Part shown: one piece after another, positions 1 through 32,000 of the stretch | Position numbering within the stretch: the stretch's first letter is position 1 | Layout: every line of letters begins with the position of its first letter | NCBI GenBank assembly: GCA_964480435.1 | Contig: CAYZSS010000004.1 | Coordinates: 13,839-45,838 of the forward strand | DNA length: 32,000 nucleotides | Source: an uncultured archaeon | Lineage (GTDB): Archaea > Iainarchaeota > Iainarchaeia > Iainarchaeales > 0-14-0-20-30-16 | Reading direction: 5' to 3' | The notes under the pieces: generated by a model | What the model was told of the DNA's origin: nothing | Seen by the model: the letters and a program-made list of their open reading frames with translations, nothing else | Database searches by the model: none | Program-made: the position numbers and the translations under genes

Positions 1-4
1 ATAC

Positions 5-343
5 ATGAAAAGAAAACTAAATGCTTTGCCATTGTCATTAAGAGAAAGAAAAAGATATCTTCTGTTTTCAATGAATACAGTTACTGATTTTGAAAAAATT
101 ATTAATACTTATTTGCGTTCATTTTTTGGGACTTATTTTTTAGCTCAGATGGAATTAAAAATAATAAAATCTTTTTTAAAAAAAGATCAAACTTTGTTTA
201 TTTTAAAGACATCAAGAGGAGAACATGAAAAAGTAATTGCTGCTTTGGAATTGTTTAAAGAATCAGAAGGAAAGTATTTGAATTTAAAACTAGAAAAAGT
301 AAGTGGCACAATAAAAACCTTGAAGGATTTCTTAGAAAAATGA
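5..343 (+). CDS. rnp2: RNase P protein component 2 (Pop5/Rpp14 family)
   Basis: 112-aa ORF. The N-terminal 'LPLSLRERKRYLLF' matches the archaeal Pop5 signature (LPPxLRxxxRY[IL]). Size is typical for the family and the gene context is archaeal. Confidence 0.75.
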   Translation: MKRKLNALPLSLRERKRYLLFSMNTVTDFEKIINTYLRSFFGTYFLAQMELKIIKSFLKKDQTLFILKTSRGEHEKVIAALELFKESEGKYLNLKLEKVSGTIKTLKDFLEK

Positions 344-352
344 GGAACTAGT

Positions 353-1276
353 ATGTTAAGAAAAGGCCCTGCAGGAAAACCAAGAAAAAAAGATGTGCAT
401 TTTGTTTTTAAAGCGCACGCCCCTGGAGAAGTTTATGAAACAAGGATTCCAGATGCAAAAACTTATATAGTTGAAGAAGTAAGGGGGGAAATTCGTCCGC
501 GTACTGAAAAAGATATAAGCAAGTCTGCACCTGCCGAAGTATTTGGACGTACAAGACGTGAATTTTTGCTTGGCTTGGTTCGTAGCGGAAAAATAGTAAA
601 AGTTGGAGAAACTTTTAAACTAAGGGAAATGCCAAAATATAGACTGCTTGCTTGGAAGGTAAGAAAAGCAGAGGAAAAGTTAGGTGCAGAACCAAGTTTA
701 AATTATGTTAAAAACTTTTTTGTTTCTGAGGCTAATTTTATCCGAGAAAGGCACCGTTTAATACGAAAGACAATTAAAGAATCTTTAAAAAATGGCGGTG
801 TAGATGCACAGTATGGTACATTTCATTCTTTATTGTCTCGTGAATTAAAAAGGGAAGGCATTAATAGTAGTAGAGATATAGCCCCAGTAGTTTTTGATTT
901 GGACGGGTTTGTGTTAAGAAAGCTTTTGGCTGGGGCAATACCAACAGATTTAGAATATAAAAAAGGATATATCTCTCGATTATGTGCGACCCTTAACATT
1001 CTTGAGGCAATTCTAGGAAAACATGACAGTATGGTTACTGATGCAGACAATCGAGTTTTTATGTTAGTACAAACAACTATGCTAAATAGATGTAGCGAAG
1101 AACAAATAAATAATTTGCTGAACTTAAGATTGCCAAGAGAAATTCATGAAGAACTTTGTAGAATAAATGGCTTGCCTCCAAATCCAACAAGAGCAGAATT
1201 AGAAGCATTTCTAAATAAGTATTCTGAGCATTGGAGAAGATTACAAAGAGCAGAAGAAAGAAATAGAACAAAGTAG
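353..1276 (+). CDS. hypothetical basic protein, no family recognised
   Basis: 307-aa ORF starting 9 nt after the rnp2 stop, with GAGGA 6 nt upstream of the ATG. No motif recognised. About a third of Arg codons are CGN, unlike neighbouring genes. Confidence 0.6.
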   Translation: MLRKGPAGKPRKKDVHFVFKAHAPGEVYETRIPDAKTYIVEEVRGEIRPRTEKDISKSAPAEVFGRTRREFLLGLVRSGKIVKVGETFKLREMPKYRLLAWKVRKAEEKLGAEPSLNYVKNFFVSEANFIRERHRLIRKTIKESLKNGGVDAQYGTFHSLLSRELKREGINSSRDIAPVVFDLDGFVLRKLLAGAIPTDLEYKKGYISRLCATLNILEAILGKHDSMVTDADNRVFMLVQTTMLNRCSEEQINNLLNLRLPREIHEELCRINGLPPNPTRAELEAFLNKYSEHWRRLQRAEERNRTK

Positions 1277-1279
1277 TAA

Positions 1280-1287
1280 TTATATTA
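1280..1287 (+). promoter_or_regulatory. candidate TATA box for the patatin/archaeosortase-like operon
   Basis: TTATATTA is centred about 27-30 nt upstream of TTG 1310 / ATG 1313, which implies a leaderless or near-leaderless transcript. Such octamers can occur by chance in AT-rich DNA. Confidence 0.3.
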
Positions 1288-1312
1288 TTTATTATTTATT
1301 TTTTTTGAGTTG

Positions 1313-2113
1313 ATGTTTATGGTTAAAAGAAAGAAGTTAGGTTTGGCTCTTGGTGGAGGGGCAGCAAAAGGTTTTGCACATATTGGTGTTTTCTCTGTAT
1401 TTGAGGAGGAAGGAATACCAATTGATTATATTTGTGGCTCAAGTATAGGTGCTTTAATAGGTGGGCATTATTCTTTACACAAAAATATTGACCTTCTTAA
1501 ATCAGATGCATTTTCATTTCTTAAAGAAAATAATTTGGCTGTTTATGATTTTATAAAACCGGGATATAAAGCGAAGATAAATAATATAGAGCTTTTTATG
1601 GAGTCTGTTTACAAAAGCAAAAGATTTTCTGATACTTTAATACCTTTTTCTTGTACAGCGGTAAATATAGAAAACGGAACTGTTCTTGATATTTCTGAGG
1701 GTCGGTTAATTGATGCTATTTTTGCTAGTATGAGTATTCCCGGGTTATTCCCTCCAAGATTCTTTTGGGGTGCCTGGTTGGTTGATGGTGGGCTATTAAA
1801 TAACCTGCCGGTTGATATTGTTTCAAAGAAAGGGTATGATGTTGTTGTTGGTGTTGATTTAGGGGATATAGATGCATTAAAAAAAATTGAATCAAAACCA
1901 ACAAGAGTTGATTGTTTGAAAAGAGCGGTAGTAATTATGGTTGAGGAAATCACAAGCCGTATAAAAAATTCAGTAGAAGATGCAATAATTATAAATCCAA
2001 AAATAATTGCATCAGGTCTTAAATTTGACTATGCGGCATCAAAAAAACAGATGAAAGAAGGGGAGACCGCCGCAAGAAAAGTAGTTGATGAAATAAAAAA
2101 ACAACTGAAGTGA
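1313..2113 (+). CDS. patatin-like phospholipase (COG1752-type)
   Basis: Oxyanion motif 'GLALGGGAAKG', nucleophile elbow 'GSSIG' (GxSxG) and catalytic Asp motif 'LVDGGLLNNLPV' (DGG). The ORF track starts at TTG 1310; ATG 1313 or 1319 is more likely. Confidence 0.9.
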   Translation: MFMVKRKKLGLALGGGAAKGFAHIGVFSVFEEEGIPIDYICGSSIGALIGGHYSLHKNIDLLKSDAFSFLKENNLAVYDFIKPGYKAKINNIELFMESVYKSKRFSDTLIPFSCTAVNIENGTVLDISEGRLIDAIFASMSIPGLFPPRFFWGAWLVDGGLLNNLPVDIVSKKGYDVVVGVDLGDIDALKKIESKPTRVDCLKRAVVIMVEEITSRIKNSVEDAIIINPKIIASGLKFDYAASKKQMKEGETAARKVVDEIKKQLK

Positions 2114-2117
2114 TTTT

Positions 2118-2654
2118 ATGCAATTCTTTAAGAAAATAAAAAACTTGGCATACAATAAAAAGAAAAATAATTTTGTCTTGACTTTATCTTCTAAACTCAT
2201 TTTTTTCTTGGGTTTGTTCCTAATTTCTTTTGTTCTATTATATGTTTTATTTGTTTATTCTGGACTTTACAATAATCTTTCCGGATTTTTTGCACAAACC
2301 GTTTACAACCATTTTTCTTATAACTCTGATATTACTCTTGCCGGAACAACTATTGATTTTAAGGCTTTTGAAATAAATATTACTTCTGTTTGTTCAGGGG
2401 TTTATGAATTAATTGTATTTCTTGCATTGATTTTTGCCTGCTTTGAAATTAAACTGTGGAAACGTGTGGTAGGGGCATTATTTTATTTTGTTTTCTTTGT
2501 TGTTTTTAATTTTATTAGAATGATAACTGTCATTTATTCTTTTGCATATTTTGATTTATTTTCTGTTGATTTGTTGCACACTCTGTTATTTAAATTTGGT
2601 TTTTTTATTATTACTTTTTTATTCTTTTTATATTTTTTAATTATTGCGGACTAA
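2118..2654 (+). CDS. miniature exosortase/archaeosortase-family protein (polytopic membrane protein)
   Basis: 178 aa and very hydrophobic. It has 'ITSVCSGVYELIVFLAL' (Cys in a CSG context), then 'FNFIRMITV' (NxxR) and 'DLLHTLLFKFG', the order seen in the exosortase/archaeosortase core. The SD GTGAT (2110-2114) contains the patatin TGA stop. Confidence 0.6.
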   Translation: MQFFKKIKNLAYNKKKNNFVLTLSSKLIFFLGLFLISFVLLYVLFVYSGLYNNLSGFFAQTVYNHFSYNSDITLAGTTIDFKAFEINITSVCSGVYELIVFLALIFACFEIKLWKRVVGALFYFVFFVVFNFIRMITVIYSFAYFDLFSVDLLHTLLFKFGFFIITFLFFLYFLIIAD

Positions 2655-3169
2655 AGAAAAAGAAAGGAAATTTGAAATACTGCAATAATTAAAATAATTT
2701 TTAGTAAAGGGTATTTATTGAATATAATTAATATGAAAGTAAATATTTTCAGAGGAATAAATATTACTGTGTTGAGTATGAATAGAGGGACAAGTAATAA
2801 AACATTTTTACTTGAAATGTTTTTGTAGATGCCAATTATTTTTTTATCTACGTTGTCAACATCTTTTCTGCTTGGCACAGAGTGATAAATAATAGTTAAA
2901 GCAAGCCATAAAACTAATCCAAAAACATAAAAAGCGGGCTTTATTTTTAATGTAAAATATATAATTGTTAATGCAATTACATTGCTTAAAATAAAAGGGG
3001 TTAATGCAATAATAATTGTTTTCCAATTGTTTACATCTAAATGTTGTACATATGCTTCTTTTAATCCAAATTTTATCTTTGTAACTTTTACCCCTAGTAG
3101 AACGCAGGCAATAAAATGTGTTAACTCGTGTATTATTACTCCTGGATAAAATAAAAGCTCTAATATCAT
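2651..3169 (-). CDS. membrane-embedded HExxH zinc-metalloprotease-like protein (M50B/DUF3267-like)
   Basis: 172 aa. 'IIHELTHFIACVLLG' (HExxH) lies at the N-terminus and is followed by several TM helices. Its 3' end overlaps the convergent archaeosortase-like gene by 4 nt. Confidence 0.5.
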   Translation of the reverse strand: MILELLFYPGVIIHELTHFIACVLLGVKVTKIKFGLKEAYVQHLDVNNWKTIIIALTPFILSNVIALTIIYFTLKIKPAFYVFGLVLWLALTIIYHSVPSRKDVDNVDKKIIGIYKNISSKNVLLLVPLFILNTVIFIPLKIFTFILIIFNKYPLLKIILIIAVFQISFLFL

Positions 3170-3198
3170 TTTAATTCTCTTTTTAATTTAAAATTATT

Positions 3199-3843
3199 CT
3201 ATAAATATCTTTTTCTTTTTTCAATTTCGTCCAATTTTTCTGCAATTTTCTCTTTGGTGTTTTCTAAATAACCTGTAAAAATGTATTCCCAGGTTTTTTC
3301 AGAAAAGTCTGCTAATATAGTTCCTTTTAGAACAGCGAGATCTGTTGCAAAATCTTCTAGTTTGTTAGAATTAAAAGAGAGCCCAAAATCAAGGAATATA
3401 GGTCCATTATCATCAAAGCAATTTGCTTTTGGCAAATTGTTTGAGGACCTAACGCAGTTTGTGGAACAAACCGGCGTTTTGTTAAAAAAAATGTTTTGCG
3501 CTGTTAGGTCTCCGTGTATAATTCCTGCTTGATGAAGTTTTGCTATTTCTTTTCCTACTAATAATAACGCATTTTTGTCTTCTGAATGTTCTCTGAGAGG
3601 TTTTCCATCAATTTTTGATAAATAAAGTGTGTAATTTTCTAAATCTTCTTTAATTACTTCTGGGCAGGCAACCCCTGCTTCTTTAACTTTTCGTAAAATT
3701 CGTGCTTCTGATTTGGTTCTTTGTTTTAAAATTAGGGTATTTAATTGTTTATTTCTATATCTTTTTTCTATCCTTTGTTTTATGATGGTTTCATTATCAA
3801 GAAATACTTTTGCTTCTGCTCCCTCATAAATAAGATTAGCCAT
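3199..3843 (-). CDS. bud32: Bud32/PRPK atypical protein kinase (KEOPS subunit)
   Basis: 'LIYEGAEAKVF' Gly-loop-like N-terminus, 'IIHGDLTAQNIFF' catalytic loop, 'LDFGLS' and a short C-terminal lobe. Its 214-aa size is typical of stand-alone archaeal Bud32. Confidence 0.85.
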   Translation of the reverse strand: MANLIYEGAEAKVFLDNETIIKQRIEKRYRNKQLNTLILKQRTKSEARILRKVKEAGVACPEVIKEDLENYTLYLSKIDGKPLREHSEDKNALLLVGKEIAKLHQAGIIHGDLTAQNIFFNKTPVCSTNCVRSSNNLPKANCFDDNGPIFLDFGLSFNSNKLEDFATDLAVLKGTILADFSEKTWEYIFTGYLENTKEKIAEKLDEIEKRKRYL

Positions 3844-3848
3844 ACTAA

Positions 3849-4355
3849 TTAGTCAGGACATAAGATATATAAAAGGTCATTATGTTGAGTAATATCCTTT
3901 TCCATGTTTTCTAATGGTCCAAGCATGTTAGTATAATAATTTCCAAGTTCTTCTTTATTTGCTTCTAGCATTTCTTTTATCGATTTTAGCTTTAATTTCC
4001 CTTTGTTGGTGGCTGTTTTTAGGGCGGTTGCCTCTCCCGAGTCACAATCAATACTAATTAGGTTAGGGGTTTCTGATATGAAAATTACTGTGTTTTTGTT
4101 TGCAAGGTATGTTTCCCAGTAATCTGCTTCAATTTGTATTGCTGTTTTTATAATTCCGCTTTTTGAATCTTTTTCACTTAAAAGATATGTCTGATATTCA
4201 GTTAATTGTGTATCATTGGCATAGTCAGTGATGTTAAATTTTGCTCGTGATTTATCTATAAAGTAGTTAGGATCGCTCTGAAAGCTAGCATAATAAAAGT
4301 ATCCTGCTACTACAATTGCAATGAAAATAATCAATATTAAAAGTTTTTTACCCAT
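3849..4355 (-). CDS. hypothetical N-terminally membrane-anchored protein
   Basis: 168-aa ORF with the N-terminal TM 'LLILIIFIAIVVAGYFYYA'. It lies 5 nt upstream of bud32 on the same strand. No family recognised. Confidence 0.55.
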   Translation of the reverse strand: MGKKLLILIIFIAIVVAGYFYYASFQSDPNYFIDKSRAKFNITDYANDTQLTEYQTYLLSEKDSKSGIIKTAIQIEADYWETYLANKNTVIFISETPNLISIDCDSGEATALKTATNKGKLKLKSIKEMLEANKEELGNYYTNMLGPLENMEKDITQHNDLLYILCPD

Positions 4356-4468
4356 TTAGACCACTAAAAATATACTATGGTATAATATATAAACATTGCG
4401 ATATAATATAATAAAAGACTCTAATTTTTTTAGAATCAATATTTTCACATAGGAGGATGGTGAGAGTC

Positions 4469-4924
4469 ATGGCGCGAATGCATTCAGGATCAAAAGGCAA
4501 ATCGGGCTCAACCAAACCTGACGGTAAAGTTAAAGCTGATTGGGTAAAGTTAAAGCCTAAAGAAATAGAAGAAATCATAGTAAATTATGCAAAAGATGGG
4601 TTGTCCCCTTCAGTAATAGGAATAAAAATGAGGGATCAGCATGGTATTCCATCAGTTAGCGATATAGCTGGGAAGACAGTAACTCAAATTTTAGATATTC
4701 ATAAACTAAGACCTGTATTACCTGAAGATCTAGGAAATTTAATACGATCCGCAGTAATTTTACTAAAACATATTAAAAATAATAAAAAAGATATGACTGC
4801 TAAAAGAGGTTATCAATTAACAGTTTCAAAAATAAGAAGACTAGCTATTTATTATAAAAATGAGGGCTTGTTGCCAAAGGACTGGAAATACACCGCAGAA
4901 AAGGCAGCATTGTTGGTTAGGTGA
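4469..4924 (+). CDS. rps15: 30S ribosomal protein S15 (uS15, S13e-type)
   Basis: 'MARMHSGSKGKSGSTKP' is the canonical archaeal S15 N-terminus. AGGAGG at 4451-4456 lies 12 nt upstream of ATG 4469, whereas the ORF-track start 4457 abuts the SD and is unlikely. Confidence 0.9.
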   Translation: MARMHSGSKGKSGSTKPDGKVKADWVKLKPKEIEEIIVNYAKDGLSPSVIGIKMRDQHGIPSVSDIAGKTVTQILDIHKLRPVLPEDLGNLIRSAVILLKHIKNNKKDMTAKRGYQLTVSKIRRLAIYYKNEGLLPKDWKYTAEKAALLVR

Positions 4925-4929
4925 TAATT

Positions 4930-5514
4930 ATGGCTGGAAAACAAAGAGCAGTAGTTGATAAATGGAAAAAAAAGAAAGAGTACTCTATTATCGCCCCAAA
5001 ACTTATTGGGAGCGTAGAAATGGGCCAAACTGTGGCTGATAAAGATGAAAAAGTAATTGGTAGAGTAACTAAAGTAAATTTAGGACAAATTACAAATCAG
5101 TTCCAAAAGAAAAAATATGATTTGTATGTAAGAGTAACTGATGTTCAGGGTTCTAGTGCAAATACAGAATTATTTGCTCTTGAACTAAAAAATAATTTCT
5201 CAAGAAGGTTGGTAGGAAGAAGATGTAATAAACTAGACCTTGTTCAATATCTTGATAGTAAAGATGGCCAAAGAGTAAAAGTAAAGGCTCTTTGTGTTAC
5301 AAAAAGAAAAATAGAAAAAATAAAGGAAAAAGATATTGGAAGAGAGATGAGAAAACAAATTGGGCTGTTAGTTGCAAAAAACAGTTTTGACGACTTCTTT
5401 GATTTAGTAGTAAATAAAGATATAGAAAGAGAACTGTCTGCAAAAGTAAGAAATATTGCTGAACTGAGAGGTTGCGCAATAGTTCTTATAAAGAAAATAA
5501 CAAAAAGGAAGTAA
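4930..5514 (+). CDS. rps3ae: 30S ribosomal protein S3Ae (eS1)
   Basis: 'VVDKWKKKKEYSIIAPKLIG' is the S3Ae signature. The SD GGTGAT (4920-4925) contains the rps15 TGA stop, with a 4-nt spacer before ATG 4930. Confidence 0.9.
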   Translation: MAGKQRAVVDKWKKKKEYSIIAPKLIGSVEMGQTVADKDEKVIGRVTKVNLGQITNQFQKKKYDLYVRVTDVQGSSANTELFALELKNNFSRRLVGRRCNKLDLVQYLDSKDGQRVKVKALCVTKRKIEKIKEKDIGREMRKQIGLLVAKNSFDDFFDLVVNKDIERELSAKVRNIAELRGCAIVLIKKITKRK

Positions 5515-5551
5515 ATCTCCTTTTTTCATTTTTATTTTTCGGGGTGTTTTT

Positions 5552-5818
5552 ATGGTCCAAGAAGTTGGTGAAATTTTAGAAATTTTGACTCTTTTACTTT
5601 CTGATTATGCTGTGCCAAGAAACATAAAGGCGGTCCTTGAAGACACAAAAAAAATAGTCACGGAAAAAGAAAATGATGTGGTTGCTTTATCTGATGTGGT
5701 TTACAAATTGCAAGATATTTGTGATGATATTAACTTACCTATTTCTGTTAAACCTGATCTTTGGATGCTTTTAAGTAAATTGGAAGGCTTAAAAGAAGAT
5801 AAGAAAAAGAAGAAGTAA
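5552..5818 (+). CDS. UPF0147 family small helical protein
   Basis: 88 aa. 'D..VPRNIK' followed by 'DDINLPISVKPDLWMLLSKLEGL' matches the archaeal UPF0147 pattern (D..vPRNiR ... DpNmP...R..iW...s.LE). Confidence 0.65.
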   Translation: MVQEVGEILEILTLLLSDYAVPRNIKAVLEDTKKIVTEKENDVVALSDVVYKLQDICDDINLPISVKPDLWMLLSKLEGLKEDKKKKK

Positions 5819-5875
5819 AAAATCTAAATTTATTTTTTTATTATTAATTTAAATCTTATTTTTACTTTGTAAATA
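5819..5875. terminator. convergent termination zone with oligo-T tracts on both strands
   Basis: A T7 run at 5833-5839 on the + strand follows UPF0147. An A5 run around 5817-5821 gives a T-run on the - strand after the permease gene. Archaeal termination uses oligo-T signals. Confidence 0.3.
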
Positions 5876-7150
5876 CTATTCATACCTTAATGCTTCTACT
5901 GGTTTAAGTTTAGATGCTGATATTGCTGGTAAAAGGCCTGCAATAATACCTATTAAAGTAGAAATAATTATTGCATAAATAATTAAGTCTAAACTTACTG
6001 TACCACTAAATGTCATTCTGCCTAGGTTGATATATCCTGCCATTAAACTAGATACCATCCAACCCAATATAATTCCAATAAAGCCCCCCAGGAGCCCAAA
6101 TAATCCTGACTCTAGTAAAAATAGTTTTATTATTTCAAAATTTGTTGCCCCCAGTGCTTTTAGTATCCCTATTTCTTTTGTTTTTTCTAAAACTGAAGTG
6201 AACATGCTGTTCGCTACTCCGATGGCTCCAACAATTAAAGATATAAGTGCGATACCTCCTAAAAATAAACTAAGGGTATCTGTCATAGTACTAATTCTTT
6301 CTTGCATTGCCTTTGTAGAACTAATTGAAAAATCATATTCTTTCTTTCCATACACTCCTCTGCTTATTGCAAGTGATTTTGTTAAGGTTGTTATTATTGA
6401 ATCAATAATATCTGCATCTGAAACTTGTGCTAATATTCTTGCATATTCATTTTTATTTGTCTCTGTACTTATTAACCAAAATCCACTGTTTGTGGCATAC
6501 ACAGCATTAGATTTTGTTCCATCATCAGTAGTTATTCCTACTACATTAAAAATGCTTTCTTCTAGTGTTATTTGTTGTCCTATTGTGATAGGTTTTTTGA
6601 AAGTATTATTTGCTAAGTTATAAGAAATAATTATATTTTTTGTATCTGTGTTTGTTAAAAATCTGCCTTGGTCTAAGGCTACATCATAAAGCATAGAAAA
6701 ATATTGCGGGTCTACTCCAGTAACAGATACTGTTAGTTTTTCTGAACCACTTTGCATTTCAAACCTTTCTGAATTTTGACCCGCAGCATATAATATGTCT
6801 GGGTTTCCCCTGATTATAGTTAGATCTTTATTTGTGAGGATTGGGTCTTCTTCGTCATCAGCTAATACTTTACTACTCCCTATGTCCATTTCTCCTCCTG
6901 GACCTTCTGGTTTACCAGTGCCCATAAAATCTGCTTTGGAAAATCCGGGTGAGAGGGTAATTATGTCCGCTCCAAATTTTGACATTTGCATATTCATGCT
7001 TTCTGTTGCATTTTGACTAATAGATACAATAGCAATTACTGCTGCAACCCCAATAACAATTCCTAAAAGGGTAAGCCAGGATCGCAGCTTTCGATTTGTT
7101 ATGTTATTCCATGCTAATTTTATTATATCTATTAATCTCATAAGTGTCAC
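5876..7150 (-). CDS. ABC transporter permease, MacB/FtsX type
   Basis: 424 aa. N-terminal 'NRKLRSWLTLLGIVIGVAAVIAIVSI' TM1, a roughly 250-aa extracytoplasmic domain, and a C-terminal FtsX-type three-TM bundle ('EIGILKALGATNFEII'). GTG start at 7150, with an alternative ATG at 7141. Confidence 0.9.
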   Translation of the reverse strand: MTLMRLIDIIKLAWNNITNRKLRSWLTLLGIVIGVAAVIAIVSISQNATESMNMQMSKFGADIITLSPGFSKADFMGTGKPEGPGGEMDIGSSKVLADDEEDPILTNKDLTIIRGNPDILYAAGQNSERFEMQSGSEKLTVSVTGVDPQYFSMLYDVALDQGRFLTNTDTKNIIISYNLANNTFKKPITIGQQITLEESIFNVVGITTDDGTKSNAVYATNSGFWLISTETNKNEYARILAQVSDADIIDSIITTLTKSLAISRGVYGKKEYDFSISSTKAMQERISTMTDTLSLFLGGIALISLIVGAIGVANSMFTSVLEKTKEIGILKALGATNFEIIKLFLLESGLFGLLGGFIGIILGWMVSSLMAGYINLGRMTFSGTVSLDLIIYAIIISTLIGIIAGLLPAISASKLKPVEALRYE

Positions 7151-7154
7151 TTAC

Positions 7155-8438
7155 CTAATTTTTATTTTTCATTTTTTTGTATTTTTTGAATCCAAAATAT
7201 GCACCAACAAGCGCTGCTAAAATTATGATGTACCAATAGATCGATAGTCCACTGTTTTTTGTTGTAGCCATTGCACCAAATTTTGTGGCCGTGCTTTTTG
7301 CATCAGAAAGTAAAGTTACCTCTTTTGTAATTATTTGTCTTTTTCCAGTAGTATCTGTGTAATGTATTTCAATAGTAATTGCGTCACTTATTGTGTTGTG
7401 AGGAGCATTAATATCTAAAGGAATTTGCATTTTATCAGTTGGTGTTTTTCCCGTAGTAGTTGGTTTTTGAAAATTCATATCTACCGACATAGTTTCAAAG
7501 CTCGCAATTGTAAAGTCTCCTTTTTCAATTGTGCCTAATATTGCTGAGTCTGCTCCTGCTGTTTTTATGTTTTGTTGTTTAGGTATTTTTATTATTGTTG
7601 ATTGTGCATCATTCATACCAATATTTGCAATACTTAAAGTAATCTGGGTGCTTGATGCTTTTTCAGCACTTATATCAAAATCGGTTTCTCCTCCAACAAT
7701 AACTCCGACAGTTGATTGTTCACTGCTTGTTCCTGCGCTATCCTGAAAGCTTATTGTTATATCTAATGGGTAAACACCTGGAACAATATCTTTGTCCGTT
7801 GCAATTGGAAAAGTAATGACTGTTGTTTTATCTTGATCAATGAAGTCTATGTGTTTTGTGTTATTTGTCCCTAAAGGTAAAATTAAATTGCTTGATTCAG
7901 CCCAATTTAAATCAATGTTTGATACTTTTTGACCACTAATGTTGGTAATTGCAAAGTTTAAATCAGTAATGCTTCCGGGGTTAATTATATTTGGAAAAAC
8001 TTCTAAATCAAAATTTGTGTTTTTGCTTGAAACTGTAATAGTTATATTTTGTTGCTCTGAAACTATTTCGCCATCTCTTTCATAATTTATATTTAAAAAA
8101 ACTGGGTAATATCCTTCTAATGTTGTGTCCTTTGCTTTAATTTTAAATGCAAGAGTTTGTTCAGCATTTGGGCTAAGAGAAGCTAGTGTATCCTCAATAT
8201 CCAATGGTTCAAAATTTGTACCTGCATCTAAGGTTGCTTTTAAATTAGTAATGTAAAAAATTGACCCTGCGTCTTTTACTGTAACTCCTATATTAACAAT
8301 ATCACCTGGCGCAATAGTTGCAGGTAGTATGTTTGTGCCCGTAATTTCTAATAAGTAATATGGCTCTGAAACTGCAAATCCATAACTTGAAATTACAACT
8401 GTTATTAACAATAATAAAAATATATTTTTGAAATTCAT
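7155..8438 (-). CDS. secreted CARDB/COG1361-like beta-sandwich repeat surface protein with C-terminal TM anchor
   Basis: 427 aa with an N-terminal signal-like helix. Repeated 'PGD/PGS ... (V/I)x(V/I)xNxG' modules are present. The C-terminus is 'LSIYWYIIILAALVGAYFGF' followed by 'KKYKKMKNKN'. AGGAGG SD lies inside the 3' end of the ATPase gene. Confidence 0.7.
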   Translation of the reverse strand: MNFKNIFLLLLITVVISSYGFAVSEPYYLLEITGTNILPATIAPGDIVNIGVTVKDAGSIFYITNLKATLDAGTNFEPLDIEDTLASLSPNAEQTLAFKIKAKDTTLEGYYPVFLNINYERDGEIVSEQQNITITVSSKNTNFDLEVFPNIINPGSITDLNFAITNISGQKVSNIDLNWAESSNLILPLGTNNTKHIDFIDQDKTTVITFPIATDKDIVPGVYPLDITISFQDSAGTSSEQSTVGVIVGGETDFDISAEKASSTQITLSIANIGMNDAQSTIIKIPKQQNIKTAGADSAILGTIEKGDFTIASFETMSVDMNFQKPTTTGKTPTDKMQIPLDINAPHNTISDAITIEIHYTDTTGKRQIITKEVTLLSDAKSTATKFGAMATTKNSGLSIYWYIIILAALVGAYFGFKKYKKMKNKN

Positions 8439-8440
8439 GT

Positions 8441-9151
8441 CTATGCCTCCTTAAAATATTTTTTTGTATTTCCATCAAAAGTTATTTGTCCATCTTTAAG
8501 ATGTATTGTTCTGTTTGTCCATTTTGCGATTTCTTTTTCGTGTGTTACTATAATAACTGTTTTTTTGTGTTTTTTGTTTAAGTCTGTTAATAATGCAATT
8601 ATTTCTTGGCTAGATTTGCTGTCAAGATTTCCTGTTGGCTCGTCTGCGAAAATAATCTGTGGATCTGAAACTAATGCTCTTGCAATTGCAACTCTTTGTC
8701 TTTCCCCCCCTGATAATTCTTTTGGCTTGTGTTTATATCTGTGATTTAATCCTACTTTTGAAATTATGTCCTTTACTTTGTTATTAATTTCTGCACTGTC
8801 ATATTCGTGTATTCTTAAAGGAAGGGCTATGTTTTCAAATACTGATAGAGTTGGATACAAATTAAAAGTCTGAAATACAAAGCCAATGGTTTTTCCTCTT
8901 AGACGTGATAATTTTGATTCAGATAATTTAGTAATATTCTTTCCAGCTAAAATAATGTCTCCACTGGTGGGCTTGTCTAATGCACTCATAATTGATAAAA
9001 GCGTGGATTTTCCAGATCCTGATGCTCCTACAATAGAAATAAATTCTTCTGAGTTTATTTTTAGACTTACGTTTTTAACAACAGGTATTGAACCGGCCCC
9101 AATGTTATACGTTTTTACAATGTTTTTTAATTCTAATACAGGAATATCCAT
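8441..9151 (-). CDS. ABC transporter ATP-binding protein (MacB/LolD family)
   Basis: Walker A 'GASGSGKST', Q-loop 'FVFQTFNL', signature 'LSGGERQRVAIARAL', Walker B 'IIFADEPTGNLD' and H-loop 'IIVTHE'. Confidence 0.95.
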   Translation of the reverse strand: MDIPVLELKNIVKTYNIGAGSIPVVKNVSLKINSEEFISIVGASGSGKSTLLSIMSALDKPTSGDIILAGKNITKLSESKLSRLRGKTIGFVFQTFNLYPTLSVFENIALPLRIHEYDSAEINNKVKDIISKVGLNHRYKHKPKELSGGERQRVAIARALVSDPQIIFADEPTGNLDSKSSQEIIALLTDLNKKHKKTVIIVTHEKEIAKWTNRTIHLKDGQITFDGNTKKYFKEA

Positions 9152-9172
9152 TAGTAATAAAGATGTGTAACG

Positions 9173-9180
9173 ATATATAT
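9173..9180 (-). promoter_or_regulatory. candidate TATA box for the ABC operon (leaderless)
   Basis: ATATATAT is centred about 25 nt upstream of the ATG at 9151. No SD is present. Confidence 0.35.
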
Positions 9181-9196
9181 GCGTTATTGTAACTAT

Positions 9197-9213
9197 GTTT
9201 CATAATGTGAAAC
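9197..9213. promoter_or_regulatory. palindrome GTTTCA-N5-TGAAAC, candidate operator
   Basis: Perfect 6-bp inverted arms lie in the divergent intergenic region. They are flanked by a 9-nt direct repeat, TTATTGTAA, at 9184-9192 and 9225-9233. Confidence 0.35.
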
Positions 9214-9245
9214 TGTGCCTTTGTTTATTGTAATTCTCAAATTAG

Positions 9246-9253
9246 TTTATAAA
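9246..9253 (+). promoter_or_regulatory. candidate TATA box for the wHTH regulator gene (leaderless)
   Basis: TTTATAAA is centred 26-27 nt upstream of ATG 9276. Confidence 0.4.
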
Positions 9254-9275
9254 TTTGTCTAACTTATATGTGCTT

Positions 9276-9809
9276 ATGGATTTGATAAAAAATAAAATGT
9301 TTATTACAGTAATAGTAATAGTTGTTGCCTTTTTATTTCTTATATTTTTGTATGGAATGTATCAGGATGTAAACAAAATAACTGCTACGATGGACAATAA
9401 TGATATAAATAAACCTGCAAATTTTAATCCACCTCCGGACCGTGGTTTTTTTAACCTTAGATTTCTATTTTTTCCAATCATGGGTTTTTTAGGAATGGTT
9501 GGGGGGTCGTTGTTATATTATTTTATGGCCCAAAGACTAGGGAAAAATAAACAGTTACAAAAAAAGAATGTAAATAGGTTGCTGAATTTACTAAGTAAAG
9601 AAGAACGGTTAGTTTTAGAAAAACTTATTGCCTCTCATGGTTCAGCATATCAATATGAATTATCCAGAATGCCAGGTGTAAATAAAGTAAAAATGCACAG
9701 GGTGTTAAATAATTTAGAAGCAAAAGAAATAATAAAAAAAGAAAATTATGGGAAGATAAACAAGATTGTTTTAGATAAGGATATTTATTCTTTATTTATT
9801 GAGCAATAG
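9276..9809 (+). CDS. membrane-tethered winged-helix transcriptional regulator (COG2512-like)
   Basis: Two TM segments ('FITVIVIVVAFLFLIFLYG', 'FFPIMGFLGMVGGSLLYYF') precede a MarR-like wHTH, 'LSKEERLVLEKLIASHGSAYQYELSRMPGVNKVKMHRVLNNLEAKEIIKK'. The ORF track starts at TTG 9255; ATG 9276 fits the TATA spacing. Confidence 0.7.
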   Translation: MDLIKNKMFITVIVIVVAFLFLIFLYGMYQDVNKITATMDNNDINKPANFNPPPDRGFFNLRFLFFPIMGFLGMVGGSLLYYFMAQRLGKNKQLQKKNVNRLLNLLSKEERLVLEKLIASHGSAYQYELSRMPGVNKVKMHRVLNNLEAKEIIKKENYGKINKIVLDKDIYSLFIEQ

Positions 9810-9818
9810 AAAAATTAT

Positions 9819-9841
9819 AGGCAGATATTTAAATTCTGCCT
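9819..9841 (+). promoter_or_regulatory. 7-bp inverted repeat (AGGCAGA-N9-TCTGCCT) bracketing the predicted mgtE TATA box; could also act as a terminator hairpin for the upstream gene
   Basis: The arms are perfect complements. The loop TATTTAAAT is TATA-like and centred about 25 nt upstream of ATG 9855. A T-rich tail, TTCTATTTCTTT, follows. Confidence 0.4.
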
Positions 9842-9854
9842 TTCTATTTCTTTA

Positions 9855-11102
9855 ATGCAGATTAGTTACAATAATTACATTGACAAGATTATCAATAGTA
9901 GAACTAACTGTGCTGAATTTATGAAAGTTCCTGTTAATATTCAGGCACGCGTATTTTTGTTTTTACCACAACACATTCAAAAAAATATTTTACAAAACAT
10001 ATCAGAAATTCATTTGTTAAAACTTCTTAAATACCCCGCTCCTGATGATGTGACTGACATAATACAGAAACTGTCTTATTTTAAAAGAAAGAAAATATTG
10101 GATAAACTAGAAACTGAACTAAGAGAAAAAGTATCTTATTTACTAAAATACCCTGAGGATACTGCAGCAGGAATGATGGATTTAAACTATGTTTTGGCAT
10201 CAGTGGATTTAAAGTTTAAGGACCTGGCAAATATTGTTGAAAAACACAAAAATAAAACAGGAAAAGACCCGGTTGTTTTGGTTGAAGAAAATGGTGTTCT
10301 GCTTGGGGAATTATCTGCCACATCTTTTATTTTGAATTCTCCTAGTAAAGAAATAAAAAACAATATTACCAAAATTCCTGTTGTAAAATATAATGAAAAA
10401 CATTCAAAAGTTTTTAAATTATTTGAACATAATAAAAATAACAAAATTGTTGTTTTAGATAGCGACAATTCTATAATGGGTATAATTTATGCACACGATA
10501 TTTATAAGTTAGTAAAAAAACAAAGAACAAAGGACATGTATGACTTTGCAGGACTAAAACAAGAAGAAGATATTTTTGATAGTTTTTATCTAAAATTTAA
10601 AAATAGGTGCTTTTGGTTAGTTATAAATCTTTTTACAGCATTTCTTGCATCTCTGGTTGTAGCAATATTTAGAGATGTAATTTCAGCAGTAGTGATGCTT
10701 GCAGCATATATGCCTATTGTTGCTGGTATGGGTGGTAATGCAGGCACCCAGACCCTGGCAGTAACTGTAAGGGGATTAGCCCTGCATAATTTAAAAACTA
10801 AGGCGCTTTCAAGAATTTATTTTAATGAATTAGTGTCTGCTTTTTTAATTGGGCTAGTAGTAGGGGCATTTGCAATTGTTTTGGCATATGTCTTGAATGC
10901 GAGTTTAATTTTTGGAGTAATTGTAGCAGTATCTGTGTTGGCTAATTTATTAGTAGCAGCAACGGTTGGATTTTTTATCCCTGTGCTTTTGAAAAAATTA
11001 GGGAAAGATCCTGCAACATCATCAAGTATTTTTATTACTACTTTTACTGATGTTCTTGGATTCTTTGTATTCTTGGGCTTGGCCACTTTAATTTTCTTGT
11101 GA
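9855..11102 (+). CDS. mgtE: magnesium transporter MgtE
   Basis: N-terminal MgtE_N-like helical region, a CBS pair region, and a TM domain with 'PIVAGMGGNAGTQTLAVTVRGLAL' and 'DPATSSSIFITTFTDVLGFFVFLGLA'. Confidence 0.9.
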   Translation: MQISYNNYIDKIINSRTNCAEFMKVPVNIQARVFLFLPQHIQKNILQNISEIHLLKLLKYPAPDDVTDIIQKLSYFKRKKILDKLETELREKVSYLLKYPEDTAAGMMDLNYVLASVDLKFKDLANIVEKHKNKTGKDPVVLVEENGVLLGELSATSFILNSPSKEIKNNITKIPVVKYNEKHSKVFKLFEHNKNNKIVVLDSDNSIMGIIYAHDIYKLVKKQRTKDMYDFAGLKQEEDIFDSFYLKFKNRCFWLVINLFTAFLASLVVAIFRDVISAVVMLAAYMPIVAGMGGNAGTQTLAVTVRGLALHNLKTKALSRIYFNELVSAFLIGLVVGAFAIVLAYVLNASLIFGVIVAVSVLANLLVAATVGFFIPVLLKKLGKDPATSSSIFITTFTDVLGFFVFLGLATLIFL

Positions 11103-12143
11103 TTGTGGCATAGTAATATTTTGTGAATTATTTAGGTATCCACCCTTTCTAAATACTAGGTATCCCAAAATTAATACTATTGCAAATATTAATCCAATAG
11201 TAACTGCTCTATTTTCTAAACTAAACAAAGCAGTAGATTTGCCTAGTATCCCACTTAAACTATTTGTCATTGTGGCAGCTAAATTTGTATCTGTGTTGTC
11301 ACTTGTATTGTTTGCTAAATTAGTCTGTTCTGGTATTATTACTACTGGTTTTTGGAAAGCAAAATATTCTGCTCCCAATTCAAACTTTTTATTTGTGTGG
11401 GTATCAACTAAAATAAAATTAAAAGTAGTGTCTACGCAGTTGCTGTTATTATCATAATTTGCATAAAAATCTAACTTGTATTCGAAAGTAGGTGCTAGGT
11501 TTACATAGGAGTAATCATCTGTGATGTAAAAACAATTACTGTCTCCTTCAAAAATAGGAACAAAATCTGAGTTTCCACCAGTATTTGCTACGATTACTGA
11601 AAATTGTTCTTTTACATTATTTGGGCCCAATGCAACAACACTGTTTTCCCAATTTATTACTACTGGGTTTGGAGCTGAGTTGTAGTAGTTTGATTTAATA
11701 TCATAATTGTCTTTATCATTTGCCTTTATTGTAATTGTTGCAGTTTCTGATTTTGAAGTAAACTGGTTCTTAGCAAGAACATTAATTTCTAGTTTATATT
11801 CTTTATTTTCTAGGTCTTCAGGAACTGCTATGTTAATTACCTTATAATGTGAATACTTGGTTGTAATTGTTTGAGGATTTGTAACAACTGTAAAAGGGCT
11901 ATTAAAAGAATAAATAAATTCAACATCTGTTGTAGTTTTTAAATCAATATAAAGCTTAATTATAGCTGTGGACCCTTTTTCTAGGCTTAAATATGTTTGC
12001 TCTGGGGTTACACTAAAGCTGAAATCTTTTGCTTCTTGGGCAAGCTTTTTGTCCATGTCATAGGTAGTGTATGGGAAAACCAAACTGCCTAATAAAAATA
12101 CCCCGAATAAAATACCCATAATAAAAGCTAGTTTCTTAACCAT
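11088..12143 (-). CDS. hypothetical secreted beta-rich protein with N-terminal signal/anchor and C-terminal TM segment
   Basis: 351 aa. N-terminal 'LAFIMGILFGVFLLGSLVF', an Asn/Thr-rich beta-strand-like body, and C-terminal 'VTIGLIFAIVLILGYLVF' followed by 'RKGG'. It is divergent from the giant gene, and its 3' end overlaps mgtE by 15 nt. Confidence 0.6.
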   Translation of the reverse strand: MVKKLAFIMGILFGVFLLGSLVFPYTTYDMDKKLAQEAKDFSFSVTPEQTYLSLEKGSTAIIKLYIDLKTTTDVEFIYSFNSPFTVVTNPQTITTKYSHYKVINIAVPEDLENKEYKLEINVLAKNQFTSKSETATITIKANDKDNYDIKSNYYNSAPNPVVINWENSVVALGPNNVKEQFSVIVANTGGNSDFVPIFEGDSNCFYITDDYSYVNLAPTFEYKLDFYANYDNNSNCVDTTFNFILVDTHTNKKFELGAEYFAFQKPVVIIPEQTNLANNTSDNTDTNLAATMTNSLSGILGKSTALFSLENRAVTIGLIFAIVLILGYLVFRKGGYLNNSQNITMPQSQEN

Positions 12144-12165
12144 ATTAATTACTTAACTCACTAAG

Positions 12166-12173
12166 TATATAAA
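12166..12173 (-). promoter_or_regulatory. candidate TATA box (TTTATATA on - strand) for the 351-aa surface protein gene (leaderless)
   Basis: A perfect TTTAWATA consensus is centred 26-27 nt upstream of the ATG at 12143. Confidence 0.4.
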
Positions 12174-12270
12174 CATATCTTTTTACTTAGCTGTAGAAAA
12201 CCATTTATATAAATATCCTTTTTATTTTATACGTACTTAATATATATAAGATTTAATCACTTGGCTAGGG

Positions 12271-15200
12271 ATGACTATGGGTTTAGGCGAATTTTTTGGG
12301 AAAATAAATGAAAAAATGAATTCTGGTTATAACAAAATTGTGGAATTTTTGGATGCAAAAGGGATTCCTGCCCAAAAATATACTGATTTTTTGGAAGAAA
12401 AAGGTATACCTGCTATGTGGTTTACCTTGCTGATGATCCTGGTAATAATTTCTGTGATTGTCTTGTTGGTTACAATAATTTTTACCCCTAGTACAAACCT
12501 AACAATTAGTATTATGACTAATGATGGTTTTTCCCCTGATTCTGTATTTTTAAATATTACTAAAGTGGCAGATGGGCAAGTAATAATTTCTGAGCAAGTT
12601 AAAGATGGTACTGAAATAAAAATAAAAGGTGTTGGTGTTGGAGATTCATTATATTTTTCAGGTACTTTAGAAGGTTATTCTTATGACTCCCCAAACAATG
12701 TATCGATTTCTGAAAAAAACTTAACTGTAACTTTGATATTTAATAAAGAAGAACAAACTGGGAGTGTTAGTTTTAAAGTAATAAATAAAGAAGAACAAAC
12801 AAGTGTAGCGAATGCTTTGATTTCGTTTTCTGATTCTGGGGATACATTGTCTTCTGGCCCCACTGATGAGTATGGTGCCTTTAAATTAATTTTACCTATG
12901 AAAAAAATAAATGTTACTGTTGATAAAGATGGTTATGAGCCTTATAGTAAAACAATAGACCTGCTAGAGGGAAATGATTATATTATTGAATTAGTTCCTA
13001 AGGAATTTGACCCTAATGCTGAAGGAAATTTTAAGTTTATTGTAAAAGATACATCGCTTAATTCTCTGAATAATGTAAGTATTGATGTTTATAATCTAAA
13101 GACTAATTCAAAAATTGGAACTGCGTTAACAAATACAGATGGTATAGGGATATTCAATACAAAAAAAGGAACTTCTATAAGATTTGTTGCAAAAAAAGAA
13201 GGTTATGAAACATTTGATTCAAATATTGAAGGTATTTCCCGAACTTTAGTTACTGATGAAGAACTAATATCTCTATCTATGTTTGCTGGTGGTAGTAAGC
13301 TAAAAGTAATAGTAAAAGATGAGTTAGGAGTTACTTTAGATAATGTTTATGTTGCTCTTTACACTTCCATGCTTTTGGAGCAAATGCAGGAAACAACGGA
13401 TATAGGTGGCGTGGCAGAATTTTCTGGGTTGGACTATACAATCTTAAAATATGCTTCTGTTTACAAAGAAGGTTATTACCCCCAAACACAAACAATTGAT
13501 GGATCTGGAGAAATAACTTTCACTCTTGAAAAAGTAGATTTGTCAAAAGCTGCTATTGTTGATGTGTTTTGTGTTGATTCTGATAAAAAACCAGTAGGAG
13601 ATGCATTTTTGGAACTTAGTTATGATGAAAATTCAGAATTATTTCCTTTAGCATATCCTAATCCAACAACATCAGTAACTGGTTATTTTACATTTAATTT
13701 TAAACCTGATGTTGTTTTGTATGCTTCTGCAAGTACTGAAGAAGGTTATGGATCTGCATCATTATTACTAAAACAAGGAAGAAATAGATTAGATATTTCT
13801 ATGACAAAAACCGGAAGTAAATTTACTATGTATCTTTATGATAAAGATGGAAATCCACTATCAAATGCTCATGTAATGCTTTTTGATAAACAAGGAAATT
13901 TAGTTTTTGATGGTTATACAGATGCAACTGGGAAAATAGAGGCTGATGCATTAGGAAATAAAGAACTTGATATGTATGTCACTGATGAGAATGGAAACAA
14001 TTATTCAATGACAATAAATCCAAAAGATAAAATGCAAATAAAATTAGATGCAGCAAAAAATACTGATAATTTATTTGTGGCTTTATCAAAAGTGACTGAT
14101 TTGGAAGGCAATGAAGTTTCTGCTTTGCAAAAAGGAAAAACATATTTTTTATTATTTAATATTTTTTGGCCTGCTGGATTTTATAATGGTGGGCTCCATG
14201 TAAGAGTTGGAAAAGATAGCGATAAATTTGCTGCATCTCAAGATGTTGGGATTATTGGCTATGATGGTATTGCAGATAGTGTAAAATACGGGATAATGTT
14301 CTCTCCTCTGCCATTGCCTGGAGATTATTCTACAGATTACTACTCTACTGGTAGTGCTGGGCAATTTAATAAATGGATGGAGTTGTATTTTTCTGCGCCT
14401 AGTGGAAATAGTACTGTAAAAGTAAGAATAAAATCAAAAGCAAATACTGACATAAATTCTTTTGAAGTAAGATATAGGGCTTGGACTGATGAAGCCGGGA
14501 CAATAAGCAGAATGCCTGTTGATAATATTTTGGGGCAAGAAGAAAATACAAAAACAAAATATGGTTTATATGCTGATGCTTATATGAAAGAAATTAGCTT
14601 AATGTCAGGTTCTTTAAACTGCCAATATGATGTTTGTGTATCGTATAAAATAATTGATGATCAATACACATACGACATTGCAAAATTTAATTCGGTTTTA
14701 GATTATTATTATGCTTTAGATGTGGAATTAACCTCAACTTCAGAACAAAATTTATCTTTGTCTGTTCAAACAGAAGACAATCCAAAATTATATTTGAATA
14801 ACGTGGATATGGATGCAACAACTTTTAATCCCGGAACAGAAAATAATACAAAACTTAATACCTCTTTTGACTTGGGGGCAATGGAAAATAAAACAATAAG
14901 AGTTTACTTTAATCCTTTTAAAGAAGGGCTTACAAAAATTGATGTGAAAACTATAACTCCAAAAGGAGTAATTGAGAAAACAATCCCAGTGAATATTTTT
15001 CCAAAGAAAGAAATGCAAGTAATATTAAGTAGTGATTTTATTCCAACTGGCCAAGATTTTTTTGTAATTGTAAAAGAATCAAATGGAGACTATATTCCAA
15101 ATGCACAAATTACAATTTCTGATAATAAAACAAAACAAAACAAAATGTTTATTGAGGGTACCGGCCAAATAGATTTAGGAAAAGAAGGAAAATACACAAT

Positions 15201-18200
15201 AAAAAATAGCCTAGATAGCGCATTTTATTTGATGTCAGTAAGTGCCCCAGGTTATTTACCAAAAGAAATGGAGTTTTTAGTTGGAAATGTTGGTGCTTTA
15301 TTTGTAAAAGGAGAAAATGAAATAATTGTTCCAAAAACTGCTAAACAGGCAACAATAAAAATACCTGTGCAAAATAAATCAAAGCTTCCAATAGACTCGA
15401 TGCAAATTAATGTTATAAGTTCTACTTTATCAACTAATTTTGCTTTTAATGCAAGAATGGTAACTCCGGCAATACCTGCGAATTCTTTGGCTGATATGTC
15501 TGTCTCTGTAAATTATAGCGGGGCAGAAGATATGGAAAATGGGGTTGTAGAATTAGAAATTCTTGGTGTGCAAAATAGTAAAGATATTGTAAGAGTAAGA
15601 ACAAAAGTATTTGTATATTATAATAAAGAAATAAAAAATGTAAATTGTTTGTGGGTAAGTAAAGAGTCATTAGTTTATAGTTTGCCTGCAATACAAAATG
15701 CAAAAGAAGAAGATTCTTTAGTAGTAAAAAATAACTGTGAATATGATTTGAAAGTAATGCCGTCTCTTGTTTCAGAAGACTCTGCAAATTATGGTCTGCA
15801 AATGCAAATTTTGGGGTTTGATATTAAAAAGGGTGAAGAAAAAGTAGTAAACCTTTCACTTATAAATCAAAATCCATCTGTGCAAGCAGATGAAACAAAA
15901 ATATTATCATTATATTTTGCAACAGACTATTTTACAAAAAATATCCCTGTGAGTGTAACAATTTGGAACGCATCAGGTTCATTGTCAATCTTAACTGCTG
16001 GACAGATTTTTATTTCTGCATTTAAAGAATTGCAGAGCCAATATGTGCCTGTAATTATTCAAAATGTTGGACGATTACCAATTTATAATATTCAATTGGC
16101 AGCATCTAATAATAAGTATCAAGTACAGTCTGCTCAGCAGTATCCTGATTTGATTAGTAGTTCTGTAAATTCTAATTCTTCAGGAATTACTAAAGACTAT
16201 TACGCAAATTTACAAAACGCACAAAGTCAATATAACAGTGTTTATAACAGCCCTTCAATTGGGTCTAATTTATCTGCTAGTCAAGGAATTAATTTTATAC
16301 CCGCAACAATTCAGGTTTTGGCTCCTGGGCAGTCTACTATGCTTCAAGGATATATAAATATGCCATCATCTTCAAAGCAAACAGAAATGTATTATTTGCT
16401 TAATGCTAAAGGTACAGTTCAGGGACTTAATCAACCAATAACTGCACAATCAATGTTGGTAATACATGTTTCACCTGATAAGTGTGTTACTCTGAAACAA
16501 GAAACAAAATTAACTTATATTAGTGATATACTTGGTAAGGATTTAGCAAGAACATTTACTTTGATAAATAATTGTGCTGAGCCAGTAAATATAACTGGAA
16601 TAAATGAAAGCGATTTGTTTGGAAATAAAGTTGTTTTGAGTGCACCAAATGGTAGTACAATTAATCTTGGGCAAGAAAAAGAATTTATTTTAACAATTAC
16701 TGCAAGTAAAGAAATCTCAAGAGATAATTCAGTATTTGTAAAAGCACAATTGGGGACAAGTAATGCTCCATTCAATATACCATTAATTGTTAATTTAAGG
16801 TTTGGTGGGGGAGCATCAACATCTGCTGGAGAAGCAAATGTAAGTGAAGAAAAAAGAATAAAAAATTGTACAACAAATGAAGAAGTATCTGTATTCTATC
16901 CAAGAATGTCTAATGCGGATTGTTCCACCATGGGGTATTGTGATGGGGAATCAATGTCTAAATTTTTAATTGCAAAATTAAAATTTTATCTGGATGTATA
17001 TAATAAAAAATTAGCAACAATAAATAACAAATTAATAAATACAAATTGTAAACTTGGTTCAACAGCTTGTTCATTTGAAGACTTTGGTTTAGAACCATTA
17101 GAAATGGACGTTTATTTTGCGAATGATAAACTAACGGAAGAACAAATGAAACTGGATTTTAAGAAAATGAATATGGGGCTGTTAGAAACAGCTATAACAG
17201 ACAAAGTTGTTTTAACTGATGTTACCTCTACTTGGGCAAAAAGATTGTATTTAGATAAACAATTAGACGGCTGTGGAAAATATAAAATAAGAATTACTGG
17301 TGCAGTAATGGTAATTAATAATGATTCAATACAAAGAGATAGTTACAACATGTATATCGAGGTTTTAAGTAAAGAAAAAACCCCGCAGTGTGATATTAAA
17401 GTACAAAACGCCTTGAACTTTTTGCCAAAAGATGCACAAACAAAAAAAGATAATCCTTATGGATTAAGAATAGGTTACGTTGATTATGCGTCAAGTAATT
17501 TAGAAAAAATAGCAGCAAAAGTTTCAACAAGTTTGTTTAGTGTGGATAGGTATATGAAATCAAAACCAAATACTATTTTCTTGAAAACAGATTCTGTTGC
17601 AGAAGGAAATTTAGTTGAATTTAGTATTGCAAAAACAGGAACAGATGTGGTGACTACTGTAAAAATAAATAAAAATTTGGACCTTTCAAATGTTGCAATT
17701 ATTGATGATATAGTAAAAGCAATTATGGGCTTTATAAATGGAAATTTTGATGGCTGTATGAATCTTACTTCTGATGGAGTTCCTAATTCAGCACAGGTGA
17801 AGTCCGGAACAGGTGGAATAACAGGGACTAAAAAAGATGCAAAAGAAGTATACTCAGGGGATATAAAAATAGGTGTTTGTGATAAACTGCCTCTGGGAAA
17901 AGGAAAATGGTCTTGTACTATAAATTTAGAATCACAATCTTTGGGTAGATTAAATTTGGCTTTGACTTACCCTGAAGGAACTGGGTTTGAAGCTTATATT
18001 GACTCTCCTGGCCAAAAATCAAAATCAGTGGATTTGAAAAAAAATGGCAATAAATATGAGGGTAGCTCAAAAATTACTGTTGAGATTAGTGATCCTTTCT
18101 TGGTTAATTCAGGGGCAAATAATGATAGTGTTGGTTTGTTCTACTATGCCGAAAAAGATGGTATACAAACAGACCCTATAAGAATAGGATTTGACCCAGC

Positions 18201-21200
18201 TTGTGGAATTACACCTCAATTATTTGTTGATAGTTTATTACAAAACACAGGTCAGAATGAAAAAGGATTTTCAAATTATGCTTTGATTTATGAACCAGGT
18301 GTTGAAAGTAGAGAAACATGTAAACTATTAGAAAACTTTTTGAAATCTAACCCTAATATTGGAAAAGGTGGGGTGTTTAATATAACACAAAAAGGATCAA
18401 ACAAATATGCCTTAATAAATTATGAAGACTGCCAACTGGATCAAAAAAGCATAGTTGCAGCAATGACTGACAATGTTGATGCTTCAAAATTGGGTGTTGC
18501 TACCGCAGCAGGAATGGCAGCCTGTATGACTCTGGAAATGGGTGCAGGAAAAGTATTAACTAAATTGCTTGGCCCAATAGGGTTTGTTGCGTCCGCAGTT
18601 GATTGTGGAATTATGATGAGTTTCAATGTGGGTAGTGAATTATATAAAACTCATAGACTAAAAGCTGAAGCAGGATTAAGCGAGAAAAATGCTCTTGATT
18701 CTATTCACGATGGTTTGGCATCTGTCCCTGTTCTGGGTACTATTTTGGGGATGGAAGAATATAATAATATTGATGAGCAAATAGCGGCAGCACAAGAAAC
18801 ACAAGACCCAAGTGCTCTGGCTAGTCTAACTAATGGTGCAAATGAAACCCTAATGACAAGTACCACAGATAATGAGAATGCAAATGCAGAAGTAGGTGCA
18901 GTAGGGTTTTTAAGAGGAGTATTGAATTCAAGAAAAGCAACAGGAATAACTAAGACTGAAACAGTGGTTCCTGGTACCCCTGGCACTCCTGCGGAAGGAG
19001 GGACAACGACTCCACCAACAGAAACACCCCCTACTACTGGTGAAGGTGGCACTCCAACTGAACCAGAAGCAGGCACTCCTAATGAAGGGGCAACAACTGG
19101 TGAAGGTGGAGATACTTCTACCCCTCCCCCTGAAGAGGGAGGAGCGACTCCGCCAGCAGAAACAACTGAGCCAATAACTCCTCAGGTTACTGATGAGGAA
19201 TTATTAAGGGCACAGCAAGCAATAGCCGATGCGGAAGCTGATTTAGCAGCAAAAAAACAAGTGCTGGATGCCGCTAATGCAAAGTCAACTGTAGCAAATG
19301 GAAATAAAGTCGCTGCACAAAGAGCAGTAACAGATTCAAGAATTAGAGTTGCAGACGCTATTGAAAAAAGAGAAGCGCTAGAAAATTATTTAAAAAATGT
19401 AGAGGCTGGATTAACAGAAACACATAAAGAGCTAGCAGCAATAGCAGAAAAAAGATTGGGTTTAGAAGATTTAATGGATGAAACTGGAGAATCATTAAGG
19501 GAAGCAAAAAATAAATTAGCAACAACTATTGGAGAAAGAGATGCCGCACAGATTTTATTGGATGACCTAATAGAACAAAGAAAAGGCGGACTTGAAATGC
19601 CCATTGATGATATTGTAAAAATAGAAGCAGATATAGTTGCCACACAAAATAAATTAAACTCACTTAATGAATTTGTAGCAGCTCAACCAAAAGCAATAAC
19701 TCCTTTACAGGATTTATATGATGCATCACAAAGATCATTCTCCGCAGTTTTAGCTGAGGAAGAAACAATTTTTGAAGGGCTAAAAAATGCAGAAGGAGCA
19801 AGAGTTTCTAGTGAATTTGTGCCCGCAAAAATAATAGCAGAAGAAAACGCAAAAAAAATATTATTTGATGCAGAAAGTGCTTTGAAAACAGCAACAAAAG
19901 AAGTAGCAACAGTTGCAGCAGAAGTAAAAGCCGCACAAAAAGCAGTAACAGCAGCAGAAGCAATAAGAACAAATGCACTTGCAAATGAAAAAAGTTTACT
20001 ATCTGTGAAAGAATTCTTAAAAACTCCCACTCAAATAAATGAGGCCTTAACTAGGGTGTCAAACAATGTTGATGAATTGGATGATTTAGTAAGAAGAGCT
20101 AGAGGGGGAGTAAATGCTGAAACAAAAGCTGGTTTAGAATCAGCAATAAGGCAAAAAGCTATAACAATAAATAAAGAATATGCAGCAATATCTCAATCAT
20201 TAAGTTCTGAAGCACCAGCAAAATGGAAGTTCTGGGCTACTAATCAACAAAAAAAGATAATAAAAGCTTACAATAAATTGGGACTTGCGGGTGCTGAAAC
20301 AGATACCGCATTTGGAAAAAAATTAGTATCAAAATGGACTTATAATAGAAAGTCTGATGCTCTAAAGAATGCAATAGATAATAGATTAACACCTCCAACA
20401 ACTGCAGCAGAAGCAGCAGTGGAAACCAAGGCTGTTGAAAATGCAGGAAAAGAAGCAGCAGCAACAAAAGTAAAAGCTACTAAACCTGTGGCCGCAACAG
20501 AACCCCCTAAAGTAACTCCTCCTCCAGAAGTAGGAGCAACAGCAGGAGGAACAGTTGGAGAAGAAGCAAAAACAGTAATAACAAAAACAGGAACAAGTAA
20601 ATTTGGAAACTTTATGAAAGGTATGGCAGTTGGAATTATAGGAGGTACCGCTGGTACAATCGCATTTTATGCTATGCTTGATTATGAACTGTCCAGTTCA
20701 AAATTAAATTTGATAACTATTGATGTTACTGCTCCAAGGCAGATATACAATTATAGTTCATATGTTGGATCGGTAAATCCTTTATTTAATACATCGAGAG
20801 ATCTGAATATTTTTGAGGGTTCAGATGGAAATGAGCTTGATAATTGTAGTGTTCTTGGGCAGTCAAAAGGATTCCAGGAAGTCCAGGGAACAAAAACAGG
20901 AATAGGTGGGAGTGGGACAGTAGGTTCTGAGCCTTCTGCATATGACTCATTAATAATAAAGGCGGCAAACAGCGCAGGAATAGAACCTGAATTATTGAAA
21001 GCAATATTAAAATCTGAGTCTGGTTTTAACACAAATTCAATTTCTGGATCTGGCTGTTCTGGATTAGGGCAGATTTGTAGAACAAGCGCAAATATAGAAT
21101 ATATAAAAGTGCAATGTTCTCAAAGCAAAACAGATGGTCCAAAAAAGTGTGATGTTACCACCTGTAAGAGTAGCGGGAGTTATGTTTGGTGTGATGCCTG

Positions 21201-22650
21201 TACTTCGGATGGTCCTAATTGTGTTGCAGATGATAGATTTGATCCTGAAAAGAATCTTATGGCCTCAGCTTTAATAGTGAAATCAAAAGCTAATTCAGTA
21301 GGAGACTGTGGAAAAGATAAAATAAAAGCCTGGGTTGCGGCTTATAACATGGGTCAAAAATGGGTTAATCAGGCAGTTGTTATGAATGGTGGAAATTGTG
21401 ATGATTGGGCTAATGAGGTTTGGTATAAACTAAAAGAAATAACTGATACAAACCCAGACTTAACCTATGAAAAAATAGCTAATAAAAAAGGTGATTATAC
21501 TAATACAAGTAGTGATTATGTTGCAAAAATTTATGATCAATATTTAGCATATAAAAATAATGGCCTTTCTGGTGGACAAAGTACTAACTCTAGTACAGGG
21601 TCAGGTGTAGGTACAGGAACAAGTATAGCAAATAATGCTAAGCCTTTGGAAAACTGTAGTGAAATAATGTTAGTAGGGGATTCCTTGACCGTTGGATATT
21701 CTCCCATATTTAATAGTAAATTTTGTGAAGGAGTAACTATTTGTGCTGTGGGTGGAAAACAAACTGATTGGATGTTCCAGACTTGTTTTACAGATGCAAA
21801 ATTAGCAAATATAAAATATGTTGTAATTATGGGTGGAATAAATGATTTATCAGCTAATAAGGCAGCAAGTACAATTCGGAATAATTTAACTCAAATGTAT
21901 TCTAAAGCAAAATCTAAAGGGATACCTGTTATTGCAATAACTTTACTTCCTTGGAAAGGATATAGAACTTGGACAGAAGCAAAACAAACAACTCAAGAAG
22001 GAATAAACAATTGGATAAAATCTTCACCGCTTGTTAGTTCTGTTTTAGATGGTTATGCTCTGTTTGATAATGGCTCTGATGAAATAATAGCTGAATATAA
22101 TTCAGGAAAACTTCATCTGACTAATTCAGGGTATGAAGTTTTGGCTAATGCAGTATTAGCAAAGTTTATGGAACTAAGTTCAGCTTCTGGGCAAACATCT
22201 GCTGGTGCTGGTACAACACCTCCCCCTGCAACTCCGCCTCCTGCACAAAAACCAGCTGATCCGCTAAGCACAGCAAAAGAATTACTTTCAAGTAATGGCT
22301 TTGATCCTGCTCTTTTACCTGCGGATAACTATATTGGCTCTGTAATTGTAAATGGGAATCAAATTACTGCTAATTTAACTGGTCAGATGTGTTCTAAGGT
22401 TGATGGTTTAACTGGTACTTTAGTTGCTGGTTATGATTCAGCACATAAAATCTGTTTTTCAGTAACTCCTGGGCAAATAAATCCTTGTAGTGGAAATGAA
22501 ATATATGGACTAAAAGGGGATGCAGGTTTTATTACAGCTAAGATAACCCAGATAGTTAAATCTGGCACTTCTTATACAATAAAAACAACTATACAGGACC
22601 AAGTTGTTGCTCAGAATAAGCTTGCGGGAATAGCATATGCTCCTTGCTAA
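12271..22650 (+). CDS. giant (3,459 aa) membrane-anchored multidomain surface protein with C-terminal SLT lytic transglycosylase and SGNH hydrolase domains
   Basis: A single uninterrupted 10,380-nt ORF. Codon usage is consistent with its neighbours. Domain evidence is itemised in the sub-features below. Confidence 0.9.
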   Translation: MTMGLGEFFGKINEKMNSGYNKIVEFLDAKGIPAQKYTDFLEEKGIPAMWFTLLMILVIISVIVLLVTIIFTPSTNLTISIMTNDGFSPDSVFLNITKVADGQVIISEQVKDGTEIKIKGVGVGDSLYFSGTLEGYSYDSPNNVSISEKNLTVTLIFNKEEQTGSVSFKVINKEEQTSVANALISFSDSGDTLSSGPTDEYGAFKLILPMKKINVTVDKDGYEPYSKTIDLLEGNDYIIELVPKEFDPNAEGNFKFIVKDTSLNSLNNVSIDVYNLKTNSKIGTALTNTDGIGIFNTKKGTSIRFVAKKEGYETFDSNIEGISRTLVTDEELISLSMFAGGSKLKVIVKDELGVTLDNVYVALYTSMLLEQMQETTDIGGVAEFSGLDYTILKYASVYKEGYYPQTQTIDGSGEITFTLEKVDLSKAAIVDVFCVDSDKKPVGDAFLELSYDENSELFPLAYPNPTTSVTGYFTFNFKPDVVLYASASTEEGYGSASLLLKQGRNRLDISMTKTGSKFTMYLYDKDGNPLSNAHVMLFDKQGNLVFDGYTDATGKIEADALGNKELDMYVTDENGNNYSMTINPKDKMQIKLDAAKNTDNLFVALSKVTDLEGNEVSALQKGKTYFLLFNIFWPAGFYNGGLHVRVGKDSDKFAASQDVGIIGYDGIADSVKYGIMFSPLPLPGDYSTDYYSTGSAGQFNKWMELYFSAPSGNSTVKVRIKSKANTDINSFEVRYRAWTDEAGTISRMPVDNILGQEENTKTKYGLYADAYMKEISLMSGSLNCQYDVCVSYKIIDDQYTYDIAKFNSVLDYYYALDVELTSTSEQNLSLSVQTEDNPKLYLNNVDMDATTFNPGTENNTKLNTSFDLGAMENKTIRVYFNPFKEGLTKIDVKTITPKGVIEKTIPVNIFPKKEMQVILSSDFIPTGQDFFVIVKESNGDYIPNAQITISDNKTKQNKMFIEGTGQIDLGKEGKYTIKNSLDSAFYLMSVSAPGYLPKEMEFLVGNVGALFVKGENEIIVPKTAKQATIKIPVQNKSKLPIDSMQINVISSTLSTNFAFNARMVTPAIPANSLADMSVSVNYSGAEDMENGVVELEILGVQNSKDIVRVRTKVFVYYNKEIKNVNCLWVSKESLVYSLPAIQNAKEEDSLVVKNNCEYDLKVMPSLVSEDSANYGLQMQILGFDIKKGEEKVVNLSLINQNPSVQADETKILSLYFATDYFTKNIPVSVTIWNASGSLSILTAGQIFISAFKELQSQYVPVIIQNVGRLPIYNIQLAASNNKYQVQSAQQYPDLISSSVNSNSSGITKDYYANLQNAQSQYNSVYNSPSIGSNLSASQGINFIPATIQVLAPGQSTMLQGYINMPSSSKQTEMYYLLNAKGTVQGLNQPITAQSMLVIHVSPDKCVTLKQETKLTYISDILGKDLARTFTLINNCAEPVNITGINESDLFGNKVVLSAPNGSTINLGQEKEFILTITASKEISRDNSVFVKAQLGTSNAPFNIPLIVNLRFGGGASTSAGEANVSEEKRIKNCTTNEEVSVFYPRMSNADCSTMGYCDGESMSKFLIAKLKFYLDVYNKKLATINNKLINTNCKLGSTACSFEDFGLEPLEMDVYFANDKLTEEQMKLDFKKMNMGLLETAITDKVVLTDVTSTWAKRLYLDKQLDGCGKYKIRITGAVMVINNDSIQRDSYNMYIEVLSKEKTPQCDIKVQNALNFLPKDAQTKKDNPYGLRIGYVDYASSNLEKIAAKVSTSLFSVDRYMKSKPNTIFLKTDSVAEGNLVEFSIAKTGTDVVTTVKINKNLDLSNVAIIDDIVKAIMGFINGNFDGCMNLTSDGVPNSAQVKSGTGGITGTKKDAKEVYSGDIKIGVCDKLPLGKGKWSCTINLESQSLGRLNLALTYPEGTGFEAYIDSPGQKSKSVDLKKNGNKYEGSSKITVEISDPFLVNSGANNDSVGLFYYAEKDGIQTDPIRIGFDPACGITPQLFVDSLLQNTGQNEKGFSNYALIYEPGVESRETCKLLENFLKSNPNIGKGGVFNITQKGSNKYALINYEDCQLDQKSIVAAMTDNVDASKLGVATAAGMAACMTLEMGAGKVLTKLLGPIGFVASAVDCGIMMSFNVGSELYKTHRLKAEAGLSEKNALDSIHDGLASVPVLGTILGMEEYNNIDEQIAAAQETQDPSALASLTNGANETLMTSTTDNENANAEVGAVGFLRGVLNSRKATGITKTETVVPGTPGTPAEGGTTTPPTETPPTTGEGGTPTEPEAGTPNEGATTGEGGDTSTPPPEEGGATPPAETTEPITPQVTDEELLRAQQAIADAEADLAAKKQVLDAANAKSTVANGNKVAAQRAVTDSRIRVADAIEKREALENYLKNVEAGLTETHKELAAIAEKRLGLEDLMDETGESLREAKNKLATTIGERDAAQILLDDLIEQRKGGLEMPIDDIVKIEADIVATQNKLNSLNEFVAAQPKAITPLQDLYDASQRSFSAVLAEEETIFEGLKNAEGARVSSEFVPAKIIAEENAKKILFDAESALKTATKEVATVAAEVKAAQKAVTAAEAIRTNALANEKSLLSVKEFLKTPTQINEALTRVSNNVDELDDLVRRARGGVNAETKAGLESAIRQKAITINKEYAAISQSLSSEAPAKWKFWATNQQKKIIKAYNKLGLAGAETDTAFGKKLVSKWTYNRKSDALKNAIDNRLTPPTTAAEAAVETKAVENAGKEAAATKVKATKPVAATEPPKVTPPPEVGATAGGTVGEEAKTVITKTGTSKFGNFMKGMAVGIIGGTAGTIAFYAMLDYELSSSKLNLITIDVTAPRQIYNYSSYVGSVNPLFNTSRDLNIFEGSDGNELDNCSVLGQSKGFQEVQGTKTGIGGSGTVGSEPSAYDSLIIKAANSAGIEPELLKAILKSESGFNTNSISGSGCSGLGQICRTSANIEYIKVQCSQSKTDGPKKCDVTTCKSSGSYVWCDACTSDGPNCVADDRFDPEKNLMASALIVKSKANSVGDCGKDKIKAWVAAYNMGQKWVNQAVVMNGGNCDDWANEVWYKLKEITDTNPDLTYEKIANKKGDYTNTSSDYVAKIYDQYLAYKNNGLSGGQSTNSSTGSGVGTGTSIANNAKPLENCSEIMLVGDSLTVGYSPIFNSKFCEGVTICAVGGKQTDWMFQTCFTDAKLANIKYVVIMGGINDLSANKAASTIRNNLTQMYSKAKSKGIPVIAITLLPWKGYRTWTEAKQTTQEGINNWIKSSPLVSSVLDGYALFDNGSDEIIAEYNSGKLHLTNSGYEVLANAVLAKFMELSSASGQTSAGAGTTPPPATPPPAQKPADPLSTAKELLSSNGFDPALLPADNYIGSVIVNGNQITANLTGQMCSKVDGLTGTLVAGYDSAHKICFSVTPGQINPCSGNEIYGLKGDAGFITAKITQIVKSGTSYTIKTTIQDQVVAQNKLAGIAYAPC
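12415..12483 (+). other. giant protein: N-terminal TM anchor (aa 49-71)
   Basis: 'MWFTLLMILVIISVIVLLVTIIF' follows a 48-aa Lys/Glu-containing soluble stub. It resembles a signal-anchor rather than a cleaved signal peptide. Confidence 0.7.
12499..14046 (+). repeat. giant protein: six tandem ~80-aa carboxypeptidase-regulatory-like beta-sandwich repeats (protein-level repeats)
   Basis: Each unit reads roughly as 'x(V/I)xVxDxxxxP(L/V)xxAxVxL ... T(D/N)xxGxxxF ... GxYxxxxxK(E/D)GY(E/Y)'. Examples are 'TDEYGAFKL..VDKDGYEPY', 'TNTDGIGIF..AKKEGYETF', 'TDIGGVAEF..VYKEGYYPQ' and 'TDATGKIEA'. A seventh copy lies at nt 15013-15282. Confidence 0.65.
18490..18624 (+). other. giant protein: pair of Gly/Ala-rich hydrophobic segments (possible TM hairpin or membrane-insertion segments)
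   Basis: 'LGVATAAGMAACMTLEMGAG' and 'LLGPIGFVASAVDCGIMMSF' are separated by 5 residues. Each contains charged residue(s), so membrane spanning is uncertain. Confidence 0.4.
18967..19185 (+). repeat. giant protein: Pro/Thr/Glu/Gly low-complexity linker
   Basis: 'PGTPGTPAEGGTTTPPTETPPTTGEGGTPTEPEAGTPNEGATTGEGGDTSTPPPEEGGATPPAETTEPITP', with 'TTGEGG' occurring twice. GC is locally elevated. Confidence 0.85.
19189..20388 (+). other. giant protein: ~400-aa Ala/Glu/Lys-rich alpha-helical (coiled-coil-like) region
   Basis: Long Pro-poor stretches such as 'LLRAQQAIADAEADLAAKKQVLDAANAK' and 'ATKEVATVAAEVKAAQKAVTAAEAIRTNALANEK'. This is judged by eye; no coiled-coil predictor was run. Confidence 0.6.
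20620..20679 (+). other. giant protein: internal Gly-zipper-like TM helix (aa 2784-2803)
   Basis: 'GMAVGIIGGTAGTIAFYAML' is preceded by a second Pro/Ala/Thr-rich linker (20389-20570). Confidence 0.6.
20935..21450 (+). other. giant protein: SLT (family-1 lytic transglycosylase) domain
   Basis: Motif I 'LLKAILKSESGFN' (Glu2916, codon 21016-21018), motif II 'GLGQI' (GLMQ-like) and motif III 'AAYNMGQ' (AYNxG). A Cys-rich insertion lies between motifs II and III. Confidence 0.8.
21655..22176 (+). other. giant protein: SGNH/GDSL hydrolase domain
   Basis: Block I 'MLVGDSLTVG' (Ser3138, codon 21682-21684), block II 'AVGGKQT', block III 'IMGGINDL' and block V 'KLHLTNSGYEVLA'. His is present, but the Asp of DxxH is not. 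Confidence 0.8.
22264..22647 (+). other. giant protein: ~128-aa C-terminal domain of unknown function after a third Pro-rich linker
   Basis: Follows 'GTTPPPATPPPAQKPADP'. It contains 4 Cys and ends 'GIAYAPC'. There is no TM segment and no recognisable sorting signal. Confidence 0.4.
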
Positions 22651-22931
22651 TAAACTTAAATAAAATATGCAAAATATAATTTGTGTAAGAAGCAAAAAAT
22701 ACTCTATTGAGGTATTAATATGAGTCCGCCATTGAAAAGACCAGTGCATTTTATGCCACCCCACAAAAGAGTTAAAGTGACAACAAAAAACCATTTTAAT
22801 ATATTATGTCGGAACTCGTTCTGATATAAAAATTCCAAATATACTAACCTTTAAAATACTTTTGCATAGTTAATTATTTAGGGCACATTTTTCACATTTA
22901 TATTTATAATTTTCCACCTGGGGGTATATTT

Positions 22932-23165
22932 TTGCCGAATATAGACATTCTTAATCATATTTTAGTACCTAAGTTTGAAATAATGAAAGACGAAGAACTA
23001 AAACTTTTTTTTAAAGAAAGGGGAATAAGTAGAACTGAACTTCCCACAATGAAAGCAATAGACCCTGTTGTACCTCTTATTAATGCAAAATCTGGTGATG
23101 TTGTAAAGATCACTCGAAAATCAAATTTTGGTGGAATTTGCTATTACTATAGGGTTGTGGAGTGA
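22932..23165 (+). CDS. rpoH: DNA-directed RNA polymerase subunit H (Rpo5)
   Basis: 'NHILVPKFEIMKDEE...LPTMKAIDPVV...GDVVKITRKS...YYRVV' matches the RpoH signature. TTG start, with no in-frame ATG or GTG upstream of the conserved HILVPK. GGGGGT is SD-like and lies 6 nt upstream. Confidence 0.85.
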   Translation: MPNIDILNHILVPKFEIMKDEELKLFFKERGISRTELPTMKAIDPVVPLINAKSGDVVKITRKSNFGGICYYYRVVE

Positions 23166-23170
23166 TATTT

Positions 23171-24643
23171 ATGACATATTGGCCGCTTGTAGAATCATAT
23201 TTTAAAAGTACAGACTTAATTAAGCAAAATATTGAGTCATATAATCTATTTTTAGAGAAAGAACTTCCCGAAATTATAAAAGAAAATACTATAATTGAAT
23301 CAAAGGTTGGAAATGTAGAATTAGAAATAAGTAATTTACAAATTCTGCCTCCTCAAGTAATTGAGGCAGATGGTTCCAGAAGAAATGATGTATATCCAAT
23401 GGAAATAAGATTAAGAGATAAGAGCTACACAGCCCCAATTTATGTTGATATTAATTTGAAAAGAAAAGGTGTTGTTTACGATCAAAAAAGAAGTTATATT
23501 GGTGACTTGCCAATTATGGTGAAATCAAATAAATGTTTACTTAATGGCTTATCAAAAGAAGAACTAATTGCTTTGGCAGAAGACCCAAAAGATCCTGGTG
23601 GATACTTTATAATTAATGGTAGTGAAAAAATAATTGTAAACCAAGAAATATTAGCAGATAAAAGAATGCTTGTTTCTGATTTGTCAAATGGGAAAGTTTC
23701 CGTAGATGTAATTTCTACAAAAGGAGCATTTAGAGGAAAAGTAAAAATTTTAAGAAATCCAAATGGATTATTAGAAGTATCATTCCCGTCCAGTCCTAAA
23801 AAATTAAAACTATTTATTCTATTAAGGGCTTTGGGGTTAGAAACCTATGAAGAATTTTCAAATGCTTTTTCTGGAAAGCAAGAAGTAAAAAACGATATTT
23901 TACTTAATTTTGAAAAAGTTGGTGCAGAAACCGAAGAAGATGCTTTGGATAAAATTGGTAAATATGTTGCGCCAGGCCAGATTATAAGTTATAGACTTAG
24001 AAGAGCGCAAGAAGTAATAGATTCTTTCCTACTTCCTCATATTGGACAAACTCCACAAAAAAGGTTGATGAAGGCATATTATTTAGCAACTATGGCTGAA
24101 AGAGCAATAGAAAGAGCCTATGGAAAAAGGCAAGAAGATGATAAAGACAATTATATGAATAAAAAAATTGATATGAGTGGAAAATTATTAGCTCAACAAT
24201 TTAGATATGCTTTCAAATTTTTTGTAAGCGATATAAAATTCCAAATTGATAGAAATATTGTAAGAAGAAGAAAACTAAATATTAATACAATAATTAGACC
24301 AAGTGCTTTAACAGATAGATTGAACTTTGCTATGGCTACAGGTAGCTGGGCTGCAAGGTTGCAAGGTGTTTCAAAGTATGTTGAAAAAATCAATTGGTTA
24401 TGTAACTATATTGAATTAAGAAGAGTAAGATCTACTTTGGACAGAACAAGAGAGAATTATGAAGCTAGAGATGTGCATGGTTCCGCATTGGGGAGAATTT
24501 GTCCAATACAAACTCCGGATGGTCCTATGTGTGGTTTAGCAAAGAATCTGGCATTAATGTCTAAAGTTACAAATGAAATAGATTCTGAATCTGTTCAAAA
24601 TACAGTAACTAAATTAGGTGTTGTAGAGAGATCTAAAAAGTAA
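23171..24643 (+). CDS. rpoB2: DNA-directed RNA polymerase subunit B'' (N-terminal half of split Rpo2)
   Basis: 'SYNLFLEKELPEII', 'GDLPIMVKSNKC', 'DPGGYFIINGSEKIIVNQE' and 'ICPIQTPDGPMCGLAKNLALM'. The SD GAGTGAT contains the rpoH TGA stop. The ORF track starts at GTG 23162. Confidence 0.95.
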   Translation: MTYWPLVESYFKSTDLIKQNIESYNLFLEKELPEIIKENTIIESKVGNVELEISNLQILPPQVIEADGSRRNDVYPMEIRLRDKSYTAPIYVDINLKRKGVVYDQKRSYIGDLPIMVKSNKCLLNGLSKEELIALAEDPKDPGGYFIINGSEKIIVNQEILADKRMLVSDLSNGKVSVDVISTKGAFRGKVKILRNPNGLLEVSFPSSPKKLKLFILLRALGLETYEEFSNAFSGKQEVKNDILLNFEKVGAETEEDALDKIGKYVAPGQIISYRLRRAQEVIDSFLLPHIGQTPQKRLMKAYYLATMAERAIERAYGKRQEDDKDNYMNKKIDMSGKLLAQQFRYAFKFFVSDIKFQIDRNIVRRRKLNINTIIRPSALTDRLNFAMATGSWAARLQGVSKYVEKINWLCNYIELRRVRSTLDRTRENYEARDVHGSALGRICPIQTPDGPMCGLAKNLALMSKVTNEIDSESVQNTVTKLGVVERSKK

Positions 24644-24710
24644 TATTAATAAAAAATAAACAAAAAAAATAATAGAAAAAAAATAAAAGTAGCAATAAGA
24701 ACCAAAAAAA

Positions 24711-24797
24711 TTAAGGTGATATTATGGATCAAGTTGGTGATTTTAAAAAAGAAAAATCACAACAGGATTACATAATTTAAGGTGATATTATGGATCA
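24711..24797 (+). repeat. 21-nt exact direct repeat (TTAAGGTGATATTATGGATCA) at 24711-24731 and 24777-24797
   Basis: Both copies were read directly from the sequence. The repeat spans the SD (GGTGAT), the spacer, the ATG and 5 further coding nt of rpoB'. Confidence 0.95.
24724..24780 (+). CDS. 18-codon upstream mini-ORF (MDQVGDFKKEKSQQDYII) preceding rpoB'
   Basis: It has the same SD, spacer and ATG as rpoB'. Its TAA stop (24778-24780) abuts the genuine rpoB' SD. Whether it is translated is unknown. Confidence 0.3.
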   Translation: MDQVGDFKKEKSQQDYII

Positions 24798-26595
24798 GGC
24801 AAAAATTTATTTTGATGGTAGTTTGATGGGGTTTCATGAGGATCCTAAGAAATTAATAAAAGAACTAAAGAAACTAAGAAGAGAAAATAAACTTAGTCCT
24901 AATGTTAACATAAGTCATATGGATAGCACAAATGAAATCTATATAAATACTAGTGCTGGAAGAATCCAAAGGCCATTAATTGTAATAGAAAATGGAAAGC
25001 CAAAATTAACTCCTGAACATCTTGAAAAAGTAAAAAAAGGACAATTATCTTTTGATGATTTAATAAAAAATGGATTAGTAGAATATTTAGATGCGGAAGA
25101 AGAAGATAATGCTTATGTTGCAATATTTGAAAAAGATTTAACTAAAGAACACACACATTTAGAACTTGATCCTGTTGTTTTATTTGGATTTGTTGTTGGA
25201 ATGATTCCGTATGTGAATCAAAATGCACCTGGAAAATCATTGCACGGGGCAAAAATGTTTAAACAGACAGTTGGTTATTGTAACCCTAATCAAAATTATA
25301 GAGTTGATACTGATTCTTATGAATTATATTATCCTCAAAGACATCTAGTAAAAACAAAAGTAATGGACTTGCTTAATTCTGATGATAGGCCATTAATACA
25401 AAATTTTGTTGTTGCAATTATGCCTTACTACGGATATAATATGCAGGATGCTGTGGTAATAAATAAAGGGGCAGTAGACAGAGGTTTAGGAAGATTATCT
25501 TATTATAGAACTTATACAACTGAAGAAACAATTTATCCAGGTGGATTAAAAGATGCAATTTGTTATCCTGATGAAGATGTTGAAGACCATTTAGGTGAAG
25601 ACGCATATTCAATTTTGGGTGATGATGGGCTTGCAGAAGTTGAAACTTTTGCATCAAGAAAAAATGTTGTTGTTGGAAAAACATCTCCTCCAAAATATGT
25701 TGAAGAAATTTCGGAGTTTGGTGTTTTAAAAGAAAAAAGAATAGATAGTTCATTGGATATTAGAAAAAATAAAGAAGGATATGTTGATAAAGTATTTTTA
25801 AGTAGTGATGGAATTGCAAAAAAAGTAAAAATAAAAATAAGAACTCCCAAAATACCTGAAATGGGGGATAAGTATGCATCCAAACACGGACAGAAGGGTG
25901 TTATCGGGTATGTTGCAAAAGAAGAGGACATGCCTTTTAGTGTTAATGGTTCAAAACCAGATCTAATTCTAGATCCACACTCAATACCAACTAGAATGAC
26001 TGTTGCACATCTAATTGAAATGTTAGCGGGAACTGCTGCTTGTGCATGTGGAAAGGAAATTGATGGTACTGCTTATTCAGGAGTAAATGCTGAAGAATTA
26101 AGAACCATTTTGATAAAGAACGGGTTTTCTCCTTCCGGAATGGAAACTTTTTATGATGGTCTAACAGGAAAAAAACTTGTTGGAGAAATATTTACTGGTT
26201 TAATTTCTTATAGAAGATTATACCACTTTGTGTCTCACAAAATGCAGGCAAGATCTAGAGGCCCTGTTCAAATGTTAACAAGGCAACCTACTGAAGGAAT
26301 GGAGAAAGAAGGTGGATTAAAATTCGGTGAGATGGAAACAGACTGTTTAATTGGGTACGGAGCAACAATGCTTTTAAATGAAAAACTTTTGGATGATTCA
26401 GATAAAATTATTGTGCCGGTATGTAAAAAATGTGGTATTGTGGCAGTAAGTGATAATATACAAAAGAAAACTTATTGTAATATTTGTAATAAATCAGAGA
26501 TTGTAAGGGTTGCTATGCCTTACGCATTTAAGATCTTTTTAGATGAATTAAGGTCTTTGATGATATATCCTAAATTAGCAGTTAAGGAGTTTTAA
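24790..26595 (+). CDS. rpoB1: DNA-directed RNA polymerase subunit B' (C-terminal half of split Rpo2)
   Basis: 'GDKYASKHGQKGVIG', 'PDLILDPHSIPTRMTVAHLIE', 'RGPVQMLTRQPTEG', 'FGEMETDCLIGYGA' and a C-terminal Zn ribbon 'CKKCG...CNICN'. Confidence 0.95.
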   Translation: MDQAKIYFDGSLMGFHEDPKKLIKELKKLRRENKLSPNVNISHMDSTNEIYINTSAGRIQRPLIVIENGKPKLTPEHLEKVKKGQLSFDDLIKNGLVEYLDAEEEDNAYVAIFEKDLTKEHTHLELDPVVLFGFVVGMIPYVNQNAPGKSLHGAKMFKQTVGYCNPNQNYRVDTDSYELYYPQRHLVKTKVMDLLNSDDRPLIQNFVVAIMPYYGYNMQDAVVINKGAVDRGLGRLSYYRTYTTEETIYPGGLKDAICYPDEDVEDHLGEDAYSILGDDGLAEVETFASRKNVVVGKTSPPKYVEEISEFGVLKEKRIDSSLDIRKNKEGYVDKVFLSSDGIAKKVKIKIRTPKIPEMGDKYASKHGQKGVIGYVAKEEDMPFSVNGSKPDLILDPHSIPTRMTVAHLIEMLAGTAACACGKEIDGTAYSGVNAEELRTILIKNGFSPSGMETFYDGLTGKKLVGEIFTGLISYRRLYHFVSHKMQARSRGPVQMLTRQPTEGMEKEGGLKFGEMETDCLIGYGATMLLNEKLLDDSDKIIVPVCKKCGIVAVSDNIQKKTYCNICNKSEIVRVAMPYAFKIFLDELRSLMIYPKLAVKEF

Positions 26596-26606
26596 GGGGT
26601 ATCATT

Positions 26607-29216
26607 ATGTTGGCTAAAATAAATGGATTAAAATTTGGGATTCTATCTCCAGACCAAGTTAGAAAGATGTCTGTTATTGAAATAAAAACTCATGAGCTTT
26701 ATGATAAAGATGGTTATCCAATAGAAGGAGGAATAATGGATCCTCACTTGGGTGTTTCAGAAAAGGGACGAAAGTGTAAAACCTGTGGTAATTCAGTTGA
26801 AAAATGTCAAGGTCACTTTGGGCATCTTGAATTAGTTAGACCTGTAATACATGCGGGATATTATAAAAAAATGGAACAACTTGTATTCTCTACTTGTAGA
26901 GGTTGTGGAAGAACACTATTAACTACTGATGAAATTGCAGCAGCAAAGAAAATAAAAGAAGTCGATGTAAGAATAAAATATATTACTGCAAAATCAACAC
27001 CAAAAAAAGAATGCCCTTATTGTGGTGAAACTAAATTAGTTTATAGATTGGACCCTCCTACAAATTTTAGTATAGTTAATGAAGGTGCGGAAGAAGAACT
27101 AAAAAGACTTTATCCTACTGAAATAAGAGAATGGTTTGAAAAAATACAAGATGATGATTTAACTTTATATGGTTATAAAACAATAAGACCAGAGTGGTTT
27201 ATTTTAACTGCTTTGCCAATTCCACCTGCAACATTACATCCGTCTATAGTTTTAGAAAATGGAACTAGATCTGAAGATGATTTGACATTTAAATTGGTTG
27301 ATATAATACTAAATAATAATAGACTAAGAGATAATATTAATGCTGGAGCTCCACAATTAATGATCGAAGATTTATGGAATTTGTTACAGCACAATATTAC
27401 TACTTATTTTAATAATAATACTCCTGGTGTACCTCCATCTAAACATAGGTCAGGAAGATTACTGAAAACTTTAGTGCAAAGAATAAAAGGAAAAACAGGA
27501 ATAATTAGACAAAATTTGATGGGAAAAAGAGTAAACTTTGCAGCAAGATCAACTATTGTTCCAGATATTTATATAAGGCCTGATGAAGTTGGTGTTCCGT
27601 TATCATTTTCAGAAGAATTAACTGTTCCTGAAAAAGTAACTGAATATAATTTAGAAGCAATGAGGGCAATGGTAAAGGACACAGAGTTAGTAAGATATGT
27701 GATGAAAAAAGGAGCCGGAAGAAAAAAAGTAATTGACGCAGTAAAAGAAAGTATTGCTACTGAATTAGAAGCCGGAGATATAATTGAAAGAATATTAAAA
27801 AATGGAGATCATGTTTTGTTTAATAGATATCCATCATTGCACAGATTATCAATAATGGCACATAAAGTAAAAGTAGTTAGTGGAAAAACAATTAGAATGC
27901 ATCCAACTACTTGTAAGCCATACAACGCAGACCACGATGGAGATGAAATGAACATACACGTTCCTCAAAAAGAAGAAGGAAAAACAGAAGCAATTGAATT
28001 GCTAAGTGTTAATAAAAATATTGTTTCTCCAAGAAATGGAGATATAATTGTAATACCAATTGAGGATATTGTGTCTGGTGCTTTTATTTTAACATTGCCA
28101 ACAACAAAAATTTCAAGACAGGATGCAATGAACTATTTTAGAATGGCAGGATTAGAAAAAATGCCTAAACCTGATTTAGAAAATGATTATTACTCTGGAA
28201 AAGCAATATTCAGCTCACTTTTGCCTGATGGTGTTAATCTAAAATACATTTCAGATATCCATAAGTTTGTAGGCCCTGGTCAAAAAGCTAATAAATCAAT
28301 TAGAGAGGCTGTAGAAGTAATCATAGAAGATGGGGTACTAAAACAAGGGGTAATGGATAAAAAAGGATTAGCAAGTGGAGCAGCAAAAATTATCTTTGCA
28401 ATACAAAGAGAATATGGTAATGATGCAGTAATAGAATTCTATAATAAATTAACAAGAATAACTTTAGATGTTTGTACAAGATATGGTCTAACTACTCCTG
28501 TTGATGATAATGTAATGGATGCAGATTTCTATACTTGGAAAGATACCAGGATGGAAGAATTTGTTGCTAAATCAAAAGACTTAGAAGACAAATATAAAAG
28601 CAAAAATTTAGAAAAAATGCCTGGAAAAAATATACATGACTCATTTGAAGCATATATTATGAAAGAGGGTTTTGCAGTAAAGAAAGATATTGAATCAAAA
28701 ATTGTAGGAAAATTAATAAATAATATTTTTACTGATAAACCAAAATTTAATTCTTTAATTATGATTCTAAGTGGTGCTAGAGGAAAAATAGATAATCTAA
28801 CTAACATGGGTGGTGCTGTTGGGCAGGCGGCTGTAAGAGAGAAAAGACCATCAAGAGGATTTACTGATAGGGTTTTGAGTTATTATAAAAGAGGTACAGA
28901 CTCTGCTTTGCCAAGAGGATATATTACTAAGTCCTATTATGAAGGTTTACTTCCACATGAATTGTACTTCCAAAGTATGGGTGCAAGACAAGGAGAAGTT
29001 GATACAGGTGTTTCCACAAAAATCTCAGGATATCTGTATAGAAGAATTTCCCACGCAACAAGAGATCTTTACACAGCTGAAGATTTAAGTGTAAGAAACA
29101 CAGACAACAAAGTAATACAATTTATTTATGGTGAAGATGGATTGTATCCTCAGAACTTGGAAGGTCATGAATTAATTGGAGATGGATTTTTCTCTGCAAA
29201 TGTGAAAAAGAAGTAA
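26607..29216 (+). CDS. rpoA1: DNA-directed RNA polymerase subunit A' (N-terminal part of split Rpo1)
   Basis: Zn motif 'CKTCGNSVEKCQGHFGHLELVRPV', 'RLLKTLVQRIKGKTGIIRQNLMGKRVNFAARSTI', 'FNRYPSLHRLSIMAHKV' and the catalytic loop 'YNADHDGDEMNIHVPQ'. Confidence 0.95.
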   Translation: MLAKINGLKFGILSPDQVRKMSVIEIKTHELYDKDGYPIEGGIMDPHLGVSEKGRKCKTCGNSVEKCQGHFGHLELVRPVIHAGYYKKMEQLVFSTCRGCGRTLLTTDEIAAAKKIKEVDVRIKYITAKSTPKKECPYCGETKLVYRLDPPTNFSIVNEGAEEELKRLYPTEIREWFEKIQDDDLTLYGYKTIRPEWFILTALPIPPATLHPSIVLENGTRSEDDLTFKLVDIILNNNRLRDNINAGAPQLMIEDLWNLLQHNITTYFNNNTPGVPPSKHRSGRLLKTLVQRIKGKTGIIRQNLMGKRVNFAARSTIVPDIYIRPDEVGVPLSFSEELTVPEKVTEYNLEAMRAMVKDTELVRYVMKKGAGRKKVIDAVKESIATELEAGDIIERILKNGDHVLFNRYPSLHRLSIMAHKVKVVSGKTIRMHPTTCKPYNADHDGDEMNIHVPQKEEGKTEAIELLSVNKNIVSPRNGDIIVIPIEDIVSGAFILTLPTTKISRQDAMNYFRMAGLEKMPKPDLENDYYSGKAIFSSLLPDGVNLKYISDIHKFVGPGQKANKSIREAVEVIIEDGVLKQGVMDKKGLASGAAKIIFAIQREYGNDAVIEFYNKLTRITLDVCTRYGLTTPVDDNVMDADFYTWKDTRMEEFVAKSKDLEDKYKSKNLEKMPGKNIHDSFEAYIMKEGFAVKKDIESKIVGKLINNIFTDKPKFNSLIMILSGARGKIDNLTNMGGAVGQAAVREKRPSRGFTDRVLSYYKRGTDSALPRGYITKSYYEGLLPHELYFQSMGARQGEVDTGVSTKISGYLYRRISHATRDLYTAEDLSVRNTDNKVIQFIYGEDGLYPQNLEGHELIGDGFFSANVKKK

Positions 29217-29242
29217 CCAATGAAATAAAGGTGTGATATTTT

Positions 29243-30373
29243 ATGAATTTGCCGATAAGCGTAGAAAATAAGATAAAAAAATATGTTGAGAAACATAAAC
29301 TTTCTAAAGATCAAGAGAAAAGTTTATACAAAGCAGGAGAGGAACTATATCTTAATGCAAAAGTAGTTCCTTATGATACTGTTGGACTTTTAGCTGCACA
29401 TTCAATGGCGGAACCGGCAACTCAGATGATACTTAGAACAAAGCACTTTTCAGGTGCTGCGGAAGTATCAGTTGGATCGGGAATTGAGATATTATCTTCG
29501 TTGGTTGATGCTAGAAGTAAAGTAAGATCTCCATCTATGCACGTATTTTTGAAAGAAGATTTTGCAAAAGATGATGCGAAAGCAAAAAACTGTCTTGCAA
29601 ACTTAGTATATGCTATATTGGATGATGTTGCAGTAATATCTGAAGACTTAGAAACAAAAAAAATAACAGTAACATTTGATAATAAGCTAGTTGCTGAGAA
29701 AAGCGTTGATAAAAAAGAAATACTTGAAGTTTTGAAAAAACAATATAAGAAAAAAATAACTGAGGAAAAAAATGGAGTATCCATCTCTTTTGATGATGTT
29801 AATTTGCAAACCGTAAGGAAGAATTTCCTGAAACTTAAGAAGATGAAAGTAATAGGTTTGGAAGGTATTACTGATGCAATACTTTTAAAAGATGATACTG
29901 GATATTATATTACTACAGAAGGTAGTAACTTTAAAGATGTATTTGATCTTGATTTTGTAGATACAAATAAGACTTACACCAACGATGTAATGGAAACTGC
30001 AAGAGTTTTAGGAATCGAAGCAGCAAGACAACTGTTGGTAAATGAACTAATTAAAGTTTATAAGGATAACGGCATCAATATAGATGCAAGACATCTTATT
30101 CTGCTATCAGATGTAATGTGTTTTGAAGGGACAATAAAAGGAACAGTAAGATCTGGAATTGTTAGCACAAAAGAAAGTCCTTTGGCAAGAGCATCATTTG
30201 AACAAACAGAAAAAGTATTGTTTGATGCAGGATTTGCAGAGGAAAATGAAAAGTTTACAGGTATAATTGAAAATATTTTGGCTGGTTTACCAATAAATGT
30301 TGGGATCGGAAGAATAGAATTAATAATGGATGATTTAGGAATAGAAAAAAAGAAGAGCAAAGGTGGTAAATGA
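29243..30373 (+). CDS. rpoA2: DNA-directed RNA polymerase subunit A'' (C-terminal part of split Rpo1)
   Basis: 'VGLLAAHSMAEPATQMILRTKHFSGAA' (trigger-loop region), 'VLGIEAARQLLVNEL' and 'RHLILLSDVMCFEGTIKG'. The position after rpoA' is canonical. Confidence 0.9.
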   Translation: MNLPISVENKIKKYVEKHKLSKDQEKSLYKAGEELYLNAKVVPYDTVGLLAAHSMAEPATQMILRTKHFSGAAEVSVGSGIEILSSLVDARSKVRSPSMHVFLKEDFAKDDAKAKNCLANLVYAILDDVAVISEDLETKKITVTFDNKLVAEKSVDKKEILEVLKKQYKKKITEEKNGVSISFDDVNLQTVRKNFLKLKKMKVIGLEGITDAILLKDDTGYYITTEGSNFKDVFDLDFVDTNKTYTNDVMETARVLGIEAARQLLVNELIKVYKDNGINIDARHLILLSDVMCFEGTIKGTVRSGIVSTKESPLARASFEQTEKVLFDAGFAEENEKFTGIIENILAGLPINVGIGRIELIMDDLGIEKKKSKGGK

Positions 30374-30684
30374 TGGCTTTTGTAGACCAATTAAGAAATG
30401 TATTGAGAAGTGGAAAATTAGTTTATGGTGCAAAACAAAGCGAAGAACAAATCTTGGCTGGTGCTGTGAAAGCTGTGCTGGTTTCAGAAAAAGCACCTCC
30501 TGAAATATATGAAAGAATAATATATTTGGCGGGCATCGGAAAAATTCCAATAAAAATTATAGAATTAAGTACAAAAGAAATGGGAGAAACATTTGCTTTG
30601 GCATACCCGGTATCAGTAGCATCAATTTTGGATGAAGGAGATTCAAAAATAGTTGCAGAAATAGAAAAAGAAACAAAAAAATAA
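30370..30684 (+). CDS. rpl30e: 50S ribosomal protein L30e
   Basis: 'LRSGKLVYGAKQSEEQILAGAVKAVLVSEKAPPEI...IPIKIIELSTKEMGETFALAYPVSVASILDEGDSKI' fits the L30e/L7Ae-fold pattern. The position after rpoA'' is canonical. Its ATG overlaps the rpoA'' stop (ATGA). Confidence 0.85.
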   Translation: MMAFVDQLRNVLRSGKLVYGAKQSEEQILAGAVKAVLVSEKAPPEIYERIIYLAGIGKIPIKIIELSTKEMGETFALAYPVSVASILDEGDSKIVAEIEKETKK

Positions 30685-30745
30685 GCAGATATATGCTTTT
30701 TAAAGATTTAGGTAAGGATAATTTATATTAATTAAGAGTGATTTT

Positions 30746-30811
30746 ATGGCAAGTTGGAAATTTCTTGAAAAAAAGAGAAATTTCAACAGGCTTAAAAATA
30801 TAGAGATGTGA
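30746..30811 (+). CDS. 21-codon upstream mini-ORF ([21 protein letters not shown]) preceding rps12
   Basis: It is preceded by GTGATTTTATGG (30738-30749), which is identical to the rps12 initiation region (30808-30819). Its TGA stop (30809-30811) lies inside the rps12 SD GTGAT. Whether it is translated is unknown. Confidence 0.3.
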
Positions 30812-30815
30812 TTTT

Positions 30816-31247
30816 ATGGGAAGCGGAGAATTTGCAGCAGGGCAATTAGAAAACAAAAGGAAAAAATGGAGAAAAAAATCAAAAAAATTCCTGCTAAAAG
30901 CAGAAAAAAAGCAAAATGTATTTAAAGATCCTTTGGAAGGAGCGCCAATGGGTAGTGGAATTGTTATAAGTAAAAAAGCTGTTGAAGCTAGGCAGCCAAA
31001 CTCCGCATTAAGAAAATGTGTTGTTGTGCAGCTTAAGAAAAACGGAATAAAGATAACTGCTTTTGCACCAAAAGATAAAGCTATTACATTTATTGATGAA
31101 CACGATGAAGTAGTGGTATCCGGTATCTCTGGAGCTAAAGGTGGGCCAATGGGGGACCTTTGGGGTGTACGATATAAAGTGGAAAAAGTTAATAATATTT
31201 CTTTAGAAATGCTAAGAACAAAGAGAAAAGAAAAGGTAAGAAGGTAG
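30816..31247 (+). CDS. rps12: 30S ribosomal protein S12 (uS12, S23e-type)
   Basis: '[48 protein letters not shown]...[13 protein letters not shown]...[14 protein letters not shown]' is the archaeal S12 signature. Confidence 0.95.
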
Positions 31248-31316
31248 GGGTATAATTTATTTTTGATTTACATCTCGAAAAGAATGGGAGTAAATAATAA
31301 TTAAATGGGTGAAATA

Positions 31317-31919
31317 ATGCTTAAGATGTTTGATAAATGGCAATGTAGTGAAGTAAAAGTAGCTGATTTAGGATTGGCAAGATACATCGGGTTAGATGAT
31401 AGATTAGTGCCACATTCTTTTGGTATTACTGCTGGAAAAAAACACGTTAAAAAATCATTAAATGTTGTTGAAAGACTAGTAAACAAAATGATGAGAACTG
31501 GCCAAGGAAAGAAAAAACTTGGGGGAAAATTTATTAGAGGAAGAGGAATTCCTGGTAATAAATTGGAAATTATGAATATTGTTGAAACAGCATTTCAATT
31601 AATTGATGATAGAACAAAAACTAACCCTATACAACAATTGGTTGCTGCGATTCAAAATAGTAGCCCAAGAGAAGATGTAACAAGATTGAAAAAAGGTGGA
31701 GTAGCATACTCAGAATCAGTAGATATTTCTCCAATTAGAAGATTAGATGAGGCAATAAAAAATATTGCTTTGGCATCTTTTGCAACATCTTTTGATAATC
31801 CAAAAAAAGCTTCTGAAGCATTAGCTGAAGAGATAATGCTTGCTGCAAAAAACGATAATAAAAGTTATGCAGTAAGAAGAAAAGATGAAATAGAAAGAAT
31901 TGCAAAGTCTTCAAGATGA
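31317..31919 (+). CDS. rps7: 30S ribosomal protein S7 (uS7, S5e-type)
   Basis: 'MFDKW...VPHSFG...VERLVNKMMRTG...NPIQQLVAAIQNSSPREDVTRLKKGGVAYSESVDISPIRRLDEAIKNIA...RKDEIERIAKSSR'. GGGTGA lies 4 nt upstream of ATG 31317. The ORF-track start 31305 is the alternative. Confidence 0.95.
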   Translation: MLKMFDKWQCSEVKVADLGLARYIGLDDRLVPHSFGITAGKKHVKKSLNVVERLVNKMMRTGQGKKKLGGKFIRGRGIPGNKLEIMNIVETAFQLIDDRTKTNPIQQLVAAIQNSSPREDVTRLKKGGVAYSESVDISPIRRLDEAIKNIALASFATSFDNPKKASEALAEEIMLAAKNDNKSYAVRRKDEIERIAKSSR

Positions 31920-31995
31920 AATTAAATAAGTCAAATTTAGTTTTCTTAACAGACTTGGATTTTTATTTTTTAAATGAAATTAATGTTGTGATTTT

Positions 31996-32000
31996 ATGGT
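31996..32000 (+). CDS. probable start of the next gene, truncated by the window edge (EF-2/fusA expected from archaeal synteny)
   Basis: GTGATTTTATGG at 31988-31999 is identical to the rps12 initiation region. Only 5 coding nt are visible. Because identical signals head the two mini-ORFs, this could also be a decoy. Confidence 0.2.

What the first reader, a model, noticed from the sequence alone, without database searches (positions are those of the whole stretch)
12271..22650. 3,459-aa membrane-anchored giant surface protein directly upstream of the RNA polymerase operon
Seen: one uninterrupted 10.4-kb ORF fills about a third of the window. It reads as a 48-aa cytoplasmic stub plus a TM anchor, followed by six tandem ~80-aa carboxypeptidase-regulatory-like beta-sandwich repeats, with a seventh copy at 15013-15282. 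At least five Ig-like modules follow (nt ~15340-16800) with '(V/I)xNxxxxP(I/L/V)' strands, for example 'IPVQNKSKLPI', 'VIIQNVGRLPI' and 'FTLINNCAEPV'. A Cys-bearing central region comes next, then the hydrophobic segments, coiled coil, TM helix and enzyme module. Inference: this looks like an adhesin-like stalk presenting an enzymatic tip. In an AT-rich, compact archaeal genome that is the architecture expected of a cell-cell contact or attack organelle rather than an ordinary S-layer protein. It is divergently paired with another secreted beta-rich protein (11088-12143). No accessory secretion or glycosylation genes are visible nearby.
Basis: partly seen in the sequence, partly recalled or inferred. 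Interest (0 to 1): 0.85.

Follow-up and report, generated by a model that had tools for sequence, protein, structure and literature searches.

The report
Giant archaeal surface protein, wall-cutting tip
This is a real 3,459-residue membrane-anchored surface protein of a tiny DPANN archaeon (Iainarchaeota) that carries bacterial cell-wall-cutting enzymes at its far end, which suggests the archaeon physically engages bacteria; large proteins of this general kind have already been noted in other DPANN lineages.

Summary
The ORF 12271-22650 (+) is real, has no internal stops and contains no DNA tandem repeats. An orthologue in Candidatus Iainarchaeum sp. is collinear with it. It belongs to a family of giant proteins (83 cluster representatives, about 53 full length). 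Every member that carries a taxon name is Diapherotrites/Iainarchaeum or unclassified 'archaeon', apart from two short fragments filed under a bacterium.

The first ~2,050 residues are a conserved scaffold. They comprise a 48-aa cytoplasmic stub with a duplicated KGIP motif, one TM helix, CarboxypepD_reg-like beta-sandwiches and a conserved 315-aa domain. PapD/ASH-like Ig modules follow, then a Cys-rich alpha/beta core that models confidently (pLDDT 92) and has no solved structural relative.

The C-terminal third varies between members and ends in interchangeable peptidoglycan hydrolases. Here these are an SLT lytic transglycosylase with intact catalytic motifs and an SGNH esterase. Relatives carry amidases, NlpC/P60 or glucosaminidase instead.

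In ten more distant relatives' loci the gene is followed by a pilin-like gene and a second giant gene. In five of them a type-IV-pilus ATPase gene and an EpsH-like gene lie upstream (a sixth has the EpsH-like gene). The window lacks this cluster.

Best reading: a long surface stalk that binds and locally breaches bacterial cell walls. The literature already notes large SLT proteins in Woese- and Pacearchaeota, so this is a new variant of a known kind. Function is inferred, not shown.

The parts
12271..22650 (+). Giant ORF, 3,459 aa (probable true start at M3, nt 12277)
   Evidence: Collinear orthologue in L001/P0005. No DNA tandem repeats.
12271..12414 (+). Conserved cytoplasmic N-terminal stub (aa 1-48) with a duplicated KGIP motif (K30-P33, K44-P47)
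   Evidence: G31, P33, G45 and P47 are invariant in 17 family members. Alignment. 77% identical to the orthologue.
12415..12486 (+). N-terminal transmembrane anchor (aa 49-72)
   Evidence: KD 19-residue peak 3.47. A peak at the same position is seen in nearly all full-length relatives.
12487..14070 (+). Six tandem ~85-aa units (aa 73-600). R2, R3, R4 and R6 are supported as CarboxypepD_reg/transthyretin-like beta-sandwiches. R1 and R5 are only putative.
   Evidence: Pfam PF13620, E 9e-20. Per-segment scan. Repeat HMM.
14071..15015 (+). Conserved 315-aa domain of unknown fold (aa 601-915) with invariant H643, R645, G647, D689, R736, C784 and C789
   Evidence: No Pfam match at E<=0.001 and no PDB sequence match. 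The weak Cep192_D4 hit falls at aa 818-906.
15016..15300 (+). Seventh CarboxypepD_reg-like repeat (aa 916-1010)
   Evidence: Pfam E 1.1e-5. Repeat HMM E 5e-22.
15301..16830 (+). About four PapD/ASH-like Ig modules (aa 1011-1520), each opening with an xxNxxxxP(I/L/V) strand. An S/N/Q-rich insert lies around aa 1285-1340.
   Evidence: Motif positions. AF2 beta-sandwich at aa 1424-1512. Foldseek hits to HYDIN/CEP192 PapD-like domains.
16834..17814 (+). Family-defining Cys-rich alpha/beta core domain (aa 1522-1848). Motifs: DCSxxYCDx, GCGKY, NFLPxD.
   Evidence: AF2 pLDDT 91.7, pTM 0.89. No PDB or BFVD fold match at E<1e-3. It is the most widely matched segment in the family, 78 of 85 family sequences compared.
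17815..18210 (+). Beta-rich domain following the core (aa 1849-1980)
   Evidence: AF2 model, pLDDT roughly 50-80.
18448..18624 (+). Weakly hydrophobic, Cys-containing conserved segment (aa 2060-2118; AYxxxC...DCGxP). Possibly a helical hairpin or a membrane-interacting element.
   Evidence: KD 1.57 here and 1.6-2.1 in relatives. Alignment. Low AF2 confidence.
18916..19140 (+). Pro/Thr/Gly/Glu-rich linker (aa 2216-2290)
   Evidence: T+P is 44% of residues. Sequence.
19141..20580 (+). Ala/Glu/Lys-rich helical, coiled-coil-like region (aa 2291-2770)
   Evidence: Heptad heuristic: only aa 2305-2413 and 2522-2620 exceed the shuffle maximum. Only 30% identical to the orthologue, but its length is kept.
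20611..20679 (+). Conserved Gly/Ala-rich 'glycine-zipper-like' segment (aa 2781-2803).
   Evidence: KD 1.63. The conserved motif KGxxxGxxANxAGxxxY is seen. It is below the TM threshold in most relatives.
20908..21450 (+). SLT / GH23-type lytic transglycosylase domain (aa 2880-3060). Catalytic E2916-S2917, GLGQ 2931-2934, AYNMG 3024-3028.
   Evidence: Pfam PF01464, 47.9 bits against a 21.3 cut-off. NCBIfam lytic transglycosylase models match only weakly, far below their cut-offs. Motifs. PHROG endolysin and internal-virion-protein hits.
21646..22170 (+). SGNH/GDSL hydrolase domain (aa 3126-3300). Ser3138, Gly3161/3162, Asn3191, His3282.
   Evidence: Pfam PF13472, 49.2 bits against a 32.9 cut-off. 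PDB SGNH hits at E 5e-8. Block alignment.
22171..22647 (+). Unique C-terminal 159-aa domain of unknown function. It is absent from the closest orthologue.
   Evidence: No Pfam or PDB match.
11088..12143 (-). Divergent 351-aa protein with an N-terminal signal-like segment and a C-terminal TM followed by a basic tail. Its link to the giant gene is not conserved.
2118..2654 (+). EpsH/exosortase-like membrane protein. It is a homologue of the genes found directly upstream of the giant gene in other Iainarchaeota loci.
   Evidence: BLASTP to L014 and L015 EpsH-like ORFs, E 2e-11 and 1.6e-8. Pfam Exosortase_EpsH is recorded on those genes. The window copy has no Pfam hit of its own.
22932..23165 (+). 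rpoH, first gene of the RNA polymerase operon downstream (context only)

Best explanation
The gene encodes an intact cell-surface protein of about 3,457-3,459 aa from an Iainarchaeota (Diapherotrites, DPANN) archaeon. A short conserved N-terminal stub stays in the cytoplasm, and one TM helix anchors the protein. The rest is most likely extracellular.

In order, the extracellular part comprises:
- seven transthyretin-like beta-sandwiches;
- a conserved 315-aa domain;
- about four PapD-like Ig modules;
- a disulfide-rich alpha/beta core of a fold with no solved relative;
- a hydrophobic Cys-containing segment;
- a Pro/Thr linker;
- about 480 aa of coiled-coil-like helix;
- a Gly-zipper-like segment;
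- at the distal end, a cassette of bacterial-type peptidoglycan enzymes.

Proposed mechanism (inferred). The stalk holds the cassette tens of nanometres from the archaeal membrane. The SGNH esterase removes O-acetyl groups from MurNAc C6, by analogy with Ape1-type O-acetyl-peptidoglycan esterases. This frees the hydroxyl that the SLT lytic transglycosylase needs to cleave the glycan strand. Together they would bind and locally open the wall of a neighbouring bacterium. The purpose could be attachment, access to the cell, killing it, or harvesting muropeptides.

Shown: the ORF, its domains, the catalytic motifs, the family and its tip swapping, and the gene-cluster synteny in relatives.

Inferred: the topology beyond TM1, the esterase substrate, and the ecological role.
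For: ORF integrity; orthologue collinearity.

Taxon: RpoB'' is 92% identical to Candidatus Iainarchaeum sp. STB_43, and the window carries archaeal housekeeping genes.

Enzymes:
- SLT and GDSL_2 both score above the Pfam cut-offs.
- The E-S, GLGQ and AYNMG motifs of SLT are present, as are Ser, Gly, Asn and His of the SGNH blocks.
- The tail holds 17 Cys in aa 2801-3400, against none in aa 2201-2800. This fits an extracellular, disulfide-bonded module.

Family:
- An exhaustive HMMER search with aa 1000-2140 gave 83 cluster representatives, 45 of them at E<1e-30, mostly 2.2-3.4 kaa and collinear.
- The conserved scaffold is documented.
- Tails carry SLT, GDSL, Amidase_2, Amidase_3, NlpC/P60, Glucosaminidase or DUF2272 in different combinations.
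- 23 further members end in a domain that hhalign relates weakly to the family's SLT domains (probability 62%, E 7e-5).

Taxon labels:
- Every label found on a full-length member or cluster representative is Diapherotrites/Iainarchaeum or 'archaeon'.
- Two short fragments (700 and 794 aa) are filed under an Izemoplasmatales bacterium.

Other points:
- A CPR bacterium (Magasanikbacteria) has the same SLT+GDSL pair at 37% identity.
- Phage virion-associated SLT proteins are the nearest viral analogues of the tip. They make local holes rather than causing bulk lysis.
- The scaffold evolves fast relative to the neighbouring genes: 51-66% identity against 83-92% for the RNA polymerase subunits.
- The literature proposes the same role for large DPANN SLT proteins (PMC8204110; PMC9723730). 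Archaeal peptidoglycan hydrolases have been shown to kill bacteria (PMC12352652).
Against: - No experiment, expression data or host link supports the proposal.
- The SGNH domain lacks the Asp of the block V DxxH motif. Its closest solved relatives are generic carbohydrate esterases and acylhydrolases, not Ape1, so O-acetyl-peptidoglycan specificity is only an analogy.
- Topology after TM1 is unresolved. If the aa 2060-2118 segment spans the membrane once, the coiled coil would be cytoplasmic.
- About three quarters of family members have no recognisable active peptidoglycan hydrolase under my seeds. Many 'EALL' domains have Lys in place of the catalytic Glu. Wall cutting therefore cannot be the universal function of the scaffold.
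- Diapherotrites have been regarded as possibly free-living (my own recollection of Youssef et al. 2015, not checked here).
Confidence: 0.6

Rival explanations
1. The protein is a type-IV-pilus-associated giant adhesin or 'modular pilin'. The conserved stub ending in (K/R/H)-G just before the hydrophobic helix would be a class-III-like signal. The protein would then be processed and displayed on, or at the tip of, a pilus-like filament that reaches bacterial prey. This refines the main explanation rather than excluding it.
For: - In 10 of 10 loci of the main clade, the giant gene is followed by a 400-600-aa protein with a prepilin-like N-terminus (MNxKGF(T/N)LFTALV...) and then by a paralogous second giant carrying the same N-terminal stub.
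- In 5 of those loci a T2SSE/PilB-like ATPase gene and an EpsH-like gene lie directly upstream. L014 has the EpsH-like gene with small pilin-like genes instead.
- Small KGQ-type pilin genes lie next to the cluster in L014 and L015.
- G45 is invariant and the residue before it is K, R or H in all 17 aligned members.
- Archaeal type IV pilus loci with two large putative tip adhesins have been described (PMC4858521).
Against: - The window itself has no ATPase, pilin-like gene or second giant.
- The near clade (L023, L024, P0006) also lacks them next to the gene.
- The leader would be 45 aa and strongly conserved, which is atypical.
- Pro at +2 after the putative cut does not fit the FlaFind-type pattern.
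- No prepilin peptidase gene was seen.
Confidence: 0.25
2. The protein is primarily a structural envelope or S-layer-like protein of Iainarchaeota. The peptidoglycan-hydrolase tail would be an accessory, lineage-variable add-on for antibacterial defence or wall-debris scavenging, with no contact-dependent role.
For: - The scaffold is conserved and collinear across the family whatever the tail.
- Many members have no recognisable active hydrolase.
- The protein is beta-sandwich-rich and Cys-rich, like many archaeal surface proteins.
- It sits among housekeeping genes.
Against: - An N-terminal anchor preceded by a conserved cytoplasmic stub is unlike typical archaeal S-layer proteins; there is no PGF-CTERM-type C-terminal anchor.
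- Relatives show synteny with pilus-type machinery.
- Repeated acquisition of different peptidoglycan hydrolases at the same distal position implies selection on wall targeting.
- In the near clade, a separate ~1,460-aa protein with a signal peptide and a C-terminal anchor sits nearby and is a better S-layer candidate.
Confidence: 0.15
3. The feature is an assembly artefact, a pseudogene fusion, or a gene belonging to a virus or mobile element rather than a cellular gene.
For: - The gene is very long and comes from a metagenome-like sequence.
- G+C rises to 0.37-0.39 in 18-21 kb, against about 0.31 elsewhere.
- The exact protein is not on record.
- The tip resembles phage virion lysins.
Against: - There are no stops and no DNA repeats.
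- The gene is collinear with an orthologue at the same locus next to the RNA polymerase operon, and with about 50 full-length relatives.
- The G+C rise coincides with the Ala/Gly/Pro/Thr-rich linker and coiled-coil coding region.
- The scaffold has no PHROG match.
- The flanks are housekeeping genes.
Confidence: 0.02

Closest known systems
[quoted passage not shown] 2021, PMC8204110; 'large lytic murein transglycosylase' of Woesearchaeota, Vigneron et al. 2022, PMC9723730)
   Same: - DPANN archaeon.
- Protein of about 3,000 aa.
- Carries an SLT/GH23 domain.
- Predicted to be extracellular.
- Same proposed role: binding or degrading bacterial cell walls.
   Different: - Those proteins were reported as specific to Woese- and Pacearchaeota; this one is from Iainarchaeota (Diapherotrites).
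- Homology of the scaffolds was not tested directly.
- An exhaustive HMMER search with the central 1,141 aa found only 83 representatives. All that carry a lineage name are Diapherotrites/Iainarchaeum; the rest are labelled only 'archaeon' or carry no name.
- This suggests a separate scaffold family.
- I did not find the tip swapping, the conserved stub, the core fold or the pilus-cluster synteny described in the papers I could search.
Specialised (machine-associated) lytic transglycosylases: T7 gp16-type internal virion proteins, phage lytic tail proteins, VirB1/EtgA-type enzymes (the last two from my own knowledge)
   Same: An SLT domain is fused to, or carried by, a large delivery structure. 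It is used to open a local gap in peptidoglycan. PHROG and phage tblastn hits are to exactly these classes.
   Different: - Only the ~60-180-aa catalytic domain is related (29-40% identity).
- The 2,800-aa carrier has no phage or bacterial homologue.
- The producer is an archaeon that has no murein of its own.
SGNH peptidoglycan O-acetylesterase Ape1 paired with lytic transglycosylases (established bacterial biochemistry; my own knowledge)
   Same: An SGNH-fold esterase sits next to a lytic transglycosylase. Lytic transglycosylases need a free MurNAc C6-OH, so the pairing makes functional sense. The same pair occurs in a CPR bacterium (P0002).
   Different: - No specific sequence relationship to Ape1 was found.
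- The best solved relatives are generic SGNH or carbohydrate esterases.
- The Asp of the catalytic triad is missing.
- The substrate is untested.
Large tip adhesins and modular pilins of type IV pili (PilY1-like DUF2341 proteins in archaeal T4P loci, PMC4858521; bimodular pilins of Streptococcus sanguinis, my own knowledge)
   Same: In the main clade of the family, two giant genes flank a pilin-like gene, and a PilB-type ATPase gene lies upstream in five of the ten loci. The hydrophobic helix is preceded by (K/R/H)-G.
   Different: - No sequence homology to PilY1 or DUF2341.
- The cluster is absent from the window.
- Signal-peptide rules are not met strictly.
- The protein is about three times larger than known examples.
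SPEARE giant proteins of Nanohaloarchaeota (Hamm et al. 2019; my own knowledge) and giant genes of predatory Omnitrophota (bioRxiv 10.1101/2023.11.21.568195)
   Same: These are giant, multi-domain surface proteins of ultra-small, host-dependent or predatory microbes. They combine adhesion modules with degradative enzymes.
   Different: - The domain content differs. No protease or nuclease domains are detected here.
- No homology was tested or expected.
- The lineage is different.

Membership tests
SLT / GH23 lytic transglycosylase domain (Pfam PF01464) | Profile match above the curated cut-off | tested here: met
   47.9 bits against a 21.3 cut-off, aa 2894-2952 plus a second stretch. PHROG endolysin and internal virion protein families also match.
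SLT / GH23 lytic transglycosylase domain (Pfam PF01464) | Catalytic Glu in an E-S motif, plus GLxQ and AYNxG motifs | tested here: met
   E2916-S2917, GLGQ 2931-2934 and AYNMG 3024-3028. All are conserved in the orthologue and in P0007/P0009.
SLT / GH23 lytic transglycosylase domain (Pfam PF01464) | Cleaves MurNAc-GlcNAc bonds and forms 1,6-anhydroMurNAc | not testable with these tools
   Needs an enzyme assay on sacculi.
SGNH/GDSL hydrolase (Pfam PF13472) | Profile match above the cut-off, and blocks I (GDS), II (G) and III (GxND) | tested here: met
   49.2 bits against a 32.9 cut-off. Ser3138 lies in VGDSLT, Gly3161/3162 in AVGGKQT, and Asn3191 in GGINDL.
SGNH/GDSL hydrolase (Pfam PF13472) | Block V DxxH (Asp-His of the triad) | tested here: inconclusive
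   His3282 is present in KLHLT. The residue at -3 is Gly, not Asp. The CPR homologue P0002 has DSLH.
Ape1-type O-acetyl-peptidoglycan esterase | Specific sequence or structural relationship to Ape1, and activity on O-acetylated MurNAc | tested here: not met
   The PDB sequence search returns only generic SGNH/GDSL acylhydrolases and carbohydrate-esterase-like entries. Activity is not testable. The functional analogy remains a hypothesis.
DPANN large SLT-domain extracellular proteins (fam00969, PMC8204110) | DPANN origin, length around 3,000 aa, SLT domain | tested here: met
   Iainarchaeota assignment through RpoB'' (92% identity). Length 3,459 aa. SLT domain.
DPANN large SLT-domain extracellular proteins (fam00969, PMC8204110) | Sequence homology to fam00969 members / restriction to Woese- and Pacearchaeota | tested here: inconclusive
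   No fam00969 sequences were at hand. Indirectly, HMMER with aa 1000-2140 against 1.84 billion representatives found only 83 relatives. The lineage names they carry are Diapherotrites/Iainarchaeum, apart from two short fragments filed under a bacterium.
Iainarchaeota giant-scaffold family (defined here) | KGIP-KGIP stub, then TM, then a collinear scaffold with invariant Cys pattern and the core motifs NNCAEPV, DCSxxYCD, GCGKY and NFLPxD | tested here: met
Archaeal type IV pilin / class III signal peptide protein | [K/R]-G cleavage motif directly before a ~20-aa hydrophobic helix | tested here: inconclusive
   K44-G45 is followed by IPAMWF and a 24-aa hydrophobic stretch, and G45 is invariant. 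However, Pro at +2 violates the usual +2..+4 [ILMVTAS] rule, and the leader is 45 aa and conserved.
Archaeal type IV pilin / class III signal peptide protein | Encoded in a locus with a T4P ATPase, platform protein and pilins | tested here: not met
   None of these genes is in the 32-kb window. The pilin-like gene follows giant A in all 10 main-clade relatives' loci, and the ATPase gene lies upstream in 5 of them.
Archaeal S-layer protein | Signal peptide plus a C-terminal anchor (e.g. PGF-CTERM), and lattice formation | tested here: not met
   The anchor is N-terminal and is preceded by a conserved cytoplasmic stub. The C-terminus (…AGIAYAPC) has no TM helix. Lattice formation is not testable.
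Phage tape-measure or virion protein | Homology of the non-enzymatic part to phage protein families | tested here: not met
   No PHROG match for aa 1-2804. The flanking genes are cellular.

The most novel reading that the evidence does not exclude
The Iainarchaeota giants could be parts of a pilus-machinery-driven 'harpoon'. After the tip enzymes open the bacterial wall, the conserved hydrophobic hairpin (aa 2060-2118) and the Gly-zipper segment (aa 2781-2803) would insert into the bacterial membrane. This would create a cross-domain tether or conduit through which a DPANN archaeon feeds on a bacterium. It would be a contact-dependent archaeon-to-bacterium penetration device built on a protein fold with no known relative.
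Probability: 0.1. Interest if true: 0.9.

Novelty: new variant of a known kind. Interest (0 to 1): 0.6.

Why it matters
Archaea have no murein, so a surface protein tipped with murein-cutting enzymes is direct genomic evidence that this lineage engages bacteria. The hosts or prey of Iainarchaeota are unknown.

This family offers concrete handles for finding out:
- a conserved scaffold that could be targeted with antibodies or FISH-correlated imaging;
- a small enzyme cassette that can be expressed and assayed;
- a conserved gene cluster with pilus machinery in relatives, which suggests how the protein is deployed.

The swapping of seven hydrolase types onto one scaffold resembles polymorphic-toxin or tail-fibre logic. 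It could report on the wall chemistry of the target bacteria. The confidently predicted core domain has no solved relative and is a candidate new fold.

Tried and rejected
Searches that failed or found nothing:
- The word-index homology search with the full protein timed out.
- The same tool with aa 2040-3459 found nothing.
- With a 12-sequence core profile it also found nothing. The candidate lists were apparently swamped.
- With the tail alone it found only 4 hits.
- The exact-sequence look-up of the giant protein found no record.
- Self-BLAST found no internal repeats, so I used Pfam on segments and a home-built repeat HMM instead.
- Foldseek of the multi-domain model against PDB returned only generic PapD/Ig matches.
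- The core domain alone had no significant PDB or viral match.
- Profile searches of the mid domain, the core and the C-terminal 159 aa against PDB sequences found nothing.
A 5-sequence alignment worked.

Ideas rejected:
- Metalloprotease function for the core. There are weak zincin-like partial fold hits, but no HExxH motif and almost no His.
- Phage origin. The scaffold has no PHROG match.
- A conserved partnership with ORF 11088-12143. No homologue lies next to relatives.
- The aa 2785-2803 segment as a bona fide TM helix.

Full report
**Observation.** The window contains a single 10,380-nt ORF (12271-22650, +) that translates to 3,459 residues without a stop. Tandem Repeats Finder sees only five trivial, low-scoring arrays inside it, so the protein repeats are not a DNA-level assembly hazard. 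The surrounding genes are archaeal housekeeping genes: RNase P Pop5, ribosomal S15 and S3Ae, a RIO kinase, MgtE, a MacB-type ABC transporter, then rpoH and the split rpoB''/B' and rpoA'/A'' genes. RpoB'' is 92% identical to that of Candidatus Iainarchaeum sp. STB_43. That places the organism in Iainarchaeota/Diapherotrites, within DPANN.

**Orthologue.** The STB_43 genome carries an orthologue at the same locus, upstream of the RNA polymerase operon with two extra genes in between. It is broken by a contig end. P0005 covers aa 1-1334 and L001 98..5923 covers aa 1322-3309, both collinear with the window's protein. Identity by region:
- scaffold: 59-77%;
- coiled-coil region: 30%;
- SLT domain: 67%;
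- SGNH domain: 52%.

The last 159 residues are unique to the window's protein. For comparison, the neighbouring RNA polymerase subunits are 83-92% identical. Relatives start MG(L/I/V)G, so the real start is probably M3 (nt 12277).

**Anatomy.** Residues are listed with their supporting calls.
- aa 1-48: conserved stub.
- aa 49-72: strong TM helix (KD 3.47).
- aa 73-600: six tandem ~85-aa units. Four are supported as CarboxypepD_reg/transthyretin-like by Pfam and by a repeat HMM. R1 and R5 are not.
- aa 601-915: a strongly conserved domain with invariant His, Arg, Asp and Cys. It has no significant Pfam hit and no PDB sequence relative.
- aa 916-1010: a seventh repeat.
The last one models as a beta-sandwich, and Foldseek relates it to PapD/ASH domains of HYDIN and CEP192.
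- aa 1522-1848: a Cys-rich alpha/beta domain that models with pLDDT 91.7 and pTM 0.89. It has no PDB or viral fold match below E 1e-3.
- aa 1849-1980: a beta-rich domain of lower confidence.
- aa 2060-2118: a weakly hydrophobic segment with two conserved Cys.
- aa 2216-2290: a Pro/Thr-rich linker.
- aa 2291-2770: an Ala/Glu/Lys-rich helical region. It contains the only two stretches of the protein whose heptad score exceeds the shuffle maximum.
- aa 2781-2803: a conserved Gly/Ala-rich segment.
- aa 2880-3060: SLT domain with E2916-S2917, GLGQ and AYNMG.
- aa 3126-3300: SGNH domain with Ser3138, Gly3161/3162, Asn3191 and His3282, but no Asp at His-3.
- aa 3301-3459: a unique 159-aa tail of unknown function.

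Five of seven repeats are supported, not seven. Four Ig modules can be placed, not five or more. The 'TM helix' near aa 2790 is not convincing: KD is 1.63 here and below 1.6 in most relatives.

**The family.**
- An exhaustive HMMER search with aa 1000-2140 against 1.84 billion cluster representatives returned 83 proteins. 45 of them score below E 1e-30, and most are 2,200-3,400 aa and collinear with the query.
- Alignments of 17, 28 and 47 members show the same layout as far as about residue 2050.
- The cytoplasmic stub has the consensus MGxxExLxxIYxKxExKYYxxxDFLxxKGIPxxxYNDFLExxGIPxFP.
- G31, P33, G45 and P47 are invariant among the 17 aligned members, and a fixed set of Cys residues is also invariant.
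- Labels on full-length members and cluster representatives are Candidatus Diapherotrites archaeon, Candidatus Iainarchaeum sp. or unclassified 'archaeon'.
- Two 700-794-aa fragments on 3-kb contigs are filed under a bacterium, probably through mis-binning.

**The variable tip.** Beyond residue ~2050 the sequences diverge, but the hydrophobic segment and the KGxxxGxxANxAGxxxY segment stay recognisable. The extreme C-terminus carries different peptidoglycan hydrolases in different members:

| Member | C-terminal domains |
|---|---|
| Window protein, P0007, P0009 | SLT + GDSL |
| P0006 | DUF2272 + SLT |
| P0010 | SLT + Amidase_2 |
| P0011 | Glucosaminidase + Amidase_2 |
| P0033 | NlpC/P60 + Amidase_3 + Glucosaminidase |
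| P0072 | NlpC/P60 |
| P0029 | SLT |

- With local seeds, at least 11 of 53 full-length members carry a recognisable hydrolase, or 13 counting two SLT-like tails.
- This is a lower bound. NCBI names P0023 an SLT protein, yet my seeds missed it.
- A further 23 members end in a family-specific domain with the motif (V/I)PEALL.
- hhalign aligns this domain to the family's SLT domains over the catalytic-helix and YN motifs, at probability 62% and E 7e-5.
- In many of these the catalytic Glu position holds Lys.
- I read this, tentatively, as an ancestral lysozyme-like wall-binding or wall-cutting end that has repeatedly been supplemented or replaced by active enzymes.
- The window's SLT+GDSL pair also occurs in a 611-aa protein of a CPR bacterium (Magasanikbacteria) at 37% identity. 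That is compatible with cassette transfer between ultra-small bacteria and archaea.

**Genomic context in relatives.**
- In ten loci of the more distant main clade (L013-L022), the order giant A, pilin-like 400-600-aa protein, giant B is invariant.
- The pilin-like protein has the N-terminus MNxKGF(T/N)LFTALV. Giant B is a paralogue with the same N-terminal stub.
- In five loci, a 760-aa T2SSE/PilB-type ATPase gene lies on the opposite strand and an EpsH/exosortase-like gene lies directly upstream.
- L014 shows the EpsH-like gene together with small KGQ-type pilin genes. In L015 the ATPase is followed by a 780-aa putative platform protein and several small pilin-like genes.
- The window lacks this cluster, as do the loci of its nearer relatives (P0006, L023, L024). 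Those share a different neighbourhood: RelA/SpoT upstream, and downstream a ~370-aa protein plus a ~1,460-aa protein with a signal peptide and a C-terminal anchor.
- The window does contain a homologue of the EpsH-like gene at 2118-2654, right after a patatin-like phospholipase gene.
- The 351-aa protein divergent from the giant gene has no counterpart beside relatives.

**How it most likely works.**

Shown:
- an N-terminally anchored protein whose distal end carries an SLT domain with an intact catalytic set and an SGNH hydrolase with Ser, Gly, Asn and His;
- a scaffold conserved across a lineage, onto which different murein hydrolases have been grafted at the same place.

Inferred:
- Everything after TM1 is outside the cell. 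Supporting this, the tail is Cys-rich, the linker is Pro/Thr-rich, and conserved Cys residues lie within the 'hydrophobic' segments.
- The beta-sandwich array and the coiled coil act as a long spacer.
- The esterase de-O-acetylates MurNAc so that the lytic transglycosylase, which needs the free C6 hydroxyl, can cut. This rests on known Ape1/LT biochemistry recalled from my own knowledge. No specific Ape1 relationship was found.
- The target is the wall of a neighbouring bacterium.

The nearest viral analogues of the tip are virion-associated SLT proteins that punch local holes. This fits a 'local breach' better than bulk lysis. Whether the outcome is attachment, feeding, killing or scavenging cannot be decided here. 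An alternative topology, with aa 2060-2118 spanning the membrane once and the coiled coil in the cytoplasm, cannot be excluded.

**Comparison with what is known.**
- Castelle et al. [quoted passage not shown] They propose attachment to bacterial walls, and cite earlier sightings in three DPANN genomes.
- Vigneron et al. 2022 (PMC9723730) use 'large lytic murein transglycosylase' genes to argue for predatory Woesearchaeota.
- Strock et al. 2025 (PMC12352652) show that archaeal peptidoglycan hydrolases can kill bacteria and find such homologues prominent in Nanoarchaeota.
- Makarova et al. 2016 (PMC4858521) describe archaeal type IV pilus loci with two large putative tip adhesins.

The concept is therefore known. 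What I did not find in the searchable literature is:
- this Iainarchaeota scaffold family;
- its conserved cytoplasmic stub;
- the core domain without a solved relative;
- the systematic swapping of hydrolase types;
- the ATPase / EpsH / giant A / pilin-like / giant B cluster.

Only 83 relatives of the central 1,141 residues exist among 1.84 billion representatives. None that carries a lineage name is Woese- or Pacearchaeota. The Woese/Pace proteins are therefore probably a separate scaffold. That would make 'giant stalk plus murein hydrolase' a convergent DPANN theme, but a direct alignment was not possible.

**Verdict.** The interpretation 'adhesin-like stalk presenting an enzymatic tip' is supported. 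The 'attack organelle' reading is plausible but unproven, and it has already been proposed for analogous proteins. I rate this a new variant of a known kind and of moderate-to-high interest. It gives a concrete, testable handle on whether Iainarchaeota interact with bacteria.

Noticed in passing
window 1310-2654: A patatin-like phospholipase gene (1310-2113, Pfam E 1e-31) is followed 4 nt later by an EpsH/exosortase-like multi-TM protein (2118-2654). Homologues of the latter sit directly upstream of the giant gene in other Iainarchaeota loci (L014, L015, L018-L020, L022). A lipase next to a sorting-enzyme-like gene in an organism with a wall-cutting surface protein may be relevant to attacking bacteria.
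   Followed up: partly
L013-L022 (e.g. L015 4447-28458; L018 1532-21126): A conserved cluster occurs in the main clade of the family: T2SSE/PilB-like ATPase (-), EpsH-like (+), giant A, a 400-600-aa protein with prepilin-like N-terminus MNxKGF(T/N)LFTALV, then giant B, a 2,500-2,660-aa paralogue with the same KGIP stub. The giant A, pilin-like and giant B order holds in all ten loci. The ATPase and EpsH-like genes lie upstream in five (L014 has the EpsH-like gene only). L014 and L015 also carry small KGQ-type pilin genes.
   Followed up: partly
window 7155-8438 (-) and 11088-12143 (-): Two beta-rich proteins have no Pfam match. Each has an N-terminal signal-like segment and a C-terminal TM helix followed by a basic tail (…YIIILAALVGAYFGFKKYKKMKNKN; …IGLIFAIVLILGYLVFRKGG…). 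The layout recalls exosortase/archaeosortase sorting signals, and an EpsH-like gene is present in the window. The first lies inside a MacB/FtsX-type ABC transporter operon (5876-9151).
   Followed up: no
L023 25081-25845; L024 25794-26570; L014 1003-1899: Multi-TM proteins near the giant genes start with MELGEYFSK… or MAGTLEALGEIFG…. This resembles the giant's own N-terminus, MGLGEFFGK. The shared N-terminal motif across unrelated-looking membrane proteins of these loci is unexplained.
   Followed up: no
L023 20647-25062; L024 21260-25627; P0006 contig: In the near clade of the window's giant, a conserved ~1,460-aa protein with a signal peptide and a C-terminal TM anchor lies two to three genes downstream. 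It has no Pfam match and is a candidate envelope or S-layer protein. No counterpart is present in the window.
   Followed up: no
window 18001-21000: G+C rises to 0.37-0.39 against about 0.31 for the rest of the window. The rise coincides with the Ala/Gly/Pro/Thr/Glu-rich linker and coiled-coil coding region, so it is probably compositional rather than a sign of foreign DNA.
   Followed up: partly
window 22171-22647: The last 159 residues of the giant protein have no homologue in any family member, including the 51%-identical orthologue, which stops just after the SGNH domain. They also have no Pfam or PDB match. This may be a recently acquired binding module.
   Followed up: partly
window 22932-30373: The RNA polymerase operon has the order rpoH, rpoB'' (493 aa), rpoB' (601 aa), rpoA' (869 aa), rpoA'' (376 aa). 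The B subunit is split, and a 146-nt gap lies between the B'' and B' genes.
   Followed up: no
P0094, P0097: Two 700-794-aa fragments of a family member on ~3-kb contigs are deposited as Candidatus Izemoplasmatales bacterium. The full-length identical-cluster protein is from an 'archaeon' contig of 92 kb. This is probably a binning error in the public record.
   Followed up: no

Follow-up and report, generated by a model that had tools for sequence, protein, structure and literature searches.

The window analyzed here, a 32-kb stretch of DNA with a GC content of ~31%, encodes a giant putative surface protein whose C-terminal part joins a GH23 lytic transglycosylase (SLT) domain to an SGNH/GDSL esterase domain (Table 1). 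The host genome is archaeal and of DPANN type. Pfam identifies eS1, uS15 with its archaeal/eukaryotic N-domain, and the split rpoH-B''-B'-A'-A'' operon in the setting of the gene, and this RNA polymerase (RNAP) operon, which lies directly downstream of the giant open reading frame (ORF), settles which domain of life the DNA comes from and serves as a synteny marker. The flanking ribosomal proteins and RNAP operon thus bear out the claim of the initial annotation that the module is encoded in an archaeon. The nearest genome with a name is a Candidatus (I)ainarchaeum MAG (locus L001), not a member of the Pacearchaeota or Woesearchaeota, with an RpoB'' identity of 91.9%. No tRNA and no Rfam family was found within the 32-kb window.

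Table 1. Coordinates of the features discussed in the text, numbered along the window
Feature	Coordinates	Strand	Basis
Giant putative surface protein, single 3,459-aa ORF, with the enzyme module near its C-terminal end	12271..22650	+	ORF list and translation
Sole strong transmembrane (TM) helix, predicted N-terminal membrane anchor, residues 53-71, LLMILVIISVIVLLVTIIF	12427..12483	+	Hydropathy, Hessa scale
Ig-like/beta-sandwich repeats, ~1,230 aa, read as stalk or adhesin	12484..16170	+	Pfam
Central region, residues 1305-2178, ~17 Cys	16183..18804	+	Strongest ortholog conservation
Pro/Thr-rich linkers (residues 2234-2301), then an Ala/Glu/Lys-rich stretch of ~420 aa	18970..20430	+	Composition/linker scan
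Gly-rich, marginally hydrophobic segment, residues 2783-2803, GMAVGIIGGTAGTIAFYAML, ~85 aa upstream of SLT	20617..20679	+	Hessa scale
GH23 family-1 lytic transglycosylase (SLT), residues 2889-3100; catalytic Glu2916 codon 21016-21018	20935..21570	+	Pfam, profile, AF2/Foldseek
Cys-rich insertion separating SLT motif II from the DDRFDPxKN segment, residues 2949-2989	21115..21237	+	Alignment A1, AF2
SGNH/GDSL esterase, residues 3126-3300; Ser3138 codon 21682-21684, His3282 codon 22114-22116, Asn3191 in GGIND	21646..22170	+	Pfam, profile, fold
C-terminal domain, ~125 aa after a Pro/Thr linker, 4 Cys, predicted all-beta	22276..22647	+	Prediction
rpoH-rpoB''-rpoB'-rpoA'-rpoA'' archaeal RNAP operon	22932..30373	+	Pfam matches, rpoH ORF, L008 gene calls

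Integrity and architecture of the giant gene

SLT and SGNH are both domains typical of bacteria, and GC content climbs to 37-39% at 18-21 kb, as might be seen if a bacterial or phage piece had been misassembled onto an archaeal contig. However, this rise is confined to codon positions 1 and 2 and stems from the Pro/Thr linkers and the Ala-Glu-Lys-rich region encoded there, whereas third-position GC (GC3) is unchanged, staying flat along the giant ORF (0.13-0.21) and equal to the level seen in the genes for ribosomal proteins and RNAP (0.16-0.25). The tetranucleotide correlation of the module, 0.87-0.91, lies inside the window's own spread. Furthermore, a second, independent assembly is 99.97% identical across 15.4 kb covering both the SLT/SGNH module and the RNAP operon, and another archaeal MAG has a syntenic ortholog, its domains arranged in the same order, upstream of rpoB''. 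The initial annotation had raised a chimera as a concern; with no compositional or assembly break in the giant gene by any of these measures, misassembly has a negligible probability in our estimate and is effectively refuted. The same gene appears in an independent ENA assembly as a protein of 3,457 aa, with SLT and Lipase_GDSL_2 on record. The public gene call in that assembly begins two codons later than the ORF described here.

The predicted membrane anchor reaches a Kyte-Doolittle peak of 3.47 and a summed Hessa-scale insertion free energy of -6.65 kcal/mol. In the repeat region that follows, Pfam matches CarboxypepD_reg in three stretches (71 bits), with bMG3, Big_1, and Ig_DR_A0283-like matches below threshold. 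The central region is 66.5% identical to the L001 ortholog over 878 aligned columns, and sequence searches of Pfam, PHROG, and the PDB found nothing that matched it. Judging from its composition, the ~420-aa Ala/Glu/Lys-rich stretch is probably a coiled coil, for which no meaningful PDB sequence match was obtained; matches of the central region and coiled coil to coronavirus S2 heptad repeats in the PDB (E 0.011-0.15) were set aside as an effect of coiled-coil composition. A tape-measure-like coiled coil also lacks homology support in PHROGs, the PHROG matches of the giant protein being limited to its two enzyme domains.

The Gly-rich segment closest to the enzymes is a borderline TM helix (summed Hessa-scale free energy +1.9 kcal/mol) that the L001 ortholog keeps as FMKGLGQSIGGGAAGTFAFYGMLD; were it to span a membrane on its own, the enzymes would face the cytoplasm. 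The small C-terminal domain has no Pfam match at E<=1, its single-sequence AF2 model is unusable (pLDDT 42), and it is missing from the L001 and P0001 orthologs, both of which stop directly after SGNH. We infer that the giant protein is anchored N-terminally on the archaeal surface with its enzymes outside the cell. The extracellular, disulfide-bonded location that had been proposed for the enzymes is plausible in view of the conserved Cys residues and of an N-terminal TM anchor followed by Ig-like repeats.

The SLT-SGNH module

The interval 20935-22176, to which attention had been drawn initially, corresponds to residues 2889-3302 of the ORF, and the seven motifs named for it each occur exactly once in ORF 12271-22650. 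They comprise, for SLT, KSESGFN at 2914 (Glu2916), GLGQI at 2931, and AAYNMGQ at 3023, and, for SGNH, GDSLT at 3136 (Ser3138), GGKQT at 3161, GGIND at 3188, and LHLTNSGY at 3281 (His3282). Both domain assignments hold by Pfam, by profile-versus-PDB search, and by AlphaFold2/Foldseek comparison. The spacing had been understated at ~70 aa: GDSLT starts 106 residues past the end of AAYNMGQ, which places it ~35-45 residues beyond the end of the SLT domain. The SLT domain contains 10 Cys and the SGNH domain 4 further ones, and all 14 are kept in both orthologs (L001, P0001), as are Glu2916, Ser3138, Asn3191, and His3282. The stretch from about residue 2805 to 3310 is compact and expressible.

For SLT, the match to Pfam PF01464 has an E value of 4.6e-15 and scores 55.7 bits against a curated cut-off of 21.3. 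A fourth family-1 motif that had gone unlisted, the Tyr in SDYVAKIY, is invariant across the 21 subfamily members of alignment A1, together with the catalytic E, G-L-x-Q, and Y-N-x-G, and the family-1 motifs are likewise conserved in the orthologs. Searched against the PDB, the A1 profile finds MltC first (E 3e-19), then MltE, Slt70, MltF, and g-type lysozyme. The AF2 model, with pLDDT of 88-94 over the domain, predicts a goose-lysozyme-like alpha-helical fold and matches MltE (3T36, 2Y8P) and MltF (5AA1) in Foldseek with probability 1.00.

What sets the domain apart is its Cys-rich insertion, modeled as beta hairpins (pLDDT 80-90). Approximately 40 subfamily profile positions stand where MltC has a loop of ~10 residues. 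The insertion was originally described as ~45 aa long with 8 Cys at nt 21075-21240; an insertion is indeed present and eight Cys do lie between motifs II and III, but just seven fall within that interval, and the net extra length relative to MltC is ~30 residues. A conserved Cys pattern is found in the insertion of 18 of the 21 A1 sequences, and at least 8 Cys occur in 23 of 29 full-length SLT relatives. By its sequence, then, the domain is a member of a distinct Cys-rich GH23 subfamily. With E. coli MltC, MltE/EmtA, Slt70, and MltF it has in common the four motifs, the fold, and the catalytic Glu-Ser, but it differs from them in the ~30 extra residues that form its Cys-rich beta-hairpin insertion, in its 10 Cys, and in a motif II that reads GLGQ in place of GLMQ; it is also found toward the C terminus of a giant protein from an archaeon and not in a periplasmic lipoprotein. 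GH23 includes some chitinases and also covers hydrolytic g-type lysozymes, which are among the profile matches of SLT, so that transglycosylase chemistry and murein specificity are putative.

For SGNH, the match to Pfam Lipase_GDSL_2 (PF13472) has an E value of 3.6e-14 and scores 54.1 bits against a curated cut-off of 32.9. GDS, GxN, and the His are invariant in the SGNH alignment (A3). The domain keeps Ser, Gly, Asn, and His, but its Ser-His-Asp triad (DxxH) is incomplete. The initial annotation was right that the block V Asp is absent: the sequence there is G3279-K-L-H3282, with Gly3279 at a position where 16 of 19 aligned SGNH sequences keep Asp, and the two orthologs lack it likewise. CE2 enzymes without this Asp are still active as Ser-His dyads (CtCE2, BpEst2A), and CE2-type and related SGNH acetyl-esterases share the SGNH fold with the domain described here. 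The profile and fold matches include the acetyl-esterases 7TOG/7TOH, 9KR0, and 3P94, with PbeAcXE (7TOG/7TOH) the best in Foldseek. In contrast to our domain, CtCE2, BpEst2A, and PbeAcXE have CBM domains and plant xylan as their substrate, and their identity to it is only ~18-24%.

The more specific assignment to an Ape-type esterase did not hold up, since Ape1 was found neither among 56 solved SGNH relatives (PDB, E<=1e-3) nor among the best 50 Foldseek matches. PatB ranks only 47th, and the domain is not close in sequence to Ape1, PatB, or OatA. Among solved structures, it comes closest to an acetylxylan esterase, an esterase of polyvinyl alcohol, and uncharacterized Bacteroides acylhydrolases, with PAF acetylhydrolase and sialate O-acetylesterase also nearby. 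The domain spans ~175 contiguous residues, can be aligned over its full length with ~200-residue esterases that consist of one domain, and lacks the CBM that, according to a review, is inserted in the SGNH domain of NmApe1. A functional coupling of the SGNH/GDSL-2 enzyme Ape1 with LtgA has been described in Neisseria, and lytic transglycosylases are controlled by peptidoglycan O-acetylation, de-O-acetylation being a prerequisite for their action. The parallel is that Ape1 and LtgA are likewise an SGNH/GDSL-2 esterase and a lytic transglycosylase working on one polymer. The two Neisseria enzymes are separate proteins, however, whereas SGNH and SLT are covalently fused here, and our SGNH domain departs from Ape1 in having neither the triad Asp nor the inserted CBM and in not counting Ape1 among its detectable solved relatives.

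Relatives and origin of the module

An exhaustive search of representative proteins revealed the SLT family, with 48 SLT-bearing relatives. The alignments referred to here are A1 (21 SLT-subfamily sequences), a narrower one for the genome scan (A2), and the SGNH alignment A3. Word-indexed protein searches were less productive: the 590-aa C-terminal region gave no match at E<=1e-5, the SLT domain alone gave 3 matches, and A1 as query retrieved chiefly generic bacterial SLTs. The A2 genome scan found at least four loci, a lower bound because it depends on the single pattern DDRFDPxKN. Two metagenome scans returned nothing beyond the contig of the P0001 ortholog itself. Large relatives include proteins of at least 1,941 aa (partial) in L001 and of 2,226 aa in L004.

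SLT and SGNH are paired recurrently. Lipase_GDSL_2 is the commonest partner of SLT, found on either side of it in 12 of 48 relatives, a count inflated by the presence of the SGNH domain in the search query itself. The other partners of the subfamily, namely Peptidase_M23, M15_4, M74, Amidase_2, and Polysacc_deac_1 (CE4), are all peptidoglycan-specific, and this repeated fusion makes the peptidoglycan target that had been proposed plausible. In one relative, CE4, SGNH, and SLT all occur on the same polypeptide.

An origin in bacteria or phage, also suggested initially, is unproven, and no donor can be named. The organism-named close relatives of SLT are archaeal in six cases out of six, tblastn found no match in 50,697 phage records, and IMG/VR yielded a single weak locus at 28% identity. 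Between the giant protein and its L001 ortholog identity is 51.6%, compared with 91.9% for RpoB'', the pattern expected of a fast-evolving interaction protein.

Proposed role and its implications

On balance, we lean toward the reading that the C-terminal part of this anchored giant DPANN surface protein de-O-acetylates and cleaves bacterial peptidoglycan. From the membrane helix outward, the protein would present ~1,200 residues of Ig-like repeats, the Cys-containing central region, the Pro/Thr linkers, and the putative coiled coil, then the lytic transglycosylase, stiffened by its disulfide-rich insertion, and the acetyl-esterase, with just a Pro/Thr linker and the small C-terminal domain beyond. 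On contact with a bacterial cell, or with bacterial wall debris, SGNH would strip acetyl esters off the glycan through a Ser3138-His3282 dyad and an oxyanion hole formed by Gly and Asn3191; its likeliest target would be the 6-O-acetyl group on MurNAc, a block to lytic transglycosylases. SLT, with Glu2916 as acid/base, would next cut the MurNAc-beta-1,4-GlcNAc bond, and the resulting local opening of the wall may serve attachment, feeding, or killing.

The esterase step is deduced from the fusion to SLT and not from family membership. Given its distance from Ape1, PatB, and OatA and its missing triad Asp, the domain could have a lipid or a different acetylated glycan as its substrate, or could be a weak enzyme. 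SLT might work on peptidoglycan and SGNH elsewhere, as a deacetylase of capsule, teichoic acid, or EPS, or as an outer-membrane lipase or lysophospholipase that clears the way to the wall. The solved neighbors fit this division of labor in being acetylxylan, polyvinyl-alcohol, PAF, and sialate enzymes and Bacteroides acylhydrolases, none of them Ape1, and so do the labels "lipase" (PHROGs, best viral SGNH match) and "lysophospholipase L1-like esterase" (JGI annotation of relatives). However, the pairing with SLT recurs in both orders and the CE4-SGNH-SLT protein adds a further deacetylase family, which together suggest a shared polymer substrate, and a lipid in particular is at odds with best fold matches that work on acetylated polymers; we regard separate substrates as unlikely. 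Alternatively, both enzymes may act on peptidoglycan for another purpose, either to harvest it from dead cells and wall debris, supplying an auxotroph with sugars and amino acids, or to fight bacterial competitors in general. No feature of the sequence requires a living host, dead-bacterial peptidoglycan has been proposed in the literature as a nutrient source for Pacearchaeota, and archaeal antibacterial peptidoglycan hydrolases have experimental support in the literature. Yet the enzymes would be attached to the cell through an anchored protein of 3,400 residues and not secreted, which favors action at contact, and the fast divergence relative to RpoB'' fits a partner-specific interaction better than bulk scavenging. 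Such uses are possible but, in our judgment, not the likely ones.

We know of no archaeon that makes murein, and the initial annotation had concluded from the lack of murein in archaea that the substrate is not self. That argument is weakened by a related DPANN lineage that has a class A penicillin-binding protein (PBP) near an SLT of this subfamily, so that the premise cannot be assumed. There, the Cys-rich subfamily is represented by P0036, a small SLT resembling a lipoprotein. At a distance of 1.5 kb from it, an intact class A PBP with EDxxFxxHxG, SxxK, SxN, and KTG motifs is encoded. The contig has the SLT-NUDIX-GlmS gene order in common with contigs bearing archaeal Spt5, and its GlmS is 80% identical to theirs; NCBI gives the name Nanoarchaeota to P0067, a member of the SLT cluster encoded on these Spt5-bearing contigs. 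A lineage with a murein-like wall made by genes gained through horizontal transfer could remodel that wall with the module, as an autolysin. But the P0036 lineage has 47% GC and small SLTs, in contrast to 31% GC and a giant adhesin-like protein here, no murein synthesis gene was found within the 32-kb window, and enzymes at the far side of a stalk that exceeds 2,700 residues are hard to square with action on the cell's own wall. A self substrate is therefore very unlikely in our view. A more elaborate version of the bacterial-wall reading would make the protein the contact apparatus of a bacterium-dwelling archaeon: once the module had stripped and cut O-acetylated peptidoglycan, the Gly-rich hydrophobic segments at residues 2074-2118 and 2783-2803, both conserved, would, together with the coiled coil, enter the bacterial membrane or span the envelope and form a feeding bridge. 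This bridge, which we consider improbable, would resemble ejected SLT-bearing phage proteins. Phage T7 gp16 and SLT-bearing tape-measure proteins are among the PDB profile matches, and the likeness lies in a long, mainly helical protein whose SLT opens peptidoglycan during envelope penetration; homology to them is limited to SLT, however, and the protein described here is chromosomal, membrane-anchored, and adhesin-like.

Our reading of peptidoglycan cleavage at the archaeal surface is in line with a view already in print, according to which such archaea attack bacteria or use them as food. To our knowledge, every known host of a cultivated DPANN archaeon is itself archaeal. SPEARE proteins reportedly combine protease, adhesion, and restriction-endonuclease domains and are directed at archaeal hosts; unlike them, the giant protein showed no protease or endonuclease family in whole-protein Pfam/NCBIfam scans. 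These proteins of the Nanohaloarchaeota are giant DPANN surface proteins proposed to function in host attachment and breaching (PMC6642349). Large extracellular lytic-transglycosylase proteins are known from Pacearchaeota and Woesearchaeota as fam00969 (Castelle et al. 2021, PMC8204110), DPANN proteins of this kind are also treated in Vigneron 2022 (PMC9723730), and earlier accounts are given in Rinke 2013 (via Castelle 2021) and in Castelle 2015 (AR20). The basic idea of giant DPANN lytic-transglycosylase proteins acting on bacterial walls was thus published between 2013 and 2022 and is already known. The protein described here shares with the fam00969 type a DPANN genome, a length of ~3,000 aa or more, a GH23/SLT domain, and the reading of wall binding and degradation, and it may share the predicted membrane-bound or extracellular location. 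In the fam00969-type literature searched, there is no mention of an SGNH partner, a Cys-rich insertion, or the domain order found here, and the esterase partner is a modest new detail.

The question of whether DPANN archaea live on bacteria has so far been argued mainly from lytic transglycosylase domains in giant proteins. The locus described here adds circumstantial weight through the fusion to an esterase with an obvious putative role on decorated bacterial peptidoglycan, through the recurrence of this pairing in relatives alongside murein-specific peptidases and amidases, and through a giant protein that evolves far faster than core genes. The gain is incremental. The class A PBP encoded by archaea of a related lineage offers a lead of its own, which could complicate the "non-self" argument. 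Nevertheless, a recognizable Cys-rich SLT subfamily and a compact module are useful for biochemistry and surveys, and, if the protein did bridge the bacterial envelope, it would provide the first molecular handle on cross-domain episymbiosis of an archaeon on a bacterium.

Architecture and genomic setting of the giant protein

The interval encoding a murein-degrading pair in the initial annotation lies within one very long ORF, in which each of the quoted motifs occurs once and at the residue number assigned to it (Glu2916 in KSESGFN, Ser3138 in GDSLT). A fourth family-1 motif, absent from the original list, is also present as the Tyr in SDYVAKIY. Both domains score well above their curated Pfam cut-offs (55.7 bits against 21.3 for SLT, 54.1 against 32.9 for Lipase_GDSL_2), and the observation of an SLT domain followed by an SGNH domain is confirmed, far above chance. 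Some details are revised: GDSLT lies 106 residues past AAYNMGQ instead of about 70, and eight Cys do lie between SLT motifs II and III, but only seven of them fall within nt ~21075-21240, and the insertion there adds a net ~30 residues, not ~45.

Features of the giant protein, in order along the sequence, and of two neighbouring loci
Feature	Residues	Window (nt)	Remarks
Patatin-like phospholipase		1310-2113	110.6 bits
MacB/FtsX-type ABC system		5876-9151 (-)	3 kb upstream of giant gene; permease with MacB_PCD and FtsX, 427-aa ORF, ABC ATPase
Giant ORF	3,459 aa	12271-22650 (+)
Hydrophilic N-terminus	1-52
Strong TM helix	53-71
Ig-like repeats	~1,230 residues		CarboxypepD_reg; weak bMG3, Big_1
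Central region	1305-2178	16183-18804	Cys-containing; best conserved, 66.5% to ortholog vs 51.6% overall
Gly/Ala-rich segments	2074-2118	18490-18624	Weakly hydrophobic
Pro/Thr linkers
Probable coiled coil	~420 residues
Gly-rich segment	2783-2803	20617-20679	Marginally hydrophobic, borderline TM; kept in ortholog
SLT-SGNH module		20935-22176
SLT (PF01464)	about 2894-3100
Ser/Gly linker
SGNH (Lipase_GDSL_2, PF13472)	3135-3290
Pro/Thr linker
C-terminal beta-rich domain	~125 residues	22276-22647	4 Cys

In the simplest topology everything past residue 71 would be extracellular. For the enzyme region this hinges on the status of the hydrophobic stretches, above all the one at 2783-2803; this stretch and that at 2074-2118, which flank the coiled coil, might cross the membrane as additional spans, fold back as re-entrant segments or insert into the membrane of a target. 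The central region has no match in Pfam, PHROG or PDB sequence searches and is probably functionally important, perhaps in partner recognition. The C-terminal domain, for which Pfam detected no homolog, is missing from both orthologs, which end directly after SGNH, and may be a lineage-specific binding module. Just ahead of the TM helix, the cytoplasmic N-terminus carries the tandem short motifs FLDAKGIP and FLEEKGIP (window 12340-12415). Separately, coiled-coil residues 2385-2482 (window 19423-19716) gave weak phmmer matches to the heptad repeats of coronavirus spike S2 (E 0.011-0.15), which we judged compositional and not homologous.

The neighbours of the giant gene are unmistakably archaeal, with ribosomal proteins eS1 (S3Ae) and uS15, the latter bearing an archaeal/eukaryotic S13/S15 N-domain, upstream, and rpoH, split rpoB''/rpoB' and rpoA'/rpoA'' directly downstream, followed by an L7Ae-family protein, S12 and S7. 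A chimeric or misassembled contig would be expected to show a compositional break inside the ORF, and GC does rise locally from ~31% to 37-39% at 18-21 kb. This rise is due to the amino-acid composition of the Pro/Thr linkers and the Ala/Glu-rich coiled coil, which push GC in the first two codon positions up to 0.49-0.55. GC3 stays at 0.13-0.21 across the whole ORF, no different from the ribosomal and RNA polymerase genes (0.16-0.25), and the tetranucleotide profile of the module falls inside the scatter of the window itself. Furthermore, an independent ENA assembly carries the same gene with 99.97% identity over 15.4 kb, covering its 3' half and the RNA polymerase operon. An ortholog in the Candidatus (I)ainarchaeum sp. 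STB_43 MAG (JAQTTP01) keeps the SLT-then-SGNH order and shows 51.6% identity across residues 1322-3309; two genes downstream of it is rpoB'', whose product shares 91.9% identity with RpoB'' of the window. Because of this uniform composition, second assembly and syntenic ortholog, we reject a chimera.

A Cys-rich transglycosylase subfamily and its SGNH partner

A profile built from the SLT domain and 20 relatives matched MltC best in the PDB (E 3e-19), followed by MltE, g-type lysozymes, Slt70, MltF, T7 gp16 and a tape-measure protein. Consistent with this, an AlphaFold2 model of residues 2880-3310 (pLDDT 88-94 across the SLT domain) matched MltE and MltF in Foldseek, so that profile and structure searches both uphold the original assignment to lytic transglycosylases. 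All 21 aligned SLT sequences share the catalytic Glu, G-L-x-Q, Y-N-x-G and the motif IV Tyr without exception.

Searching 1.84 billion representatives exhaustively with HMMER yielded roughly 2,000 homologs and showed this SLT to be part of a subfamily of its own. Most of its members have an insertion with the Cys pattern QCxQ...GPxxC...C...WC..C...NC that separates GLxQ from the conserved DDRFDPxKN segment, at a place where MltC has only a ~10-residue loop; 23 of the 29 full-length subfamily SLT domains contain at least eight Cys. Generic bacterial SLTs score at most 105 bits against the subfamily profile, compared with 183-246 bits for the subfamily. In our protein the insertion is modelled as beta hairpins (pLDDT 80-90), and all ten Cys of the SLT domain and four of the SGNH domain are kept in both orthologs, a conserved even number that would fit extracellular disulfide bonding. 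Many subfamily proteins (P0002-P0016) have a conserved ~50-residue motif, C...RC.EIDE.W...VWD...W..F, directly upstream of SLT, which the giant protein does not have; DUF218 and metallophosphatase domains recur in proteins of this type. As a whole, the set looks like a family of secreted multi-enzyme toolkits.

The SGNH domain retains the block I Ser, block II Gly, block III Asn and block V His, and GDS, GxN and the His are invariant across 19 aligned sequences. As had been pointed out, the block V Asp is missing: Gly3279 stands three residues before the His here, as in both orthologs, while 16 of the 19 sequences keep the Asp. This loss does not imply inactivity, because CE2 SGNH esterases are known that work with a Ser-His dyad. 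By sequence profile and fold, the closest solved proteins are a polyvinyl-alcohol esterase (9KR0) and the acetylxylan esterase PbeAcXE (7TOG/7TOH); uncharacterised Bacteroides acylhydrolases (3P94, 4IYJ, 4HF7, 4PPY), sialate O-acetylesterase and PAF acetylhydrolase are also among the nearest. The proposed Ape-type label is unsupported as a statement of family membership, since PatB ranks only 47th by fold and Ape1 is missing from both the profile matches at E<=1e-3 and the top 50 Foldseek matches. From the profile and the model, the domain is a small acetyl-esterase, and those of its nearest relatives that have been characterised work on acetylated polymers.

Substrate and target of the paired enzymes

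Among the 150 best relatives, 48 bear an SLT domain, and its commonest partner is Lipase_GDSL_2, found before or after SLT in 12 of the 48, a count biased upward because the query contained SGNH. The other partners are Peptidase_M23, M15_4, M74, Amidase_2, Polysacc_deac_1, DUF2272, DUF218 and Metallophos, and one Woesearchaeota protein (MBI4980284.1) combines CE4, SGNH and SLT. Because such fusions recur in varied orders and together with murein-specific peptidases and amidases, SLT and SGNH appear to share a substrate. Lytic transglycosylases are controlled by O-acetylation of MurNAc, and in Neisseria LtgA is functionally coupled to Ape1, a GDSL-2 enzyme; a covalent esterase-transglycosylase pair would be the obvious analogue. 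Thus, a peptidoglycan-directed pair seems the best reading. An additional T4SS_pilin match in two of the 48 hints that some members come from type IV secretion contexts or CPR bacteria and not from archaea.

It had been argued that archaea lack murein and that the substrate is therefore not self. This premise is weakened by an intact class A PBP (L005:4444-6522 (-), JAHFSD010000023.1, GCA_023265925.1) encoded 1.5 kb from a small, lipoprotein-like SLT of the Cys-rich subfamily, with GlmS and an ATP-grasp ligase nearby. Its Transgly domain scores 133.6 bits and its Transpeptidase domain 79.6 bits, and the motifs EDxxFxxHxG, SAFK, SNN and KTGS are present in the PBP. The lineage that encodes it, at 47% GC, differs from that of the window; its contig equals in GC, and matches in SLT-NUDIX-GlmS synteny and in GlmS (80% identity), contigs bearing archaeal Spt5-NGN, SecE and FtsZ, and a member of the SLT cluster encoded on the latter (P0067) is named Nanoarchaeota in NCBI. 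The PBP contig appears archaeal, and it may mean that a DPANN archaeon makes something like murein or puts a PBP to a different use. Because of this PBP, the step from absence of murein to a foreign substrate needs checking genome by genome. At the present locus, however, nothing suggests self-directed action: more than 2,700 residues of stalk precede the enzymes, and Pfam found no wall-synthesis genes in the 32-kb window.

Two neighbouring loci deserve mention. Bacteria use FtsEX-type systems to activate wall hydrolases outside the cell, and a MacB/FtsX-type ABC system is encoded upstream of the giant gene; its 427-aa ORF has no Pfam match. The patatin-like phospholipase might serve a host-dependent archaeon in attacking membranes or scavenging lipids.

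Precedent, origin and meaning

The core of the earlier interpretation has already been published. Rinke 2013 (as cited in Castelle 2021) and Castelle 2015 drew attention to lytic murein transglycosylase domains of DPANN archaea; Castelle 2021 (PMC8204110) described a Pace- and Woesearchaeota family, fam00969, with members up to 3,000 aa long, and read these as enzymes acting outside the cell, possibly by binding and degrading bacterial walls; Vigneron 2022 (PMC9723730) drew a 'vampiristic' model from the same genes; and later papers restate the idea of wall degradation by DPANN. In the searchable literature we did not meet the recurrent SGNH partner, a definition of the Cys-rich SLT subfamily or the giant form in a lineage whose closest named genome is labelled Iainarchaeum.

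The Cys-rich subfamily at large is common, and the exact architecture is rare, being found only at this locus (in two or three assemblies), in the STB_43 MAG and in a fragmentary ortholog (P0001). Acquisition from bacteria or phage had been proposed; the domains are bacterial in type, yet the named relatives are all archaeal (the '(I)ainarchaeum' MAG, two Woesearchaeota, one Nanoarchaeota, an unclassified archaeon and one Methanosarcinales-labelled bin), and no recent donor can be named. Phage relatives were not found by tblastn in 50,697 phage records, and IMG/VR gave one weak locus at 28% identity. The family looks established within DPANN.

That the giant SLT-SGNH protein is real, and another example of the published DPANN type, is well supported. 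The further idea that its hydrophobic segments and coiled coil form an envelope-penetrating contact apparatus of an archaeon living on bacteria strikes us as improbable. The ortholog is only ~52% identical where RpoB'' is ~92% identical, and the giant protein has therefore diverged rapidly, as is expected for a protein at the interface with another organism.
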